A stretch of 52,740 nt of DNA from Candidatus Poribacteria bacterium. Lineage in GTDB: Bacteria; Abyssobacteria; SURF-5. The position numbers and the translations under genes were made by a program. The notes under the pieces were generated by a model. It did not search any database and was not told the origin of the DNA. It saw only the letters and a list, made by a program, of their open reading frames with translations. This document shows positions 1-52,740 of this stretch, piece after piece. Location: assembly GCA_016215705.1 (NCBI GenBank), contig JACRIR010000004.1:1-52740 (forward strand), read 5' to 3'. How positions within the stretch are numbered: position 1 is the first letter of the stretch; every line of letters starts with the position of its first letter.

Positions 1-339
1 ATTCCCGGCCTGCATGTTTTGGGCAAACCCGACATGAGCGTCTTTGCCTTCACTTCCGAGGACATGAACATCTTCGCGGTCGGGGATGGAATGGAAGCTC
101 GTGGCTGGCACATCGACTGGCAGCAGAAGCCGTCGGCGCTTCACGTGATGGTCACAATGGCGCATGAGGGAGTCGCAGGAAAATTCCTCGCCGATCTCAG
201 GGAATCTGCTGATTACGTGCGCGCGAATCCATCGGTCGCTTCCGAAGGTTCTGCTCCACTGTACGGCATGATGGCGACTGTGCCGGACCGCGTGATGGTG
301 CGCGACTTTGTTATGAACGTGATGGACGACGTGTTTTAG
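1..339 (+). CDS. PLP-dependent decarboxylase, sphingosine-1-phosphate-lyase-like family; C-terminal fragment, 5'-truncated by the window edge
   Basis: The ORF is open from base 1 in frame +1 (IPGLHVLGKPDMSVFAFTS...). C-terminal motifs (LADLRESADYVRANP, YGMMATVPDR) resemble the C-terminal domain of SPL / group-II decarboxylases. Confidence 0.55.
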   Translation: MPGLHVLGKPDMSVFAFTSEDMNIFAVGDGMEARGWHIDWQQKPSALHVMVTMAHEGVAGKFLADLRESADYVRANPSVASEGSAPLYGMMATVPDRVMVRDFVMNVMDDVF

Positions 340-419
340 CGATTGCGGACATCGGCGTTCATCTGCGTTCATCGGCGGTTCCCGTTGAATCGGTTTTAAC
401 ACGTAACAAGGAGAACAAG

Positions 420-1790
420 ATGATAGATTTGAAATCAATTCCTGTGACGAAGGAAGACCTTGACCGCTATGAGGTGGAAAACCTCTTTCATTCATGGTCA
501 TACCAGCCGGCGAAATCGCCGATGCGGGTCGTTTCGACAAAGGGAACACGCTTTACAAATGAAGAGGGGCGGACGTTTCTGGACTTCAGTTCCTGTTTCG
601 TGAGTCATAACATCGGTCATCAGGACCCGAGAGTGCTGGATGCTCTGACGGAGCAGGCAAAGAAGCTCTGTTCATTTGCTCCGAATTTTTCGACCAGACC
701 CAGGGCCACATTGGCGAAAATGGTGGCGGAGATAACGCCCGGGGACTTATCCCGAACGTTCTTCTGCCTCAGCGGCACAGAAGCCAACGAGGCGGCCATA
801 AAGATTTGCCATCAATACACCGGCCGGCGCAAAATCATATCGCGCTATAGTTCCTATCACGGCGGGACCTCCACATCCATGACTCTTTCTTCAGGCGACC
901 CGAGAAGTTGGGCGCAGGTTCCCGGCGGGGTGGAACGTTTATCGGTTCCGTTGCCTTATTGCTATCGCTGCATGTTCGGGCAGAAATATCCCGAGTGCGA
1001 CCTGCGATGCGTGACATATATCGATCAGGTGATTGAACTTGAAGGCGGAGGCGACAAGGTGGCGGGCATTCTGTTTGAGCCTGTCACGGGCGCCAACGGA
1101 ATCATTGTTCCACCCGCTGAGTATTTCCCGAGGCTCAGAGAGATATGCGACAAGTGGGGCGTGCTCATGATCGCGGACGAGGTCATGACCGGCTTTGGCC
1201 GCACGGGGAAATGGTTCGCGATGGATCATTGGAACGTCGTTCCTGACATCATGACAATGGCAAAGGGAATCACCGCCGCGTATATGCCGATGGGCGCGAC
1301 CGTCGTGCGAAAACACATAGGCGACCGGTTCAAGGAACAGTTCTTCAGTCACGGCGCAACCTATGCGGGGCATGCGCTCGCCTGCGCGACCGCCATACGA
1401 GTTGTCCGGATTTATCAAGAGGACAATCTCATCGAGAACGCCGCCAAAATGGGAAAGTATCTTCTTGAGAAAGCTTTGGAGCTTAAGGACAAGCATCCGT
1501 CGGTGGGTGACGTTCGCGGGCTGGGCCTCTTCGTCGGGCTGGAACTGGTGAAGAACAAAAAGACCCGTGAGCCATTGATTCCGGTGGCGGCAAAGATACG
1601 TCCCGAGTCCAACCCGAAAGTTGAAGTCGGGAAACGTCTTGTCGAATTAGGAATGATTGCGATGGCCGCGAACCCGTCAAACATTGTCGCGATGGCGCCG
1701 CCGCTCATAATCACCAAGGGCGAAATCGATGAAGGTATCGGCATCATGGATAAGGCGCTTGAGGTTGCGGACGCCCATGCGGAGAAATGA
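420..1790 (+). CDS. Class-III (omega) aminotransferase, PLP-dependent
   Basis: 456 aa. Classic class-III motifs are present: LMIADEVMTGFGRTGKWFA, MTMAKGI (Lys) and GTEANEAAIK. SD aaggag lies 8 nt upstream. Confidence 0.85.
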   Translation: MIDLKSIPVTKEDLDRYEVENLFHSWSYQPAKSPMRVVSTKGTRFTNEEGRTFLDFSSCFVSHNIGHQDPRVLDALTEQAKKLCSFAPNFSTRPRATLAKMVAEITPGDLSRTFFCLSGTEANEAAIKICHQYTGRRKIISRYSSYHGGTSTSMTLSSGDPRSWAQVPGGVERLSVPLPYCYRCMFGQKYPECDLRCVTYIDQVIELEGGGDKVAGILFEPVTGANGIIVPPAEYFPRLREICDKWGVLMIADEVMTGFGRTGKWFAMDHWNVVPDIMTMAKGITAAYMPMGATVVRKHIGDRFKEQFFSHGATYAGHALACATAIRVVRIYQEDNLIENAAKMGKYLLEKALELKDKHPSVGDVRGLGLFVGLELVKNKKTREPLIPVAAKIRPESNPKVEVGKRLVELGMIAMAANPSNIVAMAPPLIITKGEIDEGIGIMDKALEVADAHAEK

Positions 1791-1852
1791 TGAATGATGA
1801 GGCGAAGTGCGAGGTTTTCCCTTTCCTCTTGTTCCTTTCGCTTTGTCTGTGA

Positions 1853-2176
1853 TTATTCGAGGGCTTTCATGGCGATGCAACTGTGCGCCATCGAGGCGCC
1901 GGCATTCAAGGCAACGGCCACCATGATCGCCTCGGCTATTTCCTCGTTCGTTGCGCCCGCGTCTTTCGCCTTGCGTGTATGCCCGTCGATGCAGTAGGGA
2001 CATTGGGTGATATGCGCACATGCGAGCGCAATCAGTTCCTTTGTTTTTGAAGGGAGAGCGCCTTCTTCAAAAACCTTCTGGTTGAAGGCAGCAAACGCGC
2101 CCAACAGGTCGCCCTTCACTTCAGCGAATTTTCCCATCGAGAGCAGCCCATCTGTCGAATAAAAGTGATCGCCCAT
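1853..2176 (-). CDS. Carboxymuconolactone decarboxylase / AhpD-like family protein
   Basis: 107 aa with the AhpD-core CxxC-type motif (HITQCPYCIDGH) and conserved length. Confidence 0.75.
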   Translation of the reverse strand: MGDHFYSTDGLLSMGKFAEVKGDLLGAFAAFNQKVFEEGALPSKTKELIALACAHITQCPYCIDGHTRKAKDAGATNEEIAEAIMVAVALNAGASMAHSCIAMKALE

Positions 2177-2295
2177 CTTTCTTTCTCCTCTAAAGTTTTG
2201 TAGGGTTTATGTCGATATAATGATTGAAGAAATCCCCCTTGCCCCCTTTGCGAAAGGGGGATAACAATTGAGCACCGGCCCAAGAGAGCCAAACA

Positions 2296-2520
2296 ATGGA
2301 TATCGGGACTAGCGCTTCAATATTGAGTGCACTAAATAGCGGGAGCGGCTCGCTCGTCAATGGCATAGCCCAGATATCCATGCAGCATGCTGCGATGGCC
2401 AATCAGCTTCTCATCCAGATGTACGCTCTTAAGATGTCGATGGATACGGAACAAGCTGCTACTCTCTCGCTTATCCAACAGGCCCTCGGCATCGGCCAGA
2501 ACCTCGACTTTCTCGTCTGA
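2296..2520 (+). CDS. Small YjfB-like (putative motility protein family) protein
   Basis: 74 aa (MDIGTSASILSALNSGSGSLVNGIAQISMQ...) resembling the short YjfB/DUF family pattern MDI..S.....Q...V..A.L.K. Confidence 0.35.
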   Translation: MDIGTSASILSALNSGSGSLVNGIAQISMQHAAMANQLLIQMYALKMSMDTEQAATLSLIQQALGIGQNLDFLV

Positions 2521-2587
2521 AAAGAAGAGTCTGGATCACGAATCACGAATAGGACGAATTGCGAGCAGGAATCAGTTCTTGGTTTCG

Positions 2588-2612
2588 GGTTTATGGTTCA
2601 AAACCATAAACC
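2588..2612. terminator. Perfect 11-bp inverted repeat (GGTTTATGGTT-caa-AACCATAAACC) between convergent genes; possible bidirectional terminator, no U-tract
   Basis: Read directly from the sequence. It lies between the 3' end of the YjfB-like gene (+) and the 3' end of the AOR gene (-). Confidence 0.35.
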
Positions 2613-2633
2613 ATGAACTATGAACCATGAACC
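2599..2633. repeat. Copy A of a short intergenic element (TCAAAACCATAAACCATGAAC + tandem ATGAACC units); related copy at 50076-50131
   Basis: The shared 14-mer ATGAACCATGAACC occurs at 2620-2633 and 50118-50131. Flanking AAACCATAAACCAT vs AAACCGTAAACCAT is 16/21 identical. Confidence 0.5.
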
Positions 2634-2663
2634 GACTAGGTTCCTTTCGTCTTTTGCCCCCTC

Positions 2664-4547
2664 TTATGGCATATCTCTCACGGCAAAGTCCAGCCCGAGT
2701 TCTCTCAGCTTTTCATCTGTCGGGCAGCCGGTTCGCTTGTCCCATCCGCGTTCATCGTAATAATCATCGAGCAATCTCTTGAGGTCTTCGCGCGTGAGCT
2801 TTCGCGTCTGGAAATAGTCGCGCATCTCGAATTCGCTGCCTGCAGCGTTCAGGGGCTCAAACCATTTGTCGGGCGGTGTGTCGTCTTTGCGTGTAAAACC
2901 CTCACGACAGTTGAGCGCTTTATACAGGTTCCAAACCCTCTCGGCTGCCGACATGAGGGCAGTCTTATCCATCTCTATGCCGGTTGCGGTCGAGAACAGG
3001 CGGGCGCAGATGTCAGCGCTGTAAAAGCGATTATTCTGACTTCGGATGCAGATGCCGAGCGAATCGAACACGGCAAACCAATCTTCTGAATAGCGCGTGA
3101 ACCGGCCGACGTTGAACCCGAAGGGGCTGTCCATGATTCGTTTGACGGCCTCGGGCGGCGCGCCCATGCGGCCTGCGTGCTTCTCGAACATTTCGAGCGG
3201 TGCGCCCTGGTTATATGAAGGCGAGCCGCCGGATTGATGGTGTCCGCCGCGCGGATTAACCAGTTGCTCGAACTCCATCGTGCCCAAGCCTTTCTCGCGC
3301 GGGTCGAACTCCGTGCCAAGCCCCTTCACGTGCGAGGTATATTTGGCGGGGTCGAGTCCGAATTCCTTCACCGTTTCGACCCATCCCTCGGCGAGAACGT
3401 CGCCAACGCCCCGGCGGAAAGTAATCTTCTCGATAAGGTCATGCATAGTCTCGTAGTTACGCTCGATCTTTCCGACTTTGTCTTCGCTCAGTGCGCCTTT
3501 GCTGGTTGCCTCGATTAGCAGGTCGAACAAGCCGTCAAACTCCTGCTGGCAAAGGCCGTAGCGATTTTGCATGTTCACTATGCGCGTGGCTCTCGAGCAC
3601 TCGGGGATTTGTCCTTTCATGGCCGTCTGAGCGACCATGCCGAAGCTGTGGGTGTAAGTCTTCATGCCGCTGAATTCGCCCTCGGGAGTTACGAGCATGT
3701 CCTTGTCGGCGATGAAACATGATGGGCAGGCGATGCGGGCTTTTCTCAGCTTCTTGTACGCGCTGAGACCGTAAGGGCCCTCTTCGCCGAGCATGAATGA
3801 GCCGCCGGCATTGAGGATGCCATAGTCCACTGCCGCCGAATGAAGCGGATATCTGCGCGCGCGACCAAATAGCGTGTTAACCTCGTGCATGAATCCTTTC
3901 GGATCGGCAACGCGGATGCCGCCACTGCCTCGAACGAGCACAGCCTTCAGCTTCTTCGAGCCCATGATTGCGCCGAAGCCGGCGCGTCCGATGGTCGCCA
4001 TTTTGTCAACCATTCCGAGAGAGAACTTGACCAGGTTCTCACCGGCTTGTCCGATCGAGATCGAGCCGCAGCGTGCATGGCGTTTCCATAATGCGTCGAC
4101 GGCCTCGTAGTTGTCTTTGCCCCATATGTCGGTCGCATCGAGGATTTGCACGCGATCATCTTCAATGAAGACGTAAACGGGTTTTTGCGCCGTGCCGGTT
4201 ATGACGACGTGGTCGTGGCCTGCGCGCTTCATATTGAACGCAAACGTCATGCTGCCACTGCCGGCGGATACTGCGCCCGAGAGCGGAAACTTAGATGTGC
4301 CGATCACTCGCGCGGCGCCCGGTACCATTGTTCCGATGAGGGGGCCTGCGCCGATGATTATCGGATTTTCGGGCGCAAGAGCGTCAACGCCGGGTTTGAT
4401 CAAATCCCATGCGAGCTTATTGTTGAGACCCAGGCCGCCGAGGTATTTTTCGGCATCGGCTTTATCGAGAGGCTTCTTCTCTATCTTTCCATCGGACAAA
4501 TTGATGAACAGGATATTGCCGGCATAACCGAAATGATCCACGGTCAC
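2664..4547 (-). CDS. aor: Tungsten-type aldehyde:ferredoxin oxidoreductase (AOR family)
   Basis: AOR N-terminal motif (HFGYAGNILFINLSDGK) plus the large C-terminal domain. The ORF track extends to 4613, but that would overlap the upstream ferredoxin by 70 nt. An in-frame GTG at 4547 gives a GTGA stop/start overlap with an SD GGAGG, so it is the likely start. Confidence 0.8.
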   Translation of the reverse strand: MTVDHFGYAGNILFINLSDGKIEKKPLDKADAEKYLGGLGLNNKLAWDLIKPGVDALAPENPIIIGAGPLIGTMVPGAARVIGTSKFPLSGAVSAGSGSMTFAFNMKRAGHDHVVITGTAQKPVYVFIEDDRVQILDATDIWGKDNYEAVDALWKRHARCGSISIGQAGENLVKFSLGMVDKMATIGRAGFGAIMGSKKLKAVLVRGSGGIRVADPKGFMHEVNTLFGRARRYPLHSAAVDYGILNAGGSFMLGEEGPYGLSAYKKLRKARIACPSCFIADKDMLVTPEGEFSGMKTYTHSFGMVAQTAMKGQIPECSRATRIVNMQNRYGLCQQEFDGLFDLLIEATSKGALSEDKVGKIERNYETMHDLIEKITFRRGVGDVLAEGWVETVKEFGLDPAKYTSHVKGLGTEFDPREKGLGTMEFEQLVNPRGGHHQSGGSPSYNQGAPLEMFEKHAGRMGAPPEAVKRIMDSPFGFNVGRFTRYSEDWFAVFDSLGICIRSQNNRFYSADICARLFSTATGIEMDKTALMSAAERVWNLYKALNCREGFTRKDDTPPDKWFEPLNAAGSEFEMRDYFQTRKLTREDLKRLLDDYYDERGWDKRTGCPTDEKLRELGLDFAVRDMP

Positions 4548-4792
4548 TTCACCTCCGTCCGGCTTAGCGCGCCGTACACGCAGTAGTCCGCGCAGATCGA
4601 ACATTGAAGGCATTCGTCGGTGAAGCTTGCGCCCTTATCGTCGTCTACGGTTCTCTCGATTCTGATTCGCGCGAGCGCCGGATTGAAGATGTCGTGGTAC
4701 GTGAACGAGCATATCAACTGGCAGTTTAGGCAGCCCGTGCACTTATCGAGATCAATCAGGATTTTCGGGTTGTTTTCGTTTACAAACGACAT
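4544..4792 (-). CDS. 2x[4Fe-4S] ferredoxin-domain protein (AOR partner)
   Basis: 82 aa with two Cys clusters (CTGCLNCQLIC and CLQCSICADYC). It sits immediately upstream of AOR on the same strand. Confidence 0.7.
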   Translation of the reverse strand: MSFVNENNPKILIDLDKCTGCLNCQLICSFTYHDIFNPALARIRIERTVDDDKGASFTDECLQCSICADYCVYGALSRTEVK

Positions 4793-4970
4793 ACGAATTG
4801 GTCCCTTCGCACAATGGAGATGTCTCGGACGACTTGGGAGGGCAACAGCAAAATCTATTATATCAGAAAGACGGCTAAAGTGAGACGTCCCCCGCTATCG
4901 AGGCGAGTTTTGCAGTATGTCGGTGATGGTAAACAGAATGATCGAGGAGATTGTGGCGAAGGATCGTTCT

Positions 4971-5177
4971 TCACACAGACTTTTTCCATTTGGTCCAACG
5001 ATAGACATTTATCATTGTCGGGGTTTTACATTTGGCGCACAAGACCGATCCGCTGGGATATACCTTATCTCCTGCTACAACGACTTGCTCCTCGAGGACT
5101 ATCTTGTCGAGGCCGCTGCAAGTGGAGCATTCAAGTGTTTGCACGAGGTATTTCGATACGTCGGAACAATTCTCCAT
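4971..5177 (-). CDS. Possible small zinc-ribbon protein
   Basis: 68 aa with two CxxC pairs (CSTCSG and CAKCKT), on the same strand as its neighbours in an otherwise empty 400-nt gap. It competes with overlapping + strand ORFs. Confidence 0.25.
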   Translation of the reverse strand: MENCSDVSKYLVQTLECSTCSGLDKIVLEEQVVVAGDKVYPSGSVLCAKCKTPTMINVYRWTKWKKSV

Positions 5178-5197
5178 CTCTCACGGAATCCTTTCGG

Positions 5198-5650
5198 TCA
5201 GAAATCTTCGGCCACTGATTCTTGCTGAGGGGACGATTGTTGGAGTACCTTCAATAAATCATCGAGATATTTGGCGTCCTCGCGAGATATATCCGCAAAC
5301 TCGAGCCCGAGGATGTAGGTGTCGGCGGAATCTTTGAGTCTCTTGACCCAGGCAACGCGCGCACGCGCGCGAATCTCGGTGTCGAAAGCGGTCCTTATTG
5401 TCACCGAGAGAGATGCCCCTTTGACTGCCGGAAATCGTGACACGAGCGCGACCCCACCCTCGCTGACGTTGAGCACGCGAAGATGGCTCTGGCCGACCGC
5501 TTCACTTTTCAGGTAGCCCGCGTGAACCCCTCGGTTCCATTTGTCCTCGCGGTCGTATTCGAAGGCGGTTGTCACCGAAGCGTCGCAGGCATGCCGAAAG
5601 AAGTGACGCCGGTTCTTGTTTCCGAGCAAATCTTTTCCAGGGTGTGGCAT
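5198..5650 (-). CDS. PilZ-domain protein (c-di-GMP receptor)
   Basis: It carries RxxxR (RRHFFRH) and DxSxGG (NVSEGG) motifs. The likely start is the internal ATG at 5650, with SD AAGGAG 8 nt upstream; the ORF track start is 5683. Confidence 0.65.
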   Translation of the reverse strand: MPHPGKDLLGNKNRRHFFRHACDASVTTAFEYDREDKWNRGVHAGYLKSEAVGQSHLRVLNVSEGGVALVSRFPAVKGASLSVTIRTAFDTEIRARARVAWVKRLKDSADTYILGLEFADISREDAKYLDDLLKVLQQSSPQQESVAEDF

Positions 5651-5669
5651 GGGGTGGTCTCCTTGGTTC

Positions 5670-6014
5670 TTACCTGTTCGCAAACCTCCTCATTCCCAAT
5701 CCAATCGAGAAAAGTGAAACTGCGCCAAGAATCAGTAGAAGCCCGGTCTTGAAATGGTTACCCCTCGTGAGCATGAAAACTCCGAGTGCAAAAAGGCCTA
5801 CGGCCCCCATCATATAGAGGCTCCCATAAGCGCGCACTCTTCTGGTTTGTTGTTGAGGGATGATTTCTCTCGCGGGAAACTTTGTCCGGCCGGGATGGCG
5901 TTCAGCCCAGTGTCTGCATTGGTAGCATAGGACAAGTGCGCCTTTCCCCGGTATGTTGTGTCGGTAGGCGCTGTAGTCCCCGATGTAGTGTCCGCATCCC
6001 TGGCAATAGGCCAT
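5670..6014 (-). CDS. Zinc-ribbon membrane protein, function unknown
   Basis: N-terminal CxxC...CxxC (CQGCGH...CYQCRH) followed by two hydrophobic helices. It is co-directional and tightly spaced with the PilZ and FHA genes. Confidence 0.45.
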   Translation of the reverse strand: MAYCQGCGHYIGDYSAYRHNIPGKGALVLCYQCRHWAERHPGRTKFPAREIIPQQQTRRVRAYGSLYMMGAVGLFALGVFMLTRGNHFKTGLLLILGAVSLFSIGLGMRRFANR

Positions 6015-6068
6015 TTTGTTGTTCTTCGTTTCTCGCTTGTCAGCACACTCCCATTTGACGTCAAGGAT

Positions 6069-6917
6069 TCACTTTTCGTGCGCGTGTACCTCAAATACGA
6101 TATCGCCGATGCGGACTTTGTCGTGGTTCTTCAACTGGGGGTTATACTGAAGCTTGTCGTTGACGCTGATCGGCTGGTTCGATTTCCCGTGGAGATATGC
6201 ATGTGTCTTCCCGCCGACGTGCACAAAGGAAAACGAGCACTGAGCTCCTTTCAACGAAGGGTCTCGAATGACGATGTCATCGTTTGTCGATGCCCCCAAT
6301 GTCAGCCGTTTCCTTTTGATGAGTCGTTTCGATAAGTCGATTCTTTCTTTGCCTGAACGCGCGCCCTGTATGGGCTCGAGTGACATTATTACTCGATTCT
6401 CGAGGAAGATATATATACCCGCAATCGACGCGGCAAGAACTCCCATCACCCCGAGAAAGAGTTTTCCCATATTCGCTCTCAGCATGCTGATGAGGCGAGG
6501 AGGCGGCTGCTGCAAGTCAATCGTTGCGGGAGCAGTCAGGTCAATTGATTCCCCGCAATATGGGCATTTCCCCAACTCATGTGTCTGATAGGCAAAGAAC
6601 AGCTTCTTGCATGCCGGAGAAAAGAACCACACGAAATCGGAGTCGTCTGCGCCTGCGCCCATTACTTTCTTATCTTCGGTCACCAGCATCATCTGGAATC
6701 CGCAATATGGGCAATTCCCCTTTCTCGTGGTCGCTTCCGCCATGAACAATTTACCGCAATTGGCGCAGGTGAACCATGAAAAGTTCTCCTTCGACACCCC
6801 GGCCACTACTTTTCTTGACGGATCAAAGAATCCCCCTGCAATCATTCGCCACAGCACGAATCCTATGATCAGCATCAGCAGGCCGAACACAAACGCTTTT
6901 TTCATGGTAGGTACCAC
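6069..6917 (-). CDS. Membrane-anchored double-zinc-ribbon + FHA-domain protein
   Basis: N-terminal TM helix, four CxxC knuckles (CANCGK/CPYCGF, CKKLF/CPYCGE) and a C-terminal FHA-like region (IVIRDP...SFSFVHVGGKTHAYLHGKSNQPISVNDK...KVRIGDIVFEV). Confidence 0.55.
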   Translation of the reverse strand: MVPTMKKAFVFGLLMLIIGFVLWRMIAGGFFDPSRKVVAGVSKENFSWFTCANCGKLFMAEATTRKGNCPYCGFQMMLVTEDKKVMGAGADDSDFVWFFSPACKKLFFAYQTHELGKCPYCGESIDLTAPATIDLQQPPPRLISMLRANMGKLFLGVMGVLAASIAGIYIFLENRVIMSLEPIQGARSGKERIDLSKRLIKRKRLTLGASTNDDIVIRDPSLKGAQCSFSFVHVGGKTHAYLHGKSNQPISVNDKLQYNPQLKNHDKVRIGDIVFEVHAHEK

Positions 6918-7526
6918 CTTTGGGGAAAAGACCCCCGATAGCGTACCAGTCTCCCCTCCTAAGTGTATTACAATATATATTTTACATCATGCGAGCCAAC
7001 CTGTCAACGCGAGCACAATGATTTTGCAGAAATCTGCTTGACGGAATCTTTCCTCAAAGATGCACAATGAACGACGGCTACAAGACGTTTCAGCAAAGAG
7101 GAAGCCTTAGCTGTTACTGGTTTTGCGGCGTGACCTAACCAGGTTGTGGGGTGCGTTCATCTTCTTCCACAACCCCTTGTATGCTTGTCATACATACTGG
7201 ATCGGAGATGTAGATAATGGAGATTCGTGGCACATATCTTGCTTTAAGTGCAGTATAATACGTCACTTGCGCCTTGGCGGCACAAGTGTGACAACAGGAA
7301 AGGGATCGCTTAGCTCCATATGGATCAAGGGGTTGGGAGAGACCGACAGATCATTTCAGTAGAAAAAAAGTCTTTCCGTTCAGCCACCGGGTCGGCAACG
7401 AAGGGACCGGTAATGAACGAAATTGACCGGCATCCATGCCTACAGGCAGCGATTGTAGGAACACACAAGATTCAGGAAGCTTTCTACCGGGGTCTTGAGT
7501 GAAATGAGGAAAATGTCTCGGCGCGT

Positions 7527-8621
7527 GTGTCTCGACGCGAGTGTCCGGGACAGTCACCTATGGTTGAAGCGCTGAACGTATTATTGGGTTGCGATGTCGA
7601 CCCGGACCGTCCTCGTTACGGAGGCGCGCGGTATGACACGCGCGACGATCAACTGACGTGGCGCAGCATAAGCGAGGGCATTCAACTGCTTCAGCAGGTC
7701 TTGGATGGAATCGGTATCCAGGCCGGTGTCAAGCCCAAGGTTATCTTTTGTCTCCGGGCTGACACCCAGATGCGAGATATTTATGGGGACGCAGCATGGC
7801 CAATCACGAAATATGCAGACCTTTGGCGCTCGCTCGAACAGGACGGCCATGAGCTTGCATGGCATCCACATCTTTGGCGTTGGAGCAACGAATCCGGATG
7901 CTGGTATCAAGAGACAGAGGATGAGAATTGGATTTCCGAATGCCTCGAGACCGGACATGCCGGATTCACTAAGGCACTTGGAAAAACTCCGGTTACTTGC
8001 CACATGGGCTGGACGTTTCACAACAATGTTTCAATGAGAAGAATCTCCGAGTTGGGTCTAAGAGTCGATTTCTCCGGCTGCCCGGGTGTTTTCTTTGGAG
8101 GTGGGCCGGGGAGCGCGGGGACTGTTTTCGACAACAAGATTGACTGGTTGGGAACGCCGCTGCGCTGGTATCGCCCATCGGAAGTTGACTACAGGCGTCC
8201 GGCGGGCGGGGGGGAGGCCGGATTATCCGTTGTGGAGATTCCAAAGTTCACGACTCGCTCGGGCGTCTTAAGAAAAGTCAAGGGCCTCGCGGCGCGCGGG
8301 AAAAGAGCGCCGGGCACAGGCGCAGCGACTGCCGCTTTCTTGCAGATAACGTCCCTTCCGATGCTTTATTCGCGAGTCATTGCAGAGCGGCTTGCCTGCC
8401 GGGAGGCCGATCCTTTCTTTGCGACCTATTTTCACCCTGACGAACTGCTTGCCGACCGGCCGCGGTCCGCGAAGAATTTTCTGTATTCCCTTGCGAATCT
8501 GGAGAAGAACGTGAAAGGGTTAGTGCGAGCCGCGAGACAAGACGGCAGAGAGGTTTCTTTTGTCACCGGCGCTGAGGCGCTTGAATATATGGTTGGCGGA
8601 ACAAGAAACAGTGGCGTTTAG
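7527..8621 (+). CDS. Hypothetical protein, possibly a metal-dependent carbohydrate esterase / deacetylase-like fold
   Basis: 364-aa ORF with coding-like composition and His-rich motifs (HELAWHPHLWRW). I cannot assign a family from sequence alone. Confidence 0.35.
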   Translation: MSRRECPGQSPMVEALNVLLGCDVDPDRPRYGGARYDTRDDQLTWRSISEGIQLLQQVLDGIGIQAGVKPKVIFCLRADTQMRDIYGDAAWPITKYADLWRSLEQDGHELAWHPHLWRWSNESGCWYQETEDENWISECLETGHAGFTKALGKTPVTCHMGWTFHNNVSMRRISELGLRVDFSGCPGVFFGGGPGSAGTVFDNKIDWLGTPLRWYRPSEVDYRRPAGGGEAGLSVVEIPKFTTRSGVLRKVKGLAARGKRAPGTGAATAAFLQITSLPMLYSRVIAERLACREADPFFATYFHPDELLADRPRSAKNFLYSLANLEKNVKGLVRAARQDGREVSFVTGAEALEYMVGGTRNSGV

Positions 8622-8691
8622 ACGTGTGCATGAAACGCGACAAGACTTCTGAAAAGGGGTACCCGGGTTCAACGCGCGGAGAATAGAGCAC

Positions 8692-9693
8692 ATGGCTGAA
8701 GCAAAGATTCTGGTGGTTGATGACGAACAGATCATCGTGGAACTTCACAGAAAGCTTCTTGAGAAACAAGGCTATCGCGTGATCATGGCTTCCAATGGCC
8801 GCGAAGCCCTCGAGAGAGTCCTGACTGAGAAGCCTGACCTTGTGCTCACCGACGTCTTCATGCCCGAGATGGACGGGCTTCAACTTTGCGACCAGTTGAA
8901 GAAGGGTGAGCGCACAAACCTCATACCCATCATAATGGCCACTTCAGCCGACGACTTCGACCACAAGATACGCGGCATCGAAACCGGCGCGGATGATTTT
9001 CTCGCAAAGCCTGTCCGCCCAAAGGAGCTTTATGCCCGGGTCAAATCGCTCCTTCGCATCAAGAGTCTCACTGACAGCCTCGACAGCGCCGAGACGGTGA
9101 TATTTTCACTTGCAAACGCGATTGAGGCGAAGGATCAGTTCACCAAAGGGCACACTGATCGCGTATCGTCACTGGCGGTGAGTCTCGGGGAACATATTGG
9201 TCTCAACTCAGATGATATCGGGACGCTCTCGAAAGGCGGCATCCTTCATGATATCGGCAAAATAGGCATCAAAGATACCATTCTCAACAAGCCTGGAAAA
9301 CTGACCGCCGAGGAGTTCGAGGAGATCAAGAAACATCCTGAGACCGGCGAGAGAATATGCCTGCCCCTGCATTCACTCCAACCTGTTCTTCCGATAATAA
9401 AGCACCACCATGAGAAGTATGACGGGAGCGGATATCCCTGCGGTTTTGCAGGAGAACATATTCCGTTGCTGGCGAGAATCATGGCTATCGCCGACGTTTA
9501 CGATGCTCTTACTTCACGCCGCGCCTACCGTGACGCCATGCGTCACACGGAGGCAATGGAAATCCTCAGAAGTGAAACCTCTGACAACAAGTTCGATCCC
9601 CTCCTGTTCGAGAAATTTGAAGAGCTGATAGAATCGCGCGAGGACCTCCGGAAGCTTTTTGATTGCGAACAAATGGCAGCAAAAGGCGCATGA
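8692..9693 (+). CDS. Response regulator with HD-GYP phosphodiesterase output domain (RpfG-like)
   Basis: The receiver has the LVVDDE...D(LVLTD) pattern. The HD-GYP motifs are HTDRV, HDIGK and HHEKYDGSGYP. SD GGAGA is present. Confidence 0.85.
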   Translation: MAEAKILVVDDEQIIVELHRKLLEKQGYRVIMASNGREALERVLTEKPDLVLTDVFMPEMDGLQLCDQLKKGERTNLIPIIMATSADDFDHKIRGIETGADDFLAKPVRPKELYARVKSLLRIKSLTDSLDSAETVIFSLANAIEAKDQFTKGHTDRVSSLAVSLGEHIGLNSDDIGTLSKGGILHDIGKIGIKDTILNKPGKLTAEEFEEIKKHPETGERICLPLHSLQPVLPIIKHHHEKYDGSGYPCGFAGEHIPLLARIMAIADVYDALTSRRAYRDAMRHTEAMEILRSETSDNKFDPLLFEKFEELIESREDLRKLFDCEQMAAKGA

Positions 9694-9938
9694 GAATTAC
9701 CCGTCGCGTCGCCTAAAGACCGCATTCCGGGTTCCGCTTCCGGGGGCGAAGAATTCCTGTTTGGACGGGCTTTTCGCGCAGTCTTCCTTGGGCAGACGAA
9801 ACGTCTCTTTTCGGAACTGCCTTTTCCGCATTCAATCTGCTATAATAAGAATCTCTCTCAGTAAGTGGAGCGCATGTTCCGCAGTGGTGCGTGTTGACTG
9901 CGCGACTCTACAGACGGCTTAAGCGAAAGGAAGAAGAA

Positions 9939-11582
9939 ATGGCCAAGGTAACAGGTGGCGCGCTTGTCGCGCAAGTGATGAAGAACGACGGCATAAAACA
10001 TCTCTTCGGCCTGGTTGGCGGGCATATATATCCCATTTTCGAGAGTTGTGTCGAGATGGGCATCCGGGTTATCGACGTCCGGCACGAGGAGTCGGCTGCG
10101 CATATGGCCGAGGGGTGGGCGCTTGCGACGGGAAAGCCAGGAGTTTGTACAGGGACTGCCGGGCCCGGTTTCACGAACATGCTGACCGGCATCGCCAATT
10201 CATTTATGGGCGGAACGCCGCTCCTGGCGCTGGGCGGGCGCGCATCGGTGGAGGAGTTTGACACCGGTGCACTGCAGGACTTCAATCAGATCGACGTGGT
10301 CAAGCCGATGACCAAGTTTGCGCGCGCGGTCTATCAGACGGAGCGGATTCCGGATTACATGGGCATGGCGTTGCGACACGCAACGAGCGGGCGACCGGGT
10401 CCGACATATCTCGAAATACCGAAAGACCTTGCATTCAAGGAAGTTGATGTAAGCGCCGTCCAGGTTTCTGAATGCCACCGCATGCAGTCGGCGCCGGCCG
10501 GAAATCCTAAAGATGTAGAGAAGGCGCTTGAACTCATCGCGAAGGCGAAGAAACCCGTAGTTGTCGCAGGAGGCGGCATCTGGTGGTCACAGGCGCAAAA
10601 AGAACTGAAGGAGTTTGTTGAAAAAGCTGACATCCCGATCTATACGCGGAGTTCCGCGCGAGGGTCGGTCCCTGACGATCACCCGTTGTGCATGGGCCCC
10701 GGTTTTACGCTGGACCCCGGCTTCCAAGGAGTATTGGCGGAGGCCGACTTGCTCATTATGTTGAGCACCCGTTTTGCGTTTACCTTCAGAGCACGATTCC
10801 TTCCGCCTTCTTTGAAAGTTATTCGGGTGGATATTGAGCCGTCCGAAATCTGCGCAGGGCGCGCGCCGGATGTCGGCATTGCGGGCGACGTTCGAATGGT
10901 TCTGCAACAACTCGTCGGCGGCATCAAGAAGATGTCGCATAAGGAATGGGTCGCTCAGCTTCGCGATGGTCGCGAGCGGATGCGCGAAGCGTTCGAGCCG
11001 ATGCTTGCATCCGAACAAATCCCGATCAATCCACTCAGACTATGTCGCGAAATTACCAAATTCCTGGATCGAGAGACCATAGTTTGCACTGACGGCGGCG
11101 ACATGTGCGTGTGGGGGAATCTGGCGTTGCCGGCATTGGGCCCGGGACTGTTCCTCTCGCAGGCGTCATCCATTTTTGGATGTCTCGGCGTCGGTATTCC
11201 CTACGGAATAGCCGCGAAGCTGGCGCACCCGGAGAAGAGGGTCATAGTCTTTACCGGCGACGGCAGTTTTGGCCTCACACTAATGGAATTCGACACCGCC
11301 CTGAGACATAATATCCCGTTTGTAACCATAATAGGAAACGACAAGTGTTGGGGAATGATTCACCGCTCACTGAAAGGTCAGCGACCAATGACTGTCGGTT
11401 GCGAGTTGGTTCACAGGCGGTACGACAAGATTGTCGAGGCTATGGGCGGCCACGGCGAATACGTCGAAAAGCCGGAGGACATTGCCCCGGCAATCCAGAG
11501 AGCGCTCGATTCAGGCTTGCCCGCCTGCGTGAATGTCATGACTGATCCGGAGATTGGGCCAGGACTGGGGGGAGCTCTTTAG
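9939..11582 (+). CDS. Thiamine-pyrophosphate-dependent enzyme, acetolactate-synthase-large-subunit-like family
   Basis: N-terminal TPP-pyrimidine domain (GGHIYPIF...RHEESAAHMAEGWA) and C-terminal TPP-binding GDGSF...N motif. The start is taken at MAKVTGG with SD AAGGAAG; the ORF track start is 9891. Confidence 0.8.
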   Translation: MAKVTGGALVAQVMKNDGIKHLFGLVGGHIYPIFESCVEMGIRVIDVRHEESAAHMAEGWALATGKPGVCTGTAGPGFTNMLTGIANSFMGGTPLLALGGRASVEEFDTGALQDFNQIDVVKPMTKFARAVYQTERIPDYMGMALRHATSGRPGPTYLEIPKDLAFKEVDVSAVQVSECHRMQSAPAGNPKDVEKALELIAKAKKPVVVAGGGIWWSQAQKELKEFVEKADIPIYTRSSARGSVPDDHPLCMGPGFTLDPGFQGVLAEADLLIMLSTRFAFTFRARFLPPSLKVIRVDIEPSEICAGRAPDVGIAGDVRMVLQQLVGGIKKMSHKEWVAQLRDGRERMREAFEPMLASEQIPINPLRLCREITKFLDRETIVCTDGGDMCVWGNLALPALGPGLFLSQASSIFGCLGVGIPYGIAAKLAHPEKRVIVFTGDGSFGLTLMEFDTALRHNIPFVTIIGNDKCWGMIHRSLKGQRPMTVGCELVHRRYDKIVEAMGGHGEYVEKPEDIAPAIQRALDSGLPACVNVMTDPEIGPGLGGAL

Positions 11583-11643
11583 ACAGAATCCGTGAATCGT
11601 CCTTATAGGCGATGCCGCAAGAGGAAGCAAGGAAGCTGGTTTA

Positions 11644-12795
11644 TTGAGCGGAGAAACAGAGAGCGAGAAGGCCAAAGCATACAACCGCGCCAAGCGCGTT
11701 CTATTCCTGATTGAGCTTGGCGTCGGTTTCTTATACCTCGTGGTGTTGCTGTTTTCCGGCGTGTCTGTCGTCATAACACAGAAGCTGGAAACAGCAACGT
11801 ACAACGTGTGGTTTGTCATTCTTCTGTATCTGCTTATCATTGGCGTCGCTTACGACCTCGTCGCGTTTCCCATCGACCTGTATGGAGGTTTTGTCCTCGA
11901 GCACAAATTCGGACAATCCACTCAGTCGCTCCGCGCATGGGCGTGGGACCGGTTGAAGTCAGCGGGGATCGGTTTTGCGATAGGAGCGTCACTTGCCGAA
12001 GGCCTGTACTGGTTTCTCCGAAGGTATCCGACCAACTGGTGGCTGATAGCCGCTGCGATGTTCATCGCCGTGGCCGTCATCATGGCTAATCTGGCGCCGG
12101 TTGTGCTTATGCCGCTCTTCTATAAATTCACACCGCTTCGGAACGAGGAATTGAAGAAACGTCTACTCGCGCTTTTTGAGAAGGCGAACACGAAAGTGAG
12201 AGGCGTCTATGAGATGGACATGAGTCGAAAGACTCACGCTGCCAACGCGGCTCTGGTCGGGTTGGGCAACACGCGCCGGATTGTCCTTGCAGATACGGTT
12301 CTGGAGCGCTACGAACCGGATGAAATCGAGGCTATCCTTGCCCATGAGCTGGGTCATCATGAGAATTGGGATATCTGGAAAGGCATTCTCTTCCAGTCGG
12401 TATTGTCGACTGTTTCGTTCTACCTTGCCCACGTGATTTTGGGAACATATTCGTTCTCCTTTGGAATGCGGGGGCCTTCCGACATAGCTGCTTTCCCTCT
12501 CCTCATGGTTACAATTGCAGCGGTATCACTTTTCTTCTTGCCTGCGGTCAATGGCTTCACGAGACGATTGGAACGCCGCGCCGATGCTTTTGCGCTCACT
12601 CTGACTCGTAATCCGGAAGCGTTTGTCTCCATGATATCGAAACTCGGCCGGCAGAACCTTGCAGAGTTTGAGCCCAACCCGATTCTCGAATTCCTGCTGT
12701 TCTCGCACCCATCAATCGGCAAGCGGATGCAACGGGCGCGGGAGTTGTTTCCGGAAGATTTCAGGGGAACAGAAAAAGTTGAAAAAGAAGGCTGA
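11644..12795 (+). CDS. M48-family zinc metalloprotease (HtpX/Ste24-like), membrane
   Basis: HExxH motif (LAHELGHH), multiple TM helices, and a TTG start with SD AAGGAAG 8 nt upstream. Confidence 0.8.
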   Translation: MSGETESEKAKAYNRAKRVLFLIELGVGFLYLVVLLFSGVSVVITQKLETATYNVWFVILLYLLIIGVAYDLVAFPIDLYGGFVLEHKFGQSTQSLRAWAWDRLKSAGIGFAIGASLAEGLYWFLRRYPTNWWLIAAAMFIAVAVIMANLAPVVLMPLFYKFTPLRNEELKKRLLALFEKANTKVRGVYEMDMSRKTHAANAALVGLGNTRRIVLADTVLERYEPDEIEAILAHELGHHENWDIWKGILFQSVLSTVSFYLAHVILGTYSFSFGMRGPSDIAAFPLLMVTIAAVSLFFLPAVNGFTRRLERRADAFALTLTRNPEAFVSMISKLGRQNLAEFEPNPILEFLLFSHPSIGKRMQRARELFPEDFRGTEKVEKEG

Positions 12796-12855
12796 TTTCG
12801 GATAGAGTGTGAATCAGTGGTGAGACGGAATGAATACATGATTGGAGAACAGCGG

Positions 12856-13413
12856 ATGCGGATATCACGTTATCGTGTGATTATTCTTGTGTTTCTTTTG
12901 TTCACCGGTTGCTCGAATCTGACTGGTTGGCGGATTCCGGGAACGGAGAAAGGCGTCGGCGCGACAACAAAGGTATATTTGGTGCTGGAGAACGTGGAGA
13001 CAATGCCTGAGGATATAAGGACGCATGGTGAGATATATGTCGATGACGCCTTTTTTGGAAACACAAAAAGGCCGACCTACTACAAGTTCGTCGGCAACGC
13101 GCTCGTAGTGGGGGAGGTGCAAATCGAGAAGGACAGGATTCACACGATAAAGGTTGTCTTCCCGGGCTATGAGTCATTCTCGCAGACACGCCATTTTGGA
13201 ACCCTGGCGGAGTATTCTGTCCCGTTCCGCCTGAAAAGGCTGCCCGGAGAACTTCCCGTAATTCCCGAGCCACAGCCGCCGGAGAAAAGGTGGTACGAAT
13301 TCTGGAAGCCATCCGAGTCCGGGCAACCGCCGCAACAACCTGTCGCTCCCGTACAGTCTGAGCCACAACCGGAGCAGCCCGCGGAGAAGAAGTGGTATGA
13401 GTTCTGGAAATAA
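12856..13413 (+). CDS. Lipoprotein with duplicated C-terminal WYEFWK motif
   Basis: The lipobox is LFTGC. The internal start at 12856 has SD GGAGA. The repeats are PPEKRWYEFWK and PAEKKWYEFWK. Confidence 0.5.
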   Translation: MRISRYRVIILVFLLFTGCSNLTGWRIPGTEKGVGATTKVYLVLENVETMPEDIRTHGEIYVDDAFFGNTKRPTYYKFVGNALVVGEVQIEKDRIHTIKVVFPGYESFSQTRHFGTLAEYSVPFRLKRLPGELPVIPEPQPPEKRWYEFWKPSESGQPPQQPVAPVQSEPQPEQPAEKKWYEFWK

Positions 13414-13567
13414 TTCGGCGGTGGTTGACCTGATCCATGCGGCGACTTTTTTCTTTCCGCAAGAGCGCAGCACGCGGCGCTCCTACAGGCCTCATTGAAC
13501 GCTTTCGCCGCCGAAAGCCATCCCGATCTGGCAGGAGGCTACTGATGATTGCAAAGGTGACCACATA

Positions 13568-14377
13568 ATGGGCCTTTATTACGGTGGCTCCGAATATCGT
13601 TTCTCTGTCCGCATATCATATGCAGTCAAGCTTCTGATAATCGCGAACATCGCGACTTTCTTCATTCAGCAAATCTGCTCGCTGGCTTTTCGGACCGATT
13701 ATCTGGCGCTTTTTCTGGGCCTCAACTCCTTCAGGGTTCTTCAGGGGATGATATGGCAGCTCGTCACGTACATGTTCCTGCACTACGATCTCTTTCATCT
13801 CCTCTTCAATATGCTCGCCCTGTGGATGTTCGGCTCCGATGTAGAGGAAGAGTTGAGCACCCGCCAATTCCTGCGCTTCTATTTCTTTACCGGAATTGGG
13901 GCGGGGCTGTTGAGTTTCTTAACCAGCATCGGAGTGAATACCGTCACGATTGGCGCATCGGGCGCGATCTTCGGGATTTTGGTCGCATTCGGCATGTTGT
14001 TTCCCAACCGTATTGTGCTCGTATTCTTTTTCTTCCCGATGCGAGCAAAAAATTTTGTCATCCTCTTTGGCGCAATCGAATTATGGATGACCCTGAGTGC
14101 CGGACCCCGCATGGGCGGAGTCGCGAGATTCGCCCACCTCGGCGGAATGTTGTTCGGGTATCTCTATCTCAAGTTCGGTGACAGAATTCGCTGGTCGATC
14201 CCGCGCATAAGGTTCTCCCGGCATTCCGGAGTGCGGGAGACTGAAGCGGAATGGATGCGTTTCATGAGGGAAGAAGTGGACCCGATCCTTGACAAGATCG
14301 GTCGCGAAGGAATACATTCGCTCTCGCGCAAAGAACGTGGAATTCTGAAGAAAGCGCGCGGACGGCGGAAGACATGA
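13568..14377 (+). CDS. Rhomboid-family intramembrane serine protease
   Basis: GxSG motif (GASGAIFG) and catalytic His (FAHLGGMLFG), with six or more TM segments. Confidence 0.8.
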   Translation: MGLYYGGSEYRFSVRISYAVKLLIIANIATFFIQQICSLAFRTDYLALFLGLNSFRVLQGMIWQLVTYMFLHYDLFHLLFNMLALWMFGSDVEEELSTRQFLRFYFFTGIGAGLLSFLTSIGVNTVTIGASGAIFGILVAFGMLFPNRIVLVFFFFPMRAKNFVILFGAIELWMTLSAGPRMGGVARFAHLGGMLFGYLYLKFGDRIRWSIPRIRFSRHSGVRETEAEWMRFMREEVDPILDKIGREGIHSLSRKERGILKKARGRRKT

Positions 14378-14380
14378 ATC

Positions 14381-14923
14381 ATGGGGGAAATCTGCGCTCC
14401 CGGTCCGGTAAAGTTGTTTGTAGGAATGCTTGCCCGGAGTGTGGACATGTTTGAAATCGCACAGAATGAGATGTCGGCCCGATTCGGCCCGACAGATTCC
14501 TCAAGTGACGTGATGCCGTTTGATTTCACTGATTACTACGAGCGGGAGATGGGGCCGGGCCTGCTGCGAAAATTTGCGGTATTCGACAAGATGATAAATC
14601 CGGCGGACCTGGTTATGGCAAAACTGTTCACAAACGAGGTCGAGCGAAGGATATCGAGGCAGAGGGGAAGCGAACGACGCCTTATCAATCTCGACCCGGG
14701 CTACATCGCTCCATCGAAACTGGTATTGGCCTCGACGAAGGACTACTCTCACCGTATCTATCTGGGTGAAGGCATCTTTGCCGAAGTGACGTTGTACTAT
14801 GCCAACAAGCGCTTCAACCCGTGGCCATGGACTTATCCGGATTATAAGACCGACGCATACTGCCAGTTCTTCGATAATGTCCGAAAAAGGTATCTGGAAA
14901 AACTCAGAGCGGTCGAAGCGTAG
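14381..14923 (+). CDS. Conserved hypothetical protein (DUF4416-like)
   Basis: 180 aa. It follows the pattern PVKLFVGML...FDFTDYYEREMG from memory of that family, which is unverified. Confidence 0.4.
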   Translation: MGEICAPGPVKLFVGMLARSVDMFEIAQNEMSARFGPTDSSSDVMPFDFTDYYEREMGPGLLRKFAVFDKMINPADLVMAKLFTNEVERRISRQRGSERRLINLDPGYIAPSKLVLASTKDYSHRIYLGEGIFAEVTLYYANKRFNPWPWTYPDYKTDAYCQFFDNVRKRYLEKLRAVEA

Positions 14924-15044
14924 TAGTCGAAGAGATCCTGCTGAGCCGGATACGTGGTTCCGGCGGGCTTCCGCTAGATTTGAAACCTGGAATTTGTGAC
15001 CTTGGGTTCTGGACTTGAAACCATTTCTTGGGAGGGAAGAAGCC

Positions 15045-15773
15045 ATGGGAACAAAGAGATTCTTGATAGTTCTCAGTGTGGCCATGTCTTTCATATCATG
15101 GTTTTCGCATGGGGCCGTCGGAGATATCATTAAGTTCACGCGCGGCGCCCGGAAACAATGTGTCGTAATAGAGCAGACTGAGAAGTCTGTGCGCTTCTTG
15201 ACCTCGATGGGAGAAATCGAGATGCCTCTTGCCAAGATCGAGTCCATAGAGCGCGAGTCGGATGAAGTAAATGCGGCGCTTAAAAAGGAATGGGCCGGCA
15301 GGAAGACCAAGGCGCCCAAAGAGCCCGAAGTAAAGCCGGAGCCGGTTGACGAAAAACCGAAGATACTTCGCACATATAACATTGACATTACCAAGAGGAG
15401 GATTTCATTAGGAGGAAAGGGCGGAGTCGGAGAAGCGCAGCCGATGGTTTCATTCGTTGTTCAGGACTACGGAATGGTCGAGGGGAGCAGGCTTTTCAAC
15501 ATCAGTGTCACTTCTTACAAGAGCACGTCCGCAGACCTGTCGCCCGCCAATTTCCATGCTTTATTGACCAACGGCGCCCGCGTTGACCCGAAGCCTCTTG
15601 AAGGATATGACGCCCTTGACAAACGGGTTGGTCTCAATCAAACCGTGACAGGGTATCTGGCATTCTCGACGGACGCAGACATCAAGACCATTGTCTTGAG
15701 ATCGGACCTGACGGATTTCGACTTGAACCTTGAAACAGGGGAATTTATCACTCCGCGCACGGGGTTGTTTTGA
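15045..15773 (+). CDS. Secreted hypothetical protein
   Basis: Signal peptide (MGTKRFLIVLSVAMSFISWFSHGAVG) and SD GGGAGGGAAG. The ORF track start is 15015. Confidence 0.45.
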   Translation: MGTKRFLIVLSVAMSFISWFSHGAVGDIIKFTRGARKQCVVIEQTEKSVRFLTSMGEIEMPLAKIESIERESDEVNAALKKEWAGRKTKAPKEPEVKPEPVDEKPKILRTYNIDITKRRISLGGKGGVGEAQPMVSFVVQDYGMVEGSRLFNISVTSYKSTSADLSPANFHALLTNGARVDPKPLEGYDALDKRVGLNQTVTGYLAFSTDADIKTIVLRSDLTDFDLNLETGEFITPRTGLF

Positions 15774-15818
15774 AGCCGTCAGCATCGGGAGATAGTAAAT
15801 ACTTGATGGTGAAGTCGT

Positions 15819-16301
15819 ATGCGAAAGAAGGGCAATGAAACGGGTTGCTCTTGCGCGTCATTCTCCAGGAATAGCCTAATGCGCGGCAACTCGAAGCGAG
15901 TGCGTTCGTTTGGCGTTGCGCTTCTGTCGGGCGCTCTCTTACTGGCGGAGGCTATCTGCTTTCTCGCGTTTATCTCCGGGGAGGCCTGTGCCGAAAACCG
16001 TCTTTACTACTTGCGCGTTACACTCCGGAACGGTGAGCGATACGAGACTATCTCGGCGCTAAATCCCGCGAACTATTGTTCGGTCAACGGGGGCTCAGTC
16101 ATTTTTTTTCGCGATTATTCCCTCATTTACAGTGCGGAGATGAAAGTGAAAGTATTGCGGACGTGGGTCGATCGCAGCGACAATCTGAGCGCGAATTGGC
16201 GGAAAGTCCTCGCGGCCTACAACATGCTTTCAAATAACAACCATAAGCCATTGCCGCGTGTGCCGCCATTGACGACGGCTGAAATGCGACGGCCGGAGTG
16301 A
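15819..16301 (+). CDS. Hypothetical membrane / secreted protein
   Basis: 160-aa ORF with a hydrophobic N-terminal segment. No recognisable domain. Confidence 0.3.
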   Translation: MRKKGNETGCSCASFSRNSLMRGNSKRVRSFGVALLSGALLLAEAICFLAFISGEACAENRLYYLRVTLRNGERYETISALNPANYCSVNGGSVIFFRDYSLIYSAEMKVKVLRTWVDRSDNLSANWRKVLAAYNMLSNNNHKPLPRVPPLTTAEMRRPE

Positions 16302-16322
16302 CTGTCTGCGCGAGAGGATTGA

Positions 16323-17237
16323 ATGACGGCGGGAGCGGGGAAGAGGGATAAAGGCGAAAAGGGGACTCAAGGAATTGCTGGTCATGAATCGCGGATCACG
16401 AGCTCGCTGACGGCTGCTTCAGTGATTGGGGAGAAAGGGAGAAGAGTGCAGATGCCGAAAGGTCAATCGAAACCGGGGAAGAAAGCTTTGATGAAGGTCA
16501 CTGACGTCGGCCATTCTACGATGCTAATCGAATTAGCGGGCTTGAAGATTCTTACCGATCCTTGGTTTACCGACCCGATTTTGGGCATCGTCACGCATTC
16601 GCGCGAAATCGGAATGAGCATCGATGAGCTTCCCGAAATCGACCTGATTCTCATTTCCCACAGCCACTTCGACCACTGTGATATGAAAGCCCTCGCGAGA
16701 CTGAACAGGTCCGCAGTTGTGATCGTTCCGGAGAGCAAGACGGCGACGCGCATCAGAAGGCTGGGTTACTCGGATGTCTCTGTTCTCAGCCCCTGGGAGG
16801 CGAGGAAAGTCTCGACGCTGCGAGTGACGGCGCTGCCTGCCGACCACCTTGCGCCTGAATGCACGTATGTGATATCGGGAGACGAGCGGGCGCTATTCTT
16901 CGGCGGTGATACGCGATATATGAGAGACCTTCGCGAGATAGGGGAGAAGTTCGACATCACGGTGGCGCTGCTTCCAATGAACGGTCTCAGTTTCCCCTTT
17001 GTGGGCAAGTTGGTGATGGACCCTGCGGACGCGGCAGAGGCCGCGATTCAACTGAAAACTCGAACGGTCATTCCTATCCACTACAACATATCGCTCACAA
17101 TTCCTTTGCTGAGGCAGCTTTTCGAGAGGGGCGCTCCAGGCTCACCCAAGCAGCTTGCCGCTGAACTCAAGAAACGCAATAGGCATGTGAGAATGGTCGC
17201 ATTGAGTCCGGGCGAGAGTTGGGTCTGCGAGCAATAG
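16323..17237 (+). CDS. Metallo-beta-lactamase-fold hydrolase
   Basis: HxHxDH motif (ILISHSHFDHCD). The true start is possibly the internal MPKGQ or MKVTD. Confidence 0.7.
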   Translation: MTAGAGKRDKGEKGTQGIAGHESRITSSLTAASVIGEKGRRVQMPKGQSKPGKKALMKVTDVGHSTMLIELAGLKILTDPWFTDPILGIVTHSREIGMSIDELPEIDLILISHSHFDHCDMKALARLNRSAVVIVPESKTATRIRRLGYSDVSVLSPWEARKVSTLRVTALPADHLAPECTYVISGDERALFFGGDTRYMRDLREIGEKFDITVALLPMNGLSFPFVGKLVMDPADAAEAAIQLKTRTVIPIHYNISLTIPLLRQLFERGAPGSPKQLAAELKKRNRHVRMVALSPGESWVCEQ

Positions 17238-17247
17238 GAAGACAGGG

Positions 17248-18267
17248 TCACGCGCCAGTGCTTGAGCCCAGCAGAATGACGAATTCCCTGAAAAGCTCCT
17301 CATCCAGTTCTTTTGCCATTTCGTCGCGCATGATCTGGAGCGCCGGGAAGGAGTGTTCGGCCAGCTTGTAAGGGCGTTTTGTGGTGAGCGCATCGAATAT
17401 GTCTACGACAGCCGCCAACCGGGCGTACGGATGCACCGCGTCGCCCCTCAACCCTCGGGGGTAGCCAGAGCCGTCAATCTTCTCGTGGTGCCCAGCCACT
17501 ATCAGAAGGGAGTCTTCGTTGACATGCGGTGAGGTCCGAAGCAGCCTCACTCCGTTTTCCGGATGCTCCCTGACCACTTCCCACTCTCCCTTATTCAGAG
17601 GGCCTCGCTTGTTAAGAATCCGCTGGTCTATGAGGCTCTTGCCGATGTCGTGAACGATGAGGCCCGTGCCTATCGTGTTGATCTCCTCTCGGCTGTAACA
17701 TCCGAGCCTGTGCGCAAGCGCAATTCCGAAAACGGCGACGTTCACGGAATGTGTGTAGGTGTAGTAGTCGAACGACGTCGTAGCCATCAGGCCGAAGAAC
17801 GCTTGTGACTCATTCAGCAGATAGTTGACGAGGTTGGTGATGACATCCTTCGACCGTTTCACGTGTTCGCCCGACCGGGGGTTCTGTAGAAGGTCTTCCA
17901 CGAGTCCGGTTGCGCAGGTGTACGCTATTTTCGATTTCTCCTCCGTCGGCACGGATTCGTCCGCTATGATGGCATCAAGATTCTTCTCGAGGTATACCTG
18001 ATATTCCTTCTTTTCGGACACGTCGATATACAGAATTTCCGCGCCATGCTCATAGAGCGTCGTGCGGTTGCGCTCACTGAACGGTATGTTTCGCTTCCGA
18101 TACAATACATAGCGCTCGTTCCGATTACGTTGGGACCGCTTCATGTATATATCGAAATTAGTTATCGTGTTTACGCGAAGACTTTGAAGTAAGATGGGGC
18201 AGTAAGCTTTTCTTACGGTGGGATTCTCTTTGGTGGCCATGAACCGCGTCAAATCCGGGGTCCGCAA
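17248..18267 (-). CDS. HD-GYP domain phosphodiesterase
   Basis: HD...HDIGK...HHEKIDGSGYP motifs. Confidence 0.8.
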   Translation of the reverse strand: MRTPDLTRFMATKENPTVRKAYCPILLQSLRVNTITNFDIYMKRSQRNRNERYVLYRKRNIPFSERNRTTLYEHGAEILYIDVSEKKEYQVYLEKNLDAIIADESVPTEEKSKIAYTCATGLVEDLLQNPRSGEHVKRSKDVITNLVNYLLNESQAFFGLMATTSFDYYTYTHSVNVAVFGIALAHRLGCYSREEINTIGTGLIVHDIGKSLIDQRILNKRGPLNKGEWEVVREHPENGVRLLRTSPHVNEDSLLIVAGHHEKIDGSGYPRGLRGDAVHPYARLAAVVDIFDALTTKRPYKLAEHSFPALQIMRDEMAKELDEELFREFVILLGSSTGA

Positions 18268-18442
18268 GGAACCCGCTCAATATTTATTCTCAAGCTCAAT
18301 GTATCCGGAAAACGTAGGAATAGACCAGCGCTTATCCACGCCAATCCGCTGCCGAGTGGCGCATTCTTCGATCCCTGTCTTGCCGATGAGAAACTCGCCA
18401 ACCGAATAAATTCAAGGATATTCTAGTAAAAACAACCCGCGC

Positions 18443-18460
18443 TGTCAATCGCGGCAGCAC
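18443..18460 (-). terminator. Candidate intrinsic terminator of the Zn-ADH gene
   Basis: On the minus strand: CCGCG-attgacag-CGCGG followed by GTTGTTTTT, 23 nt after the ADH stop. Confidence 0.35.
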
Positions 18461-18482
18461 GCCGCATGTATGGCATAAGCCT

Positions 18483-19538
18483 TCAATCCCTGAAGGAGAC
18501 AACGACCTTTATCTCCTGATCGGATCGTTGCAGTTTCTGAAACATGGCGGGCGCATCCTCGAGCGGTATCGTGCTCGTGATCATGCGCTCCGGCGCGCTT
18601 GAGTCACGTTCCAGCATTTCAACGGCATCCACGATGTCAGGGTCAACATACCCGAAGCCGGCTTGTACGTCTATCTCTTTCAGAATCCATAACATGGGAA
18701 TTGCAGTGACGGGCTGCATAAAGATACCGAAGAGCACCACCTGGCCGCCGCGCTTTACATATATGGTGGCCTCTTGCATCGTGTCTTCCTTGCCCGCACA
18801 CTCGAATACGATGTCCGGGCCGAGCCCGGTAATCTTCTGCAGTTCTGAAAGCATTTCACACGCGGTCGGGTCGAGAGTCTCATCGGCGCCGAACAGGATT
18901 GCCATCTCGCGCCTGATTCTTGATGGGTCTGAAGCGATCACCTTTGAGGCTCCCGCAAGCTTCGCGGCGCGAATAACAAAAAGCCCGATCGGGCCCACTC
19001 CCATTATGAGAACCGTGGCGCCCCGCTTGAAACGGCCCAATTTCCACGCATGAATAGCGTTTGCAAGCGGATTCCACAAGACGGCGCGTTCGGGCGCCAG
19101 GCTGTCGGGGAGGCGCATCAGCATGTCCGGTGTGGCGAGCATGTAGTCGGCGTAGCCGCCGCCCATTTCGCCTGCTTTTTCGTCGCAAAGATGCGTTTGC
19201 CCCATTCTGCAATAGGCGCATTTGCCGCAAATACGCCTTGTTTTGACGAGGACCTTGTCGCCTTCATGCCAACCGCCGGCGCCTCTGCCGATCTCGGCGA
19301 CCCTCCCGATAAGCTCGTGGCCCAGAATGCTCCCCGGCTCAGCCATTCCGTGTTTGACCATGCTCACATCAGAGCCGCAGATACCGCTAAGTTCCGCGCG
19401 AATCAGAATTTGTCCTGCCCCGGCCGTTGGCCTTGGCAAATCCTGTATCTCGAGCGTGTTTGCATCCTTGTAAATGAGCGCTTTCATCTCCTGGGTCCTC
19501 CGTGGAAGTTCTTGCGCATGATGCTCTTCATCAGGCAT
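18483..19538 (-). CDS. Zinc-dependent alcohol / polyol dehydrogenase (MDR family)
   Basis: Motifs GHELIGRV...GDKV, Cys-rich structural zinc site (CGKCAYCRMGQTHLC) and GVGPIGL NAD fold. Confidence 0.8.
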   Translation of the reverse strand: MPDEEHHAQELPRRTQEMKALIYKDANTLEIQDLPRPTAGAGQILIRAELSGICGSDVSMVKHGMAEPGSILGHELIGRVAEIGRGAGGWHEGDKVLVKTRRICGKCAYCRMGQTHLCDEKAGEMGGGYADYMLATPDMLMRLPDSLAPERAVLWNPLANAIHAWKLGRFKRGATVLIMGVGPIGLFVIRAAKLAGASKVIASDPSRIRREMAILFGADETLDPTACEMLSELQKITGLGPDIVFECAGKEDTMQEATIYVKRGGQVVLFGIFMQPVTAIPMLWILKEIDVQAGFGYVDPDIVDAVEMLERDSSAPERMITSTIPLEDAPAMFQKLQRSDQEIKVVVSFRD

Positions 19539-19722
19539 GACCGGCCTGGTTGGCAGAAGACACCCCGAACATATCCGCCCGACCGGCGCGGGAAACCTTT
19601 TACCATTAACACTGTGCAGAAGTCAAGGCTTTGTCCTTTCGAATGAGTGAACCAACTTGTCCTCATCGGCATGTTCATTGCGTCTCCTGCCCATCAGTCC
19701 CGAAATTTCAGTATTTTGCCTA

Positions 19723-19751
19723 TTGACAGGAACCGGTTTGTATACTATAAT
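19723..19751 (+). promoter_or_regulatory. Consensus sigma-70 promoter (TTGACA-17 bp-TATAAT) reading into the gvp locus
   Basis: TTGACA at 19723-19728, an exact 17-bp spacer, and TATAAT at 19746-19751. Confidence 0.55.
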
Positions 19752-19975
19752 TATATGTATTGCTGGTAAGTGAAACAAGGGCCCGGCATGGAACAGCGCC
19801 CTCGGCTGCGTTTGATGTACTGAACCTGAATCCGTCAGAACCTTATGCGAAACTATACCGGAGGCGGATATACTACTGTGCCGTGTCCTCCTGCTGTAAG
19901 CGCGCAGCAAGCACAGATGCAGTTTATACCGAACCAAATTATTCGGCTTTCGCAGTCCGGTCATATCGCTTCGGG

Positions 19976-20617
19976 ATGAGAACGCTGCTCTATATTCCCA
20001 TTATTCACACCAGCGCCGACATGGGCTCGCTGGCTGACCCGGTTCGAAGAATCACCGTTGAAAGACTTGGGTGGAGAAGGTGGAAAAATAATGCCGAGGC
20101 AATTGATCAGTTGTGGCAACTGATTCGAGGGGAAATCGAGAATCTGGACCTGCCTTACTCAAAGGTGCGCCTCTATCAGGACGGACTCCCCGTTTGCGGG
20201 CGCGAGGTCGCCATCGTAGACGATTTGGCCAGGGCGGAAAGCCCTAATCACAAACTTCTCTTTTATCTGATGGGGCGGGGGGCAACCCTGATGGGAACAG
20301 AATCGCCCGATCTTCTGATGGAGGAGTATTCTCTGCTTCAAAGGGTCGTGGCCTCCCGGGGGTTGGCGGGCGCCGCCAGGATCGAACAACAGCAAAAAGC
20401 GTTACGACAAAGCTTGTTGGAGCGGCGGGACCGATTCATTGCGGCTCGAATCAATGAGACTCTCGGCGATGGGGAAACAGGGGTCATTTTTCTGGGTATG
20501 CTTCACTCGCCTCAGCGTTGGCTCGAGCCGGATATCAAGGTTCTCTATCCGGTTTCGACAATCGCCTCGCTCAACAAACAAGGGGCCCGCAAGCCCGAAG
20601 GGAAGAAGGCGCAATAG
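19976..20617 (+). CDS. Hypothetical protein, first gene of the gvp regulatory block
   Basis: First in-frame ATG (MRTLLYIPII...). The ORF-track TTG at 19760 coincides with the predicted transcription start, so I reject it. No recognisable domain. Confidence 0.35.
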   Translation: MRTLLYIPIIHTSADMGSLADPVRRITVERLGWRRWKNNAEAIDQLWQLIRGEIENLDLPYSKVRLYQDGLPVCGREVAIVDDLARAESPNHKLLFYLMGRGATLMGTESPDLLMEEYSLLQRVVASRGLAGAARIEQQQKALRQSLLERRDRFIAARINETLGDGETGVIFLGMLHSPQRWLEPDIKVLYPVSTIASLNKQGARKPEGKKAQ

Positions 20618-22071
20618 TGGCACGTCCCAAGGTTCTGATAGTGGATGACCAGCAGGATATGCGCTGGACAATTCGGATGATTGTTGAGAAGGCGGAGATG
20701 GATGCCATGGAGGCAACCGACGGCGATACTGCCCTCCGGATGATCCGGTCCTCATCGCCTGACGTTGTTCTGCTGGATATCCGGATTCCCGGCATTGACG
20801 GCTATGAGGTGCTGCGCTGCGCAAAGGCGCTGAACAGTAGCCTGCCGATCATCATGATCACCGGATTCGGTGGCATTAGAGACGCCGTCCAAACGCTGAA
20901 GGCCGGCGCATGTGACTACCTGCACAAACCCTTCCAAAATGACGAGCTTGTTCTGACAATCCGCAGGGCGCTGAATGGAAACCGTCTCAAACGAGACGGC
21001 GGATATAATGGAGGCTGCAAAGAAGCGCATCTATCCCTTCACGAACAAATGGGCTACAGCGCCAGAATTCAGTCCCTGGCTTCAGAAGTGACACGCGTTG
21101 CTTCCACAGATTTTTCTGTCCTCATCGTCGGGGAAACCGGAGTGGGTAAGGAAGTCGTCGCCCAGGCGCTCCATGCCCAAAGTCGTCGACACTCCGGCAT
21201 GCTTGTTGCTATGGATTGCGGAGCAATCCCGGACACACTGATCGAAAGCGAACTGTTCGGCCACGAGAAGGGGGCATTCACAGGCGCCGACCGCGTAAAG
21301 CAGGGGAAGTTCGAGGTGGCCGCGGGTGGGACCCTGTTCTTCGACGAGATATCTAATCTCTCGCTGACGTTACAGACAAAATTGCTCCGAGTGCTACAGG
21401 AAAGGCAGTTTTATCGGGTCGGCGGCAACATGGCTATCAGGGCGGATGTCCGTATTGTGACAGCGACAAACCGAGACCTCTCCTCCCCGTCTGAGGAGTC
21501 CTCGTTCCGCAGCGACCTCTATTATCGCCTCGCTGAATACGTCATCCATGTTCCGCCCCTGCGTGACCGCAAGGAGGACATCACATTTCTCGCAAACCGC
21601 TTCTTGAAGATCACAAATCTCGAGATTGGCAAGCGTGTCAGCGAAATATCGGAACCAGCGATGGAATTGCTCGCAGGATATGATTGGCCGGGTAACGTTC
21701 GGGAGCTTCGAAACGTTGTGCGGCGGGCTGTATTATTGGCGAGCGATGTCATAGTCCCTCAGCATTTGGGTCCACTTAGACTGATGGGCACGAATGTCCT
21801 CCCATCGACACTATCGGTCGAATTCGTGAACACGGACAGAATGTCCTTCAAAGAAATCATGCGCCACAATGCCATGGACGTCGAAAGAGCTTTACTCCGC
21901 CGGGTGCTGGAACGCACTAAGGGGAACAAGGCTGAGGCCGCACGCATTCTCAAGATAGACTACAAGACCATTCATACAAGAATAAAGAAATATGCGATTT
22001 CGGTGAAGGGAGACAATCATGACAATGAGGAAAAGCAGTTCCGATGCCGGCAAGGGAGCGAGGTCCTCTGA
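20617..22071 (+). CDS. Sigma-54-dependent response regulator (NtrC family): receiver + AAA+ + HTH; GvrA-like
   Basis: GTG start with a TAGTG overlap and SD GAAGGGAAGAAGG. The receiver has VLIVDDQ...D. The AAA+ domain has GETGVGKE and the GAFTGA motif (ELFGHEKGAFTGA). A C-terminal Fis-type HTH is present. Confidence 0.85.
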   Translation: MARPKVLIVDDQQDMRWTIRMIVEKAEMDAMEATDGDTALRMIRSSSPDVVLLDIRIPGIDGYEVLRCAKALNSSLPIIMITGFGGIRDAVQTLKAGACDYLHKPFQNDELVLTIRRALNGNRLKRDGGYNGGCKEAHLSLHEQMGYSARIQSLASEVTRVASTDFSVLIVGETGVGKEVVAQALHAQSRRHSGMLVAMDCGAIPDTLIESELFGHEKGAFTGADRVKQGKFEVAAGGTLFFDEISNLSLTLQTKLLRVLQERQFYRVGGNMAIRADVRIVTATNRDLSSPSEESSFRSDLYYRLAEYVIHVPPLRDRKEDITFLANRFLKITNLEIGKRVSEISEPAMELLAGYDWPGNVRELRNVVRRAVLLASDVIVPQHLGPLRLMGTNVLPSTLSVEFVNTDRMSFKEIMRHNAMDVERALLRRVLERTKGNKAEAARILKIDYKTIHTRIKKYAISVKGDNHDNEEKQFRCRQGSEVL

Positions 22072-22552
22072 GGGTGGCATGGGGGGACTCTTCAAAGGTT
22101 TGTCCGATTTATTGGAGAAGCTGGGAGACCTTGCTGACAAAGGACAAGAACTGCAGAAAACGGGGGAATTCCGGAAGGCGGTTGGGGCGAACGACATCAA
22201 AGGTGTCTATGGCTTCAGTGTCAAAGTGGGCCTTGGCGGCGAAGGAGTGAAGGTTGAACCCTTTGGCAATATCCACAAGGACGAAGCTTCCGGTGAGACC
22301 ATCGTGCAAGAAGTGCGTGAGCCGATAGTTGACGTTTTCGAGGAAAAAACACATGTGCTGGTCGTGGCCGAGATGCCCGGCATAGGTACTGATAACCTCC
22401 AGTTGGACCTGAAGGACGATATATTGACCATCTCGGCAAATAGGGAAGATCGGAAATATCGCAAAGAAGTGCTGCTTCCCGGAACCTTCACCCGCGACAA
22501 AATGACGGTCGCTTGTCATAACGGCGTCGTAGAGATCAGATTACGCAAGTAG
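22019..22552 (+). CDS. Hsp20 / alpha-crystallin family protein (GvpH-like)
   Basis: The C-terminal alpha-crystallin domain is VDVFEEKTHVLVVAEMPGIGTDNLQLDLKDDILTISANRE...GVVEIRL. SD GAAGGGA is present. Confidence 0.75.
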   Translation: MTMRKSSSDAGKGARSSEGGMGGLFKGLSDLLEKLGDLADKGQELQKTGEFRKAVGANDIKGVYGFSVKVGLGGEGVKVEPFGNIHKDEASGETIVQEVREPIVDVFEEKTHVLVVAEMPGIGTDNLQLDLKDDILTISANREDRKYRKEVLLPGTFTRDKMTVACHNGVVEIRLRK

Positions 22553-22563
22553 GGGGTTAAGAA

Positions 22564-24708
22564 ATGGCCACGAGCGACGGCGCAACGCTCAAGCTCAGGG
22601 TGACGGAAGCCCTCAGCAAAGACGTGGGGCGGGCATTCGTCCGGATGGACCCGCAGGACCTTGAGAAATTGCATGCGCAAATCGGCGACATAGTGGAAGT
22701 CAGCGGCAAGCGACAGACGGTTGGAAAGGCGATGCCTGCGTACAAGGAGCAGCGAGGTCAGTCCCGGATCCAAATGGACGGGCTCGCGCGGGAGAATGCC
22801 GGCGTCGGCCTGGACGAACACGTGCGGGTTCGAAAGGCCGAGACGCGGAACGCCACTCGCGTCCAGCTTGCTCCCACAACCGTAACTCCGGGAAACCGGG
22901 ACCTGAAATACATTGGGGCGCTTCTCGACGGCTTGCCTGTCGTTGAGGGTGACCGGATTCGGGCTGCGCTGTTCGGCAGCCGATGGGCCGATTTTGTCGT
23001 TGAAAGCGCCACGCCCAAGGGGACGGTGCTCATTACTCCTTCGACACAACTCGTCATAGGCAAGGCAGCCGAAGAAGCCAGGACGGGAACGATTTCTTAT
23101 GAAGATGTCGGGGGACTCAAACCTCAACTCCAACGTATACGCGAGATGATCGAACTGCCTCTTCGGTACCCAGCCGTATTCCAGCGCCTCGGCATCGACG
23201 CCCCTAAGGGAGTTCTTCTTTATGGCCCTCCCGGTTGTGGCAAAACGCTTATTGCCCGCGCCATTGCGCACGAAACGGAAGCCGACTTCTTCTCGGTCAG
23301 TGGTCCCGAAATTATTCACAAATTCTACGGCGAAAGCGAAGCGCATCTCCGGAAGATTTTCGAGGAAGCCGCCCGCAAAGGGCCAAGTATTATTTTTCTC
23401 GACGAGATCGACGCCATTGCTCCTCAGAGAGAGAAAGTCGTTGGGGACGTGGAGAAAAGAGTGGTCGCCACCCTCCTGGCGCTGATGGACGGTCTTAATA
23501 AACGGCAAAACGTAATTGTCATTGCTGCAACAAACATACCTCAAATGCTCGACCCTGCGTTGCGCCGCCCCGGCCGGTTCGACCGCGAAATATCTATTCC
23601 GATACCCGATCGAAATGGACGTCGGCAAATATTGGAGATTCACAGCCGTGGGATGCCGCTGGCCGACGATATTCGACTTGATCATCTCGCCGAGATCACG
23701 CACGGCTTTGTTGGAGCCGACTTGGAGGCGTTGTGCCGCGAAGCGGCCATGATCCGCCTGCGTCACATCATCCCCGACATTGATTTTGCCATGACCAGTA
23801 TTCCCTATGATCTGTTGGCGAAGCTTGAAGTGAAGATGGAGGACTTTCTTGAAGCTTTGCGCGAAGTCGAGCCGTCAGCGATAAGGGAGGTATTTGTCGA
23901 AGTCCCGGATGTACGCTGGCAACACCTTGGCGGTCTTAGCGAGGTAAAGGCCCGGCTGATCGAGGCTGTCCAGTGGCCACTAAAATATCCGCAACTTTTC
24001 GAGAGCGCGGGGATCAAGCCTCCAAAGGGCATCCTTCTATCGGGACCACCGGGATGTGGCAAAACCATGCTGGCCAAAGCCCTTGCCACTGAGAGCGCTG
24101 TGAATTTTATTTCAGTAAAGGGCCCCTCGCTTCTCTCCAAATGGGTGGGGGAGTCGGAGAAAGGGGTACGCGAGGTTTTCCATAAAGCCAGGCAGGCGGC
24201 GCCGTGCATTGTTTTCTTCGACGAAATCGACTCTTTGATTCCTGCCCGTGGCGGTCTCTCCTCGGATTCACACGTCTCCGAGCGGGTCCTCAGCCAGTTT
24301 CTGGCCGAACTCGACGGCATCGAGGAACTCAAGGGAGTTCTGGTGCTAGGCGCCACCAATCGAGCAGATTTGCTGGACTATGCCGTCCTCCGGCCGGGAC
24401 GCTTTGACGAGGTTGTGGAGATTCCCCTGCCTGACGAAAAAGAGCGTTGCGAGATATTTGAGGTGCATTTGCGTGGCAAACCGTTAGACGCGGAGGTCGA
24501 CGCAAAACAGTTGGCAGCCATGACCGATGGACTCAGCGGCGCAGATATTTTCGGCATTTGCCATAAGGCCGCATTGGAGGCCGTGCGAAGGGCCGTGGCA
24601 AAAATCGGCGACAGCGGAAAGAACCAGGAAAACATCGGCGTGCTTATTACAAAGGATGACCTGCTCCAGGCCGCGACGCGAGAGGCGAGGACAACAACGA
24701 ATCGCTGA
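22564..24708 (+). CDS. CDC48/VAT-like AAA+ ATPase (N-domain + D1 + D2)
   Basis: N-terminal double-psi-barrel-like region, then two Walker A sites (GPPGCGKTLIARA and GPPGCGKTMLAKA), each with the SRH region. 714 aa. SD AGGGGG is present. Confidence 0.85.
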   Translation: MATSDGATLKLRVTEALSKDVGRAFVRMDPQDLEKLHAQIGDIVEVSGKRQTVGKAMPAYKEQRGQSRIQMDGLARENAGVGLDEHVRVRKAETRNATRVQLAPTTVTPGNRDLKYIGALLDGLPVVEGDRIRAALFGSRWADFVVESATPKGTVLITPSTQLVIGKAAEEARTGTISYEDVGGLKPQLQRIREMIELPLRYPAVFQRLGIDAPKGVLLYGPPGCGKTLIARAIAHETEADFFSVSGPEIIHKFYGESEAHLRKIFEEAARKGPSIIFLDEIDAIAPQREKVVGDVEKRVVATLLALMDGLNKRQNVIVIAATNIPQMLDPALRRPGRFDREISIPIPDRNGRRQILEIHSRGMPLADDIRLDHLAEITHGFVGADLEALCREAAMIRLRHIIPDIDFAMTSIPYDLLAKLEVKMEDFLEALREVEPSAIREVFVEVPDVRWQHLGGLSEVKARLIEAVQWPLKYPQLFESAGIKPPKGILLSGPPGCGKTMLAKALATESAVNFISVKGPSLLSKWVGESEKGVREVFHKARQAAPCIVFFDEIDSLIPARGGLSSDSHVSERVLSQFLAELDGIEELKGVLVLGATNRADLLDYAVLRPGRFDEVVEIPLPDEKERCEIFEVHLRGKPLDAEVDAKQLAAMTDGLSGADIFGICHKAALEAVRRAVAKIGDSGKNQENIGVLITKDDLLQAATREARTTTNR

Positions 24709-24740
24709 CCAAACAAGAGTTTTCCTGCGGGTTTCTGAAT

Positions 24741-25283
24741 ATGCCGAGATCTATTCCTCCAAAGACTATGTCGAACGTGCGCCGGCAAGCGCGCAGCCGT
24801 GACCGTTCCAGGTCGCGGCCTGGCGGCGGCCTGTATCTGAAACTCGGTGGATGTGGTTCACAGGTTTCCCGACATCGGCCTCCCACCGAGACGAAATTCA
24901 GCGCTTCGGTTTTCCGGAAGCCCCGCAGTTGGCGATTCCAAATAAAGCCGCTGTTCAAGAGGATAAGAGGACTGGGGATCGATGTCTTTCATGAGGCCGA
25001 GGAAGTGCTCATCGTCATCGACCTAGGAGGGTTCCGCCGCGGCGATGTTTCGTTGAGTATGACTCCGGAGAAATACTCGGTATATGCGAGACAAGGCGAT
25101 GAGGAGTTTAGGGAAGAAATCGTTTTGCCGCCCGACGTGGATGTCGAGCGGTCCGTGGAGAACCTGAGAAACGGAGTCCTCGAGATTCTGCTCCCAAGGA
25201 AAAAGGGAGATACACAGGAGGTGAAATCTCATGAAGACCTGCCAGCAAGGAAGAAGCCAGACAATACTAATCGTAGAAGATGA
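24741..25283 (+). CDS. Second Hsp20-like (GvpH-like) protein; the N-terminus is uncertain and may be frameshifted
   Basis: The C-terminal half (IDVFHEAEEVLIVIDLGG...VLEILLPRK) is paralogous to the alpha-crystallin domain of 22019-22552. The N-terminal 75 aa is Arg-rich low complexity with no SD. Confidence 0.45.
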   Translation: MPRSIPPKTMSNVRRQARSRDRSRSRPGGGLYLKLGGCGSQVSRHRPPTETKFSASVFRKPRSWRFQIKPLFKRIRGLGIDVFHEAEEVLIVIDLGGFRRGDVSLSMTPEKYSVYARQGDEEFREEIVLPPDVDVERSVENLRNGVLEILLPRKKGDTQEVKSHEDLPARKKPDNTNRRR

Positions 25284-25650
25284 TAAGAATGTGTATGACA
25301 CTCTTTCACAACTGCTTCGCGGCGAGGGCTACCGAACAGTCTGGGCTGAGAGTGGCGGCCAAGCGATTAAGACAATGGCGTCTGTCGCCCCTGCCCTAAT
25401 AGTCCTTGACTTGATGTTGCCCGACCGTCACGGTATCGAGGTGTTGGGCCAGATCAAGTCTATGACAAGAGACGTGCCAGTCATCATTCTGACCGGCTTT
25501 GGCTCAACGGATACGGTTCGAAGCGCCATGGAGATGGGAGCTTTTGATTACCTTACGAAGCCTTCCGATCTGAGTGAGTTTTGTGGAGTAGTTCGGGCAG
25601 CCCTCGAATCTGAACGCAGGTGTGGAGCCGCTTCACCGGCGGCGCAATAG
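25231..25650 (+). CDS. Stand-alone CheY-like receiver protein
   Basis: ILIVEDD...D(LIVLDLMLPD)...K motifs, SD GGAGG. Confidence 0.75.
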   Translation: MKTCQQGRSQTILIVEDDKNVYDTLSQLLRGEGYRTVWAESGGQAIKTMASVAPALIVLDLMLPDRHGIEVLGQIKSMTRDVPVIILTGFGSTDTVRSAMEMGAFDYLTKPSDLSEFCGVVRAALESERRCGAASPAAQ

Positions 25651-25664
25651 TCAAGGAGTGCACA

Positions 25665-26513
25665 ATGACCGACAACGGCCACAATCCGGAGGCCGGACGC
25701 GATCACGCCGAGGGCATCTATTTGTTCTGTTTTGCGCGTCAAAATGCAGCACAGGCTGTTGGGCTTCGCGGTCCGGATGACCGGAGTCCCGTGTCACAGC
25801 GGCAATTCAAAGATATCGTGGCGGTGCTGAGTAAGGTTCCTCTCGGCGAGTGGATCGGCCCTTCCTCAGAAGCAAACCTGCAAGACCTGAGTTGGGTGGG
25901 GCCTCGAGCTTGTCGACATCAAGAAATAATTGAACAGGCAATGCGATATTCCTCAGTCTTGCCGGCAAGATTCGGGACCATTTTTTCTTCCTCAGAACGA
26001 CTAGAGGATACGTTCTGCTCTCACTATGACTCGATATCCGAATTCCTCGATTATGCGGCCGATAAGGAAGAGTGGGCGCTTAAGGGCCTGTTGGATACAG
26101 CGAAGGCCGAGGATCACCTGCTTGCCCGTGGCTCTCGATCCACAAATCTCCCGCCATCTTCGGGGGCACGATATATGATGGAGAAGCAGCTTCGGATCGA
26201 GGCCAAGAGGAAAATGAAGACGTGGGCAAAAACACTAAGCGATACTATTGTCGAGGAACTTCAGCCTCTTGCGGTGGAATCACGCGCCTTGAAGACTTTG
26301 TCACGGTATGCATCGGGAAGAGAATTGGATGTGGCCTTCAACTGGGCCTTTCTCTTGACATGTGAGGGCCGAGATGGTTTCCTCTCAAGCGTAGAACGTC
26401 TCAACGATGACTACTCCCGGCATGGACTCGAACTCGAAATATCGGGGCCGTGGCCACCCTATAGTTTCTGCCCCTCCCTTTCGCATGACAAGGAACCCGA
26501 AAAGATCGAGTGA
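25665..26513 (+). CDS. gvpF: Gas vesicle protein GvpF/L family (paralog 1)
   Basis: The N-terminal YLFCFAR block and overall pattern match the two other paralogs at 26556 and 32180 and the GvpF/L family. SD AAGGAG is present; the ORF track start is 25620. Confidence 0.65.
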   Translation: MTDNGHNPEAGRDHAEGIYLFCFARQNAAQAVGLRGPDDRSPVSQRQFKDIVAVLSKVPLGEWIGPSSEANLQDLSWVGPRACRHQEIIEQAMRYSSVLPARFGTIFSSSERLEDTFCSHYDSISEFLDYAADKEEWALKGLLDTAKAEDHLLARGSRSTNLPPSSGARYMMEKQLRIEAKRKMKTWAKTLSDTIVEELQPLAVESRALKTLSRYASGRELDVAFNWAFLLTCEGRDGFLSSVERLNDDYSRHGLELEISGPWPPYSFCPSLSHDKEPEKIE

Positions 26514-26555
26514 CCACTCAGCGAGTGGCGGAGGATTTGGCGAGGGAGGGATCAA

Positions 26556-27362
26556 ATGAACGGGCCTTTCCTTGTTTATGGAGTCATCCCGACTAAACCG
26601 CTCGCACCCCCTGTGCCCTCCGCAGGAGTTGAAGGGCTTCCAGTCGAGTTGATCGAGAATGATGGGATAGGGGCAGCGGTCTCGCGTATTCATGCTATTG
26701 ACCCTGCTTTGTTGACGCCTGAGATTGGCCGTGTTCTGGCCTATGAAAAGGTAATCGAAGCATTGCACCGACTGAGCGCAGTCTTGCCTATGCGCTATGG
26801 GTGCGTTATGAAGAGTGAATCTCACGTCACCGAATTCCTCAGCAAACGCGGCCAGGACTATCAATACGCCTTGACGCATCTGGAGGGGTGCTCCGAGTAT
26901 GCGATCCGAATCCTGCTGCCACGCGGGAGCCACGAACCGCCAAACGGTGGACGGAGTATCGAAAATAGGGATCGAGCCCCCTGTCCGCCAGAGTCTCACT
27001 CCGGCAGGATGTATCTGAAAAACCGAAAGGAATACTATGCCCTGAAGGATCAATCTGCCGAGGAGGAGACTGAAGCGGTCGAGCGCTGCCGGGCCGCTTT
27101 TGCGCAGATGTACGTCGAGTGGAGGTCGGAATATTCGCCGGTTTGCCCGGCAGAGATAGCTCGCAAGCGGGTGAGCGGAGAATCCCGTAGATTTCGTGTT
27201 TCACCTGCGGCAGGAACGTCCCTGGTATCACTATATTTCTTGGTAGCAAGGGAAATGGAACAGTCCTTCATAGAACGCTTCAGGCGGCTGTGCGACACGA
27301 AATCCGCAAAGATGCTCATGACGGGTCCCTGGCCCCCATATAACTTTGTTCCACGCATGTAG
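26556..27362 (+). CDS. gvpL: Gas vesicle protein GvpF/L family (paralog 2)
   Basis: FLVYGVIP...RIHAID...VLPMRYG pattern, SD GAGGGAGGG. Confidence 0.65.
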   Translation: MNGPFLVYGVIPTKPLAPPVPSAGVEGLPVELIENDGIGAAVSRIHAIDPALLTPEIGRVLAYEKVIEALHRLSAVLPMRYGCVMKSESHVTEFLSKRGQDYQYALTHLEGCSEYAIRILLPRGSHEPPNGGRSIENRDRAPCPPESHSGRMYLKNRKEYYALKDQSAEEETEAVERCRAAFAQMYVEWRSEYSPVCPAEIARKRVSGESRRFRVSPAAGTSLVSLYFLVAREMEQSFIERFRRLCDTKSAKMLMTGPWPPYNFVPRM

Positions 27363-27376
27363 TCCGGAGACAGGAA

Positions 27377-28888
27377 ATGACACAGCATGGCGCATCACTC
27401 ACGAACAATCACGGGACCGCATCCACGGATACCCTCGTTTCTGAGGGCCGCTATGAGAAGCTTTACAGAATGCTGATGGATGCTACTCCCTCATCGGTTC
27501 TTTTGCTCGACCAGGGTCTGCGGGTAGTTGTGGCCAACCATAACTTTCTCGAGAAAGCTCAGAGGTCCGAACATGACACCATAGGCCGAAGGCTCAACGA
27601 AGTATTCCCCATCGTCATCCTCCGCGAAATGGAGTTGGAGCAATGGATACAGCAGGTTTTCCAGAAAGGAGAGCCTGTGCGAGGCAAGCGCATGCGCTAT
27701 AGGGCGCCCGGGGTTGCGGACCGGATTTATTATTACAGTCTCATCCCTGTAACGTGGCATAGAAAGACCGAGAACGTGATGTTGCTCATGGATGATGTCA
27801 CGGAACAGGTGCGCCTGGGTGAGGAAGTGCTGCAGGCGGAACGCCATCTGGCAAGCATAGTCGAAAGCGCCAGCGACATTATTGTCTCGACCGATACTGA
27901 AGGACGCATCATGACGTGGAACAAGGCGGCTCAAGAGGCTACTGACTACTGTCTGCAGGAAGTCGCACACCATCCATTTTTTGATTTCTTTGCTTCAGAC
28001 TGCAAGACCGCAGTGAAAGGAGCCCTCGAGAATCCAGAGAGCCCCGGAAGGTCCGCATACACTGAGTGGAACCTCAAGACGAAACGTGGCCACGAGATAC
28101 CCGTCTCATGGGTGTGCTCCAGGATGAGGGATGGCAGAGGCAAGGTTCAAGGGATTGTGGCGGTCGGCAGGGACCTCACCGAACGCCGTAAACTGGAGAC
28201 CCAGGTGCTTCAGTCGCAGAAGCTGGCCGCACTGGGTGTCATGGCCGGAGGCATTGCCCACGAGATTCGAGGACCTCTGGCGATTGCTTCTTCGGCGGCG
28301 CAGTTTCTGATGGAAGATGAGGTCAGCCCTTCGCTCCTGATAGAGTGTACTCAGAGAATTCATCGAGGGATCCAGAGGGCGTCCACTATCATCGAAGACC
28401 TGCTGAGATTCTCGCGGCCCTCCATTCCCAAGAAGCCTACTGAAAGAGTCGATCTCGCGCTGGTTGTGAAAGATACCATCGCGCTTGTCCACAGCCAGGC
28501 TCAGATCGAGAAGGTCAATGTGACCGTCAAGGCGCCCGCTGCGCCGGTAATTGTTACAGGCGTTGCCAGCATGCTTCAACAGATGGTGATGAACATCCTA
28601 CTGAATGCATTTAACGCTCTGTCCGATGACGGCGGCAGAGTGGACGTTATCGTAAGTGACGAAGGCGAGTTTGCGGTCTTGAAAGTAACCGATAATGGCT
28701 GCGGCATTCCGCAAAGCGAGATTAACAAGATATTCGACCCGTTCTACACCACAAGCCCGCCGGGGAAAGGCACAGGATTGGGTCTTTCTCTTTGCTACTC
28801 CATCGTTAGACATCACAATGGAACTATTCAGGTTGAGAGCACGGAAGGAGCAGGCACCTCCTTGATCGTCCGACTGTCCTTGTCGTGA
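27377..28888 (+). CDS. PAS-domain sensor histidine kinase (GvrB-like)
   Basis: Two PAS-like regions, an H-box (HEIRGPLA), and N / G1 / G2 boxes (DNGCGIP, GTGLGLS). Confidence 0.85.
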   Translation: MTQHGASLTNNHGTASTDTLVSEGRYEKLYRMLMDATPSSVLLLDQGLRVVVANHNFLEKAQRSEHDTIGRRLNEVFPIVILREMELEQWIQQVFQKGEPVRGKRMRYRAPGVADRIYYYSLIPVTWHRKTENVMLLMDDVTEQVRLGEEVLQAERHLASIVESASDIIVSTDTEGRIMTWNKAAQEATDYCLQEVAHHPFFDFFASDCKTAVKGALENPESPGRSAYTEWNLKTKRGHEIPVSWVCSRMRDGRGKVQGIVAVGRDLTERRKLETQVLQSQKLAALGVMAGGIAHEIRGPLAIASSAAQFLMEDEVSPSLLIECTQRIHRGIQRASTIIEDLLRFSRPSIPKKPTERVDLALVVKDTIALVHSQAQIEKVNVTVKAPAAPVIVTGVASMLQQMVMNILLNAFNALSDDGGRVDVIVSDEGEFAVLKVTDNGCGIPQSEINKIFDPFYTTSPPGKGTGLGLSLCYSIVRHHNGTIQVESTEGAGTSLIVRLSLS

Positions 28889-28907
28889 CAGCGGTGTGTG
28901 AAACAAC

Positions 28908-29285
28908 ATGACCCGCAAACACGAGATGATCCTGATCGTTGATGATGAACCGGATATGTGCTGGGCCCTCGAGAGAATTCTCAGAGGGATGGGTTTCGCC
29001 ACGGAAACCGTCGGCGACGCGCAAAAAGCGCTCGGGCTGGTCAAACGGACCCGCTTCAGATTGGCCTTCCTCGACGCCAAGCTTCCCGATATGGAGGGTA
29101 TCGACCTGGCAATATGCCTGCAAAAAGCCATTCCGCCCGTGCCCGTCGTGCTGGTTTCGGCTTACTTCTATGAAGATGATGCGCAAGTCCAGCAGTGGAT
29201 CAGAGACGGATTCATATGTCATTTTGTGAGCAAGCCCTTTGTGATCAACCGCGTGCGGGAAGCGGCAGCCATGGCCATCAACTAA
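28908..29285 (+). CDS. Receiver-domain response regulator (GvrC-like)
   Basis: ILIVDDEPD...D(AKLPD) pattern, 125 aa. Confidence 0.7.
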   Translation: MTRKHEMILIVDDEPDMCWALERILRGMGFATETVGDAQKALGLVKRTRFRLAFLDAKLPDMEGIDLAICLQKAIPPVPVVLVSAYFYEDDAQVQQWIRDGFICHFVSKPFVINRVREAAAMAIN

Positions 29286-29320
29286 TTTGAGCAAGAGCCG
29301 CATGCTCATGCATTACGGCT

Positions 29321-29356
29321 TATGGAACTTTCACCCTATATGGAACGCCTTCCATA
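29321..29356 (+). promoter_or_regulatory. Candidate enhancer (UAS) for the NtrC-type activator: TATGGAAC direct repeat plus TATGGAA-cgcc-TTCCATA palindrome
   Basis: TATGGAAC occurs at 29321-29328 and 29339-29346. The inverted partner TTCCATA is at 29350-29356. The element lies 110-145 bp upstream of the -24/-12 element. Confidence 0.45.
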
Positions 29357-29464
29357 GATTCTCAGAAAGGATCACCCATCTTCGGTCCTGTCCTCCGACT
29401 GTCTCAAAGTCCTTACCGCTTGTCCCATCCGGTGTTACCGAGATAGATGTTGGTTCGCCGCCAA

Positions 29465-29480
29465 TGGCATACCTATTGCT
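29465..29480 (+). promoter_or_regulatory. Sigma-54 (-24/-12) promoter for gvpA: TGGCAT-accta-TTGCT
   Basis: The GG and GC dinucleotides are spaced exactly as in the consensus TGGCACG-N4-TTGCA. It sits 120 nt upstream of the gvpA ATG, and a sigma-54 activator is encoded in the locus. Confidence 0.6.
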
Positions 29481-29601
29481 TCCTCCGTTGTTACTCTCTG
29501 GAATTTCACAGTTTTGTCCGGATGGGAACGTTGCGGCCGCAGTCGTCATCCCATGGGTTCCAGAAGGATCGCCTTTTGGTGACGGAGGGAGGTGAGAATC
29601 T

Positions 29602-29820
29602 ATGGCGAAAGTACAGAAGTCAACTGACAGCTCCAGCCTCGCGGAAGTTGTGGACCGCATTCTGGACAAGGGCATCGTGATCGATGCTTGGGCGAAGGTC
29701 TCGTTGGTGGGCATCGAGCTCCTTTCCATCGAGGCGCGCGTGGTCATCGCTTCAGTGGAGACCTACTTGAAGTATGCGGAGGCTATCGGCCTGACTGCCA
29801 GCGCCGCTGCGCCGGCCTAA
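29602..29820 (+). CDS. gvpA: Gas vesicle structural protein GvpA
   Basis: 72 aa. [52 protein letters not shown] is a near-canonical GvpA. SD GGAGGGAGG is present. Confidence 0.95.
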
Positions 29821-29847
29821 CCGTTAAGAGTGCACGAAAGCCTGTTG

Positions 29848-29880
29848 CCAGGCGGGGCCTCATATGGTGTCCCCGCCTGG
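29848..29880 (+). terminator. GC-rich hairpin immediately after gvpA (CCAGGCGGGG-13 nt-CCCCGCCTGG); likely attenuator or partial terminator
   Basis: Perfect 10-bp stem read directly from the sequence. There is no strong U-tract. Read-through would reach gvpC/gvpN. Confidence 0.5.
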
Positions 29881-30024
29881 CTTCCGGCTTGGCCTTCGCA
29901 CGTGATCCGGCAGAGATTCCGCGCACAAGGCGCAACCTTATGGGCGCGTCGGCATATCGTCGATCGTGGTCCTGAACATATAATCGATCTTTGTCCCAAC
30001 CGCAATGGGAGAAGGAGTGGCAAA

Positions 30025-30573
30025 ATGGGGCCTCTGACACAAGATTTGGCGCGGCTGCGCGATGAGATTACATCCGCGCGCGATGCGCGAAAGCAGCTCA
30101 TTGGCAGTGTGAAGGAGTTCGTCGGCAACCTCAAGGAATCCGTCGACGATTTGACATCGAACGCGGCTGCAATGCGGGCCGATTTTCGCAAAACCCACGC
30201 CGCGACAGTCAGGAAGGCGAAGGCGGAGCTTTCGGGATGCGTGTCCGACATAAAGCGCAACGTCTCGTCGATGCAATCCGCCTTCCGCAACGCGAACACT
30301 GAGGCGGCCAGAAAGACGAAGGCCGATTGCGCAGCTTTTGCGTCCGGCGTGAGACAGACGGTGGCTGGCATAAAACGGGCGACTGCAAGAACGAGGAAAG
30401 AAGTCGCAGCCGACATCAACGGCGCGCACCGCGCCTGGTTAGGCGCCCGGCCGACACGGATCGAGGTCGTGCACAAGCCCGAGCTCCACCGGACGGAGAC
30501 GGTGGCAAGAGTCGGGAGCCGATCCGAAGAGTCAGAGAAGCGTGTTTCCGCCAAAACCAAGAAGAGGAGGTAA
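30025..30573 (+). CDS. gvpC: GvpC-like outer gas-vesicle protein with about four 33-residue repeats
   Basis: It sits between gvpA and gvpN, the canonical position. An ATG with SD AGGAG is present. The repeats align at a 33-aa period (xxxVxD[LI]xxNxxxMxxxFRxxxxxxxRKxKA). The ORF track start at 29830 lacks an SD. Confidence 0.6.
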   Translation: MGPLTQDLARLRDEITSARDARKQLIGSVKEFVGNLKESVDDLTSNAAAMRADFRKTHAATVRKAKAELSGCVSDIKRNVSSMQSAFRNANTEAARKTKADCAAFASGVRQTVAGIKRATARTRKEVAADINGAHRAWLGARPTRIEVVHKPELHRTETVARVGSRSEESEKRVSAKTKKRR

Positions 30574-30636
30574 TCACATAGTCTCCCCCGAGGCAGTCAA
30601 TATAGGCGCACGAGAACATGCCGTGCATGATGACGA

Positions 30637-31674
30637 ATGGTTAACGACTTGGGAATCGCAAAGGAATCTGTGAAAATGAACCGGGATGGCTTGACGGCGA
30701 GCGCATCGGCGACCACCGTGAGGATTCAGGTAGAGGGTGACGGAATCATGCCGGAACCGAGCGATGAGTTTGTCATGACGCCGCGCCTTGAGGAGCTGAC
30801 TGAACGTGCTCTCACTTATCTGGAAGTGGGATACCCTGTCCATTTTGCCGGTCCGGCGGGAACAGGGAAAACTACAATCGCCTTCCACGTCGCGAGCAAG
30901 CTGGGCCGACCCGTGATCCTCATTCACGGGGATGACGAGTTTGGCGGTTCCGATCTGGTGGGAAAGGACGCCGGCTACCGCAAGTCAAGACTTGTCGACA
31001 ATTTTATTCATTCCGTTCTCAAAACAGAGGAAGAGATGAGAACGCTATGGGTGGATAACCGGCTCACCACTGCTTGCCAGCATGGTTACACTCTTGTATA
31101 CGACGAGTTTAACCGAACGAGGCCTGAGGCCAACAATGCCCTCTTGAGTATTCTCTCGGAAAAAATGCTCAACCTGCCGAAGCTCCGAACCTCTGGCGAA
31201 GGCTATATGGAAGTGCATCCCAACTTCCGCGCCATTTTCACTTCGAATCCGGAAGAATATGCGGGCACCCACAAGACCCAGGATGCTCTTATGGATCGGC
31301 TCATTACCATCAGGCTCGGCCACTACGACCGCGAGACTGAAATCGCAGTCACAATGGCCAAGTCGGGCATCTCGAAAAAAGATGCCGAAATCATCGTGGA
31401 CATCGTCAGGGAACTGAGAGGTGTCGGCGTAAACAACAACCGGCCAACCATCCGGGCCTGTATCGTGATCGCCAAGGTGCTCGCACATCGTGGAATCCGG
31501 GCGCGGGCGGGCAACCCCGTTTTCAGGCGCATCTGCCAGGACGTGCTAAGTGGAATAGACACAGCCAAAGTCACCTGTGGCGGCCAATCGCTCATGCCGC
31601 AAAAAGTGGATGAAGCCACCCGGAAAGTGGTGCAAGCGGTCCTCAGAACGGATGAAATCAACGAGAAGGAATAG
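30637..31674 (+). CDS. gvpN: Gas vesicle AAA+ ATPase GvpN
   Basis: Walker A (GPAGTGKTT), the CbbQ/NorQ-type AAA core, and gvpN synteny. The alternative start at 30676 (MNRDG) has SD AAGGA. Confidence 0.85.
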   Translation: MVNDLGIAKESVKMNRDGLTASASATTVRIQVEGDGIMPEPSDEFVMTPRLEELTERALTYLEVGYPVHFAGPAGTGKTTIAFHVASKLGRPVILIHGDDEFGGSDLVGKDAGYRKSRLVDNFIHSVLKTEEEMRTLWVDNRLTTACQHGYTLVYDEFNRTRPEANNALLSILSEKMLNLPKLRTSGEGYMEVHPNFRAIFTSNPEEYAGTHKTQDALMDRLITIRLGHYDRETEIAVTMAKSGISKKDAEIIVDIVRELRGVGVNNNRPTIRACIVIAKVLAHRGIRARAGNPVFRRICQDVLSGIDTAKVTCGGQSLMPQKVDEATRKVVQAVLRTDEINEKE

Positions 31675-31677
31675 GAT

Positions 31678-31995
31678 ATGGCGATTCCAAAGAACAACGT
31701 ACGCGGCCTGCAAAACATTCGCACCTTTTCGGGAGCCGCGGAAAGCACGCATGAACCTTACAGGGCATATATGAAGGTCACCTGCCTCGAAATGGAGAAA
31801 GCCCGCCGAAAGGTGGAACGAGACAACGCGATTTCCACGATGAGAAATATTGATGCGCGCCTTCAGGAAATCGAGGCCGAAAAAGCAAGGCTCCTTCAGA
31901 CCTCTGCCGAGCAAAGGCAACAGGATATCGAGGCGCTGCCCAATTCCTCGCCTCGACGGGGCAATAATGCGGGTGCGTTCAGGCTGAAGTATTGA
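31678..31995 (+). CDS. Small coiled-coil hypothetical protein of the gvp locus
   Basis: 105 aa. SD AAGGAA is present, and the start is 4 nt after the gvpN stop. The sequence is charged and helical, with no recognisable family. Confidence 0.4.
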   Translation: MAIPKNNVRGLQNIRTFSGAAESTHEPYRAYMKVTCLEMEKARRKVERDNAISTMRNIDARLQEIEAEKARLLQTSAEQRQQDIEALPNSSPRRGNNAGAFRLKY

Positions 31996-32048
31996 TCGCG
32001 CGCGTTGTTCGTCTCCCGAGACGGTTCCTCCCCGGTGCGCGCGAGCTC

Positions 32049-32083
32049 ATTGGGGGACGCCATGCCGCATGGTGTCCCCCAAT
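32049..32083 (+). terminator. Long near-perfect hairpin (16-bp stem, 1 mismatch, CCG loop) between the small ORF and gvpF
   Basis: ATTGGGGGACGCCATG-ccg-CATGGTGTCCCCCAAT. It shares the 11-mer ATGGTGTCCCC with the post-gvpA hairpin. Confidence 0.45.
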
Positions 32084-32179
32084 AAGCGCTGGTTCCCGGG
32101 AGGCGCAATTCTTTGCGCCTGAGCAACAGATATGTTTTTCTATTTCAGGCACATCTGACAGGCGGGCGAAGGGAGTCAT

Positions 32180-32995
32180 ATGGGAAATAAACAAAATCGC
32201 GTGTTGGTCGGAAGAGGCGGGTCCGTTGCGCACACGACGGCGCAGGCGGAAACCAGTCGGCTGATCTACTTGTACGCAATAATAGGCGGAGCCGACGCAT
32301 GTCAGGGGTATGATCTCGCTGGTATTGATGGCCGCGTCGTCCAATGTATCTCCATCGGTCCGGTGGCGGCCGTCGTCAGTGAGACTCCCGGCGGGAAAAT
32401 GCGCCCTGAGCGCCGTCACCTCGCAGCCCATCACCAGGTGCTCAAACGGCTCATGGAGAAAAGCACCCCTTTGCCAATGGCTTTCGGCATCATTGCGGAC
32501 GGCCCCGGGGATATTGAAAGAATCCTGTCCTTGAACAGGGAGGTCCTTGTCGAACAACTCGAACGCGTTGGCGGAAAAGTCGAGATGAGCGTCAGAGTTC
32601 TCTGGGACGTTCCGAACATCTTCGAGTTCTTCGTCAATGTCCACCCCGAGCTGAAGGCGTTGCGCGACCGATTCTTCAGGGGCGGTCATGAGCCATCGCA
32701 CGACGACAAGATCGGGTTGGGTCGGCTGTTTGACCGTTTGATGAACGAAGACCGCGCAACTCACACTGACTGCGTGGTCAATCTCCTCAGCTCGAGATGC
32801 TGTGAAATCAAGGAGAACAAGCCCCGAACGGAGTGTGAGGTGATGAACCTGGCATGTCTGATTCGCCGGGACGCTCAAAAGGATTTTGAGGACGGCATCT
32901 TTGAAACTGCAAAGCTCTTCGACAACAACTACTCCTTTGACTTCGGCGGCCCGTTTCCCCCACACAGTTTTGCGGAAATAAACCTGCAGATGTGA
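32180..32995 (+). CDS. gvpF: Gas vesicle protein GvpF/L family (paralog 3)
   Basis: LIYLYAIIGG...AAHHQVLKRLME...LPMAFG pattern, SD GAAGGGA. Confidence 0.7.
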   Translation: MGNKQNRVLVGRGGSVAHTTAQAETSRLIYLYAIIGGADACQGYDLAGIDGRVVQCISIGPVAAVVSETPGGKMRPERRHLAAHHQVLKRLMEKSTPLPMAFGIIADGPGDIERILSLNREVLVEQLERVGGKVEMSVRVLWDVPNIFEFFVNVHPELKALRDRFFRGGHEPSHDDKIGLGRLFDRLMNEDRATHTDCVVNLLSSRCCEIKENKPRTECEVMNLACLIRRDAQKDFEDGIFETAKLFDNNYSFDFGGPFPPHSFAEINLQM

Positions 32996-33017
32996 CGCTG
33001 ACGGAGCGACACCGGCA

Positions 33018-33302
33018 ATGTTCATAGTCGATGACATACTGTTGTTCCCCGTGCGCAGTCTGCTCTTTGTTCTTCGCGGAATTCACAAGGCCGCCAGAGA
33101 GGAAATCGAAAACGAGGCGGAATCCATAAGAAGAGAACTCACCGACTTGTACATGATGTTGGAGACCGGAAGGATCAGCGAGGAGGAGTTCCAGGCGCAG
33201 GAGCAAGAATTGCTGGATCGACTCGAGGATGCCGAGTTTCACGGCACGGAGGTTGAAGACGACCAGCCCGAGTCCCTGGGGACCGATGAAATCGAAATGT
33301 GA
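33018..33302 (+). CDS. gvpG: Gas vesicle protein GvpG
   Basis: MFIVDDILLFPVRSLLFVLRGIHKAA...EEFQAQEQELLDRLEDAE matches the conserved GvpG N-terminus (MFILDDLF...). Confidence 0.75.
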   Translation: MFIVDDILLFPVRSLLFVLRGIHKAAREEIENEAESIRRELTDLYMMLETGRISEEEFQAQEQELLDRLEDAEFHGTEVEDDQPESLGTDEIEM

Positions 33303-33309
33303 GGTTGAA

Positions 33310-35283
33310 ATGTCTGAAGGCGCGGTGGCGCACAAGGCATACGCCGCGACACCGACGAGGATGCCTGTATTCCTGCTGGAAACGGGGCTCAGGCTGCTCC
33401 TTTTTGGCGGCAAAGGTGGCGTGGGAAAAACCACCTGTGCCGTTGCCACAGCTCTTTATTTGTCCGCACGTTTTCCGGATGATAACGTCCTTCTGGTCTC
33501 CACCGACCCTGCTCATTCATTGAGGGATAGTTTGGGTGAATCCGTTCTCCCTCGAAATCTTGAACCTCTCGAGATCGACTCACGTGAGTGTCTTAGAAAA
33601 TTCAAGGAGGCTCATGTCGAGCACCTTCGCCAAATCGCCCTGCGGGGCACTTTTCTTGACAACGAGGACGTGTCGCAACTCTTGGATTTGTCTATGCCCG
33701 GCCTGGATGAGGTCATGGCGTTTAACGAGATTTCCACTCTTGTGCAGACGGGTGTCTACTCGCGCGTCATCGTTGACACGGCGCCAACGGGCCACACGCT
33801 CCGGCTGCTCGAATTGCCGGAGACTTTGAACAACTGGCTCCGTGCTCTTGACGCCATGCTGGCCAAGCATCGGTACATGGTGCAACTGTACCAAGGTTCT
33901 TATCGCAAGGATGAGGTAGACATCTTCTTGCTCGACCTTGCCAGGTCGATCGAAAACCTTTCCTCGCTCTTGCGTGATTCGGCCCACTGCCGTTTTGTCC
34001 CGGTCATGCTTCCCGAATGCCTGAGCACAAACGAGACCATGCGGTTGGTGCGCCAACTGGAGGCCATGAGAATCCCGGTGACTGATATCCTGGTCAACCG
34101 CGTCCGTCCTCTGGTTGGCCGATGCCCGGTATGCCGGTCTGTGGCGGACCGCCAAAGCATGGAACTTGAAACAGTGCTGAACGAATTCTCCTCCTATTCC
34201 GTCTGGGGCCTACCCCTTCGCTGCGTGGAAGCGCGCGGAGCAGAGCAACTGAGCATTTTCTTTAACAGCATTTGGCAAGTCCACAGATTCAACGGGGAAA
34301 TGCATGATTCGACGAGACTATTCCCCCGTGTTGAACACCCGGCCGAATTGCCGGGCCATGACATCTCGCTTTTGATCTTCGCAGGTAAGGGAGGGGTCGG
34401 CAAAACCACACTCGCATGTGCGACAGCGCTCCGTCTGGCTCGAGAGTATCCTGACAAAAGGATTCTGCTCCTTTCAACCGACCCGGCTCATTCGCTCTCT
34501 GACTGCCTGAACACAAGTGTGGGAGCGGGGGAAACACCTCTGCGGCCGTGTCTGACTGCAGTCGAGATCGATGCCGTGGCTGAATTTGAGGAATTGAAGA
34601 GGCAGTACGGCGATGAGGTCGGCAAAGTGTTCGATTCCCTCGCTGGACGCACCATGATCCAGTTGGAATTCGACCAGGAAGTCATGAAACGCATGTTGGA
34701 CCTTTCTCCTCCGGGGCTTGATGAGGTCATGGCGCTGACCAGAGCTATGAGACTTCTGCAAGCCCGGAAGTATGATATCTTTGTCTTCGATACGGCGCCC
34801 ACCGGTCATCTTATCCGGTTGCTGGAACTGCCCGAAATCATCGAGAAGTGGCTCAAGGTCTTCTTCGGTCTGTTCCTGAAGTATCGGGAAGTGTTTCGGT
34901 TGCCCAAGATCGCTGAGCGCCTGGTCGCCATGTCCAAGGAAGTCAAACTGTTGCGATCTTTGTTGGCAGACCCGCAAAAGGGACAGATTTACGCGGTAAG
35001 CATCTTGACGGAGATGGCTCTCGAGGAAACACGAGACCTCCTTGCATCATGCGCCCAAACCGGCATCCGCGTGCCGGCGCTTTTTCTTAATCTGGTCACT
35101 TCGGCTAATGATTGTCCCACGTGCCATCGCCTCGCCGAATCTGAATCAAGGGTCCGTAGACAATTCGACGAGTGCTTCAGAGAGTTACACCAGACAGTGG
35201 TGTTCCACGGTCCGGAACCACGGGGAGGCGACCATCTGTCCGAGTTGGGACAAGTTCTGTATGAGGTTGCAGCAAACTATTAG
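33310..35283 (+). CDS. Tandem-fused ArsA/GET3-family ATPase (two P-loop halves, each with the DTAPTGH signature and a CxxC)
   Basis: Two deviant Walker A motifs (GKGGVGKTT) are present. The signature DTAPTGHTLRLLELPE / DTAPTGHLIRLLELPE occurs twice, and each half has a CxxC (CPVCRS, CPTCHR). SD GAGG is present. The start at 33310 is in frame with ORF track 33229. Confidence 0.8.
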   Translation: MSEGAVAHKAYAATPTRMPVFLLETGLRLLLFGGKGGVGKTTCAVATALYLSARFPDDNVLLVSTDPAHSLRDSLGESVLPRNLEPLEIDSRECLRKFKEAHVEHLRQIALRGTFLDNEDVSQLLDLSMPGLDEVMAFNEISTLVQTGVYSRVIVDTAPTGHTLRLLELPETLNNWLRALDAMLAKHRYMVQLYQGSYRKDEVDIFLLDLARSIENLSSLLRDSAHCRFVPVMLPECLSTNETMRLVRQLEAMRIPVTDILVNRVRPLVGRCPVCRSVADRQSMELETVLNEFSSYSVWGLPLRCVEARGAEQLSIFFNSIWQVHRFNGEMHDSTRLFPRVEHPAELPGHDISLLIFAGKGGVGKTTLACATALRLAREYPDKRILLLSTDPAHSLSDCLNTSVGAGETPLRPCLTAVEIDAVAEFEELKRQYGDEVGKVFDSLAGRTMIQLEFDQEVMKRMLDLSPPGLDEVMALTRAMRLLQARKYDIFVFDTAPTGHLIRLLELPEIIEKWLKVFFGLFLKYREVFRLPKIAERLVAMSKEVKLLRSLLADPQKGQIYAVSILTEMALEETRDLLASCAQTGIRVPALFLNLVTSANDCPTCHRLAESESRVRRQFDECFRELHQTVVFHGPEPRGGDHLSELGQVLYEVAANY

Positions 35284-35395
35284 TATATGGCCATAAGAGT
35301 ATTCATGGGTTTTAGGGCGTGCTCTTAGCGGGCGTGGTTTGCTGATGTCGCCTGCAAAGAGGGGCCCTTCTGGGCAATACTCTAAGGAGAGATCG

Positions 35396-35707
35396 ATGGA
35401 AGGAAAGAACTCGAATCCGGCTGGCGTTAGGGAGGCTGTCACAAATACCGACCTATCACCTGCAGCGACGCCACAGCCTTCGGAGGCTCAGTCGCGCGTG
35501 CTGGCTCGTCTTCTCGGTATGGCCGATCGATATCGCTCTGAAGACGCTCTGTGCCAGGCCGCGGACATATGCTTTGACCTCATAGAAAACCATGAGCACT
35601 CTCCTGAGGCCGGGCGGGCGCGCGAGCATCTGATGGAAATAGCCGAGCACTACGAAAACGGCGGCCAGCGCCGTCTGGCGCGACACCTCTATGAAAGACT
35701 ACTGTGA
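35396..35707 (+). CDS. Small acidic hypothetical protein of the gvp locus
   Basis: 103 aa from the ATG with SD AAGGAGAG. No family recognised. Confidence 0.4.
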   Translation: MEGKNSNPAGVREAVTNTDLSPAATPQPSEAQSRVLARLLGMADRYRSEDALCQAADICFDLIENHEHSPEAGRAREHLMEIAEHYENGGQRRLARHLYERLL

Positions 35708-35972
35708 AATGGGCGGCGATAGTTCGCATGCGCGTCCTCCGCTCGATGAACGAGATCATATATCGCTGTGTGAGACGCTGGATCGCGTTCTCAATAAGGG
35801 GGTTGTCGTCGCCGGCGATATCGTGATATCGGTCGCGGACGTCGATCTCATATATCTCGGCCTTCGACTTGTTCTGAGTTCCGTCGAGACAGCAAGGCGC
35901 GTGGGCGCGATAGATGATGTGCGTGAGAGAAAGAGTGTGAAGCATGAATGCCTGCCAACGACCCAAAGCTGA
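35691..35972 (+). CDS. gvpM: GvpA-family minor protein (GvpJ/GvpM-like)
   Basis: The conserved core LCETLDRVLNKGVVVAGDIVISVADVDLIYLGLRLVLSSVE matches the GvpA/J/M fold motif. Confidence 0.65.
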   Translation: MKDYCEMGGDSSHARPPLDERDHISLCETLDRVLNKGVVVAGDIVISVADVDLIYLGLRLVLSSVETARRVGAIDDVRERKSVKHECLPTTQS

Positions 35973-36291
35973 GTCCCACTCACTGAGTGATTTTGCCGCG
36001 GCCATGACGCCAGCCGCATCTTCGTCTCCGAGGCGCATCGCACTGAAAAAAGATGACGTCAAGAACGGCCTCGGACAACTGGTCCTGACTCTTGTCGAAT
36101 TAATTCGGGAACTCCTGGAACGCCAGGCGATTAGGCGCATGGAGGCGAACTCGCTGACTAACGATGAGATAGAAAGGCTCGGAACCACGTTCTCACAGTT
36201 GTCGGAACAGATGGAAGAACTGAAGAAAGAATTCGGTCTGAAAGACGAAGACCTTAATATCGATCTCGGTCCCTTGGGCAAACTTCTATAG
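35944..36291 (+). CDS. gvpK: Gas vesicle protein GvpK
   Basis: GLGQLVLTLVELIRELLERQAIRRMEANSLTNDEIERLG matches the conserved GvpK helix motif. SD is present. Confidence 0.8.
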   Translation: MNACQRPKAESHSLSDFAAAMTPAASSSPRRIALKKDDVKNGLGQLVLTLVELIRELLERQAIRRMEANSLTNDEIERLGTTFSQLSEQMEELKKEFGLKDEDLNIDLGPLGKLL

Positions 36292-36303
36292 AGGGAGACG
36301 GCT

Positions 36304-36633
36304 ATGGTTACTCAGCAAACCGCAGTACAACACGCCATGCAAAGCGATAGGCTTGCAGATATCCTGGAACGTGTTCTCGATAAGGGCATAGTGATTGCCG
36401 GAGATATAAGGATTAAGCTTGTTGATATCGAGTTGCTAACGATTCAGATTCGCCTCGTGATTGCCTCGGTGGACAAAGCCCGAGAAATGGGTATGGACTG
36501 GTGGACGACCAGTTCATATTTCAGTTCAAAAGCCAAGGAATCTGAACGAGAAAGCGAAATCACCCAGTTGAAAAAGCGAATTGAACAACTCGAGGAAAAA
36601 GCGCCCGCAACAAAGGATTCCCGCAACGCATAA
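36304..36633 (+). CDS. gvpJ: GvpA-family minor protein GvpJ
   Basis: LADILERVLDKGIVIAGDIRIKLVDIELLTIQIRLVIASVDKAREMG plus a C-terminal extension. SD GAGGGAG is present. Confidence 0.8.
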   Translation: MVTQQTAVQHAMQSDRLADILERVLDKGIVIAGDIRIKLVDIELLTIQIRLVIASVDKAREMGMDWWTTSSYFSSKAKESERESEITQLKKRIEQLEEKAPATKDSRNA

Positions 36634-36838
36634 TTGCCCGGACGAGACTGTCCCTCAATTCCTAAAGTCCGATGCATGGGCGCTCCTCCCCCCTGCATGA
36701 GCGACCAGCCGATTGTTGGAAACATCGAAAAGGCCCGACCTCTCTCTTGCCCCCCCGACAAGCGCGTGTGGCCGGATTCCGCAAGTGTTGCTATAGTTAA
36801 GCGAATCACCCGAGTGGAGATAAGATCAAGGAGGGTTT

Positions 36839-37381
36839 ATGAACGTCTACAAGTGCAGAATCTGCGGAGACCCTTACGTAGGCAACACAAAACCTTCGAA
36901 TTGCCCATTTTGCGGGGCCCCTGCCAAGTATATAATACTTGCCGAAAACTGGGTTGAATCGGCTGTTCCCGAATTGACTGAGGTTTCGCGAAAGAATCTT
37001 GAAGCCTCGCTCAAGCTCGAAATCGAGAACACTCAATACTATCGCTGCGCCGCGGACTCTTCAAAGGACCCAATGGCGCAGGCTATGTTCAAGGCGCTTT
37101 CTCGAGTGGAAGCGGAGCATTCCGCGAAGGTGTGCAAGCTTCTGAACCATACAAAGGTCGAGATCGAGGATGATCCCAGGGCCTGCCTCGGCGTAACGGA
37201 TGAAGAGCGATTGAAAGAAGCGTTGCGCCGCGAACAGAGCGCCGTGAAATTCTACACTTCAGCGGCCGCCTCTGCCAAGGAAGCGCCGGTGAAAGAGTTT
37301 TTCGATGCGCTTGTCGAGGTTGAAAGCGACCACATAAGCCTATCGAATCTGGGTCTGGGATTGCCGGTAGAGGTTGCCTGA
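36839..37381 (+). CDS. Rubrerythrin-family protein with N-terminal rubredoxin-like zinc ribbon (reverse-rubrerythrin arrangement)
   Basis: CRICG...CPFCG at the N-terminus is followed by a ferritin-like four-helix region with ExxH-type motifs. SD AGGAGG is present. Confidence 0.65.
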   Translation: MNVYKCRICGDPYVGNTKPSNCPFCGAPAKYIILAENWVESAVPELTEVSRKNLEASLKLEIENTQYYRCAADSSKDPMAQAMFKALSRVEAEHSAKVCKLLNHTKVEIEDDPRACLGVTDEERLKEALRREQSAVKFYTSAAASAKEAPVKEFFDALVEVESDHISLSNLGLGLPVEVA

Positions 37382-37395
37382 CCTCCCGCCGCCGC

Positions 37396-40300
37396 TCAAT
37401 CGAATTTGACCGGTCCGGAAGCAAAAGGCGTAAACGTAACTTCGCCGAGTTGTGGATTTAGATGTCCGCCGGCAATTTCTCGCCGAATCGTATTCTCGTC
37501 GGTGGTGCCCCAATAGCATTCGGATGCGACAAAAGGCGATGCGGGTGCTTCGTTCCCGTTGTAGAGTTGAGTGCCGGAATTTCCATAAATATTGTTCCGC
37601 TCGAAGATCAGATATCCCACAACGAACACGCCTCCGTTATCTTCGTCCGAAAGACCGGTGTTTGCGCTCACTGTGTTCTGCGTGAAGACCTCGTTTTCGA
37701 TAGATGCTCCCCAGAAATTGATGTAGACGCCGCCGCCGAACCTGCTCAAAGCTTTGTTGGAGGACACACGGTTACGGGTCATGGCGCTGTTTCGTTCGGC
37801 GTAGACGCCGCCGCCGTGATTGGCCTCGTTATCATGCACCTTGTTGTTGTCGACGAGCCCGAACGTGGAATAGATGCCGCCACCGTCGCCATCGGCGCGG
37901 TTTGACTCCACGTCATTGCCGACGGCCGAGGACCGCGAGAGAAATACGCCGCCTCCATCACCATCCGCTTTGTTTCCGAAAATGTCGTTGCCTTCCACAC
38001 GGATGGTCGAGGTGTTCATGTATCCATATGCGAAAACGCCGCCACCGTCGCCGCCTGCCTTGTTGTGATGAATCTTGTTAGACGTTATGTGTATGATATC
38101 GTTTGTATATGCATAGACGCCGCCTCCGTTTGTGGCGGAAACGTTATCGTGAATATCGTTGCCTGTGATGACGGGACCGCCCTGACGGATTGCTAACCCG
38201 CTGCCCTCGTGATATGCAATTGTGGAGTCTTTTATCAGTGGCGACGCGGACTCTATAAGTATCCCCTTGCCTTTCTCTACAACGCATCTCTCGAGAATGC
38301 ATCCGTCAAGATAGTCTCCGCTGCTGTTAAACTGGACGTCCTGGCTCAAATCCGCAAATATTATCTTGCCCCATCTCGCATCTGAATCTGCCGTGAATGT
38401 TATAGGATTCGAGAGGGTCCCTTTTGCCGCCAGCTTGCCGCGCACCATCAAGTTCTTGCCGCCCGCAACGCGAACGTGGACGCCTGGCTCTATCTCGAGG
38501 GCGCCACCCGGCATGACAAGCACATTATCAACCATTACGTATGGGCTCAAGCTCTTCCGAAGCTTCAATGTAGTTGTTATCGGGCCGGCCAGCAGCGAGG
38601 GGCTGTCAGCGATAGTTGTGAAGCCGGTTGGTTTGCTCCACTGCGACCAACTGCCCCCGGTCTTGCGATATGCCACGCGCCAGAAATACGTTTGATTGGC
38701 GAGAAGGTCCAGACCGGCAAGATTGAAGTTCAGGAGTTTATCGCCTGTTAGCAGTACGTCGGCTGCAGGAGCAGTGAAATCGGCGGGGGATGTTGATATC
38801 TGCCACCGCGACGAGTCGATGGCGCCGATCATCTCAGGAGCGCCGGTCGCGGGAATGTTCGTCTGAGTACTCGCTGTCAGAACCGCATTTCGCGGCAGGG
38901 CCGTTTCTCCGTCGGACGGAGACACGTTTTGAGGCGGCGCGAGGGATTCATCTCTGCCGGTGAAACGTATTTTGAGTTCCTCGGAGAAGCCGGTTTCTAC
39001 GAGTCTGCTGTCAACGTGTTGATAGCCGGAGACCGCAAAGAAATACTCCTGTCCCTGCTTAAGGTCGCTTATCATGCATCGCTTATCGGGCCCAATTTGA
39101 ATCGCGGACTCGTAGGGATATCCGCTCCCGGTCCCTGCGTAAACCTTATGTCCCTCGAACAAGAGTCCCTGTGGCTCCTCCCATGAGAGTTCCACGCCTT
39201 CATTTTTTGCTGTGGCTATAACGTTCACAGGCGGAGGCGCGGGAGCAGTTGTCGCCAGACTGTCGAGGGAAGGCAGGCAACTGGCCAGGCCGACTTCGTC
39301 GTTATCGAGCCAGTCAAACGTCAGGTGGAGTATTGCTCGCTCCGCTGCTCCCCAATAATTACGCGCTGCCATCACGTAAGGGGCCTCGGCTACGTTCGCG
39401 ACGCGGAGCCCAAATCCCCGATTGTTCAAGAGGTTGTTTTCGTGGATATCCGGGTTGCCGGACACATAGACGCCTCCGCATGCGTTCTCGCCGTTCGCTT
39501 TGTTTCCGGCAAACGAGTTTTGGTGAATTTTGCCGGAGCCGAAATAGTAAAGTCCTCCGCCTTCAGGATTCAGCGCAATGTTTCCTATCACGCTGTTTGA
39601 GACGATTTCGGCGTTCTCGGCGTACGCGCCGCCACCTTGTCCGGCGGTGTTGGACTGTATAAGGTTTTCACGCACGAGGGAATCTACGGCATAAACGCCG
39701 CCGCCCTTCTCGGCTGCCGTATTCCCAATGACAGTATTCCGGAGAATCTGCGTTTCATAGGCGTACATGCCCCCGCCAAAGCGGTCACTGGTATTCCCGT
39801 ATATTACATTGTCCCTTACGATAATATGGCCGCCCTCATAAGCGTAGGCGTAAATGCCGCCGCCGCCATGTCGTCCGCCTTCAGATATGTTGTTGTTGAT
39901 CGTGTTGTCCGCTATGAGGACGTTCCTGTCGGTGTATGCGATTATGCCGCCTCCGTTGCCCGAGGCGAAGTCTTCCCTTGTCGAGTTTCCGTGAATGTGG
40001 TTTCCGACAATGCGCGGCGCGCCGAATTCGATTCGGATACCGCTCGAAACGTTGTCCCGGATATCGCATTGCGTGATGAAAGGCGCCCCGAACCGTATGA
40101 AAATACCTTGCCCCTTCTCGACGACGCAGTTCCGCATGATGCAGCCGCTGATGAAGTCTCCACTCTCTGAGAAGAGGGCGTCATCGCTGAAGTCCGTGAA
40201 ATGAATAGTTCCCCACGGTTTGTTGGTTTGAGCCGTAAAGATTATCGGCTTTTCGGGCGTACCAACCGCTGTCAGCTTGCCTCTCAACTCGATCGTCTTC

Positions 40301-40560
40301 TCCGGCCCCAGTTCTATTCTGACGCCCGGTTGAATTTGGAGCGTCGCGCCTTCCTCGAGGCGGATGTTGTTTTTCACGATATACGGGCTTTGCTTTGCCC
40401 GCCACACGGCATTCCCCGAGATGTTGCGATCAATTGTGGTCGCTGCCTGCGAGAGTGAGGGACCACTCGCCACAATTGCAGACAACACAACCACGCCGAG
40501 CAGCTTTCGAATGCAGGATGTCATCATCATATACCCCCCCATTTGCATATTCCGGTTCAT
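37396..40560 (-). CDS. Large secreted right-handed parallel-beta-helix repeat protein with internal ~450-aa duplication and an Fn3-like linker
   Basis: N-terminal signal peptide. There are many GNxI / NNxI beta-helix rungs. Two homologous modules are present (residues ~40-330 and ~640-930) with the same order of conserved blocks. Confidence 0.7.
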   Translation of the reverse strand: MNRNMQMGGYMMMTSCIRKLLGVVVLSAIVASGPSLSQAATTIDRNISGNAVWRAKQSPYIVKNNIRLEEGATLQIQPGVRIELGPEKTIELRGKLTAVGTPEKPIIFTAQTNKPWGTIHFTDFSDDALFSESGDFISGCIMRNCVVEKGQGIFIRFGAPFITQCDIRDNVSSGIRIEFGAPRIVGNHIHGNSTREDFASGNGGGIIAYTDRNVLIADNTINNNISEGGRHGGGGIYAYAYEGGHIIVRDNVIYGNTSDRFGGGMYAYETQILRNTVIGNTAAEKGGGVYAVDSLVRENLIQSNTAGQGGGAYAENAEIVSNSVIGNIALNPEGGGLYYFGSGKIHQNSFAGNKANGENACGGVYVSGNPDIHENNLLNNRGFGLRVANVAEAPYVMAARNYWGAAERAILHLTFDWLDNDEVGLASCLPSLDSLATTAPAPPPVNVIATAKNEGVELSWEEPQGLLFEGHKVYAGTGSGYPYESAIQIGPDKRCMISDLKQGQEYFFAVSGYQHVDSRLVETGFSEELKIRFTGRDESLAPPQNVSPSDGETALPRNAVLTASTQTNIPATGAPEMIGAIDSSRWQISTSPADFTAPAADVLLTGDKLLNFNLAGLDLLANQTYFWRVAYRKTGGSWSQWSKPTGFTTIADSPSLLAGPITTTLKLRKSLSPYVMVDNVLVMPGGALEIEPGVHVRVAGGKNLMVRGKLAAKGTLSNPITFTADSDARWGKIIFADLSQDVQFNSSGDYLDGCILERCVVEKGKGILIESASPLIKDSTIAYHEGSGLAIRQGGPVITGNDIHDNVSATNGGGVYAYTNDIIHITSNKIHHNKAGGDGGGVFAYGYMNTSTIRVEGNDIFGNKADGDGGGVFLSRSSAVGNDVESNRADGDGGGIYSTFGLVDNNKVHDNEANHGGGVYAERNSAMTRNRVSSNKALSRFGGGVYINFWGASIENEVFTQNTVSANTGLSDEDNGGVFVVGYLIFERNNIYGNSGTQLYNGNEAPASPFVASECYWGTTDENTIRREIAGGHLNPQLGEVTFTPFASGPVKFD

Positions 40561-40563
40561 CTC

Positions 40564-42780
40564 CTAGTACTCCTCCATCTGAGTCCAATCCACTTCCGGG
40601 CCTTTCGGCTTCTTCTCTTCCTCAGTTATAGGCGTGGGCACTTTGTCCATGATCATGAGGTACTTTGAGACCAGGTCGATCCACATCTCCGGGTCCGATA
40701 CTCTAGGCGCGCCGTCCGGAGTGTAGTATACGTAAGGCATTTTTGTGCCTGCGCCCGCGTATTTGTCCGGATTCCGCAGGAAATTCTTTATCCATTCGAA
40801 TCGCAGCCTGTTCTTGGAAAGCATGAGGTTTATGGACAGGTCTTCGAGCTTGACGTCCGCCGGCAGACCGCCTTCCACCGAGATGGGATGACATTGCATA
40901 CATTTGTCGGAACGCACTTTGTATTCTCCCATGTCGATGTCAAGTTTCGGCATTTCCTCTCGCTGGGGAAGGAGCACGTACGGCGCACGCGCAACCTGGG
41001 GCGAAGTCGCCGTAATCGAGAAATAGTCAATCAGGCTCTGGGCTTGCTCGTACGAGAATGAGAAAGTGGGCATCCTCATCTTGAGCCATGGCCTCATTGG
41101 GACAGGCTTGCTCAGATACTGAAACGCCCATTGCGGCTGCACTTTGTCGCCCTCGCCCACGAGACGCGGCGGCACATACGTCTTCAGGCCGATGAACTGG
41201 TCGATGCGCGGCTTCACATTTTCCTCGAACATGTGGCAGCCGCGGCAGTTACTCTCCGTGATAATCCTGTCCCCGGCCAGCGCCGCTCGCTGGCCCGGTG
41301 TGGCTGCAAACATATACTTTTCCGGCAGAGGGAACGCGCGATTGGAGAGATAGAAAGTTGTCAGGCTTTCCATCTCCTCTTTCTCGAATTGGTACTGAGG
41401 CATCTTGAGCGGCATGTCTTTGGTTTCATAGATTTTCGGATTCTTGATCTTGTTGTATATCCAGTCCCATTTTGTTCTCTCAACCTTCGAGTCACCGAAC
41501 GGGAGTTCGTCGAGCGTCTTCTTGGCGACCTCGGCAACCTCGACGCCGGGCATCGGCGCCTTATCAAGCGACTTGATTCTGTGACATCCGTAGCAGCCGA
41601 ACAACTGCACCAGTTTTTCGCCGTTCTGTATTGAAGCTCCCTTGGTTGTCAGCTTCTCGACGCTCACGATGTCGCGGCTCGCCTTGAGAGACATGAGGTA
41701 AACCGTAAGATTCTTCCTGTCCGTCTCCGTGATATCCAGTCTTGGCATCGGTGTCTCGGGATTGTATGCCTTCGGGTCCTTGAGGTACTCGAATAGCCAA
41801 TTGGCGTTCAGCTTAACGCCTGCGTCGGAAAGGTTCGGAACACGGCGGGCGAGAGAAGCCTCGTCCTTGCTTGTCGAATGGCACGCCTTGCACCCAAGTT
41901 CCGTGAAGAGGCGCTCTCCTTCGGTCTTTGACGCCGAAGCGAGATCGACCTTCGGGTAGGCGCTCTCCGATTTCAGCGAGAGTACAAAAGCGGTCAAATC
42001 TCTCATCTCATCATCGGTAAGTTTGAACGCAGGCATAACGGTGTTCGGCCGAACCTTCTCAGGTGTTCGCAGCCAGCTTAGCATCCATCGTTCATTCGCA
42101 AGCTTGTCTTTCAACCCCTCGAAAGTCGGCGCGAACTTTTGAAGTTTCTCGAATCCCCGGGCGCTGTGACAGGAATAGCAGCCGTACTTTGAAAACGCGA
42201 GACGACCCGCCTCAACTTTTTCCGCGCCTTTGAGTCCATGCGGGGTCTCGTGGCAGCCGATGCATGTAGCTTGCAGGTATTCCTTCGGAATGAGCGGGTT
42301 GAACCAGGTGTCCTGTCGTCCGTGGGCAGCGCGAGTTGATGTGCCTACTCCTTGTCCGCTATGACAGATGGTACAGCCGAACTTCTCCACGCGGTGCTGG
42401 TTCAAATATTCTCCCGGGTGTGTCCTGAACGGTTCGGGCGCGTCAGCAAACAGAGGGTTGTCGATTCCAAGGTGACAAGTTGTGCAAAGGTCTCTGATAT
42501 TGGCTTCAGGCAGGAATACCTGGCGCAGACGTAGGGGCGTCGATGCTACCTCGCGAAGCTGTTTTTCCCACTCTTCTTTGCTGGAAGGGTTGGTTCTTTC
42601 GATAGGGTTTTTGATTTTCGCCTGTAACCTGCTTTCATGGATTCTCTGGAATTTGCGCTGGTATTCGATCCATTCCTTCCGGGTCTCATCCTGGAACACG
42701 CGATAGCTCAACGCCGCGAATACAATCATCGCTGCCGAGAATAACAGACGATGGCTCATTTTTGCTCTGATTCCGCTCAT
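40564..42780 (-). CDS. Membrane-anchored octaheme c-type cytochrome
   Basis: An N-terminal TM helix and eight CxxCH motifs (CTTCH, CTICH, CIGCH, CYSCH, CKACH, CYGCH, CRGCH, CMQCH). Confidence 0.8.
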   Translation of the reverse strand: MSGIRAKMSHRLLFSAAMIVFAALSYRVFQDETRKEWIEYQRKFQRIHESRLQAKIKNPIERTNPSSKEEWEKQLREVASTPLRLRQVFLPEANIRDLCTTCHLGIDNPLFADAPEPFRTHPGEYLNQHRVEKFGCTICHSGQGVGTSTRAAHGRQDTWFNPLIPKEYLQATCIGCHETPHGLKGAEKVEAGRLAFSKYGCYSCHSARGFEKLQKFAPTFEGLKDKLANERWMLSWLRTPEKVRPNTVMPAFKLTDDEMRDLTAFVLSLKSESAYPKVDLASASKTEGERLFTELGCKACHSTSKDEASLARRVPNLSDAGVKLNANWLFEYLKDPKAYNPETPMPRLDITETDRKNLTVYLMSLKASRDIVSVEKLTTKGASIQNGEKLVQLFGCYGCHRIKSLDKAPMPGVEVAEVAKKTLDELPFGDSKVERTKWDWIYNKIKNPKIYETKDMPLKMPQYQFEKEEMESLTTFYLSNRAFPLPEKYMFAATPGQRAALAGDRIITESNCRGCHMFEENVKPRIDQFIGLKTYVPPRLVGEGDKVQPQWAFQYLSKPVPMRPWLKMRMPTFSFSYEQAQSLIDYFSITATSPQVARAPYVLLPQREEMPKLDIDMGEYKVRSDKCMQCHPISVEGGLPADVKLEDLSINLMLSKNRLRFEWIKNFLRNPDKYAGAGTKMPYVYYTPDGAPRVSDPEMWIDLVSKYLMIMDKVPTPITEEEKKPKGPEVDWTQMEEY

Positions 42781-42793
42781 ATTTGTCTTCTGC

Positions 42794-43537
42794 TCAGATG
42801 TTGAACCAGGGCGTCACCAATATGTATCTGACATTGAACGCCAGCCTGAGGATGATTTTCACAACGACGCCGTACATCAGAAGCACGAGCGTCACGGCAG
42901 CCACATACCGCGCGACGCCCATCTTTTGGAGGAATTTTCTGTAGAGGAGTTTGGGCAACGTCAGACCGAGCCCGAAATACAGGGCGAGCAGACCCATTCC
43001 TGACCATTGCGACATGTTCACCAGTGTTTCCTCGGCGCTCTTGGCGACGGACCAATCTTCCCATGGCCAGTAAAACTGCCAATTGGGGCCGCGCAAGAAT
43101 TGTCCAACCAGAATCAGAATTATCCACATGGAGAAACCGAAGATGAAGCTGGAAGCTGCCGCCTTCCGCCCGCGCAGGCGATAGGTTCCAACTCCGGATT
43201 TGCTCACGTCGAGATAGGGGATAAGCATAAGTCCGAGGATAATCAAGGTGGGGACGGTCACACCGGCGATCCATGGATCGAAATACACAAGCAACTCCTG
43301 GAGTCCGACGAAATACCACGGCGCCTTTGCCGGGTTTTCGGTTTTGTTCGCGTCTGCTATGCTGCGCAGCGGCGCATTCACAGTCATCGACCATAGGAGC
43401 AATCCGATGGAGGCAACAATCACGGCGATGGCCTCTTTGATCACAAGGTCAGGCAATACGAACGCATATTCGTCCCGATACACGTCATCGAGCTTCTTCT
43501 CTTCTATTCCCATCTCCACATCCTTGGAATACGTCAA
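42794..43537 (-). CDS. Cytochrome b C-terminal-domain subunit (PetD / subunit-IV-like) of a bc-type complex
   Basis: Polytopic membrane protein lying 72 nt downstream of the cytochrome b N-terminal gene and 13 nt upstream of the octaheme gene. Confidence 0.6.
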   Translation of the reverse strand: MTYSKDVEMGIEEKKLDDVYRDEYAFVLPDLVIKEAIAVIVASIGLLLWSMTVNAPLRSIADANKTENPAKAPWYFVGLQELLVYFDPWIAGVTVPTLIILGLMLIPYLDVSKSGVGTYRLRGRKAAASSFIFGFSMWIILILVGQFLRGPNWQFYWPWEDWSVAKSAEETLVNMSQWSGMGLLALYFGLGLTLPKLLYRKFLQKMGVARYVAAVTLVLLMYGVVVKIILRLAFNVRYILVTPWFNI

Positions 43538-43605
43538 TACTCGCTAATCTGTGCCCTTCGCAAATGATGAATGAGAGAATTCATCATTCCGCATTCATCG
43601 TAAAC

Positions 43606-44373
43606 CTAAAGCGGGTGCGAAATCCCGCCGTCTTTTCTTATCCGCCAGAAATGAACCAACATAAGAACGGTCGCCGCCAGTGGCAGGAAGATGCAGTGGA
43701 GCACGTAGAATCGGAGAAGAGCGTTTTCCCCCACGGCGGTGTCGCCAAGTAGCAAGTAGCGAACGTCGTTGTCGGGCCGGATGCCGAGCACGGAATGGAA
43801 AGGTCCGTCTGCTCCCAGGAACGGAGTTGCGCCTCCCATTCTTGTGCCGACCGTGATGGCCCAGAACGAAAGCTGGTCCCACGGCAGAAGATAGCCGGTG
43901 AAACTGAGCAGTAACGTCAGCACTAGGAGGACTACTCCCACCACCCAGTTGAATTCCCTCGGCGGCTTGTACGAACCCGTCAGGAAAACGCGAAGCATGT
44001 GCATCATCACCAGAATCACCATCGCATGGGCGGCCCAACGGTGCAGGTTGCGCATAACCACTCCAAACTTCACCGAGTGCTCGAGCAGCCTCATATCGAG
44101 GTACGCATATTCCACCGTCGGGCGATAATAGAACATGAGAAGTACGCCGGTCACTACCTCCACGATGAACATATAAAACGTGAGCCCGCCCAGGCAGAAG
44201 GTATGCGTGATCCTTAAGCCGGTCCTGTGGACCTTGGGCGGATGAACGTGAAGGAAAAAGTTGGAGACTACCGTCAGAACCCTGTTGCGGGACGTGTCGC
44301 TAAACCGGTGTCGGAATATGGACCGCCATATCTGACTCTTTGTGACTTTTTCTGAAATCCTGTTCATCGTCAT
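43606..44373 (-). CDS. Cytochrome b (b6-like N-terminal domain) of a bc-type complex
   Basis: Four TM helices with conserved His pairs ([10 protein letters not shown]; [10 protein letters not shown]...H) and a PWDQLSFWA motif typical of cytochrome b/b6. The start is taken at MTMNR (44373); the ORF track start at 44493 overlaps the upstream gene. Confidence 0.75.
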
Positions 44374-44390
44374 ATCAAAGACATTAAGCG

Positions 44391-45098
44391 CTATTTCCCC
44401 GGATATAGCCCCCTGAGATACGCCATGTCCGCCGTGCAAAAATTTGCCGACAAACCAACGAGGGAGCAATAAAACGAAACGGCCGGCTCGCAAAGGTTAG
44501 GAATGTTCGCCTTGAAAACAGCCTCCGTCTTCTTGTGAAGTTGAGGCAGCCACTTCGCCGGGTGTCGTGAGAGAAAATCTATTTCGGCTGCGCAATAAGG
44601 CGCCGGGTCTTCTCCACGCTGGAGCGCAAGCACCTCTTTGAACGCCAGATAATGCATGAACTCAAGCTCGGTTGTTATGTGATCGGGCACTTCTCTTTCC
44701 CGCGCTTCGGCCACGCTGAGACCGAAATGGTTGTAGAAGCGCACAAGCTCTTCCATGTTTCCCATACGGTCGGCCGCGTACTTTCCCTCGATCAGGGGAC
44801 AGGGAGGGCCACCGGGCCCTCCTTCAAAAACCCTGACGAACTCGGCCTCAAAATCGTCCTGTGAGACGCCCTTGAGCAGTTGTCCGGAAAGGGCGCCCTC
44901 TTCTATCCGGACCTCAAACGGAATCTCGCGCAACACCGCCAGGGCCGACTTGAGGACGTCGCCGTCCCTGGCCATTTTGAGGAACTCCTCGTCGGGATAA
45001 CGGAATGATTCCGCCAGAAACCGGTACGTCTGGCTCCGGCGGGCTCGCGCCATCTGCTCCGGACCTTCTATTTGGCCTAATTCGGCGAATGGTTTCAT
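44391..45098 (-). CDS. TorD/DmsD/NarJ-family molybdoenzyme maturation chaperone (delta subunit)
   Basis: All-helical ~235-aa protein with family-like acidic motifs, immediately after the beta subunit. The start is at MKPFAELG; the ORF track start at 45269 overlaps the beta gene by 160 nt. Confidence 0.55.
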
Positions 45099-45105
45099 GC
45101 TTGCC

Positions 45106-46245
45106 TCAAACCGCTGTTTCCGGGTCTTTGTCAAACGGCCCGAACATTTTCTTCCATCGTTTCGCCATGAGTATCTCCATGAGTTCCGATTTCTCTCCAT
45201 CGCGCGCCCGCTCCATCTCCTGCTGCAACAGTTTGAAAGACTGCTCGACCTCGGGGCCGAACAAGTCAACCATGTATTTCAGAGGGATGCGCGGCTTCGA
45301 GAGGTCCACTTTGCCGGTCTCGTCCAGTCGCGGCGGCGCAAGCGGCGGAACATAGAACACGTTGGGCTCTGTTCCGAATTTCGGGAAGAGCGGCAGAGCG
45401 ACTTTCCATTTCTTCACGAGTTGATATACCGGTCCCTGTTCGTTGTCGACGTAATCCACGAATCTCACGCGGCCGGTACACTGCCGCGCACATGCGTTCG
45501 GGACGCCTTTCTCTATTCTTGGATAGCAGAAGATGCATTTCTGGCTCGTGAGCTTCTCGAAGTTGAAATAGATTTTCTTATATGGGCACGATTCCAGACA
45601 AAACCTGTATCCCTTGCACCGGTTCTGGTCTATCAGCACGATTCCGTCTTCCTCGCGCTTGTAGATCGCGTGTCTCGGGCAAGCATCGAGACACGGCGGG
45701 TAGGTGCAGTGGTTGCATATTCTGGGAAGATAGAAGAAGAAGCTGTTGGGATACTTGATGCCAACGGCGCCCTGGTCCTCATCCCAATTCATTGACCACT
45801 CGGGCGCTGTTCCGTCCGGGTTCGTCGCCTTGAGCACGGACGTGCCGAACTTGCTGTTTATCACTTCCTCATGATTGAACTTCCAGAAGTCGCCGAACTC
45901 CTTGCGGGTCGGCAAATTCCCTCGAATCGGCTCGCGAACCTTGCCCTCGAACAACACTTTGTATCCGCCGCCGCTCTTCTCGAAGTCTTTGGGCGTTCCT
46001 TTGCCGGGCATGGTGTTGACCGTGTTCCACCACATATATTCGCGGCCTTCCTTTTTGGTCCACGTGTTCTTGCACGCCATGCTGCACAGTTGGCATCCAA
46101 TGCACTTGTTGAGGTCCAGGACCATTGCAAGTTGCCGCTTCGTCTTGCGCAGTTCATCTTTTATGGCGACCGTCTGTTGCGCAAGTTCCTCTTGTCTCTT
46201 CTTTTCTTCCGGCGATAATTGCTTGTTTGCTTCGACTTCTGCCAT
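45106..46245 (-). CDS. Four-cluster Fe-S beta subunit of a DMSO-reductase-family enzyme (NarH/DmsB-like)
   Basis: Four Cys clusters: CIGCQLCSMAC, CNHCTYPPCLDAC, CKGYRFCLESC and CIFCYPR...C. Confidence 0.8.
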   Translation of the reverse strand: MAEVEANKQLSPEEKKRQEELAQQTVAIKDELRKTKRQLAMVLDLNKCIGCQLCSMACKNTWTKKEGREYMWWNTVNTMPGKGTPKDFEKSGGGYKVLFEGKVREPIRGNLPTRKEFGDFWKFNHEEVINSKFGTSVLKATNPDGTAPEWSMNWDEDQGAVGIKYPNSFFFYLPRICNHCTYPPCLDACPRHAIYKREEDGIVLIDQNRCKGYRFCLESCPYKKIYFNFEKLTSQKCIFCYPRIEKGVPNACARQCTGRVRFVDYVDNEQGPVYQLVKKWKVALPLFPKFGTEPNVFYVPPLAPPRLDETGKVDLSKPRIPLKYMVDLFGPEVEQSFKLLQQEMERARDGEKSELMEILMAKRWKKMFGPFDKDPETAV

Positions 46246-46395
46246 GAGCTTTGTCTCCTACATTAGTACTGCTGAGTTCCCCCAAGGAATCTGTCCCGCA
46301 AATCGCCAAGCGGCTCAATGCGCCTTTGTAAGGGCGCAACATGCTGCGCTTCTGCAAATGGAATCATGATGATCGGACACATTCCGCTGATTTCC

Positions 46396-47076
46396 TCACG
46401 CTAACACCAGGTCGCGCCATTCTTTTGAGAACGCCTTGACACCGCCGCGCTCGCCTGCGGCTCCCTCCCACGCTGCAATACCAAGAGGCTTCTTGCCTCC
46501 GGCAGCGAGCTTGACGGCGTCTTCCTCGACCTGGAGGGCACGCCCCATTACTACCTTCCATTCGTTATCTTTCCATTCCGAGTTCGCAAAAACGGAGCTT
46601 TTCTCGGTGTACAGACTTGTCGAGAGCCCCTGCGTGACCTGGTTCTTCGGCTTGTTGTCGAAGTCGGCTCTCCAGTACCATGCGTTGGTCGGAGCGTCTT
46701 CTTTCCCCATTTCCTTTATCGGAGTGTCAATGCCTTCTTTCATGGGAAACAGCAGCGCCACTGCGTCGGGGAATATGTTCAGGTCGCCGATTGAGGTGCT
46801 TCTCTCTTTGGGTGTCCATTTGATGTAGAAGAACACCTCTTTGCCGTTGTGAAGGCACTTCATGCTGACCTTCGTTATCTTGCCGATTTCCTTTTCGTCG
46901 CGGGTTGCCTTGATGTAGGGTGACGGCTGGTTCGCCAAAGGAGTCGCCGCCATCTCGAGCACGTATTCCTTCGCGCCCGCCCAAGCGGGAGAATCAAGTT
47001 TGAGCAGTTCTTCCTTCGAGGCCGCAACCTTGTTTGCCACGAGCTGTTCCACGGTTGTCACTGTGTTCTCAGCCAT
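46396..47076 (-). CDS. Putative gamma subunit (EB_dh / heme-b-binding domain-like) of a type-II DMSO-reductase-family enzyme
   Basis: 226 aa between the alpha and beta genes. The assignment rests on position plus weak motif similarity (Met/Lys-rich, WYWRAD). No signal peptide is evident. Confidence 0.4.
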   Translation of the reverse strand: MAENTVTTVEQLVANKVAASKEELLKLDSPAWAGAKEYVLEMAATPLANQPSPYIKATRDEKEIGKITKVSMKCLHNGKEVFFYIKWTPKERSTSIGDLNIFPDAVALLFPMKEGIDTPIKEMGKEDAPTNAWYWRADFDNKPKNQVTQGLSTSLYTEKSSVFANSEWKDNEWKVVMGRALQVEEDAVKLAAGGKKPLGIAAWEGAAGERGGVKAFSKEWRDLVLA

Positions 47077-47109
47077 GAGTCAATAACCCCCTTATCGTTT
47101 GCTCCAACC

Positions 47110-50019
47110 CTATGCCTTTTCGACCTCGACCGACACGGCCCGGTCAATAGGTTGGATGCACCAATTCCAGCGGTAGTAGTTCAAGTGGCCGTAACCGGCT
47201 GCCAGGTCAAGCCACTTTATCATGCCGGGAATAGCCGTGTCGTAACTCTTCCAGCCCTCGAACTGGTACGGCTCCCATGCGTGATATATGATGATCTGTC
47301 CCGGACGGGTTTCATCCTGCGAGCGCGCGGCCGCCGTCAACTTCACGTGAATCTTGAAGTCGTCAAAGTCGTTGTGCACCCGCACGAGGTCGCCTTCCTT
47401 GATGCCCCGTTTCTCGGCGTCCTCCGGATTCATGAACATGAACGGACGGCCTTGATGCGTCCGCGCGAGCACGTCATCGGTGATCCAGATGGAGTGGACA
47501 CTCCATCTCTGATGCCCGCTCGTCATCAGCAACGGATAGTTGCCTCCCATCTTCGGGTTGTCCTTGTGGACCGGGAAACCCTCGCCTGCCTCAAGGAACC
47601 AGTCATGATCGATATAGAAACTGATTCTCCGGTTGTACGTGGGGTACGGTATCTTCTTGGCCGTATGATATGTCAGAGGCACAATCGGCTCATCCGGCTT
47701 GATGTCGGTCGCAAGATGCTTCCCGATGATGTCTATCTTCGAGATATTGGTGAACCGGATTATGCCTTCCTTGCGAAGGTCTTTAATAGTCGTGCCCTCC
47801 GGCAGCGTGCCCAATTGGGCGCTAAGTTGGAGCGCGTCATCGAGGGTGTCATCGGCATTGGTGCGGTTCAGCGTCTGATGCTTTACCAATACCGAGAGGT
47901 CGATCTCCGTTTCGTTGCGGCCCGTGTACTTCATGAATTTCCGCTCTTCGCCGAGTTTTTTCATTCTCTCGGCTAGCCGCCTGAACACTTCCCACTCATC
48001 CAGCGCTTCGGCGGGTGGAGGAACAGCCTGTTCGGTAAGCGTCACCCACGGGACGTGCGGAGTCGGGAATCGCGTGTCGGTCTTTTCATAGAAGCCGGCG
48101 CCGGGCAAGACCATGTCGGCCATCAGAGCCGTTGTGCTCCACCGGGTTTCAACTGTGAATATGAACTTGTACTTTTTCCACAACTCGGGATAGATGTTCT
48201 TCCACCAGCCGCGATTCTTGCGGGCCGGGCTCGTTCCTAAGAAGCAGTAGACCTGCGGATTCTGGTCCCGGGCCGGCCGCACATACGGTTTCCACCACCC
48301 CTTTTCGTCGACAGCTTCGTTCATATATTCCGCAAAGGTGCGTTTCATTGTGGGACAATGCCATGCCTTGTTTTCCCATGTCTGCTTATAGTTGGAATGA
48401 TAATAGTAGAGGAAAGCCGGAGGCACCATGCCCATTCGCTTCTTGTTGGCTTCCCGCTCGAGCTCTCTCTGCACGATTTCGTCGGTTATTTCCGGATCGG
48501 CCTCTCGCATGTCTTTTGCGTCTCCTCTCATGCTCAAGACCTGACGAACCGTTGCGAGTCCCTCTCTTTCGCGGATCATGAGGGCAGTCGCGCCGTCAAA
48601 CAACGATTCGTTCCAGCCGCGAATGCCGCTGCCCTTGTTGCCCACGCTGCCGGTAAGAGCGAGCAGCAGGCACATCGTGCGCTCCATTAGGTCGCCGTGA
48701 TAATACTTGGCCGAGTTCCAGCCCACGAGAACCTGCACGTGGCCGCGCGCCTTCCACGCCCGGTGTGCGAGGCGAACGATGGTTTCGGGGTGAACGCCGC
48801 AAATCTTCGACGCCTTCTCAGGCGTGTAATCACGGTTGATCATTTCCTTGAAAATATCAAACCCGGGTCTGACCTCGACTTGCTGCCCATTTTTTAGAGT
48901 GACCGTGAATTTACCCTCGAGCGCAGGATCACACGGCAGCGTCAATGTGCCGCGCGGAGCTTTGACGGGGGCGTTTGTCGCCGTGTCCCAGAAATACATC
49001 TGGTCTTCTCTTCCTGCGCCCGTCATATCGGGCTCGCGCAGGAACTTCTTTGTGTCGCTTCTGATGAGTAGCGGGAAATCCGTCTGTTCTTTTACGAACG
49101 CTTTGTCGTATGTGTCCTCCGCAATGAGGACCTGGCCCACGCCGAGGCCCAAAGCCGCGTCACCGCCGGTCTCTATCGGAATCCACTCGTCTGCATGAAC
49201 CGCCGATGGGGAAAAATCGGGCGCTATCGTCACTACCTCTGCGCCGTTGTATCGCGCAGCCGAGATGAAGTGACAGTCAGGAATCCGGGTATATATCGGA
49301 TTCATGTGCCAGATGAGAATAAGCTTCCCGAAGAACCAGCCGTCCACCGAATCGCAGAACTGGAATTTGCCGAAGGTCTCGTACACGCCCTTATTGAAGT
49401 CGCCGATAGTCGAGTTGACATCGAGTTCGGTTGCGCCGATACCGCTGAAGAAGCGGAAGCCGGCCATGAGGTGAATCCAGCCGCCGTTGCCCGGGCCGGG
49501 CTCAAAGATGACAGTCTCCGGACCCTCCGTCTGGATCGCGTCCATCAAGTGGGCGCAGACTTCATCAATTGCCTCGTCCCACGTGATTCTCTTCCATTTC
49601 CCTTCGCCGCGTTCGCCGACCCGCTTCATCGGATACTTCACGCGGTCGGGGTTATACATCATATTCGAGTAGGAGCAGCCTTTCTGGCAGCCGCGCGGAT
49701 TCCAGTCGGGGCTGCCCGGGTCAATGATAGGATATTTACCCGCCTGCTCTTCGCGCCAGACAACGCCGTCCTTCGTATACACTCGCCATAGGCAGTTGCC
49801 GGGATAACAGTCCACGAGATGTGTGCCATACGTGACCTTGTCCCATTTCCACTCATCTCTGTGCAGACTTTCCCATCCCTTGTACTCCCACTTCTGGAAC
49901 ACTTTCTCCGTCGCCTGCGCTGTGCCCCCCAGAAAACCCAGCGAGTCGAGCGAAAGCGCCAGCGTGGTTACTCCGGTAACCTTCAGAAACTGACGCCTTG
50001 TGAACCTGAAATCTGTCAT
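47110..50019 (-). CDS. Tat-exported molybdopterin catalytic (alpha) subunit, type-II DMSO reductase family (NarG/NxrA/EbdA/PcrA-like)
   Basis: Twin-arginine motif TRRQFLKV with a hydrophobic h-region. The FS0 motif is H-x3-C-x3-C (HLVDCYPGNCLW). ~970 aa. The start is at MTD (50019) with SD AGGAGG; the ORF track gives 50037. Confidence 0.85.
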   Translation of the reverse strand: MTDFRFTRRQFLKVTGVTTLALSLDSLGFLGGTAQATEKVFQKWEYKGWESLHRDEWKWDKVTYGTHLVDCYPGNCLWRVYTKDGVVWREEQAGKYPIIDPGSPDWNPRGCQKGCSYSNMMYNPDRVKYPMKRVGERGEGKWKRITWDEAIDEVCAHLMDAIQTEGPETVIFEPGPGNGGWIHLMAGFRFFSGIGATELDVNSTIGDFNKGVYETFGKFQFCDSVDGWFFGKLILIWHMNPIYTRIPDCHFISAARYNGAEVVTIAPDFSPSAVHADEWIPIETGGDAALGLGVGQVLIAEDTYDKAFVKEQTDFPLLIRSDTKKFLREPDMTGAGREDQMYFWDTATNAPVKAPRGTLTLPCDPALEGKFTVTLKNGQQVEVRPGFDIFKEMINRDYTPEKASKICGVHPETIVRLAHRAWKARGHVQVLVGWNSAKYYHGDLMERTMCLLLALTGSVGNKGSGIRGWNESLFDGATALMIREREGLATVRQVLSMRGDAKDMREADPEITDEIVQRELEREANKKRMGMVPPAFLYYYHSNYKQTWENKAWHCPTMKRTFAEYMNEAVDEKGWWKPYVRPARDQNPQVYCFLGTSPARKNRGWWKNIYPELWKKYKFIFTVETRWSTTALMADMVLPGAGFYEKTDTRFPTPHVPWVTLTEQAVPPPAEALDEWEVFRRLAERMKKLGEERKFMKYTGRNETEIDLSVLVKHQTLNRTNADDTLDDALQLSAQLGTLPEGTTIKDLRKEGIIRFTNISKIDIIGKHLATDIKPDEPIVPLTYHTAKKIPYPTYNRRISFYIDHDWFLEAGEGFPVHKDNPKMGGNYPLLMTSGHQRWSVHSIWITDDVLARTHQGRPFMFMNPEDAEKRGIKEGDLVRVHNDFDDFKIHVKLTAAARSQDETRPGQIIIYHAWEPYQFEGWKSYDTAIPGMIKWLDLAAGYGHLNYYRWNWCIQPIDRAVSVEVEKA

Positions 50020-50039
50020 AGCAACCTCCTTGCCCATAG

Positions 50040-50067
50040 TTTACAGTTTACAGTCTACAGTCCACGG
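50040..50067. repeat. Four tandem heptamers (TTTACAG TTTACAG TCTACAG TCCACGG) just upstream of the alpha-subunit SD
   Basis: Read directly from the sequence, at -21 to -48 relative to the alpha start codon. Confidence 0.45.
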
Positions 50068-50075
50068 TCATAACT

Positions 50076-50131
50076 CGAAACCGTAAACCATTCACTATTC
50101 ACCACGAACCACTCACCATGAACCATGAACC
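50076..50131. repeat. Copy B of the short intergenic element (AAACCGTAAACCAT...ATGAACCATGAACC); related to 2599-2633
   Basis: See copy A. The 14-mer is identical and the flanking 21-mer is 16/21 identical. Confidence 0.5.
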
Positions 50132-50231
50132 AATACTCCCCTTTCGCCTTCTTCTTGAGAGCGAAGCGAAGAATCTCTTCTTCTTTCCCCTTTCGCCTTG
50201 CTCCTTGCTCCCTTCGCCTTCTTCTTAGAGT

Positions 50232-51314
50232 TTATGGTTTGAGCGCAATCTTAATCACATTATCAAGCTTCTTATCGAACATCTCATACCCCCTCACGGC
50301 TTCTGCCAGGGGCATTGTGTGCGTGATGAGCGGTGTCATATCCAACAAGCCTGCCTCGATTATCCTCAAAAGCCGCGCCATGTGGATCACGTTCACAAGG
50401 CCCATCGTTATGCCGATGTTCTTGACGCAGAGCTGCGACATGAGGAGTTCCTGTGGTTCTTCAAACACGCCTACAATTGAAACGTTGCCGCCCGGTTTGA
50501 CTGCCTGAAAACAAGCGTCGAACGTCGGCTTTATGCCGACCGCTTCTATTGCCACGTCCGCGCCGCTGCGATTTGAGAATTCCTCGAGGAGACTGGTGGG
50601 CGCGCCGCCGGTAAGTTCCTTTATCTCGTTGACCGCGTCGGTTTTCGTGGGATCGATTGTGTGCGTTGCCCCGAGCTTCCTGGCTATCTCCAGCCGGTGC
50701 GGTATAGGATCGACCACGATCACTTTTGAGGGGCTGAAGAGTCTTGCGCACGCCGTCGCGCAGAGGCCCACCGGCCCCGCCCCGAAAACCGCTACGGCGT
50801 CGCCAGGCGCAAGCTTTCCGTTTGTCACGGCGAAGTATCCGGTTGATAGAATATCGCCCACGAACAGCGCCTGTGCGTCCGTCAAACCGGCAGGTATCTT
50901 GTGCATGGCGATCTGAGCAAACGGCACGCGCACAAAATCTGCCTGCGCGCCGGCAAGATTCCCCAGCAGGGGGCCGCATCCGAAGACGCCGCTGCGAACG
51001 CATTTGGGCAGAATCCCCTTCAGGCACATCTCGCATTTGCCGCATTGTACGGTGCACGCAACCGCGACCCGGTCTCCCACCTTGAACCCGTCAACATTGG
51101 AGCCGAGTTCCTCAATAACTCCGACGAATTCATGGCCGAGTACGTCTCCCGGCATCATCGGCGCCGCTCCATGAATCATGTGGATGTCGGTTCCGCAGAT
51201 GCTTGTGAGCGTCACTTTGATGATCGCGTCGTCCGGGCTTTGCATCGTGGGACGGGGAACATCCGCTAGCGCTACCTTGTTGATCTCCTGAAAGACTATC
51301 GCTTTCATTTTCAC
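50232..51314 (-). CDS. Zinc-dependent alcohol dehydrogenase (MDR family)
   Basis: GHEFVGVIEELG, structural-zinc Cys cluster (CTVQCGKCEMCLKG) and GAGPVGL. Confidence 0.8.
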   Translation of the reverse strand: MKMKAIVFQEINKVALADVPRPTMQSPDDAIIKVTLTSICGTDIHMIHGAAPMMPGDVLGHEFVGVIEELGSNVDGFKVGDRVAVACTVQCGKCEMCLKGILPKCVRSGVFGCGPLLGNLAGAQADFVRVPFAQIAMHKIPAGLTDAQALFVGDILSTGYFAVTNGKLAPGDAVAVFGAGPVGLCATACARLFSPSKVIVVDPIPHRLEIARKLGATHTIDPTKTDAVNEIKELTGGAPTSLLEEFSNRSGADVAIEAVGIKPTFDACFQAVKPGGNVSIVGVFEEPQELLMSQLCVKNIGITMGLVNVIHMARLLRIIEAGLLDMTPLITHTMPLAEAVRGYEMFDKKLDNVIKIALKP

Positions 51315-51577
51315 CCCTCACCGTTTTCTGAAGGAACCATTCTGATCGCGTTCCACGGACAGCCTTCGATTCGTGCGCCAAGATATCCTCTGGTGACACA
51401 ACTTCGACATCCCATGCATCTTTCGGTGTTCACCTGCATTCGCCTGAAATGAAAACTGCTCTCGTCGGAAACGTACTCGAGCGCTCCCTCGGTCGGGCAG
51501 AACAATTTGCAGACGGGTGTCCCCGCACACCCCGTGCAGCTTTCATCTACAAACGCAACAAATCTCTTCTTGGCCAC
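51311..51577 (-). CDS. 2x[4Fe-4S] ferredoxin
   Basis: 88 aa with CTGCAGTPVC and CMGCRSCVTRG...C motifs. A 4-nt ATGA overlap joins it to the ADH gene. Confidence 0.7.
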   Translation of the reverse strand: MAKKRFVAFVDESCTGCAGTPVCKLFCPTEGALEYVSDESSFHFRRMQVNTERCMGCRSCVTRGYLGARIEGCPWNAIRMVPSENGEG

Positions 51578-51633
51578 TTCTTCTCACTCACCGGACGCTT
51601 TACTCTTCGACCTCAAACCTTCGACCTTCGACC

Positions 51634-52221
51634 TTAGACCTTTATATAAGCCTTCTGCTTTTCGAACTCCTTGATATCGTATACGACACTCGTGTCAACC
51701 ACCAGGTTGCCTCGCGCATTCATGTATATCTTGAGCCTGTCCAGGGGCCGGGGCGCAGGCCCGGCGAAATTGACCCCATTCGAGTAGAACTGGCTCCCGT
51801 GACACGGACATTTGAATATCCGCAGCCCCGGAAACCAATTGACTGTGCACCCGAGATGCGTGCAACGGGCAAAGATCGCGTAGATGCGGCTGGTCTCTCG
51901 TATAACAAAGAAACGTTGCTCGCTTTTCCATTTGGATTCGACGTAGACGACTCCGCAGGTATCAGGATCAGCGCATATCAAGAAGTCGGCGACCATTCCG
52001 ATTTCGAAAGTGCTTGGCGGATGGAAAACCACAGAGGGCGAGAAAAAGCGAACTGTCTCCACTGCGCCGACGCCCGTCAATCCGAAAAGCGTTCCCCATC
52101 CGACTACCGAAAGGCTCTTCTGGAACATTTCTCGGCGTGTTATTCCGGGAGGAAGCGATTCGCTGCCCTGTTCGTTTATGGCCGGCCCCGTCTCCGACAT
52201 GTTCTTCCTCTCAGGATGCAT
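51634..52221 (-). CDS. Rieske [2Fe-2S] protein with Tat-like signal
   Basis: CTHLGC...CPCHGS boxes. The N-terminus has RREMFQKSLSVVGWGTLFGL, an RR motif followed by an h-region. Confidence 0.8.
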   Translation of the reverse strand: MHPERKNMSETGPAINEQGSESLPPGITRREMFQKSLSVVGWGTLFGLTGVGAVETVRFFSPSVVFHPPSTFEIGMVADFLICADPDTCGVVYVESKWKSEQRFFVIRETSRIYAIFARCTHLGCTVNWFPGLRIFKCPCHGSQFYSNGVNFAGPAPRPLDRLKIYMNARGNLVVDTSVVYDIKEFEKQKAYIKV

Positions 52222-52490
52222 TCATTGCGAGCGAAGCGAAAAATCCCCTCACTCTTCACTATTCCGCATTCATCATTGAGCAAGGGTCCGTCTCCGCCAT
52301 CTTCCCTCCACTCAATCTCTGGTTTCCTGCGCAACCTCACTGCCCTGTCAATCCGCTGCAACCCCTTTTCTTCTCTCCGAAATTCGCGTAATTCGTGTTC
52401 CCAATCTCTTCTCTTTCTTCTTACTTTTTCTTTTCTTCTTCTTTGTCCCTAATCCGTGTAAATCCGTGGTTGCATGCTTCTTCTTTTTCT

Positions 52491-52740
52491 TTATTGCGCG
52501 TTCATTCCGCGGTTTATCTCGCGGCTGACCTTGAGTATCGAACGCCTGTGCAGAATACCGAGCAGAGTGTTTATCAGATTCACGCCGGTCTCGGCCATTG
52601 TCGTCATTTCATCAAACGACAGCTTACCGGTGACGGCCTTGGAGAAAACCGTCACCTCTTGCTTCGCCAGAACTTCGATGAGGTCCTTGTACATCGACAA
52701 GAATTCATCCGTGAAACCGGACTCCACAGTGAAACCGGCC
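52491..52740 (-). CDS. Hypothetical protein, 5'-truncated by the window edge
   Basis: The ORF is open to the window end in frame (..AGFTVESGFTDEF..). No family recognised. Confidence 0.3.
   Translation of the reverse strand, partial: AGFTVESGFTDEFLSMYKDLIEVLAKQEVTVFSKAVTGKLSFDEMTTMAETGVNLINTLLGILHRRSILKVSREINRGMNAQ

Follow-up and report, generated by a model that had tools for sequence, protein, structure and literature searches.

The gas-vesicle cluster of Serratia is the closest described counterpart of the locus discussed here. Its gene gvpZ was named in 2011, is non-essential there and has been called a gene of unknown function. The homologous Serratia genes were treated as a single predicted operon running from gvrA to gvrC, which was tested by RT-PCR and 5'RACE. 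Gas vesicles still form when gvpH or gvpZ is deleted, while deletion of gvrA, gvrB or gvrC abolishes or nearly abolishes them, and the GvpF paralogues are essential for vesicle formation. Reports from heterologous expression conflict, with deletions lowering the signal in one study and raising the yield in another. The papers and a 2022 review list GvpZ solely as non-essential, bacteria-specific and of unknown function, with no connection to Cdc48 or VAT, and a search with most subscription journals outside its reach found no literature linking gas vesicles with CDC48, an AAA ATPase, an unfoldase or a disaggregase.

Several better-understood proteins offer points of comparison. Thermoplasma VAT carries aromatic pore loops in both of its rings, and a C-terminal hydrophobic-Tyr-X (HbYX) motif mediates docking on the 20S proteasome. 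In the IbpA/B-ClpB and Hsp26-Hsp104 systems, clients are bound by a holdase in such a form that a double-ring AAA+ threading motor is able to pull them out. Canonical small heat-shock proteins assemble into large oligomers through an I-X-I motif in the C-terminal extension. Hsp20 and Cdc48 genes are also found side by side in haloarchaea, as in Natrinema thermotolerans and in the hsp5-cdc48d pair on pNRC200 of Halobacterium NRC-1, both members of which are induced approximately 3-fold by heat (PMC1971269). The haloarchaeal GvpH protein has been shown to prevent aggregation of the GvpA-like protein GvpM (PMC6107691).

A GvpH-ATPase pair within a two-operon locus

The cluster found in the window, by which we mean the whole 52,740-nucleotide stretch of DNA that was analysed, resembles that of Serratia in being under sigma-54 and two-component regulation and in being made up of two operons. 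In contrast to Serratia, the regulatory operon comes first and the structural one second, an order shared with Psychromonas and Desulfomonile, and the structural operon carries an ArsA-type ATPase. The regulatory operon is co-directional throughout and encodes a sigma-54 activator, GvpH, a 714-aa ATPase, a second Hsp20-fold protein, two GvpF/L proteins and a histidine kinase/response regulator pair. The three ORFs at its centre lie exactly at 22019-22552 (GvpH, 177 aa), 22564-24708 (the ATPase) and 24741-25283 (the second Hsp20, 180 aa). The family-model matches in this region are very strong and fall on long ORFs, so that chance can be dismissed as their source. The initial annotation had placed these genes in one direction with the activator, and this is borne out by their shared + strand and tight spacing: the 5' end of gvpH overlaps the 3' end of the activator gene, and the ATG of the ATPase gene follows the gvpH stop by 11 nt. 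At gvpH, GGGAG is located 7 nt upstream of the ATG. Scans for terminators or promoters within the operon, which would break it up, returned nothing above shuffled expectation inside 20-29 kb.

The operon is likely to start at a promoter-like site of the sigma-70 type (TTGACA-17-TATAAT, 19723-19751, +), identified as a 12/12 consensus match only. The first gene behind this site is a conserved 213-aa ORF (19976-20617, +) that abuts the activator gene. Equivalent genes of 222-223 aa are called in the related loci L001 and L003, homologues are present in 22 related loci, and the sole Pfam match is a weak one to TraB/PrgY/GumN. The GvrA-like activator itself (20618-22071, +) contains REC, sigma-54 AAA and HTH_8 domains. 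It probably begins at the GTG at 20618 (484 aa) and not at 20518, given the 484-aa length of its orthologue in L001 and the local sequence. Toward the end of the operon, domain matches place GvpF/L paralogues at the GvpF2 (25620-26513, +) and GvpF3 (26556-27362, +) positions, a PAS histidine kinase at the GvrB position (27377-28888, +) and a response regulator at the GvrC position (28908-29285, +).

GvpA (29602-29820, +) is the first gene of the structural operon and is followed by GvpC-like, GvpN, GvpV-like, GvpF1, GvpG, ArsA, GvpA2, GvpK and GvpA3 genes, extending to 36633. Approximately 125 nt upstream of gvpA is a sigma-54 -24/-12-like site, TGGCATACCTATTGC (29465-29479, +), which is a consensus match only, with one mismatch; because such sites do not exceed the chance level in the window (56 versus 49.9 expected), it serves as a positional lead only. 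The presence of the usual gas-vesicle ATPase GvpN, remarked on from the outset, is confirmed at 30637-31674 (TIGR02640, 351 bits). The cluster thus encodes both GvpN, a single-module protein of the MoxR/AAA_5 type, and an ATPase made up of an N-domain and two classical AAA rings. GvpN is needed to enlarge bicones into cylinders, whereas GvpZ is dispensable in Serratia.

The ATPase is a Cdc48/VAT-type double-ring protein

The assignment of an N-domain and two Walker A modules of the Cdc48/VAT type, made in the initial annotation, holds up against both Pfam and NCBIfam. The protein scores 898 bits over residues 9-682 with the CDC48 family model TIGR01243 (cut-off 802.65) and is built from CDC48_N, CDC48_2, two AAA modules and two AAA_lid_3 domains. 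Both parts of the N-domain (aa 10-167; 22591-23064, +) pass their cut-offs, PF02359 (CDC48_N) at 87.8 bits and PF02933 (CDC48_2) at 37.1 bits. The top solved structure is Thermoplasma VAT (5g4f), matched over its full length at 690 bits, and the N-D1-D2 architecture is common to both proteins. The D1 ring (aa 176-455; 23089-23928, +) contains the Walker A motif GPPGCGKT, the pore loop KFYGESE, the Walker B motif IIFLDEIDA and the arginine fingers RRPGRFDRE. A Walker A motif is likewise present in the D2 ring (aa 456-680; 23929-24603, +), together with the pore loop KWVGESE, the Walker B motif IVFFDEIDS and the arginine fingers LRPGRFDEV. Across 182 members of the clade, the motifs of both rings are 90-100% conserved (those of D1 92-100%), except that each Walker B has a single position that varies between I and V; the D1 pore loop KFYGESE is 100% conserved and that of D2 reads K[Y/W]VGESE. 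With Walker A and B motifs, arginine fingers and aromatic pore loops conserved across these sequences, both rings look catalytically and mechanically competent, and the aromatic loops in both, as in VAT, suggest that substrate is threaded through the two rings.

The protein differs from VAT and archaeal Cdc48 in being bacterial, in its tie to a gas-vesicle gene neighbourhood and in the absence of a C-terminal HbYX-type tail. Its chain ends ...TTTNR, and a penultimate Tyr is found in 0 of the 182 clade members. Docking on the 20S proteasome is therefore not expected, and coupling of the ATPase to a proteasome or protease was rejected on the absence of the tail from these 182 sequences. Membership of the actinobacterial ARC/Mpa group, with which AAA modules are shared, was rejected as well, as the pup_AAA model gives 416.6 bits, below its cut-off of 504.75 and well under the score of the CDC48 model. 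Fusions of GvpH to the ATPase, or of the ATPase to GvpF, were also considered as Rosetta-stone evidence and discarded, since the two long matches proved to be triple-AAA proteins (P0002, 1024 aa, and P0020, 993 aa). One of these two has an exactly duplicated D1, which may be an assembly artefact.

The gene had been thought to fall outside the described Gvp machinery. On the combined evidence of synteny and a primer match, it is almost certainly the gvpZ of Serratia-type clusters, and so belongs to the described Gvp gene set. The gene order gvpH-gvpZ of Serratia is recovered by way of Psychromonas ingrahamii, in which gvpH and the first gvpF are separated by a single gene, of the CDC48 family, exactly the position of gvpZ in Serratia. 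In the window, the ATPase gene likewise comes after gvpH and before gvpF2 within the gvrA operon, although here, unlike in Serratia, the genes for the second Hsp20 and the receiver-only regulator intervene before gvpF2. The published primers for deletion of Serratia gvpZ served as a proxy for its sequence. In 2.05 Mb of related loci, the 20-nt gene-specific part of gvpZ_3F has 13 sites at three or fewer mismatches, every one of which (13/13) falls at codon ~450-460 of an ATPase gene, at the start of the D2 ring, where the primer encodes VRWEDVG. By our own calculation ~0.1 matches would be expected by chance, and control primers show no such clustering; the gvpZ primers 3R, 5F and 5R gave no clustered matches in the same loci. 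The primers also suggest that the D2 ring was not removed when gvpZ was deleted in Serratia.

GvpH, the ATPase and gas-vesicle genes travel together

The partner of the ATPase is a small heat-shock-like protein (22019-22552, +) that passes the cut-offs of both Pfam HSP20 (26.4 bits; cut-off 20.8) and Pfam GvpH (PF05455, residues 21-175, 25.9 bits; cut-off 22) and is sited in a gvp cluster. Its best PDB match is the alpha-crystallin domain 4rzk (E = 8.7e-11), and a homologue in Methylosinus carries the RefSeq annotation gvpH. The alpha-crystallin domain occupies the very C-terminal end, and the chain stops 2-3 residues past the last strand (...NGVVEIRLRK). As a C-terminal extension bearing I-X-I is absent, GvpH may depart from the behaviour of a classical holdase. 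The N-terminal region is conserved and contains the motifs GG-L/F-x-G-L-x-x-L-V-E-K-L... and KGVYGFSVK-GLGG...VEPFGN.

Contrary to what had been supposed, bacterial Cdc48 proteins of this kind are not uncommon, with at least 553 relatives of the ATPase confirmed in a genome scan and at least 530 relatives of GvpH in a metagenome scan. Genome neighbourhoods were compared for the best 80 of the at least 553 ATPase relatives, which span 63-77% identity and approximately 12 phyla; such best-80 lists lean toward close relatives and include some redundant contigs. GvpH lies directly upstream of the ATPase in 77 of these 80 loci, the remaining 3 being cut by contig ends, and in the search from the GvpH side the ATPase is the next gene in 72 of 73 informative metagenome loci among the matches listed. 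Gas-vesicle structural or assembly genes surround the ATPase in 73 of the best 80 genome loci. Five of the seven exceptions are contigs of less than 5 kb, which leaves 75 informative loci among the best 80, 73 of them gas-vesicle clusters. Essentially all metagenome loci among the matches listed place the pair inside such clusters too. The linkage is kept at 56% identity on a Methylosinus plasmid and lost at 49% identity in Rhizobium. GvpH with a Cdc48/VAT-type ATPase is thus a widespread accessory module of bacterial gas-vesicle clusters.

These counts bear directly on whether the pair could be a general heat- or cold-stress Hsp20-Cdc48 module that serves the whole proteome and merely lies beside gvp genes. 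Such pairs do exist outside gvp clusters in haloarchaea, where they respond to heat shock, and other bacterial Cdc48 homologues, such as that of Rhizobium, have no gvp context. Neighbourhood conservation across some 12 phyla is, however, not expected of a housekeeping gene, and the heat-shock partner here passes the cut-off of the GvpH family model. A housekeeping role is largely refuted on these grounds and must be regarded as very improbable; the tie to gas vesicles proposed in the initial annotation came through the check that had been set to refute it.

The symmetry of the proposed Hsp20-ATPase-Hsp20 cassette fared less well. Both flanking genes are present in the window, the second Hsp20 (24741-25283, +) passing Pfam HSP20 at 23.0 bits (cut-off 20.8), but the bracket is not conserved, as just 9 of 128 loci, a minority sub-clade, have a second Hsp20 after the ATPase. 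What is conserved is GvpH with the ATPase behind it, and in most loci the direct downstream neighbour of the ATPase is the GvpF2-position paralogue. In an AlphaFold model of the second Hsp20, residues ~78-155 are predicted at a pLDDT of ~90, the best PDB match is the alpha-crystallin domain of Sulfolobus Hsp20.1 (4rzk; TM 0.75, rmsd 1.7 Å), and all of the top 50 structure matches are small heat-shock proteins. This GvpH paralogue has a basic N-terminal region, unlike that of GvpH, and no I/V-X-I/V motif in its basic tail. A receiver-only response regulator (25231-25650, +) adjoins it in 9/9 loci and belongs with it to one inserted unit. In L036, a 1-kb gap after the ATPase is free of ORFs of at least 70 aa on the strand of the ATPase gene and has no second Hsp20, and the corresponding gap in L038 holds GvpJ- and GvpK-like genes, again with no second Hsp20.

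A putative unfolding system for GvpA-family proteins

From the composition of the pair and its setting, we infer a client, a direction of action and a physiological role. The reading that we favour, at a probability of roughly 0.55, is that the locus carries the GvpH-GvpZ module of a Serratia-type, sigma-54/GvrA-regulated cluster and that this module is a protease-independent holdase and unfoldase for GvpA-family proteins. GvpH would be translated just ahead of GvpZ, a predicted hexameric double-ring AAA+ unfoldase of the Cdc48/VAT type. Serving as a holdase or an adaptor, GvpH would bind GvpA and the GvpJ/M-like GvpA2 and GvpA3, which are very hydrophobic and prone to aggregate. The ATPase would take these clients through its N-domain and thread them past the aromatic pore loops of both rings, acting without a protease partner. 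The outcome could be the release of monomers for assembly by the neighbouring GvpF/L proteins or the clearance of off-pathway aggregates and collapsed shell material. In this lineage, the duplicated GvpH paralogue and the receiver-only regulator added after the ATPase might provide a second client or a regulatory input. A role in disaggregation or quality control is plausible and consistent with all of the findings. The case for chaperone action draws on the effect of haloarchaeal GvpH on GvpM and on the heat induction of hsp5 and cdc48d in Halobacterium NRC-1, whereas the vesicles still formed by the Serratia gvpH and gvpZ deletion strains and the conflicting heterologous results count against the reading. 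The Hsp100 systems offer a works-like comparison only, as GvpZ belongs to the classical AAA Cdc48 clade and not to Hsp100; in contrast to those disaggregases, no Hsp70 partner is encoded near the pair, and cooperation between GvpH and the ATPase is putative. Cyanobacteria, Bacillus and haloarchaea assemble vesicles with no such ATPase in their clusters (gene lists, PMC9501494), so any role of the ATPase would be auxiliary or conditional.

Alternatively, the ATPase may give no help to de novo assembly and instead extract GvpA from collapsed or surplus vesicles for re-use or removal. A segregase architecture of the Cdc48/VAT type with competent pore loops in both rings would suit this task, dispensability for vesicle formation in standard conditions is what a turnover function would lead one to expect, and the missing protease-docking tail is compatible with recycling rather than degradation. 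The conserved direct downstream neighbours, however, are GvpF paralogues of the kind essential in Serratia, which fits assembly at least equally well. Although sequence data do not separate recycling alone from the favoured holdase-unfoldase role, we consider it unlikely.

It is also conceivable, although we regard it as less probable still, that the ATPase acts on the regulators, with GvpH as the adaptor for unfolding or disassembly of the GvrA hexamer or of GvrB/GvrC, tuning gvpA transcription. This would liken the pair to haloarchaeal GvpD, an NTP-binding repressor that decreases the amount of the activator GvpE and whose presence results in the degradation of GvpE (PMC9501494). The pair does share an operon with three regulators, straight after the activator gene, and a receiver-only response regulator has been inserted beside the second Hsp20 in this lineage. 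Moreover, in two long loci, L023 and L072, GvpH and the ATPase are retained with the activator while further gvp genes, structural ones included, are absent within 10 kb, which also counts against the favoured reading. Against this, the pair also ends the structural operon or adjoins GvpF or GvpA where no activator is adjacent, as in loci from Chromatiaceae, Myxococcales, Phycisphaerales and Planctomycetales and on the Methylosinus plasmid; it stands beside GvpF or GvpJ with no adjacent sigma-54 activator in L065, L068-L070, L076-L078, L081, L084 and L085. The invariant partner is small heat-shock-like, and its archaeal homologue acts on GvpM and not on a regulator. Deletion of gvpZ in Serratia, furthermore, does not reproduce the loss of vesicles seen on deletion of gvrA, gvrB or gvrC.

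A more specific form of the holdase-unfoldase reading draws on the haloarchaeal pairs. In the two archaeal examples, the Hsp20 gene lies directly upstream of and co-directional with cdc48, the ATPases are 49-51% identical to that of the window and the alpha-crystallin domains are homologous. Both examples lie outside gas-vesicle clusters, unlike the pair in the window, and hsp5 encodes a canonical short Hsp20 that does not have the long conserved N-terminal region of GvpH. We tentatively suggest, while considering it doubtful as a whole, that the two proteins make up a bacterial Cdc48 segregase system that operates without a protease, is dedicated to an organelle with a protein shell and derives from a heat-shock Hsp20-Cdc48 module of archaea. 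In this view GvpH, an adaptor of small heat-shock origin, would use its conserved N-terminal region to dock on the N-domain of the Cdc48 protein, and would hand over GvpA-family subunits to be pulled out of amyloid-like aggregates or the vesicle wall. If true, this would be the first defined adaptor-Cdc48 pair in bacteria.

The window adds one more member to this widespread module, in a metagenome-assembled genome labelled Poribacteria, with an extra Hsp20 and receiver specific to its sub-clade. Engineering of gas-vesicle clusters into acoustic reporter genes is under way, and few of their accessory genes have an assigned role. A motif-competent double-ring unfoldase, a near-inseparable GvpH and a heat-induced Hsp20-Cdc48 pair in haloarchaea together turn the anonymous gvpZ into a testable hypothesis, in which ATP would drive the quality control or the recycling of shell proteins prone to aggregate. 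Were this hypothesis right, the pair would offer a tractable system in bacteria for studying how an adaptor directs Cdc48 where no proteasome takes part, and the sensitivity of heterologously expressed gas-vesicle clusters to temperature and host could be accounted for.

Layout of the gas-vesicle cluster

Open reading frames and family models place a complete gvp cluster at ~19.7-36.6 kb of the window, with all genes on the + strand and arranged in two blocks. At the head of block 1 is a perfect match to the sigma-70-type consensus, TTGACA-17-TATAAT (19723-19751, +), a promoter-like site that is followed by a conserved 213-aa ORF (19976-20617, +). The only Pfam hit of this ORF is a weak match to TraB/PrgY/GumN, and homologues are found in 22 related loci. 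It adjoins the gene for a REC/sigma-54/HTH activator (+), which probably starts at GTG 20618. Next come GvpH (22019-22552, +), a 714-aa CDC48-family ATPase (22564-24708, +) and a second Hsp20-fold protein (24741-25283, +), and all three ORFs lie exactly as drawn in the initial annotation. The block continues with a receiver-only (CheY-like) response regulator (25231-25650, +), two GvpF/L paralogues, a PAS histidine kinase and a response regulator, all on the + strand. The gvpH start overlaps the stop of the activator and is preceded by a GGGAG Shine-Dalgarno sequence, while only 11 nt separate the gvpH stop from the ATG of the ATPase. A terminator scan of block 1 found no convincing terminator inside it, and the tight spacing is consistent with one transcript, which the block 1 genes would fit.

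A 316-nt gap separates the two blocks and contains a sigma-54-like -24/-12 site (29465-29479) that matches the consensus with one mismatch. Block 2 (+) encodes, in order, GvpA, a helical GvpC-like protein, GvpN, a small protein in the GvpV position, GvpF, GvpG, a tandem ArsA/GET3 ATPase, a 122-aa ORF, a GvpA-family protein, GvpK, and another GvpA-family protein. The ArsA/GET3-type ATPase (33229-35283, +; 684 aa) has two P-loop halves, sits within the structural operon, and occupies the equivalent place in about one-third of related loci; ArsA homologues within gvp clusters were already reported in 2010 (PMC2963123). The GvpC-like ORF (29830-30573, +; 247 aa) has no family match except weak apolipoprotein-like helical repeats, and it faces an antisense ORF of equal length (29817-30560, -) that is probably a compositional artefact. 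Just 3' of the cluster, the region 37396-42780 (-) encodes a 1054-aa protein with many glycine-rich NosD-like repeats, which looks like a parallel β-helix, beside a 738-aa ORF. A rubrerythrin-like gene (36839-37381) lies between this region and the cluster. Distant from the gvp genes, a perfect sigma-54 -24/-12 consensus, TGGCACATATCTTGC, is present at 7228-7242 (+), ~285 nt upstream of an ORF at 7527-8621.

Anatomy of the ATPase and the two Hsp20 proteins

The ATPase is made up of CDC48_N and CDC48_2 domains and two AAA modules with two lids, as judged by family models, and it scores 898 bits against TIGR01243 (cut-off 802.65). Its closest solved structure is Thermoplasma VAT, which matches over the full length at 690 bits. 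Across 182 members of its clade, both Walker A motifs, the Walker B acidic pairs, the arginine-finger motifs and the pore-1 loops are conserved at 86-100%. The pore loop of the first ring (D1) is KFYGESE in all 182; in the second ring (D2) most have KYVGESE, and the window protein has KWVGESE. An aromatic D1 pore loop is a VAT-like feature that p97 is not known to have, and its presence here suggests that substrates may be threaded through both rings. Mean column conservation is 0.78 in the N-domain versus 0.91 in D1, and falls to 0.53 in the variable C-terminal tail. A penultimate tyrosine is found in none of the 182 sequences, so these proteins have no HbYX-type proteasome-docking tail. Two database matches, P0002 (1024 aa) and P0020 (993 aa), are Cdc48-like proteins with three AAA modules. 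Those of P0002 are diverged; P0020 carries an exact second copy of its D1 segment, apparently an assembly artefact.

GvpH scores above the cut-offs of both Pfam families, HSP20 and GvpH, and its best NCBIfam model is archaeal Hsp20 (130 bits, just below the cut-off of 140). Canonical small heat-shock proteins carry a C-terminal I-X-I extension, whereas GvpH ends directly after the α-crystallin domain and is thus without one. Conservation across phyla extends to the N-terminal region of GvpH, which carries a glycine-rich/amphipathic segment and a KGVYGFSVK...VEPFGN element. The second Hsp20 passes the HSP20 cut-off only narrowly (23.0 vs 20.8 bits), and this marginal score led us to further tests. 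At least 149 homologues were found at 47-63% identity, and the protein aligns with GvpH across the C-terminal ~80 residues. An AlphaFold model built with 40 homologues reaches a pLDDT of ~90 at residues ~78-155. This modelled domain superimposes on the α-crystallin domain of Sulfolobus Hsp20.1 with a TM score of 0.75 and an rmsd of 1.7 Å, and all 50 of its top 50 PDB matches are small heat-shock proteins. The N-terminal halves of the two proteins are unrelated; that of the second Hsp20 is basic, modelled with low confidence, and contains a conserved KPRNWRFQTKPLFKK element. The second Hsp20 and the receiver directly follow the ATPase in 9 of 128 loci with room for them, always paired, and these nine include the closest relatives of the window ATPase. 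This suggests a two-gene unit, which might couple the kinase of the cluster to the chaperone module.

Linkage to gas-vesicle genes and probable equivalence with gvpZ

The best 120 protein-database matches to the ATPase are 74-79% identical where identity was computed, and the first three neighbourhoods share one order: activator, GvpH, ATPase, second Hsp20, receiver, GvpF, GvpF, kinase, regulator, GvpA. With one genome taken per species, a scan confirmed at least 553 relatives, so ATPases of this kind are not uncommon in bacteria, as Cdc48 homologues had been taken to be in the initial annotation. The best 80 (63-77% identity) come from Desulfobacterota of many orders, Acidobacteriota, Planctomycetota, Rokubacteria, Calditrichota, Verrucomicrobiota and Lentisphaerae, Sumerlaeota, one Clostridia metagenome-assembled genome, Myxococcales and Burkholderiales. 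They also include the gas-vacuolate purple sulfur bacteria Thiocapsa, Thiodictyon, Halochromatium and Thiohalocapsa, as well as Shewanella salipaludis.

When the Gvp proteins of the window were mapped onto these 80 loci, gvp structural or assembly genes were found in 73, and GvpH lies directly 5' of the ATPase in 77, the other three being cut by contig ends. Five of the seven loci lacking gvp genes are on contigs of <5 kb. The two long ones, L023 (8274-12124) and L072 (9472-12157), encode GvpH, the ATPase and a sigma-54 activator; other gvp genes are absent within 10 kb, and these two loci may be split clusters or remnants. The activator is directly upstream in L023, where an MscL channel gene comes after the GvpH and ATPase genes, and downstream on the opposite strand in L072. 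In the reverse direction, a 24-sequence GvpH alignment searched against metagenomes confirmed at least 530 relatives; among the best 80 loci, the ATPase is the next gene after GvpH in 72 of the 73 with at least 300 nt downstream. The first GvpF paralogue lies within ~130 nt 3' of the ATPase in ~85% of loci. A homologue with 56% identity, carried by a plasmid of Methylosinus, keeps the linkage to gvp genes (RefSeq order gvpA...gvpJ-gvp-gvpH-hypothetical-CDC48), which is gone in a Rhizobium homologue at 49%. These counts argue against a housekeeping module that occurs where gvp genes are absent, and a general proteostasis role, which they contradict, is very improbable. It is also rather unlikely that the pair remodels a regulator, as GvpD acts on GvpE, since it is found as well away from any activator, beside GvpJ or GvpF genes.

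The initial annotation had placed the ATPase outside the described Gvp machinery, but it almost certainly belongs to the named Gvp set as gvpZ. The P. ingrahamii cluster (CP000510) runs activator, GvpH, a 732-aa CDC48-family protein, GvpF, GvpF, kinase and regulator, with the CDC48-family gene alone between gvpH and gvpF, the place that gvpZ takes in Serratia. Hurt 2023 puts the cluster of Serratia sp. ATCC 39006 at 259501-276334 of CP025084. Evidence independent of this gene order comes from the gvpZ_3F primer of the published Serratia deletion set, whose gene-specific 20-mer encodes VRWEDVG. Allowing up to 3 mismatches, it matches 13 sites in 2.05 Mb of fetched loci, where ~0.1 would be expected by chance, and every one of the 13 falls on the coding strand of one of these ATPase genes at codon ~450-460, where the D2 ring starts. 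The gvrA and gvpY control primers gave no clustered matches in the same 2.05 Mb. Synteny and primer matches together argue strongly that the window-type ATPase is GvpZ. The cassette would then be a new member of the known gvpH-gvpZ module, distinguished in this sub-clade by a receiver gene and an additional GvpH paralogue. The in-frame Serratia deletion (primers in the supplement of PMC4982088) appears to join codon 4 to VRWEDVG at the D2 start, and from these primer positions a D2-only AAA protein may remain in the gvpZ mutant that was called non-essential.

Proposed function of the GvpH-GvpZ pair

GvpV, W, X, Y and Z are described as bacteria-specific and not essential in a 2022 review (PMC9501494), and Serratia vesicles are intact after deletion of gvpH or gvpZ. 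In E. coli, such deletions reduced the signal in one study (PMC10344784) and increased yield in a later preprint (10.1101/2024.10.30.621148). Haloarchaeal GvpH is reported to maintain GvpM soluble (PMC6107691). We propose that GvpH and the ATPase would act as a protease-independent holdase/unfoldase pair on aggregation-prone GvpA-family proteins, either supplying monomers for GvpF-dependent assembly or removing off-pathway material. We give this reading a probability of about 0.55, because the identity and linkage are observed and we infer the client and role. The ATPase might instead recycle collapsed shells, an alternative that we consider possible but doubtful and that sequence cannot separate from the holdase/unfoldase reading. 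The chaperone role put forward in the initial annotation appears reasonable and is backed by strong comparative genomics.

A similar pairing occurs in haloarchaea. On pNRC200 of Halobacterium NRC-1 and on a plasmid of Natrinema thermotolerans, a CDC48-family gene whose product is 49-51% identical to the window ATPase is directly preceded by an Hsp20-type gene in the same orientation. These pairs (4765-7274 in locus L168 and 4564-7214 in L169) lie outside gvp clusters, whereas that of the window lies inside one. The Halobacterium genes are hsp5 (VNG6201) and cdc48d (VNG6199), each induced ~3-fold by heat shock (PMC1971269), and hsp5 shares α-crystallin-domain homology with both window Hsp20 proteins. 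No description of the haloarchaeal pair as a unit was found in the searchable literature. The simplest reading, which we offer as a lead from two archaeal examples, is that an archaeal-type Hsp20-Cdc48 stress pair became specialised for gvp clusters.

Annotation pipelines label such genes 'CDC48 family AAA ATPase', so a specialist reading the annotation would see the family. The terms 'AAA' and 'ATPase' are absent from the full text of PMC4982088 and PMC10344784, and searchable literature on gas vesicles with CDC48, AAA ATPase or unfoldase yielded no link to GvpZ. Nor did we find, in the accessible literature, a statement joining GvpZ and GvpH to Cdc48/VAT and the haloarchaeal pair. The useful contribution of this analysis is that explicit link, from GvpZ to the Cdc48/VAT-type unfoldases, to its near-obligate partner GvpH, and to a haloarchaeal heat-shock pair.

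Follow-up and report, generated by a model that had tools for sequence, protein, structure and literature searches.

Gas vesicles are buoyancy organelles that have been adopted as acoustic reporter genes, and little is known, outside Serratia, about how the gene clusters that encode them in bacteria are switched on. The locus considered here lies in a window of 52,740 nucleotides (the whole stretch of DNA that was analyzed) from a Candidatus Poribacteria bacterium, and it raises the question of how the gvpA operon is transcribed and which protein acts on the palindrome that lies upstream of it. A reading made from the letters and open reading frames alone (the sequence-only reading) had proposed a sigma-54 promoter, a repeat and a palindrome serving as enhancer sites for an NtrC-type activator encoded in the same cluster, and a strict dependence of gvpA on RpoN and that activator. 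In this analysis, we mainly focus on the comparison of the locus with related gas-vesicle clusters, and we are confident, though short of certain, that this DNA regulates the gvpA structural operon of a GvrA/GvrB/GvrC-type cluster through a mechanism involving sigma-54 and an activator.

Gene cluster and predicted regulators

The genes from position 19976 to beyond 36633 are all co-directional and constitute one gas-vesicle cluster, the relevant features of which are collected in Table 1. No Pfam match was obtained for the open reading frame (ORF) that precedes the activator gene, which was searched in its longer version (19760-20617), and a similar ORF also precedes gvrA in one related locus (L002), according to two translations compared by eye. 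The activator itself, which had been called NtrC-type, has this architecture by both Pfam matches and translation. It comprises a receiver domain (REC), an AAA+ domain (PF00158, E = 7e-66) with the sigma-54 contact loop GAFTGA located within ELFGHEKGAFTGA, and a Fis-type helix-turn-helix (HTH_8), and its translation further contains a Walker A motif (GETGVGKE), the receiver aspartate in VVLLDIRIPG, and the helix IDYKTIHTRIK. No NCBIfam equivalog scored above its cut-off for this protein (NtrC, 407 bits vs 559; AtoC, 417 vs 714). Within the conserved cluster, the only recognized DNA-binding domain is that of the GvrA-like activator, and no RpoN domain was found among the ORFs of the 52,740-nt window.

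On the structural side, the ORF in the gvpC position has a likely start near 30022 and only weak coiled-coil matches, with no match to a GvpC family in Pfam or NCBIfam, whereas gvpN (30637-31674) is matched by TIGR02640 with 351 bits. Beyond gvpN, Pfam and NCBIfam identify GvpF/L, GvpG, an ArsA-type ATPase, GvpK, and a GvpJ/A-like gene. From synteny together with domain architecture, we infer that the three regulators of the cluster are orthologs of GvrA, GvrB, and GvrC. The PAS kinase and receiver encoded just upstream of gvpA, which had been suggested as the input to the activator, correspond to GvrB and GvrC, both of which Serratia requires for gvpA1 expression (PMC4982088).

Table 1. Positions of genes and of observed or predicted regulatory elements in the window
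Feature	Position	Strand	Remarks
Candidate sigma-70-type promoter, TTGACA-17-TATAAT	19723-19751	+	Consensus match 12/12
Conserved ORF, function not assigned	19976-20617	+	First gene of the regulatory operon; stop overlaps the GTG start of gvrA
gvrA-like enhancer-binding protein	20617-22071	+	Pfam Response_reg, Sigma54_activat, HTH_8
Accessory genes of the regulatory operon	22019-27362	+	GvpH/Hsp20, CDC48-type AAA ATPase, Hsp20, stand-alone receiver, two GvpF/L (Pfam; NCBIfam for CDC48)
gvrB-like soluble PAS histidine kinase	27377-28888	+	Pfam PAS, HisKA, HATPase_c; H-box GGIAHEIRGPL
gvrC-like single-domain receiver	28908-29285	+	Pfam Response_reg; DD, phospho-acceptor Asp in AFLDAKLP, Lys in SKPF
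Distal weak dyad, TATGGAACTTTCACCCTA	29321-29338	.	Left half perfect, right half degenerate; center about -161.5 from the predicted start
Proximal perfect dyad, TATGGAA-cgcc-TTCCATA, predicted GvrA operator	29339-29356	.	Center about -143.5 from the predicted start
Sigma-54 promoter (from comparative sequence evidence), TGGCAT-accta-TTGCT	29465-29480	+	-26 to -11; GG (-25/-24) at 29466-67, GC (-13/-12) at 29478-79
Predicted start and leader of about 111 nt	29491-29601	+	Start 29491 +/- 2, placed from the -12 position; Shine-Dalgarno GGAGGGAGG
gvpA, major gas-vesicle shell protein	29602-29820	+	72 aa; PF00741; NCBIfam GvpA 135 bits vs cut-off 100
Genes after gvpA in the same operon	29830-31674	+	Coiled-coil ORF in the gvpC position, then gvpN

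Conserved elements upstream of gvpA

Related loci were collected by a GvpA scan of species-representative genomes, which provided 46 loci, and by a scan of metagenome contigs for gvrC-like receivers, which provided 80 loci with a best GvrC identity of 58%. About 65 loci have a relative of the gvrC-like receiver gene immediately before gvpA, and dereplication of the gvrC-gvpA intergenic regions resulted in a promoter test set of 52 regions apart from the window, or 53 with it. With 58% as the best GvrC identity, the collections contained no close relatives for base-by-base footprinting, and the exact gvrC-like protein was encountered elsewhere only in a single 8.4-kb Logan contig (run SRR12113407).

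The element TGGCAT-N5-TTGCT that the sequence-only reading had placed in front of gvpA is present at 29465-29480 on the + strand, in the intergenic DNA between the gvrC stop (29285) and the gvpA ATG (29602), from which it is separated by 121 nt. It agrees with TGGCAC-N5-TTGCW at 10 of the 11 specified positions, the exception being T instead of C at -21. The exact spacing of GG and GC, which are 12 nt apart, had been cited in its favor; the spacing is there, but it is uninformative as evidence by itself, as GG-N10-GC alone has 534 matches in the window vs 562 expected, which is the chance level. The fuller motif TGGCAY-N5-TTGCW, by comparison, has two exact matches in the window (7228 and 29465) vs 0.11 expected, a number reached by none of 100 shuffles, and both matches are intergenic and on the same strand as the genes downstream. 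A sigma-54 weight matrix, built from the related loci only with the window left out, ranks 7227 first and 29464 second among all window positions on both strands.

The same element is widespread in the related loci. A best -24/-12 score of at least 13 out of 15 was observed in 71% of the 52 related regions vs 2.3% of shuffles, and a score of at least 12 in 96% vs 12%, with the element ending 43-90 nt before the gvpA ATG in 50 of the 52 loci. Lower scores are obtained where gvpA is not accompanied by gvr genes, as in cyanobacteria and Bacteroidota. On this comparative evidence, 29465-29480 is a real sigma-54 promoter that is conserved in related loci. With 121 nt from the -12 element to the ATG, the leader of the window is longer than in most relatives; the corresponding distances in the two loci closest by GvrC (L048 and L049) are 157 and 140 nt, and their leaders display no obvious similarity to that of the window when compared by eye. 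For the 5' UTR of 111 nt, RNA structure or a riboswitch was considered and rejected, with a fold z-score of -1.1 and no Rfam hit in the whole window.

Farther upstream, a direct repeat of TATGGAAC and a perfect palindrome had been described, and both are found where they had been placed: the copies of TATGGAAC occupy 29321-29328 and 29339-29346, and the second of them opens the palindrome. The two copies, although present, are better read as adjacent dyads, one perfect and one half-degenerate, with the latter (29321-29338) explaining the apparent direct repeat. Within the window, TATGGAAC occurs twice vs 0.95 expected (26 of 100 shuffles also reach 2), and there are 8 perfect 7-4-7 palindromes and 45 8-mers repeated within 30 nt, so the significance of the repeat and the palindrome derives from their conservation in related loci and not from the window alone. 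The center of the proximal dyad lies 117 nt upstream of the -26 T, with half-site centers 11 bp apart, and the distal dyad, which has 3 mismatches to the dyad and a family matrix score of 8.4 bits, is located 18 bp upstream of it. When the window is scanned with a matrix of the upstream site from which its own sequence was left out, position 29338 is the top match with 28.0 bits, and the next unrelated match has 9.1.

Conservation of the dyad across the related loci is pronounced. TATGGAA-N4-TTCCATA occurs with at most 2 mismatches in 41 of the 53 regions (window included) vs about 0.1% of shuffles, and it represents the most conserved island in intergenic DNA whose surrounding parts cannot be aligned. 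Its consensus is TAtGGAAtnnaTTCCATAG, or aaanTAtGGAAtnnaTTCCATAG when computed without the window, and the core columns hold 1.4-2.0 bits of information, whereas most flanking and spacer columns hold 0.1-0.5 bits. In most loci the dyad center is 90-136 nt upstream of the -26 T, with clusters near 93, 106, 116, and 126, and 11 of 44 relatives also contain a weaker dyad 19-22 bp farther upstream. Across the 1.17 Mb of loci, 44 dyads with at most 1 mismatch were counted vs about 0.2 calculated by chance; 36 of them lie within 450 nt upstream of gvpA, and most of the others are situated closely behind gvrC on contigs that break off early, slightly beyond 450 nt, or before the gvrA operon. The dyad was found in Desulfobacterota, Terriglobia (as a 3-mismatch variant), Phycisphaerales, and the gammaproteobacterium Lamprocystis purpurea. 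It is not universal to GvrA clusters, as it is absent within 450 nt of gvpA in one locus that has GvrA (L004) and in plasmid clusters of Methylocella and Methylosinus.

This arrangement bears out the enhancer-like geometry that had been noted upstream of the promoter, in that the distance of 117 nt between the dyad center and -26 is of a kind that is conserved in the relatives and typical of an upstream activating sequence. The sequence features of an NtrC-type upstream activating sequence are found here, namely a dyad, half-sites one helical turn apart, a location 80-200 bp upstream, and a second, weaker dyad. Half-site centers 11 bp apart fit a dimeric Fis-type helix-turn-helix, as in NtrC. 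Inspection by eye of the DNA between enhancer and promoter revealed no convincing match to an IHF site.

Possible read-through transcription and the predicted protein at the dyad

The sequence-only reading had further held that gvpA expression is strictly dependent on RpoN and the activator. Sigma-54 control is supported by the evidence above, but its strictness is not: between the gvrC stop and gvpA, neither a terminator-like site nor a sigma-70-like promoter was found, which makes read-through from the promoter at 19723-19751 possible. It is conceivable, albeit unlikely, that gvpA is transcribed to a substantial extent by such sigma-70 read-through and that the sigma-54 promoter only boosts its expression, in which case dependence would not be strict; the perfect sigma-70 consensus and the location of all genes of the cluster on one strand agree with this reading. 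On the other hand, a passage in PMC11778176, citing Hill 2021, describes a Serratia rpoN transposon mutant that has no gas vesicles and has lost gvpA1-gvpY expression while gvrA-gvrC expression is unchanged, although the two operons are separate there. Conservation of both promoter and enhancer also argues that the sigma-54 route is the one under selection. In addition, predicted RNA folds give the gvpA start a mean unpaired probability of 0.12 in the read-through RNA vs 0.26 in the sigma-54 transcript, a modest difference in predicted accessibility.

Read-through RNA would itself contain a 13-nt segment just downstream of the operator (29352-29364) that is a perfect complement of the gvpA start region (29593-29605), a complementarity which for the window is significant (0 of 200 shuffles). 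None of the 52 related loci has it. The anti-Shine-Dalgarno pentamer CCTCC is about 2.3-fold enriched upstream of the start over mononucleotide shuffles, and unrelated pentamers, e.g., GAGGA, are enriched as well. Were this pairing to silence translation of transcripts reading through from gvrC, only sigma-54-initiated mRNA would make GvpA; we consider such silencing very improbable. Very little credence is likewise given to the compound proposal in which an undescribed GvrA operator and the sigma-54 promoter form a cassette moved across phyla and, in addition, read-through transcripts are silenced by the complementarity.

For the preferred sigma-54 route, the protein that would occupy the dyad has to be considered. 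Conservation in GvrA is far higher in the C-terminal helix GNKAEAARILKIDYKTIHTRIKKY than in the stretch just before it. A helix of the form IDYKT.H[TS]K or a near variant occurs in most loci with the dyad (L002, L006, L008, L089, and L111; variants in L001, L003, and L091), and one locus with the helix VDYKTLLRK (L030) contains a variant dyad, TATGGCA-N4-TGCCATA. NtrC-like proteins with a different helix are found in loci without the dyad (L018, L025, L027, L035, L128, and L129), and the GvrA proteins of the Methylocella and Methylosinus plasmids, which also lack it, have the helices IDYKTYRTK or MDYKTYRTK. One locus departs from this trend, as the helix in L004, IDYKTIYSK, is similar, yet no dyad lies within 450 nt of gvpA. 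Taken together, these comparisons are suggestive of co-variation between the type of GvrA helix and the dyad. Judging from co-occurrence, the dyad is probably bound by the GvrA-like activator and is therefore designated its predicted operator. No description of a GvrA binding site, Serratia included, was found in the literature searched, and we think it likely that TATGGAA-N4-TTCCATA(G) is a so-far undescribed operator of the GvrA family.

The dyad might instead be the operator of a regulator other than GvrA, such as a repressor or a global regulator whose gene lies elsewhere; GvrA would then bind at another place or act from solution. Locus L004, with its similar helix and no dyad, would fit such a proposal, as would the direct binding of the unrelated repressor SmaR at Serratia gvpA1, which makes extra operators possible (PMC4982088). 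However, the dyad travels with the gvr cluster over several phyla, which is not expected for an unlinked regulator, and in L091 and L002 it also precedes the gvrA operon, a usual second target of a regulator. Moreover, its position fits an upstream activating site rather than a repressor site overlapping the promoter, and its presence co-varies with the GvrA recognition helix. We accordingly regard a non-GvrA regulator as improbable.

A reading of the palindrome as an RNA hairpin, e.g., a terminator or processing signal where the gvrC transcript ends, was also rejected and is highly improbable. A stem of 7 bp closed by a 4-nt loop could form at the palindrome, which is located 54 nt downstream of the gvrC stop codon, but it is the bases and not the pairing that are conserved: G occupies position 3 in 14 of 46 sites, whereas A is retained at the paired position in 42 of 46, so that this pair is broken without compensatory changes. 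The stem is short and AT-rich, it is followed by no T-run, and it received no terminator call; furthermore, in Lamprocystis (L011) the site lies before gvpA with no Gvr homolog detected in the 10 kb upstream. Finally, the proposal that the promoter match and the palindrome are functionless products of chance, which the chance-level frequency of GG-N10-GC and the abundance of 7-4-7 palindromes and short direct repeats in the window might favor, retains almost no probability and is effectively refuted by the comparative data, in which dozens of divergent loci with unalignable intergenic DNA contain the two elements, arranged in the same order and with comparable spacing.

Proposed mechanism and relation to known systems

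Starting from the observed sequence elements, their geometry and conservation, and the encoded protein domains, we draw on the family paradigm and on Serratia genetics to infer the dyad-binding protein, the way it is phosphorylated, and the position of the start. In the proposed mechanism, sigma-54 RNA polymerase would bind the promoter at 29465-29480 and be held there as a closed complex, while dimers of the GvrA-like activator would occupy the perfect dyad and, in addition, the weaker one, about 145 and 160 bp before the start. The receiver domain of the activator would be phosphorylated, most likely by the GvrB-like soluble PAS kinase, with the single-domain receiver(s), including the GvrC-like one, modulating the flow of phosphate. 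The activator would then oligomerize and loop to the promoter, where ATP and the GAFTGA loop would open the complex, allowing transcription to start near 29491 and proceed through gvpA, the ORF in the gvpC position, gvpN, and further genes. The regulatory genes themselves are probably driven by the sigma-70-type promoter at 19723-19751, as its sequence and location suggest.

The closest known counterpart is the gas-vesicle cluster of Serratia sp. ATCC 39006, the gvr/gvp gene order of which is given in PMC9501494 and PMC4982088. In this organism, 5'-RACE placed the gvpA1 start downstream of a sigma-54 consensus site, gvpA1 transcription requires the NtrC-like GvrA together with GvrB and GvrC, and a sigma-70 promoter was mapped for the gvrA operon (PMC4982088). 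These Serratia data already establish control of gvpA by sigma-54 and an activator in such clusters. The window resembles Serratia in having a regulatory operon of an NtrC-type activator, gvpH, an ORF in the gvpZ position, two gvpF-type genes, a PAS kinase, and a receiver, as well as a structural operon that opens with gvpA, an ORF in the gvpC position, and gvpN. The gvpZ position is occupied here by a CDC48-type AAA ATPase, which is likened to Serratia GvpZ by position only. A sigma-54 element before gvpA and a sigma-70-type promoter before the regulatory operon are also shared, those of the window being assigned from sequence alone. There are, however, clear distinctions between the two systems. 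In the window, gvpA comes immediately after the regulatory operon, with the same orientation and no terminator in between, whereas the Serratia gvpA1 operon precedes the regulatory one and each is transcribed separately. The window additionally contains an Hsp20 gene, a stand-alone receiver, and the unassigned ORF before gvrA, and, unlike in Serratia, no quorum-sensing input is evident in it.

Similar organization is observed on plasmids of two alphaproteobacteria, Methylocella tundrae T4 (p1) and Methylosinus sp. C49 (pMSC49b), which share the order gvrA-gvpF-gvrB-gvrC-gvpA and a -24/-12-like element before gvpA. These plasmids differ from the window in lacking the TATGGAA dyad, in their different upstream sequence, and in the IDYKTYRTK/MDYKTYRTK form of the activator helix.

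A broader parallel is provided by NtrC and the enteric glnAp2 promoter, a sigma-54 promoter with tandem dyads roughly 100-150 bp upstream and half-sites about 11 bp apart, which is activated by a REC-AAA+-Fis-type HTH protein phosphorylated by its cognate kinase. The tandem upstream dyads, the half-site spacing, and the activator architecture are all comparable in the window, as would be phosphorylation by a cognate kinase. The two systems differ in the operator, which is TATGGAA-N4-TTCCATA here vs TGCACC-N5-GGTGCA for NtrC, and in the target, which here is an organelle operon and not nitrogen metabolism. The haloarchaeal GvpE/GvpD system likewise uses a cluster-encoded activator to control the gvpA promoter; in contrast to the window, it is an unrelated system that relies on archaeal basal machinery and a leucine-zipper-like activator, with no sigma-54 or two-component input (PMC4982088). 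No homologs of GvpE or GvpD were found among the window genes.

The window is a further example of a gvpA promoter of the Serratia type, controlled by sigma-54 and GvrA. What is added here is an 18-bp dyad, found across phyla, as a probable GvrA operator, a role for which we found no description in the literature searched. The Serratia design is common to many uncultured sediment and soil bacteria, and an 18-bp candidate operator makes GvrA binding, the search for wider GvrA targets, and inducible control of gas-vesicle clusters in other hosts testable.

Promoter-like elements outside the gvpA region

The exact sigma-54 match at 7228-7243 ranks first in the window by the family promoter matrix, a weight matrix built from related gvrC-gvpA loci with the window left out. 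It is preceded by two dyads and followed by three reading frames (see table), of which the 364-aa ORF has no matches in Pfam or NCBIfam, and no cognate activator was seen within the window. The conserved ORF of unknown function at the start of the regulatory operon ends in a stop codon that overlaps the GTG start of gvrA (TAGTG), the NtrC-type activator gene, and its translation, compared by eye, resembles that of the ORF ahead of gvrA in the related locus L002 (219-869).

Features of the window and of two related gas-vesicle loci
Feature	Position	Context
Dyad GGTTGTGG-N17-CCACAACC	7142-7174	upstream of sigma-54 element 7228-7243
Dyad TGTATG-N5-CATACA	7178-7194	upstream of same element
Sigma-54 -24/-12 element, exact match TGGCACATATCTTGCT	7228-7243 (+)	second such match in window
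60-aa ORF	7320-7502	downstream of same element
364-aa ORF	7527-8621	downstream of same element
Receiver-HD-domain protein	8692-9693	downstream of same element
Sigma-54-like CGGCAT-N5-TTGCG, weaker	19667-19682	
Perfect sigma-70 consensus TTGACA-17-TATAAT	19723-19751	precedes ORF 19976-20617
Conserved ORF, ~213 aa	19976-20617	
Perfect inverted repeat, 13 nt	29352-29364 and 29593-29605	
Second anti-Shine-Dalgarno stretch CTTCCTCCGT	29479-29488	just upstream of predicted gvpA transcription start
GC-rich hairpin CCAGGCGGGG-N13-CCCCGCCTGG	29848-29880	directly 3' of gvpA stop codon
Dyad TATGGAA-N4-TTCCATA	L091 472-489	upstream of gvrA regulatory operon
Dyad TATGGAA-N4-TTCCATA	L002 140-157 and 176-193	upstream of gvrA regulatory operon

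Elements flanking gvpA

One arm of the 13-nt inverted repeat falls at the right-hand end of the enhancer dyad, the other on the Shine-Dalgarno spacer and start codon of gvpA; this length was reached in none of 200 shuffles, and the repeat is not conserved among the 52 related loci. The hairpin behind gvpA has no T-run and lies in a gap of about 200 nt 5' of the point (~30022) where the gvpC-position ORF is likely to begin. It could attenuate transcription or stabilise the mRNA, leaving more gvpA transcript than transcript of the downstream genes.

In one subclade of related loci (L066, L080, L085, L087, L093, L104, L109, L116-L119, L121, L124 and L125), gvpA is preceded by TGGCAYGnTTCTTGGA, in which GG replaces the GC at -13/-12 that is otherwise near-invariant in sigma-54 elements. 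This element has the TATGGAA-type dyad upstream and keeps the distance to gvpA found in the other related loci.

Comparison with other gvr clusters

Compared with the published Serratia operon, the window cluster carries one more Hsp20-family gene and one more stand-alone receiver gene (25231-25650), which together occupy 24741-25650, between the CDC48-type ATPase and GvpF/L genes; a single kinase is thus accompanied by three receiver domains in its signalling module. The order gvrA-gvpF-gvrB-gvrC-gvpA, with a sigma-54-like promoter before gvpA, is also found on plasmids of two cultured methanotrophs, Methylocella tundrae T4 (p1; L128) and Methylosinus sp. C49 (pMSC49b; L129). The TATGGAA dyad is absent from both clusters; in Methylosinus the stop codon of gvrC instead coincides with a long perfect palindrome, GGGCATTACCGCCCG-TAAC-GGGCGGTAATGCCC.

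Upstream of gvrA, the TATGGAA-N4-TTCCATA dyad is absent in the window. Its presence there in L091 and L002 suggests that the gvrA operon is autoregulated in some lineages.

Follow-up and report, generated by a model that had tools for sequence, protein, structure and literature searches.

Two-domain homologues of ArsA inside gas vesicle (gvp) gene clusters were described in four phyla by Castillo & Saier in 2010 (PMC2963123), who proposed that they take part in gas-vesicle biogenesis by energising a step other than the one served by GvpN. Their paper contains no experiments and makes no mention of paired CxxC motifs, a Get3-type insert or a Get3-like chaperone mechanism. Culturable carriers listed there are Geobacter uraniireducens Rf4, Pelodictyon luteolum, Polaribacter irgensii and Anabaena variabilis. 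In 2017, ArsA was found to co-evolve with gvp genes in cyanobacteria (PMC5464585). The ATPase described here is a member of this widespread gvp-linked lineage first reported in 2010, and the first-pass annotation, which had presented it as a new type of accessory factor, is superseded on this point by these two reports. As the gene-context link has been in print since 2010, the discovery value of the window (the whole stretch of DNA that was analysed, 52,740 nucleotides) is limited. Searching the literature for "gas vesicle" together with Get3 returned nothing, and searches with other ArsA names returned the known papers only; a Get3-like chaperone mechanism for gas vesicles is plausible and is absent from the literature searched.

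Gas vesicles have found use as reporter genes, both acoustic and for MRI. In heterologous hosts, assembly fails for many natural gvp clusters. To our knowledge, this ATPase is missing from the model clusters of Halobacterium, Bacillus megaterium, Anabaena flos-aquae and Serratia, which is why experimentalists have overlooked a widespread and conserved Get3-type ATPase. The gene and its surroundings in the window are as follows.

20518..31995, + strand: upstream part of the same gvp cluster (Pfam scans)
32180..32995, + strand: gvpF (GvpL/GvpF family), upstream of the ATPase (Pfam PF06386, E 3e-55)
33018..33302, + strand: gvpG (Pfam PF05120, E 1.5e-17)
33310..35283, + strand: tandem (pseudo-dimeric) ArsA/Get3-family ATPase, 657 aa (translation, Pfam, TIGR00345, AlphaFold2 model)
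35339..35707, + strand: small conserved TPR-like ORF, 122 aa, directly 3' of the ATPase (homologues at the same position)
35691-35972, + strand: gvpJ/M-like gene of the GvpA family (Pfam Gas_vesicle)
35944-36291, + strand: gvpK (Pfam GvpK)
36304-36633, + strand: gvpJ-like gene of the GvpA family (Pfam Gas_vesicle)

The flanking genes named in the first-pass annotation (gvpF and gvpG upstream; gvpJ/M, gvpK and gvpJ downstream) were all recovered with Pfam, and the small ORF at 35339-35707 had been missed. The upstream part of the cluster begins with a sigma-54 activator, an Hsp20/GvpH-like protein, a Cdc48-like AAA+ protein, a second Hsp20-like protein and a response regulator, continues with two gvpL/F genes, a histidine kinase, a response regulator and gvpA (29602-29820), and closes with a coiled-coil protein, a gvpN-like AAA+ protein and a small ORF. 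This gene order recurs in L081, L084 and many metagenomic loci. The cluster ends with a rubrerythrin gene, and the product of 22019-22552 matches Pfam ArsA_HSP20 weakly. Promoter and terminator scans gave sites no more numerous than in shuffled sequence.

The product of the small ORF shows 40-46% identity to its positional counterparts in L081 and L083, the latter of which scores above the Pfam TPR_14 cut-off. Using an HMM, the ORF was found in nine loci besides the window, and 9/9 carry the ATPase, but only three of them (L102, L123 and L151) come from a sample that was not selected through ArsA. Many ATPase loci are without the ORF and the co-occurrence is not significant.

The reading frame at 33310-35283 (+) translates into 657 aa with no internal stop. 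The start at 33310 lies 7 nt behind the gvpG stop codon, has a GAGG 6 nt on its 5' side, agrees with the N-termini of homologues and is that of the NCBI-annotated protein P0001 (100% identity, 100% coverage), whereas with the alternative in-frame ATG, at 33229, as its start the gene would run into gvpG. The motifs of the two halves were located as follows.

33409..33435, + strand: N-half deviant Walker A (P-loop) GKGGVGKTT, residues 34-42 (invariant in 40 homologues)
33499..33519, + strand: N-half switch I STDPAHS, residues 64-70 (motif location, homologue alignment)
33775..33822, + strand: N-half switch II with the ArsA-Get3 signature DTAPTGHTLRLLELPE, residues 156-171
34123..34134, + strand: N-half CxxC, CPVC, residues 272-275, at the N-terminus of helix 273-292 of the model
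34384..34410, + strand: C-half P-loop GKGGVGKTT, residues 359-367 (motif location, homologue alignment)
34474..34494, + strand: C-half switch I STDPAHS, residues 389-395 (motif location)
34789..34836, + strand: C-half switch II DTAPTGHLIRLLELPE, residues 494-509 (motif location, alignment)
35113..35124, + strand: C-half CxxC, CPTC, residues 602-605, at the N-terminus of helix 603-622 of the model

Walker A, switch I and switch II (DTAPTGH) are present in both halves and invariant in the conservation set, which consisted of 40 close homologues with 52-66% identity. The N-half switch II is followed on its 3' side by a helical insert bearing the clade motif AKHRY, and the C-half switch II by the hydrophobic helix WLKVFFGLFLKYR. 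The N-half A-loop, PLRCVEARG, aligns on PLLRTEAKG of MjGet3; that of the C-half is GEPRG, with G639 nearly invariant in the 40 homologues. Judged from these motifs, the two nucleotide sites are apparently competent. The description of a two-halved ATPase with a Walker A, a signature and a CxxC pair in each half was thus accurate.

The protein belongs to the ArsA/GET3 family, as the HMM searches proposed in the first-pass annotation confirmed. Pfam ArsA_ATPase (PF02374) matched twice (E = 1e-118; 396.5 bits against a cut-off of 24.3), and TIGR00345 (TRC40/GET3/ArsA) scored 395.8 bits against a cut-off of 135, with each half alone reaching about 200 bits. The predicted fused pseudo-dimer of ArsA/Get3 type was seen in a confident AlphaFold2 model of the 657-aa protein (pLDDT 83.7, pTM 0.83). 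With the full-length model, closed ArsA was the top structural match (target-normalised TM-score 0.78), and the matches included tandem ArsA and Chlamydomonas reinhardtii ArsA1 (CrArsA1), which is also the best PDB sequence match (2e-65). When the halves were searched separately, Get3 folds matched with target-normalised TM-scores of 0.7-0.8. Arsenical ArsA ranks first in the full-length search because it is also a tandem protein; we rejected this rank as functional evidence, since fold likeness cannot separate a Get3-like from an ArsA-like function.

The deviant Walker A is common to the SIMIBI class, and weak matches to ParA, CbiA and MinD models were obtained, as might be expected of a positioning ATPase of ParA/MinD type with a role in gas-vesicle spacing or segregation. 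Those matches cover the P-loop only (ParA_partition 56.6 bits against 180, minD 30 bits against 213), however, while the full-length fold and the signature motifs are those of ArsA/Get3, and no adaptor gene and no amphipathic membrane or DNA-binding tail is evident. A positioning role is disfavoured and we consider it very improbable.

The Pfam name, the source annotation "arsenite-transporting ATPase" and a tandem architecture as in E. coli ArsA would suit a bona fide arsenite/antimonite pump ATPase lying among gvp genes by chance. Nevertheless, the protein scored only 178.1 bits with the arsenical ArsA equivalog model TIGR04291, for which the cut-off is 650, whereas the tandem proteins of four control loci from the same sample (L019, L028, L037 and L045) reached 749-918 bits. 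In alignment with the arsenical ArsA of L037, LSMPGLDE and LSPPGLDE stand at the positions of the metalloid-binding cysteines, which we take to be E. coli Cys113, Cys172 and Cys422 (in SGAC, GASC and SPC contexts), and an LAKHRYM helix takes the place of the GASCLG segment. Pfam scans of the approximately 50 larger ORFs of the 52.7-kb window detected no arsR, arsB/acr3, arsC or arsD, in agreement with the first reading. In neighbour-joining analysis, a split uniting the arsenical N and C halves and excluding all gvp-linked halves was recovered in 100/100 bootstraps, which implies an independent duplication. All gvp-linked halves were monophyletic in the best tree, yet in only 10/100 bootstraps; we therefore dropped their monophyly as an argument and used the exclusion from the arsenical clade and the shared K-[HY]-R motif instead. 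The gvp context is moreover kept across phyla. The arsenite-pump reading is effectively refuted, and its probability is close to nil. The earlier judgement that the protein is GET3-like and not part of an arsenic pump is upheld by the failed equivalog model, the replaced As(III) cysteines, the position outside the arsenical clade and the N-half CxxC described below; grouping with bona fide arsenite-pump ArsA, which would have counted against it, did not occur.

The insert that follows switch II resembles that of Get3 and not that of ArsA in length and hydrophobic content, a comparison of composition only. It is 57-64 aa long with 33-40% large hydrophobic residues in the ATPase, 69 aa with 34% in archaeal Get3, and 38-50 aa with 26-29% in arsenical ArsA. 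Its hydrophobic stretch is broken up by basic residues that are conserved: the two halves share a clade-specific K-[HY]-R motif, and with K-H-R among the conserved residues the insert is not a purely hydrophobic groove, which counts against the Get3-like chaperone cycle set out below.

The distribution of the gene was followed in two scans. The genome-collection scan used a generic P-loop pattern only and is a sample, not a census; it doubled as the control set. Among the matches listed there were 80 ArsA-family loci: of the 18 proteins most similar to the ATPase, 16 are encoded in gvp clusters, and of the other 62 none is (0/62). The gvp-linked relatives come from Gemmatimonadota, Chloroflexota, Acidobacteriota, Myxococcota, Rokubacteria and Chlorobiaceae, and three further close homologues have identical synteny. 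The gas-vesicle link is strongly conserved, as seen in the 16/18 loci, in these three and in the metagenomic loci below, and we are confident that the ATPase is a gas-vesicle-dedicated, non-arsenical member of the Get3/ArsA family. The metagenome scan was seeded with GvpA and returned close relatives only (78-100% GvpA identity), so it gauges the frequency of the ATPase in sibling clusters and not in gvp clusters in general. The first-pass annotation had regarded a sporadic gene as a point against its proposal, and here the outcome was mixed: the gene is present in 15/23 related metagenomic gvp loci and missing from at least four sibling clusters of otherwise identical synteny, so that it ranks as an accessory gene, common without being core. 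As far as we know, the well-studied clusters of Halobacterium, Bacillus megaterium and Serratia make vesicles without it. We regard the ATPase as an accessory that improves or conditions assembly and not as a core structural requirement.

The ATPase has a GvpF/L gene beside it in almost every related locus, and the reading frames of gvpG and the ATPase overlap in L081. This near-constant gvpF/L neighbour, the likely co-transcription and perhaps translational coupling with gvpG suggested by the 7-nt gap and that overlap, and the conserved basic K-H-R, which suggests a protein-protein interface, would also fit an ATPase that is not a chaperone and that mechanically drives or energises assembly, remodelling the nucleation complex or inserting subunits at the seam via GvpF/L or GvpG; the generic proposal of Castillo & Saier (PMC2963123) points the same way. 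The known mechanisms of the family, however, are capture of a client or ligand between the halves and include no remodelling motor, and dispensability in sibling clusters fits a helper better than a core motor. We think such a motor distinctly unlikely.

In alignment, the CPVC of the N-half matches position by position the CxxC that binds zinc in the Get3 structures 7spy and 3ug6, which are from Giardia and M. jannaschii. The CPTC of the C-half shares its column in the MAFFT alignment with the CxxC of the N-half and that of archaeal Get3; since nothing in the PDB matched the final 107 C-half residues by sequence at E <= 0.01, its homology is read from that column alone. By analogy with Get3, the two motifs probably build an intramolecular Zn(Cys)4 hinge. 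Absence of CxxC from orthologues had also been named as evidence against a Get3-like protein, and this holds in part: both motifs are invariant in 40/40 close homologues, and they are missing or degenerate in some gvp-linked orthologues (L007, L009, L014 and Chlorobiaceae).

The CXXC of Get3 has been implicated in an oxidation-regulated chaperone function (PMC10248533). With its conserved CxxC, the ATPase might accordingly be a stress- or redox-switched, ATP-independent holdase with a quality-control role, in which oxidation of the CxxC frees the zinc and yields a general chaperone; it would then work with Hsp20 and the Cdc48-like unfoldase on misassembled Gvp aggregates and deliver no subunits. 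The gene neighbourhoods are in keeping with this reading, as Hsp20/GvpH-like and Cdc48-like genes co-occur in most clusters, the order in Chlorobiaceae is Hsp20 - ArsA - Cdc48, the homologue in Lyngbya (L006) and a Cdc48-like gene are divergently oriented neighbours without any gvp genes in the 10 kb around them, and the window's cluster has the rubrerythrin gene at its end. On the other hand, full conservation of both nucleotide sites argues for an ATP-driven cycle, several gvp-linked orthologues are without CxxC, and Cdc48 is found in clusters both with and without the ATPase. A redox-switched holdase is in our view unlikely.

We favour a Get3-like chaperone cycle, modelled by analogy with Get3/TRC40 and the fused chloroplast CrArsA1. 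Upon ATP binding the two halves would close about the hinge, and closure would form a composite binding surface out of the helical inserts behind switch II. This surface would shield an aggregation-prone hydrophobic segment of a gas-vesicle protein, candidate clients being GvpA, GvpJ or GvpM, by way of their hydrophobic core, or GvpG, by way of its N-terminal helix. ATP hydrolysis would then open the protein and release the client to the assembly machinery, likely the flanking GvpF/L. The Hsp20 and Cdc48-like genes of the same clusters fit a role in proteostasis. Taken as a whole, the statement that this is a gas-vesicle-dedicated SIMIBI ATPase built as a fused pseudo-dimer and working through a Get3-like chaperone cycle has in our judgement an even chance of being correct; the specific cycle on gas-vesicle clients, drawn by analogy, may operate, and we rate it slightly below even.

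No C-terminal transmembrane anchor was found among the cluster proteins searched for a tail-anchored client, and their most hydrophobic 19-residue stretches reach only 1.7-1.95 (Kyte-Doolittle), so the cluster offers no client of the canonical Get3 kind, a point against the cycle. A narrower version of the chaperone cycle, in which the ATPase would be a GET-like, ATP-driven capture-and-delivery chaperone for gas-vesicle shell subunits and not for membrane proteins, with hand-over to GvpF/L, is put forward tentatively and by analogy. On the client side, GvpA/J/M would present their hydrophobic face, or GvpG its helix, the product of the TPR-like ORF might assist in the manner of Sgt2 or Get4, and the Hsp20 and Cdc48-like unfoldase of the cluster might assist as well. 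The ATPase is a concrete candidate for the factor that keeps the extremely hydrophobic GvpA soluble and inserts it into the growing shell. If this is true, the Get3 mechanism extends from lipid membranes to a protein-shelled organelle, and the ArsA/Get3 family contains a second, independent tandem fusion.

Compared with the characterized systems, the ATPase shares with Get3/TRC40 (PDB 2woj, 3ug6, 7spy) the P-loop, switch I/II, the A-loop and a CxxC at the zinc-hinge position, and its insert resembles that of Get3 in length and hydrophobic content, a likeness of composition only. It differs in being a fused tandem of two diverged halves and not a homodimer, in the basic K-[HY]-R motif of the insert, which is absent from Get3, and in having no evident Get1/2 or Get4/5 partners and no tail-anchored client nearby. 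CrArsA1 (PDB 5zme/5zmf), a fused chloroplast tail-anchor targeting factor, is likewise a non-arsenical fused pseudo-dimer, but cysteines are lacking from the CxxC position of both its halves, as is K-[HY]-R from the aligned stretch, and its clients are chloroplast membrane proteins. The arsenical ArsA proteins (E. coli R773, 1f48; L. ferriphilum, 9nbw) have the tandem architecture and overall fold in common with the ATPase, which is 22-24% identical to them, has a longer and more hydrophobic insert and lacks arsB/acr3/arsD/arsR neighbours. Get3d/NosAFP (All4481, PDB 3igf) of photosynthetic bacteria and plants is a bacterial protein of the Get3 fold that has been proposed to act as a chaperone. 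It is single-domain, without CXXC and often without the A-loop (PMC10248533), and is fused to an alpha-crystallin (Hsp20-like) domain, whereas Hsp20 is encoded by separate genes in the window cluster; with the NosAFP model the ATPase scored only 110 bits against a cut-off of 325. The closest likeness is to the gvp-associated ArsA proteins of Castillo & Saier (Clusters 4 and 6), which are about 640 aa long with two ArsA domains and lie within gvp clusters with gvpF/L, G, J, K, N and hsp20 and with no arsR or other ars genes nearby. The window protein agrees with this group in every descriptive feature, and it comes from a Candidatus Poribacteria MAG, a phylum not included in PMC2963123.

The open reading frame at 33310-35283 (+) translates into 657 residues and is a real gene, as the first-pass annotation had it: the NCBI-annotated protein P0001 ('ArsA family ATPase [Candidatus Poribacteria bacterium]') matches it with 100% identity and coverage. 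An alternative in-frame start at 33229 would give a longer ORF overlapping gvpG; the start at 33310 is favoured because of a GAGG 6 nt upstream, the identical public annotation and the matching N-termini of homologues. Two ArsA_ATPase domains were found (Pfam, E 1e-118), A-loop sequences are present in the N-half and the C-half, and all the motifs previously named for the two halves were located exactly:

residues 34-42 and 359-367, GKGGVGKTT
residues 64-70 and 389-395, STDPAHS
residues 156-171 and 494-509, DTAPTGH(T/L)(L/I)RLLELPE
residues 272-275, CPVC of the N-half
residues 602-605, CPTC of the C-half

The AlphaFold2 model of the protein was confident (pLDDT 83.7, pTM 0.83) and places the CxxC of both halves at the N-terminus of a long helix. 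Foldseek matched the full-length model to tandem ArsA and CrArsA1 and each half to Get3; function is not discriminated by the fold alone. The gas-vesicle (gvp) genes described on both sides of the ATPase were recovered with Pfam, along with further genes of the same cluster:

22019-22552 (+), first Hsp20/GvpH-like gene, weak match to Pfam ArsA_HSP20
22564-24708 (+), Cdc48-like double AAA+ ATPase, CDC48_N and CDC48_2 domains
24741-25283 (+), second Hsp20/GvpH-like gene, other flank of the Cdc48-like gene
32180-32995 (+), GvpL/F-family gene (Pfam), upstream of the ATPase
33018-33302 (+), gvpG (Pfam), upstream of the ATPase
35339-35707 (+), small unannotated ORF, 122 aa, TTG start, immediately 3' of the ATPase
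35691-35972 (+), GvpA-family J/M-like gene (Pfam), downstream of the ATPase
35944-36291 (+), gvpK (Pfam), downstream of the ATPase
36304-36633 (+), second J-like gene (Pfam), downstream of the ATPase

Farther upstream the cluster also holds gvpA, a gvpN-like AAA+ gene and two more gvpL/F genes. Its regulators (20518-22071 and 25231-29285, +) comprise a receiver-domain sigma-54 activator, a PAS histidine kinase and two response regulators of one domain each, a set similar to gvrA/gvrB/gvrC as arranged in Serratia sp. ATCC 39006. Directly 3' of gvpA, in the position of gvpC in other clusters, a gene at 29830-30573 (+) encodes a 247-aa coiled-coil protein with weak apolipoprotein-like and V-SNARE-like matches and no match to GvpC; several related loci have a weak homologue after gvpA. 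The protein may stand in for the outer-surface stiffener as a non-homologous analogue. The same-strand gvp string ends with a rubrerythrin gene (36839-37381, +; N-terminal rubredoxin-like domain), which may be co-transcribed with it; a redox link between rubrerythrin and the CxxC ATPase is speculative.

The small ORF at 35339-35707 belongs to a conserved family, with 40-46% identity to same-position ORFs in L081 and L083, two comparison loci with similar gvp clusters. The C-terminal hairpin of its product is TPR-like, and the L083 copy scores above the Pfam TPR_14 cut-off. The family was found by HMM in 9 loci besides the window, all 9 with the ATPase, and is missing from many other ATPase-bearing loci. 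The product is a candidate co-chaperone or adaptor.

A genome collection was scanned with a generic P-loop pattern, yielding a mixed sample with 80 ArsA-family loci among the matches listed, which served as control, and gvp genes were sought within 10 kb by tblastn with the Gvp proteins of the window. Among the matches listed, gvp genes were present at 16 of the 18 loci whose ATPase most resembles that of the window (at least 180 bits) and, by tblastn, at none of the 62 lower-scoring ones (arsenical ArsA, archaeal Get3 and other single-domain relatives). The proposed tie of the ATPase to gas vesicles stands. Taxonomically, the loci with this linkage belong to Gemmatimonadota, Chloroflexota (Anaerolineales, Dehalococcoidales), several Acidobacteriota classes, Myxococcota, Rokubacteria, an unclassified deltaproteobacterium and Chlorobiaceae. 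The order gvpF, gvpG, ATPase, (small ORF), gvpJ, gvpK, gvpJ, with Cdc48 and Hsp20 nearby, is shared by three close homologues whose contigs are long. The Hsp20-Cdc48-Hsp20 module (22019-25283) occurs in most related gvp clusters, whether or not they carry the ArsA-like gene.

The two top loci lacking gvp genes are a 3-kb contig without flank and a Lyngbya locus with a Cdc48-like neighbour only. In the latter (L006, 8050-12004; a cyanobacterial MAG, Lyngbya sp.) a tandem homologue of 703 aa, with the K-H-R motif described below and no CxxC, is divergent to the adjoining Cdc48-like gene, and no gvp gene lies closer than 10 kb; this suggests that an ArsA-like/Cdc48 pairing can exist away from gvp genes. 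Two Chlorobiaceae MAGs (L012, 10001-10930; L013, 4313-5251) carry a single-domain ATPase of 312-321 aa between Hsp20 and Cdc48, with the clade motif WKYRY and only the second cysteine of CxxC; this may be a pre-fusion-like state or a secondary split.

The notion of a true arsenic pump is effectively refuted, in agreement with the earlier view of the protein as Get3-like. Its 396 bits on the broad TRC40/GET3/ArsA model exceed the cut-off of 135, and its 178 bits on the arsenical-pump equivalog TIGR04291 fall short of the cut-off of 650; on the latter model four tandem proteins from other loci of the sample reach 749-918 bits. The metalloid-cysteine sites of arsenical ArsA (SGAC, GASC and SPC contexts) are replaced by LSMPGLDE, LSPPGLDE and a different, longer helix. 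In a neighbour-joining analysis of 129 half-domains, arsenical N-halves and C-halves split from all gas-vesicle-linked halves in 100/100 bootstraps, so we infer, depending on tree rooting, that the tandem fusion arose independently of that in arsenical ArsA. When the window's other large ORFs were scanned with Pfam, no arsR, arsB/acr3, arsC or arsD was found, as previously stated. A ParA-like positioning ATPase is disfavoured, since the similarity is at the P-loop level only.

An unrelated respiratory module at 40564-50037 (-), next to a 1054-aa beta-helix protein (37396-40560), encodes a molybdopterin oxidoreductase (975 aa), a 4Fe-4S subunit, an EB_dh-type haem subunit, a NarJ-like chaperone, cytochrome b and a multi-haem cytochrome c; it is laid out like a type II DMSO-reductase family enzyme, not like an Arr or Aio arsenic enzyme.

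Some 23 residues past DTAPTGH, all gas-vesicle-linked halves, those of Chlorobiaceae and Lyngbya included, have a K-[HY]-R motif that Get3 and arsenical ArsA lack; it is part of a clade-specific W..L..(A/L)K(H/Y)R in the helix after switch II. Monophyly of these halves was poorly supported (10/100 bootstraps), and the shared motif supports a single family despite this. In the N-half (33835-33855, residues 176-188) K186, H187 and R188 never vary, and in the C-half (34864-34881, residues 514-525) WLKVFFGLFLKYR is nearly invariant. The two halves are markedly asymmetric, a sign that the two sides of the putative binding surface may play distinct roles.

A GvpA-seeded metagenome scan gave 23 sibling clusters of at least 9 kb (78-100% GvpA identity), and 15 of them carry the ATPase. 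Four (L126, L127, L139 and L146) have matching synteny and at least 90% GvpA identity, but pass directly from gvpG to gvpJ or gvpK without it; the other four are truncated or otherwise organised. The gene is thus a frequent accessory rather than part of the gvp core, and the four loci provide natural presence/absence pairs for comparison. The CxxC pair is invariant in 40 homologues (52-66% identity) and present in both halves of 10 more distant gas-vesicle-linked proteins, but L007, L009 and L014 have it degenerate or deleted and Chlorobiaceae retain one cysteine of it, so that the putative zinc hinge appears dispensable in some lineages.

Contrary to the first-pass annotation, this is not a new type of accessory factor. 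Two-domain ArsA homologues of ~640 aa, lacking arsR nearby, were described inside gvp clusters of Polaribacter irgensii, Pelodictyon luteolum, Geobacter uraniireducens, Anabaena variabilis / Nostoc PCC 7120 and an acidobacterium, and were proposed to energise a step of gas-vesicle biogenesis other than that of GvpN (Castillo & Saier 2010, PMC2963123). A 2017 phylogenetic-profile study of cyanobacteria placed ArsA and eight gas-vesicle proteins in one co-evolving cluster (PMC5464585). The literature searched held no paper combining 'gas vesicle' and 'Get3' and no experimental work on this lineage, which also goes unmentioned in the detailed survey of the Get3 family by Barlow et al. 2023 (PMC10248533). 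The window locus adds a Poribacteria MAG member to a lineage known from comparative genomics since 2010.

By analogy, the best-supported reading is a chaperone in the style of Get3 that would capture and release hydrophobic gas-vesicle proteins in an ATP-driven cycle. Behind it are the two conserved nucleotide sites, the Get3-type hinge and insert features, the exclusion of an arsenic pump, the conserved gvp context and the Hsp20 and Cdc48-like companions. Zinc would be bound at the CxxC pair, the two halves would close about this hinge, and a client, presumably a hydrophobic gas-vesicle protein, would be handed off to GvpF/L. Three points speak against the canonical Get3 picture: none of the cluster's proteins carries a membrane anchor at its C-terminus, the highest hydrophobicity in the cluster lies in the GvpG N-terminus and the GvpJ and GvpA cores (Kyte-Doolittle 1.7-1.95), and basic side chains are among the residues conserved in the insert. 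Rival readings are a redox-switched holdase acting as partner of Hsp20 and Cdc48, and a non-chaperone assembly ATPase working on GvpF/L/G.

The N-half CxxC of the window ATPase aligns residue for residue with that of Get3 from Giardia (7spy) and from M. jannaschii (3ug6). In those two structures the CxxC coordinates the hinge zinc, a site also covered in PMC10248533. One MAFFT column holds the C-half CxxC, the N-half CxxC and that of archaeal single-domain homologues in the sample. The segment after switch II appears to correspond to the Get3 motif / TRC40 insert: it spans 57-64 aa with 33-40% large hydrophobic residues in gas-vesicle-linked proteins, 69 aa with 34% in archaeal Get3, and 38-50 aa with 26-29% in arsenical ArsA. 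The best PDB sequence match is CrArsA1 (5zme; 2e-65), a fused chloroplast tail-anchor targeting factor, which ranks above arsenical ArsA; unlike the window ATPase it has no CxxC, and by analogy with it a dispensable hinge is plausible in a covalently fused pseudo-dimer.
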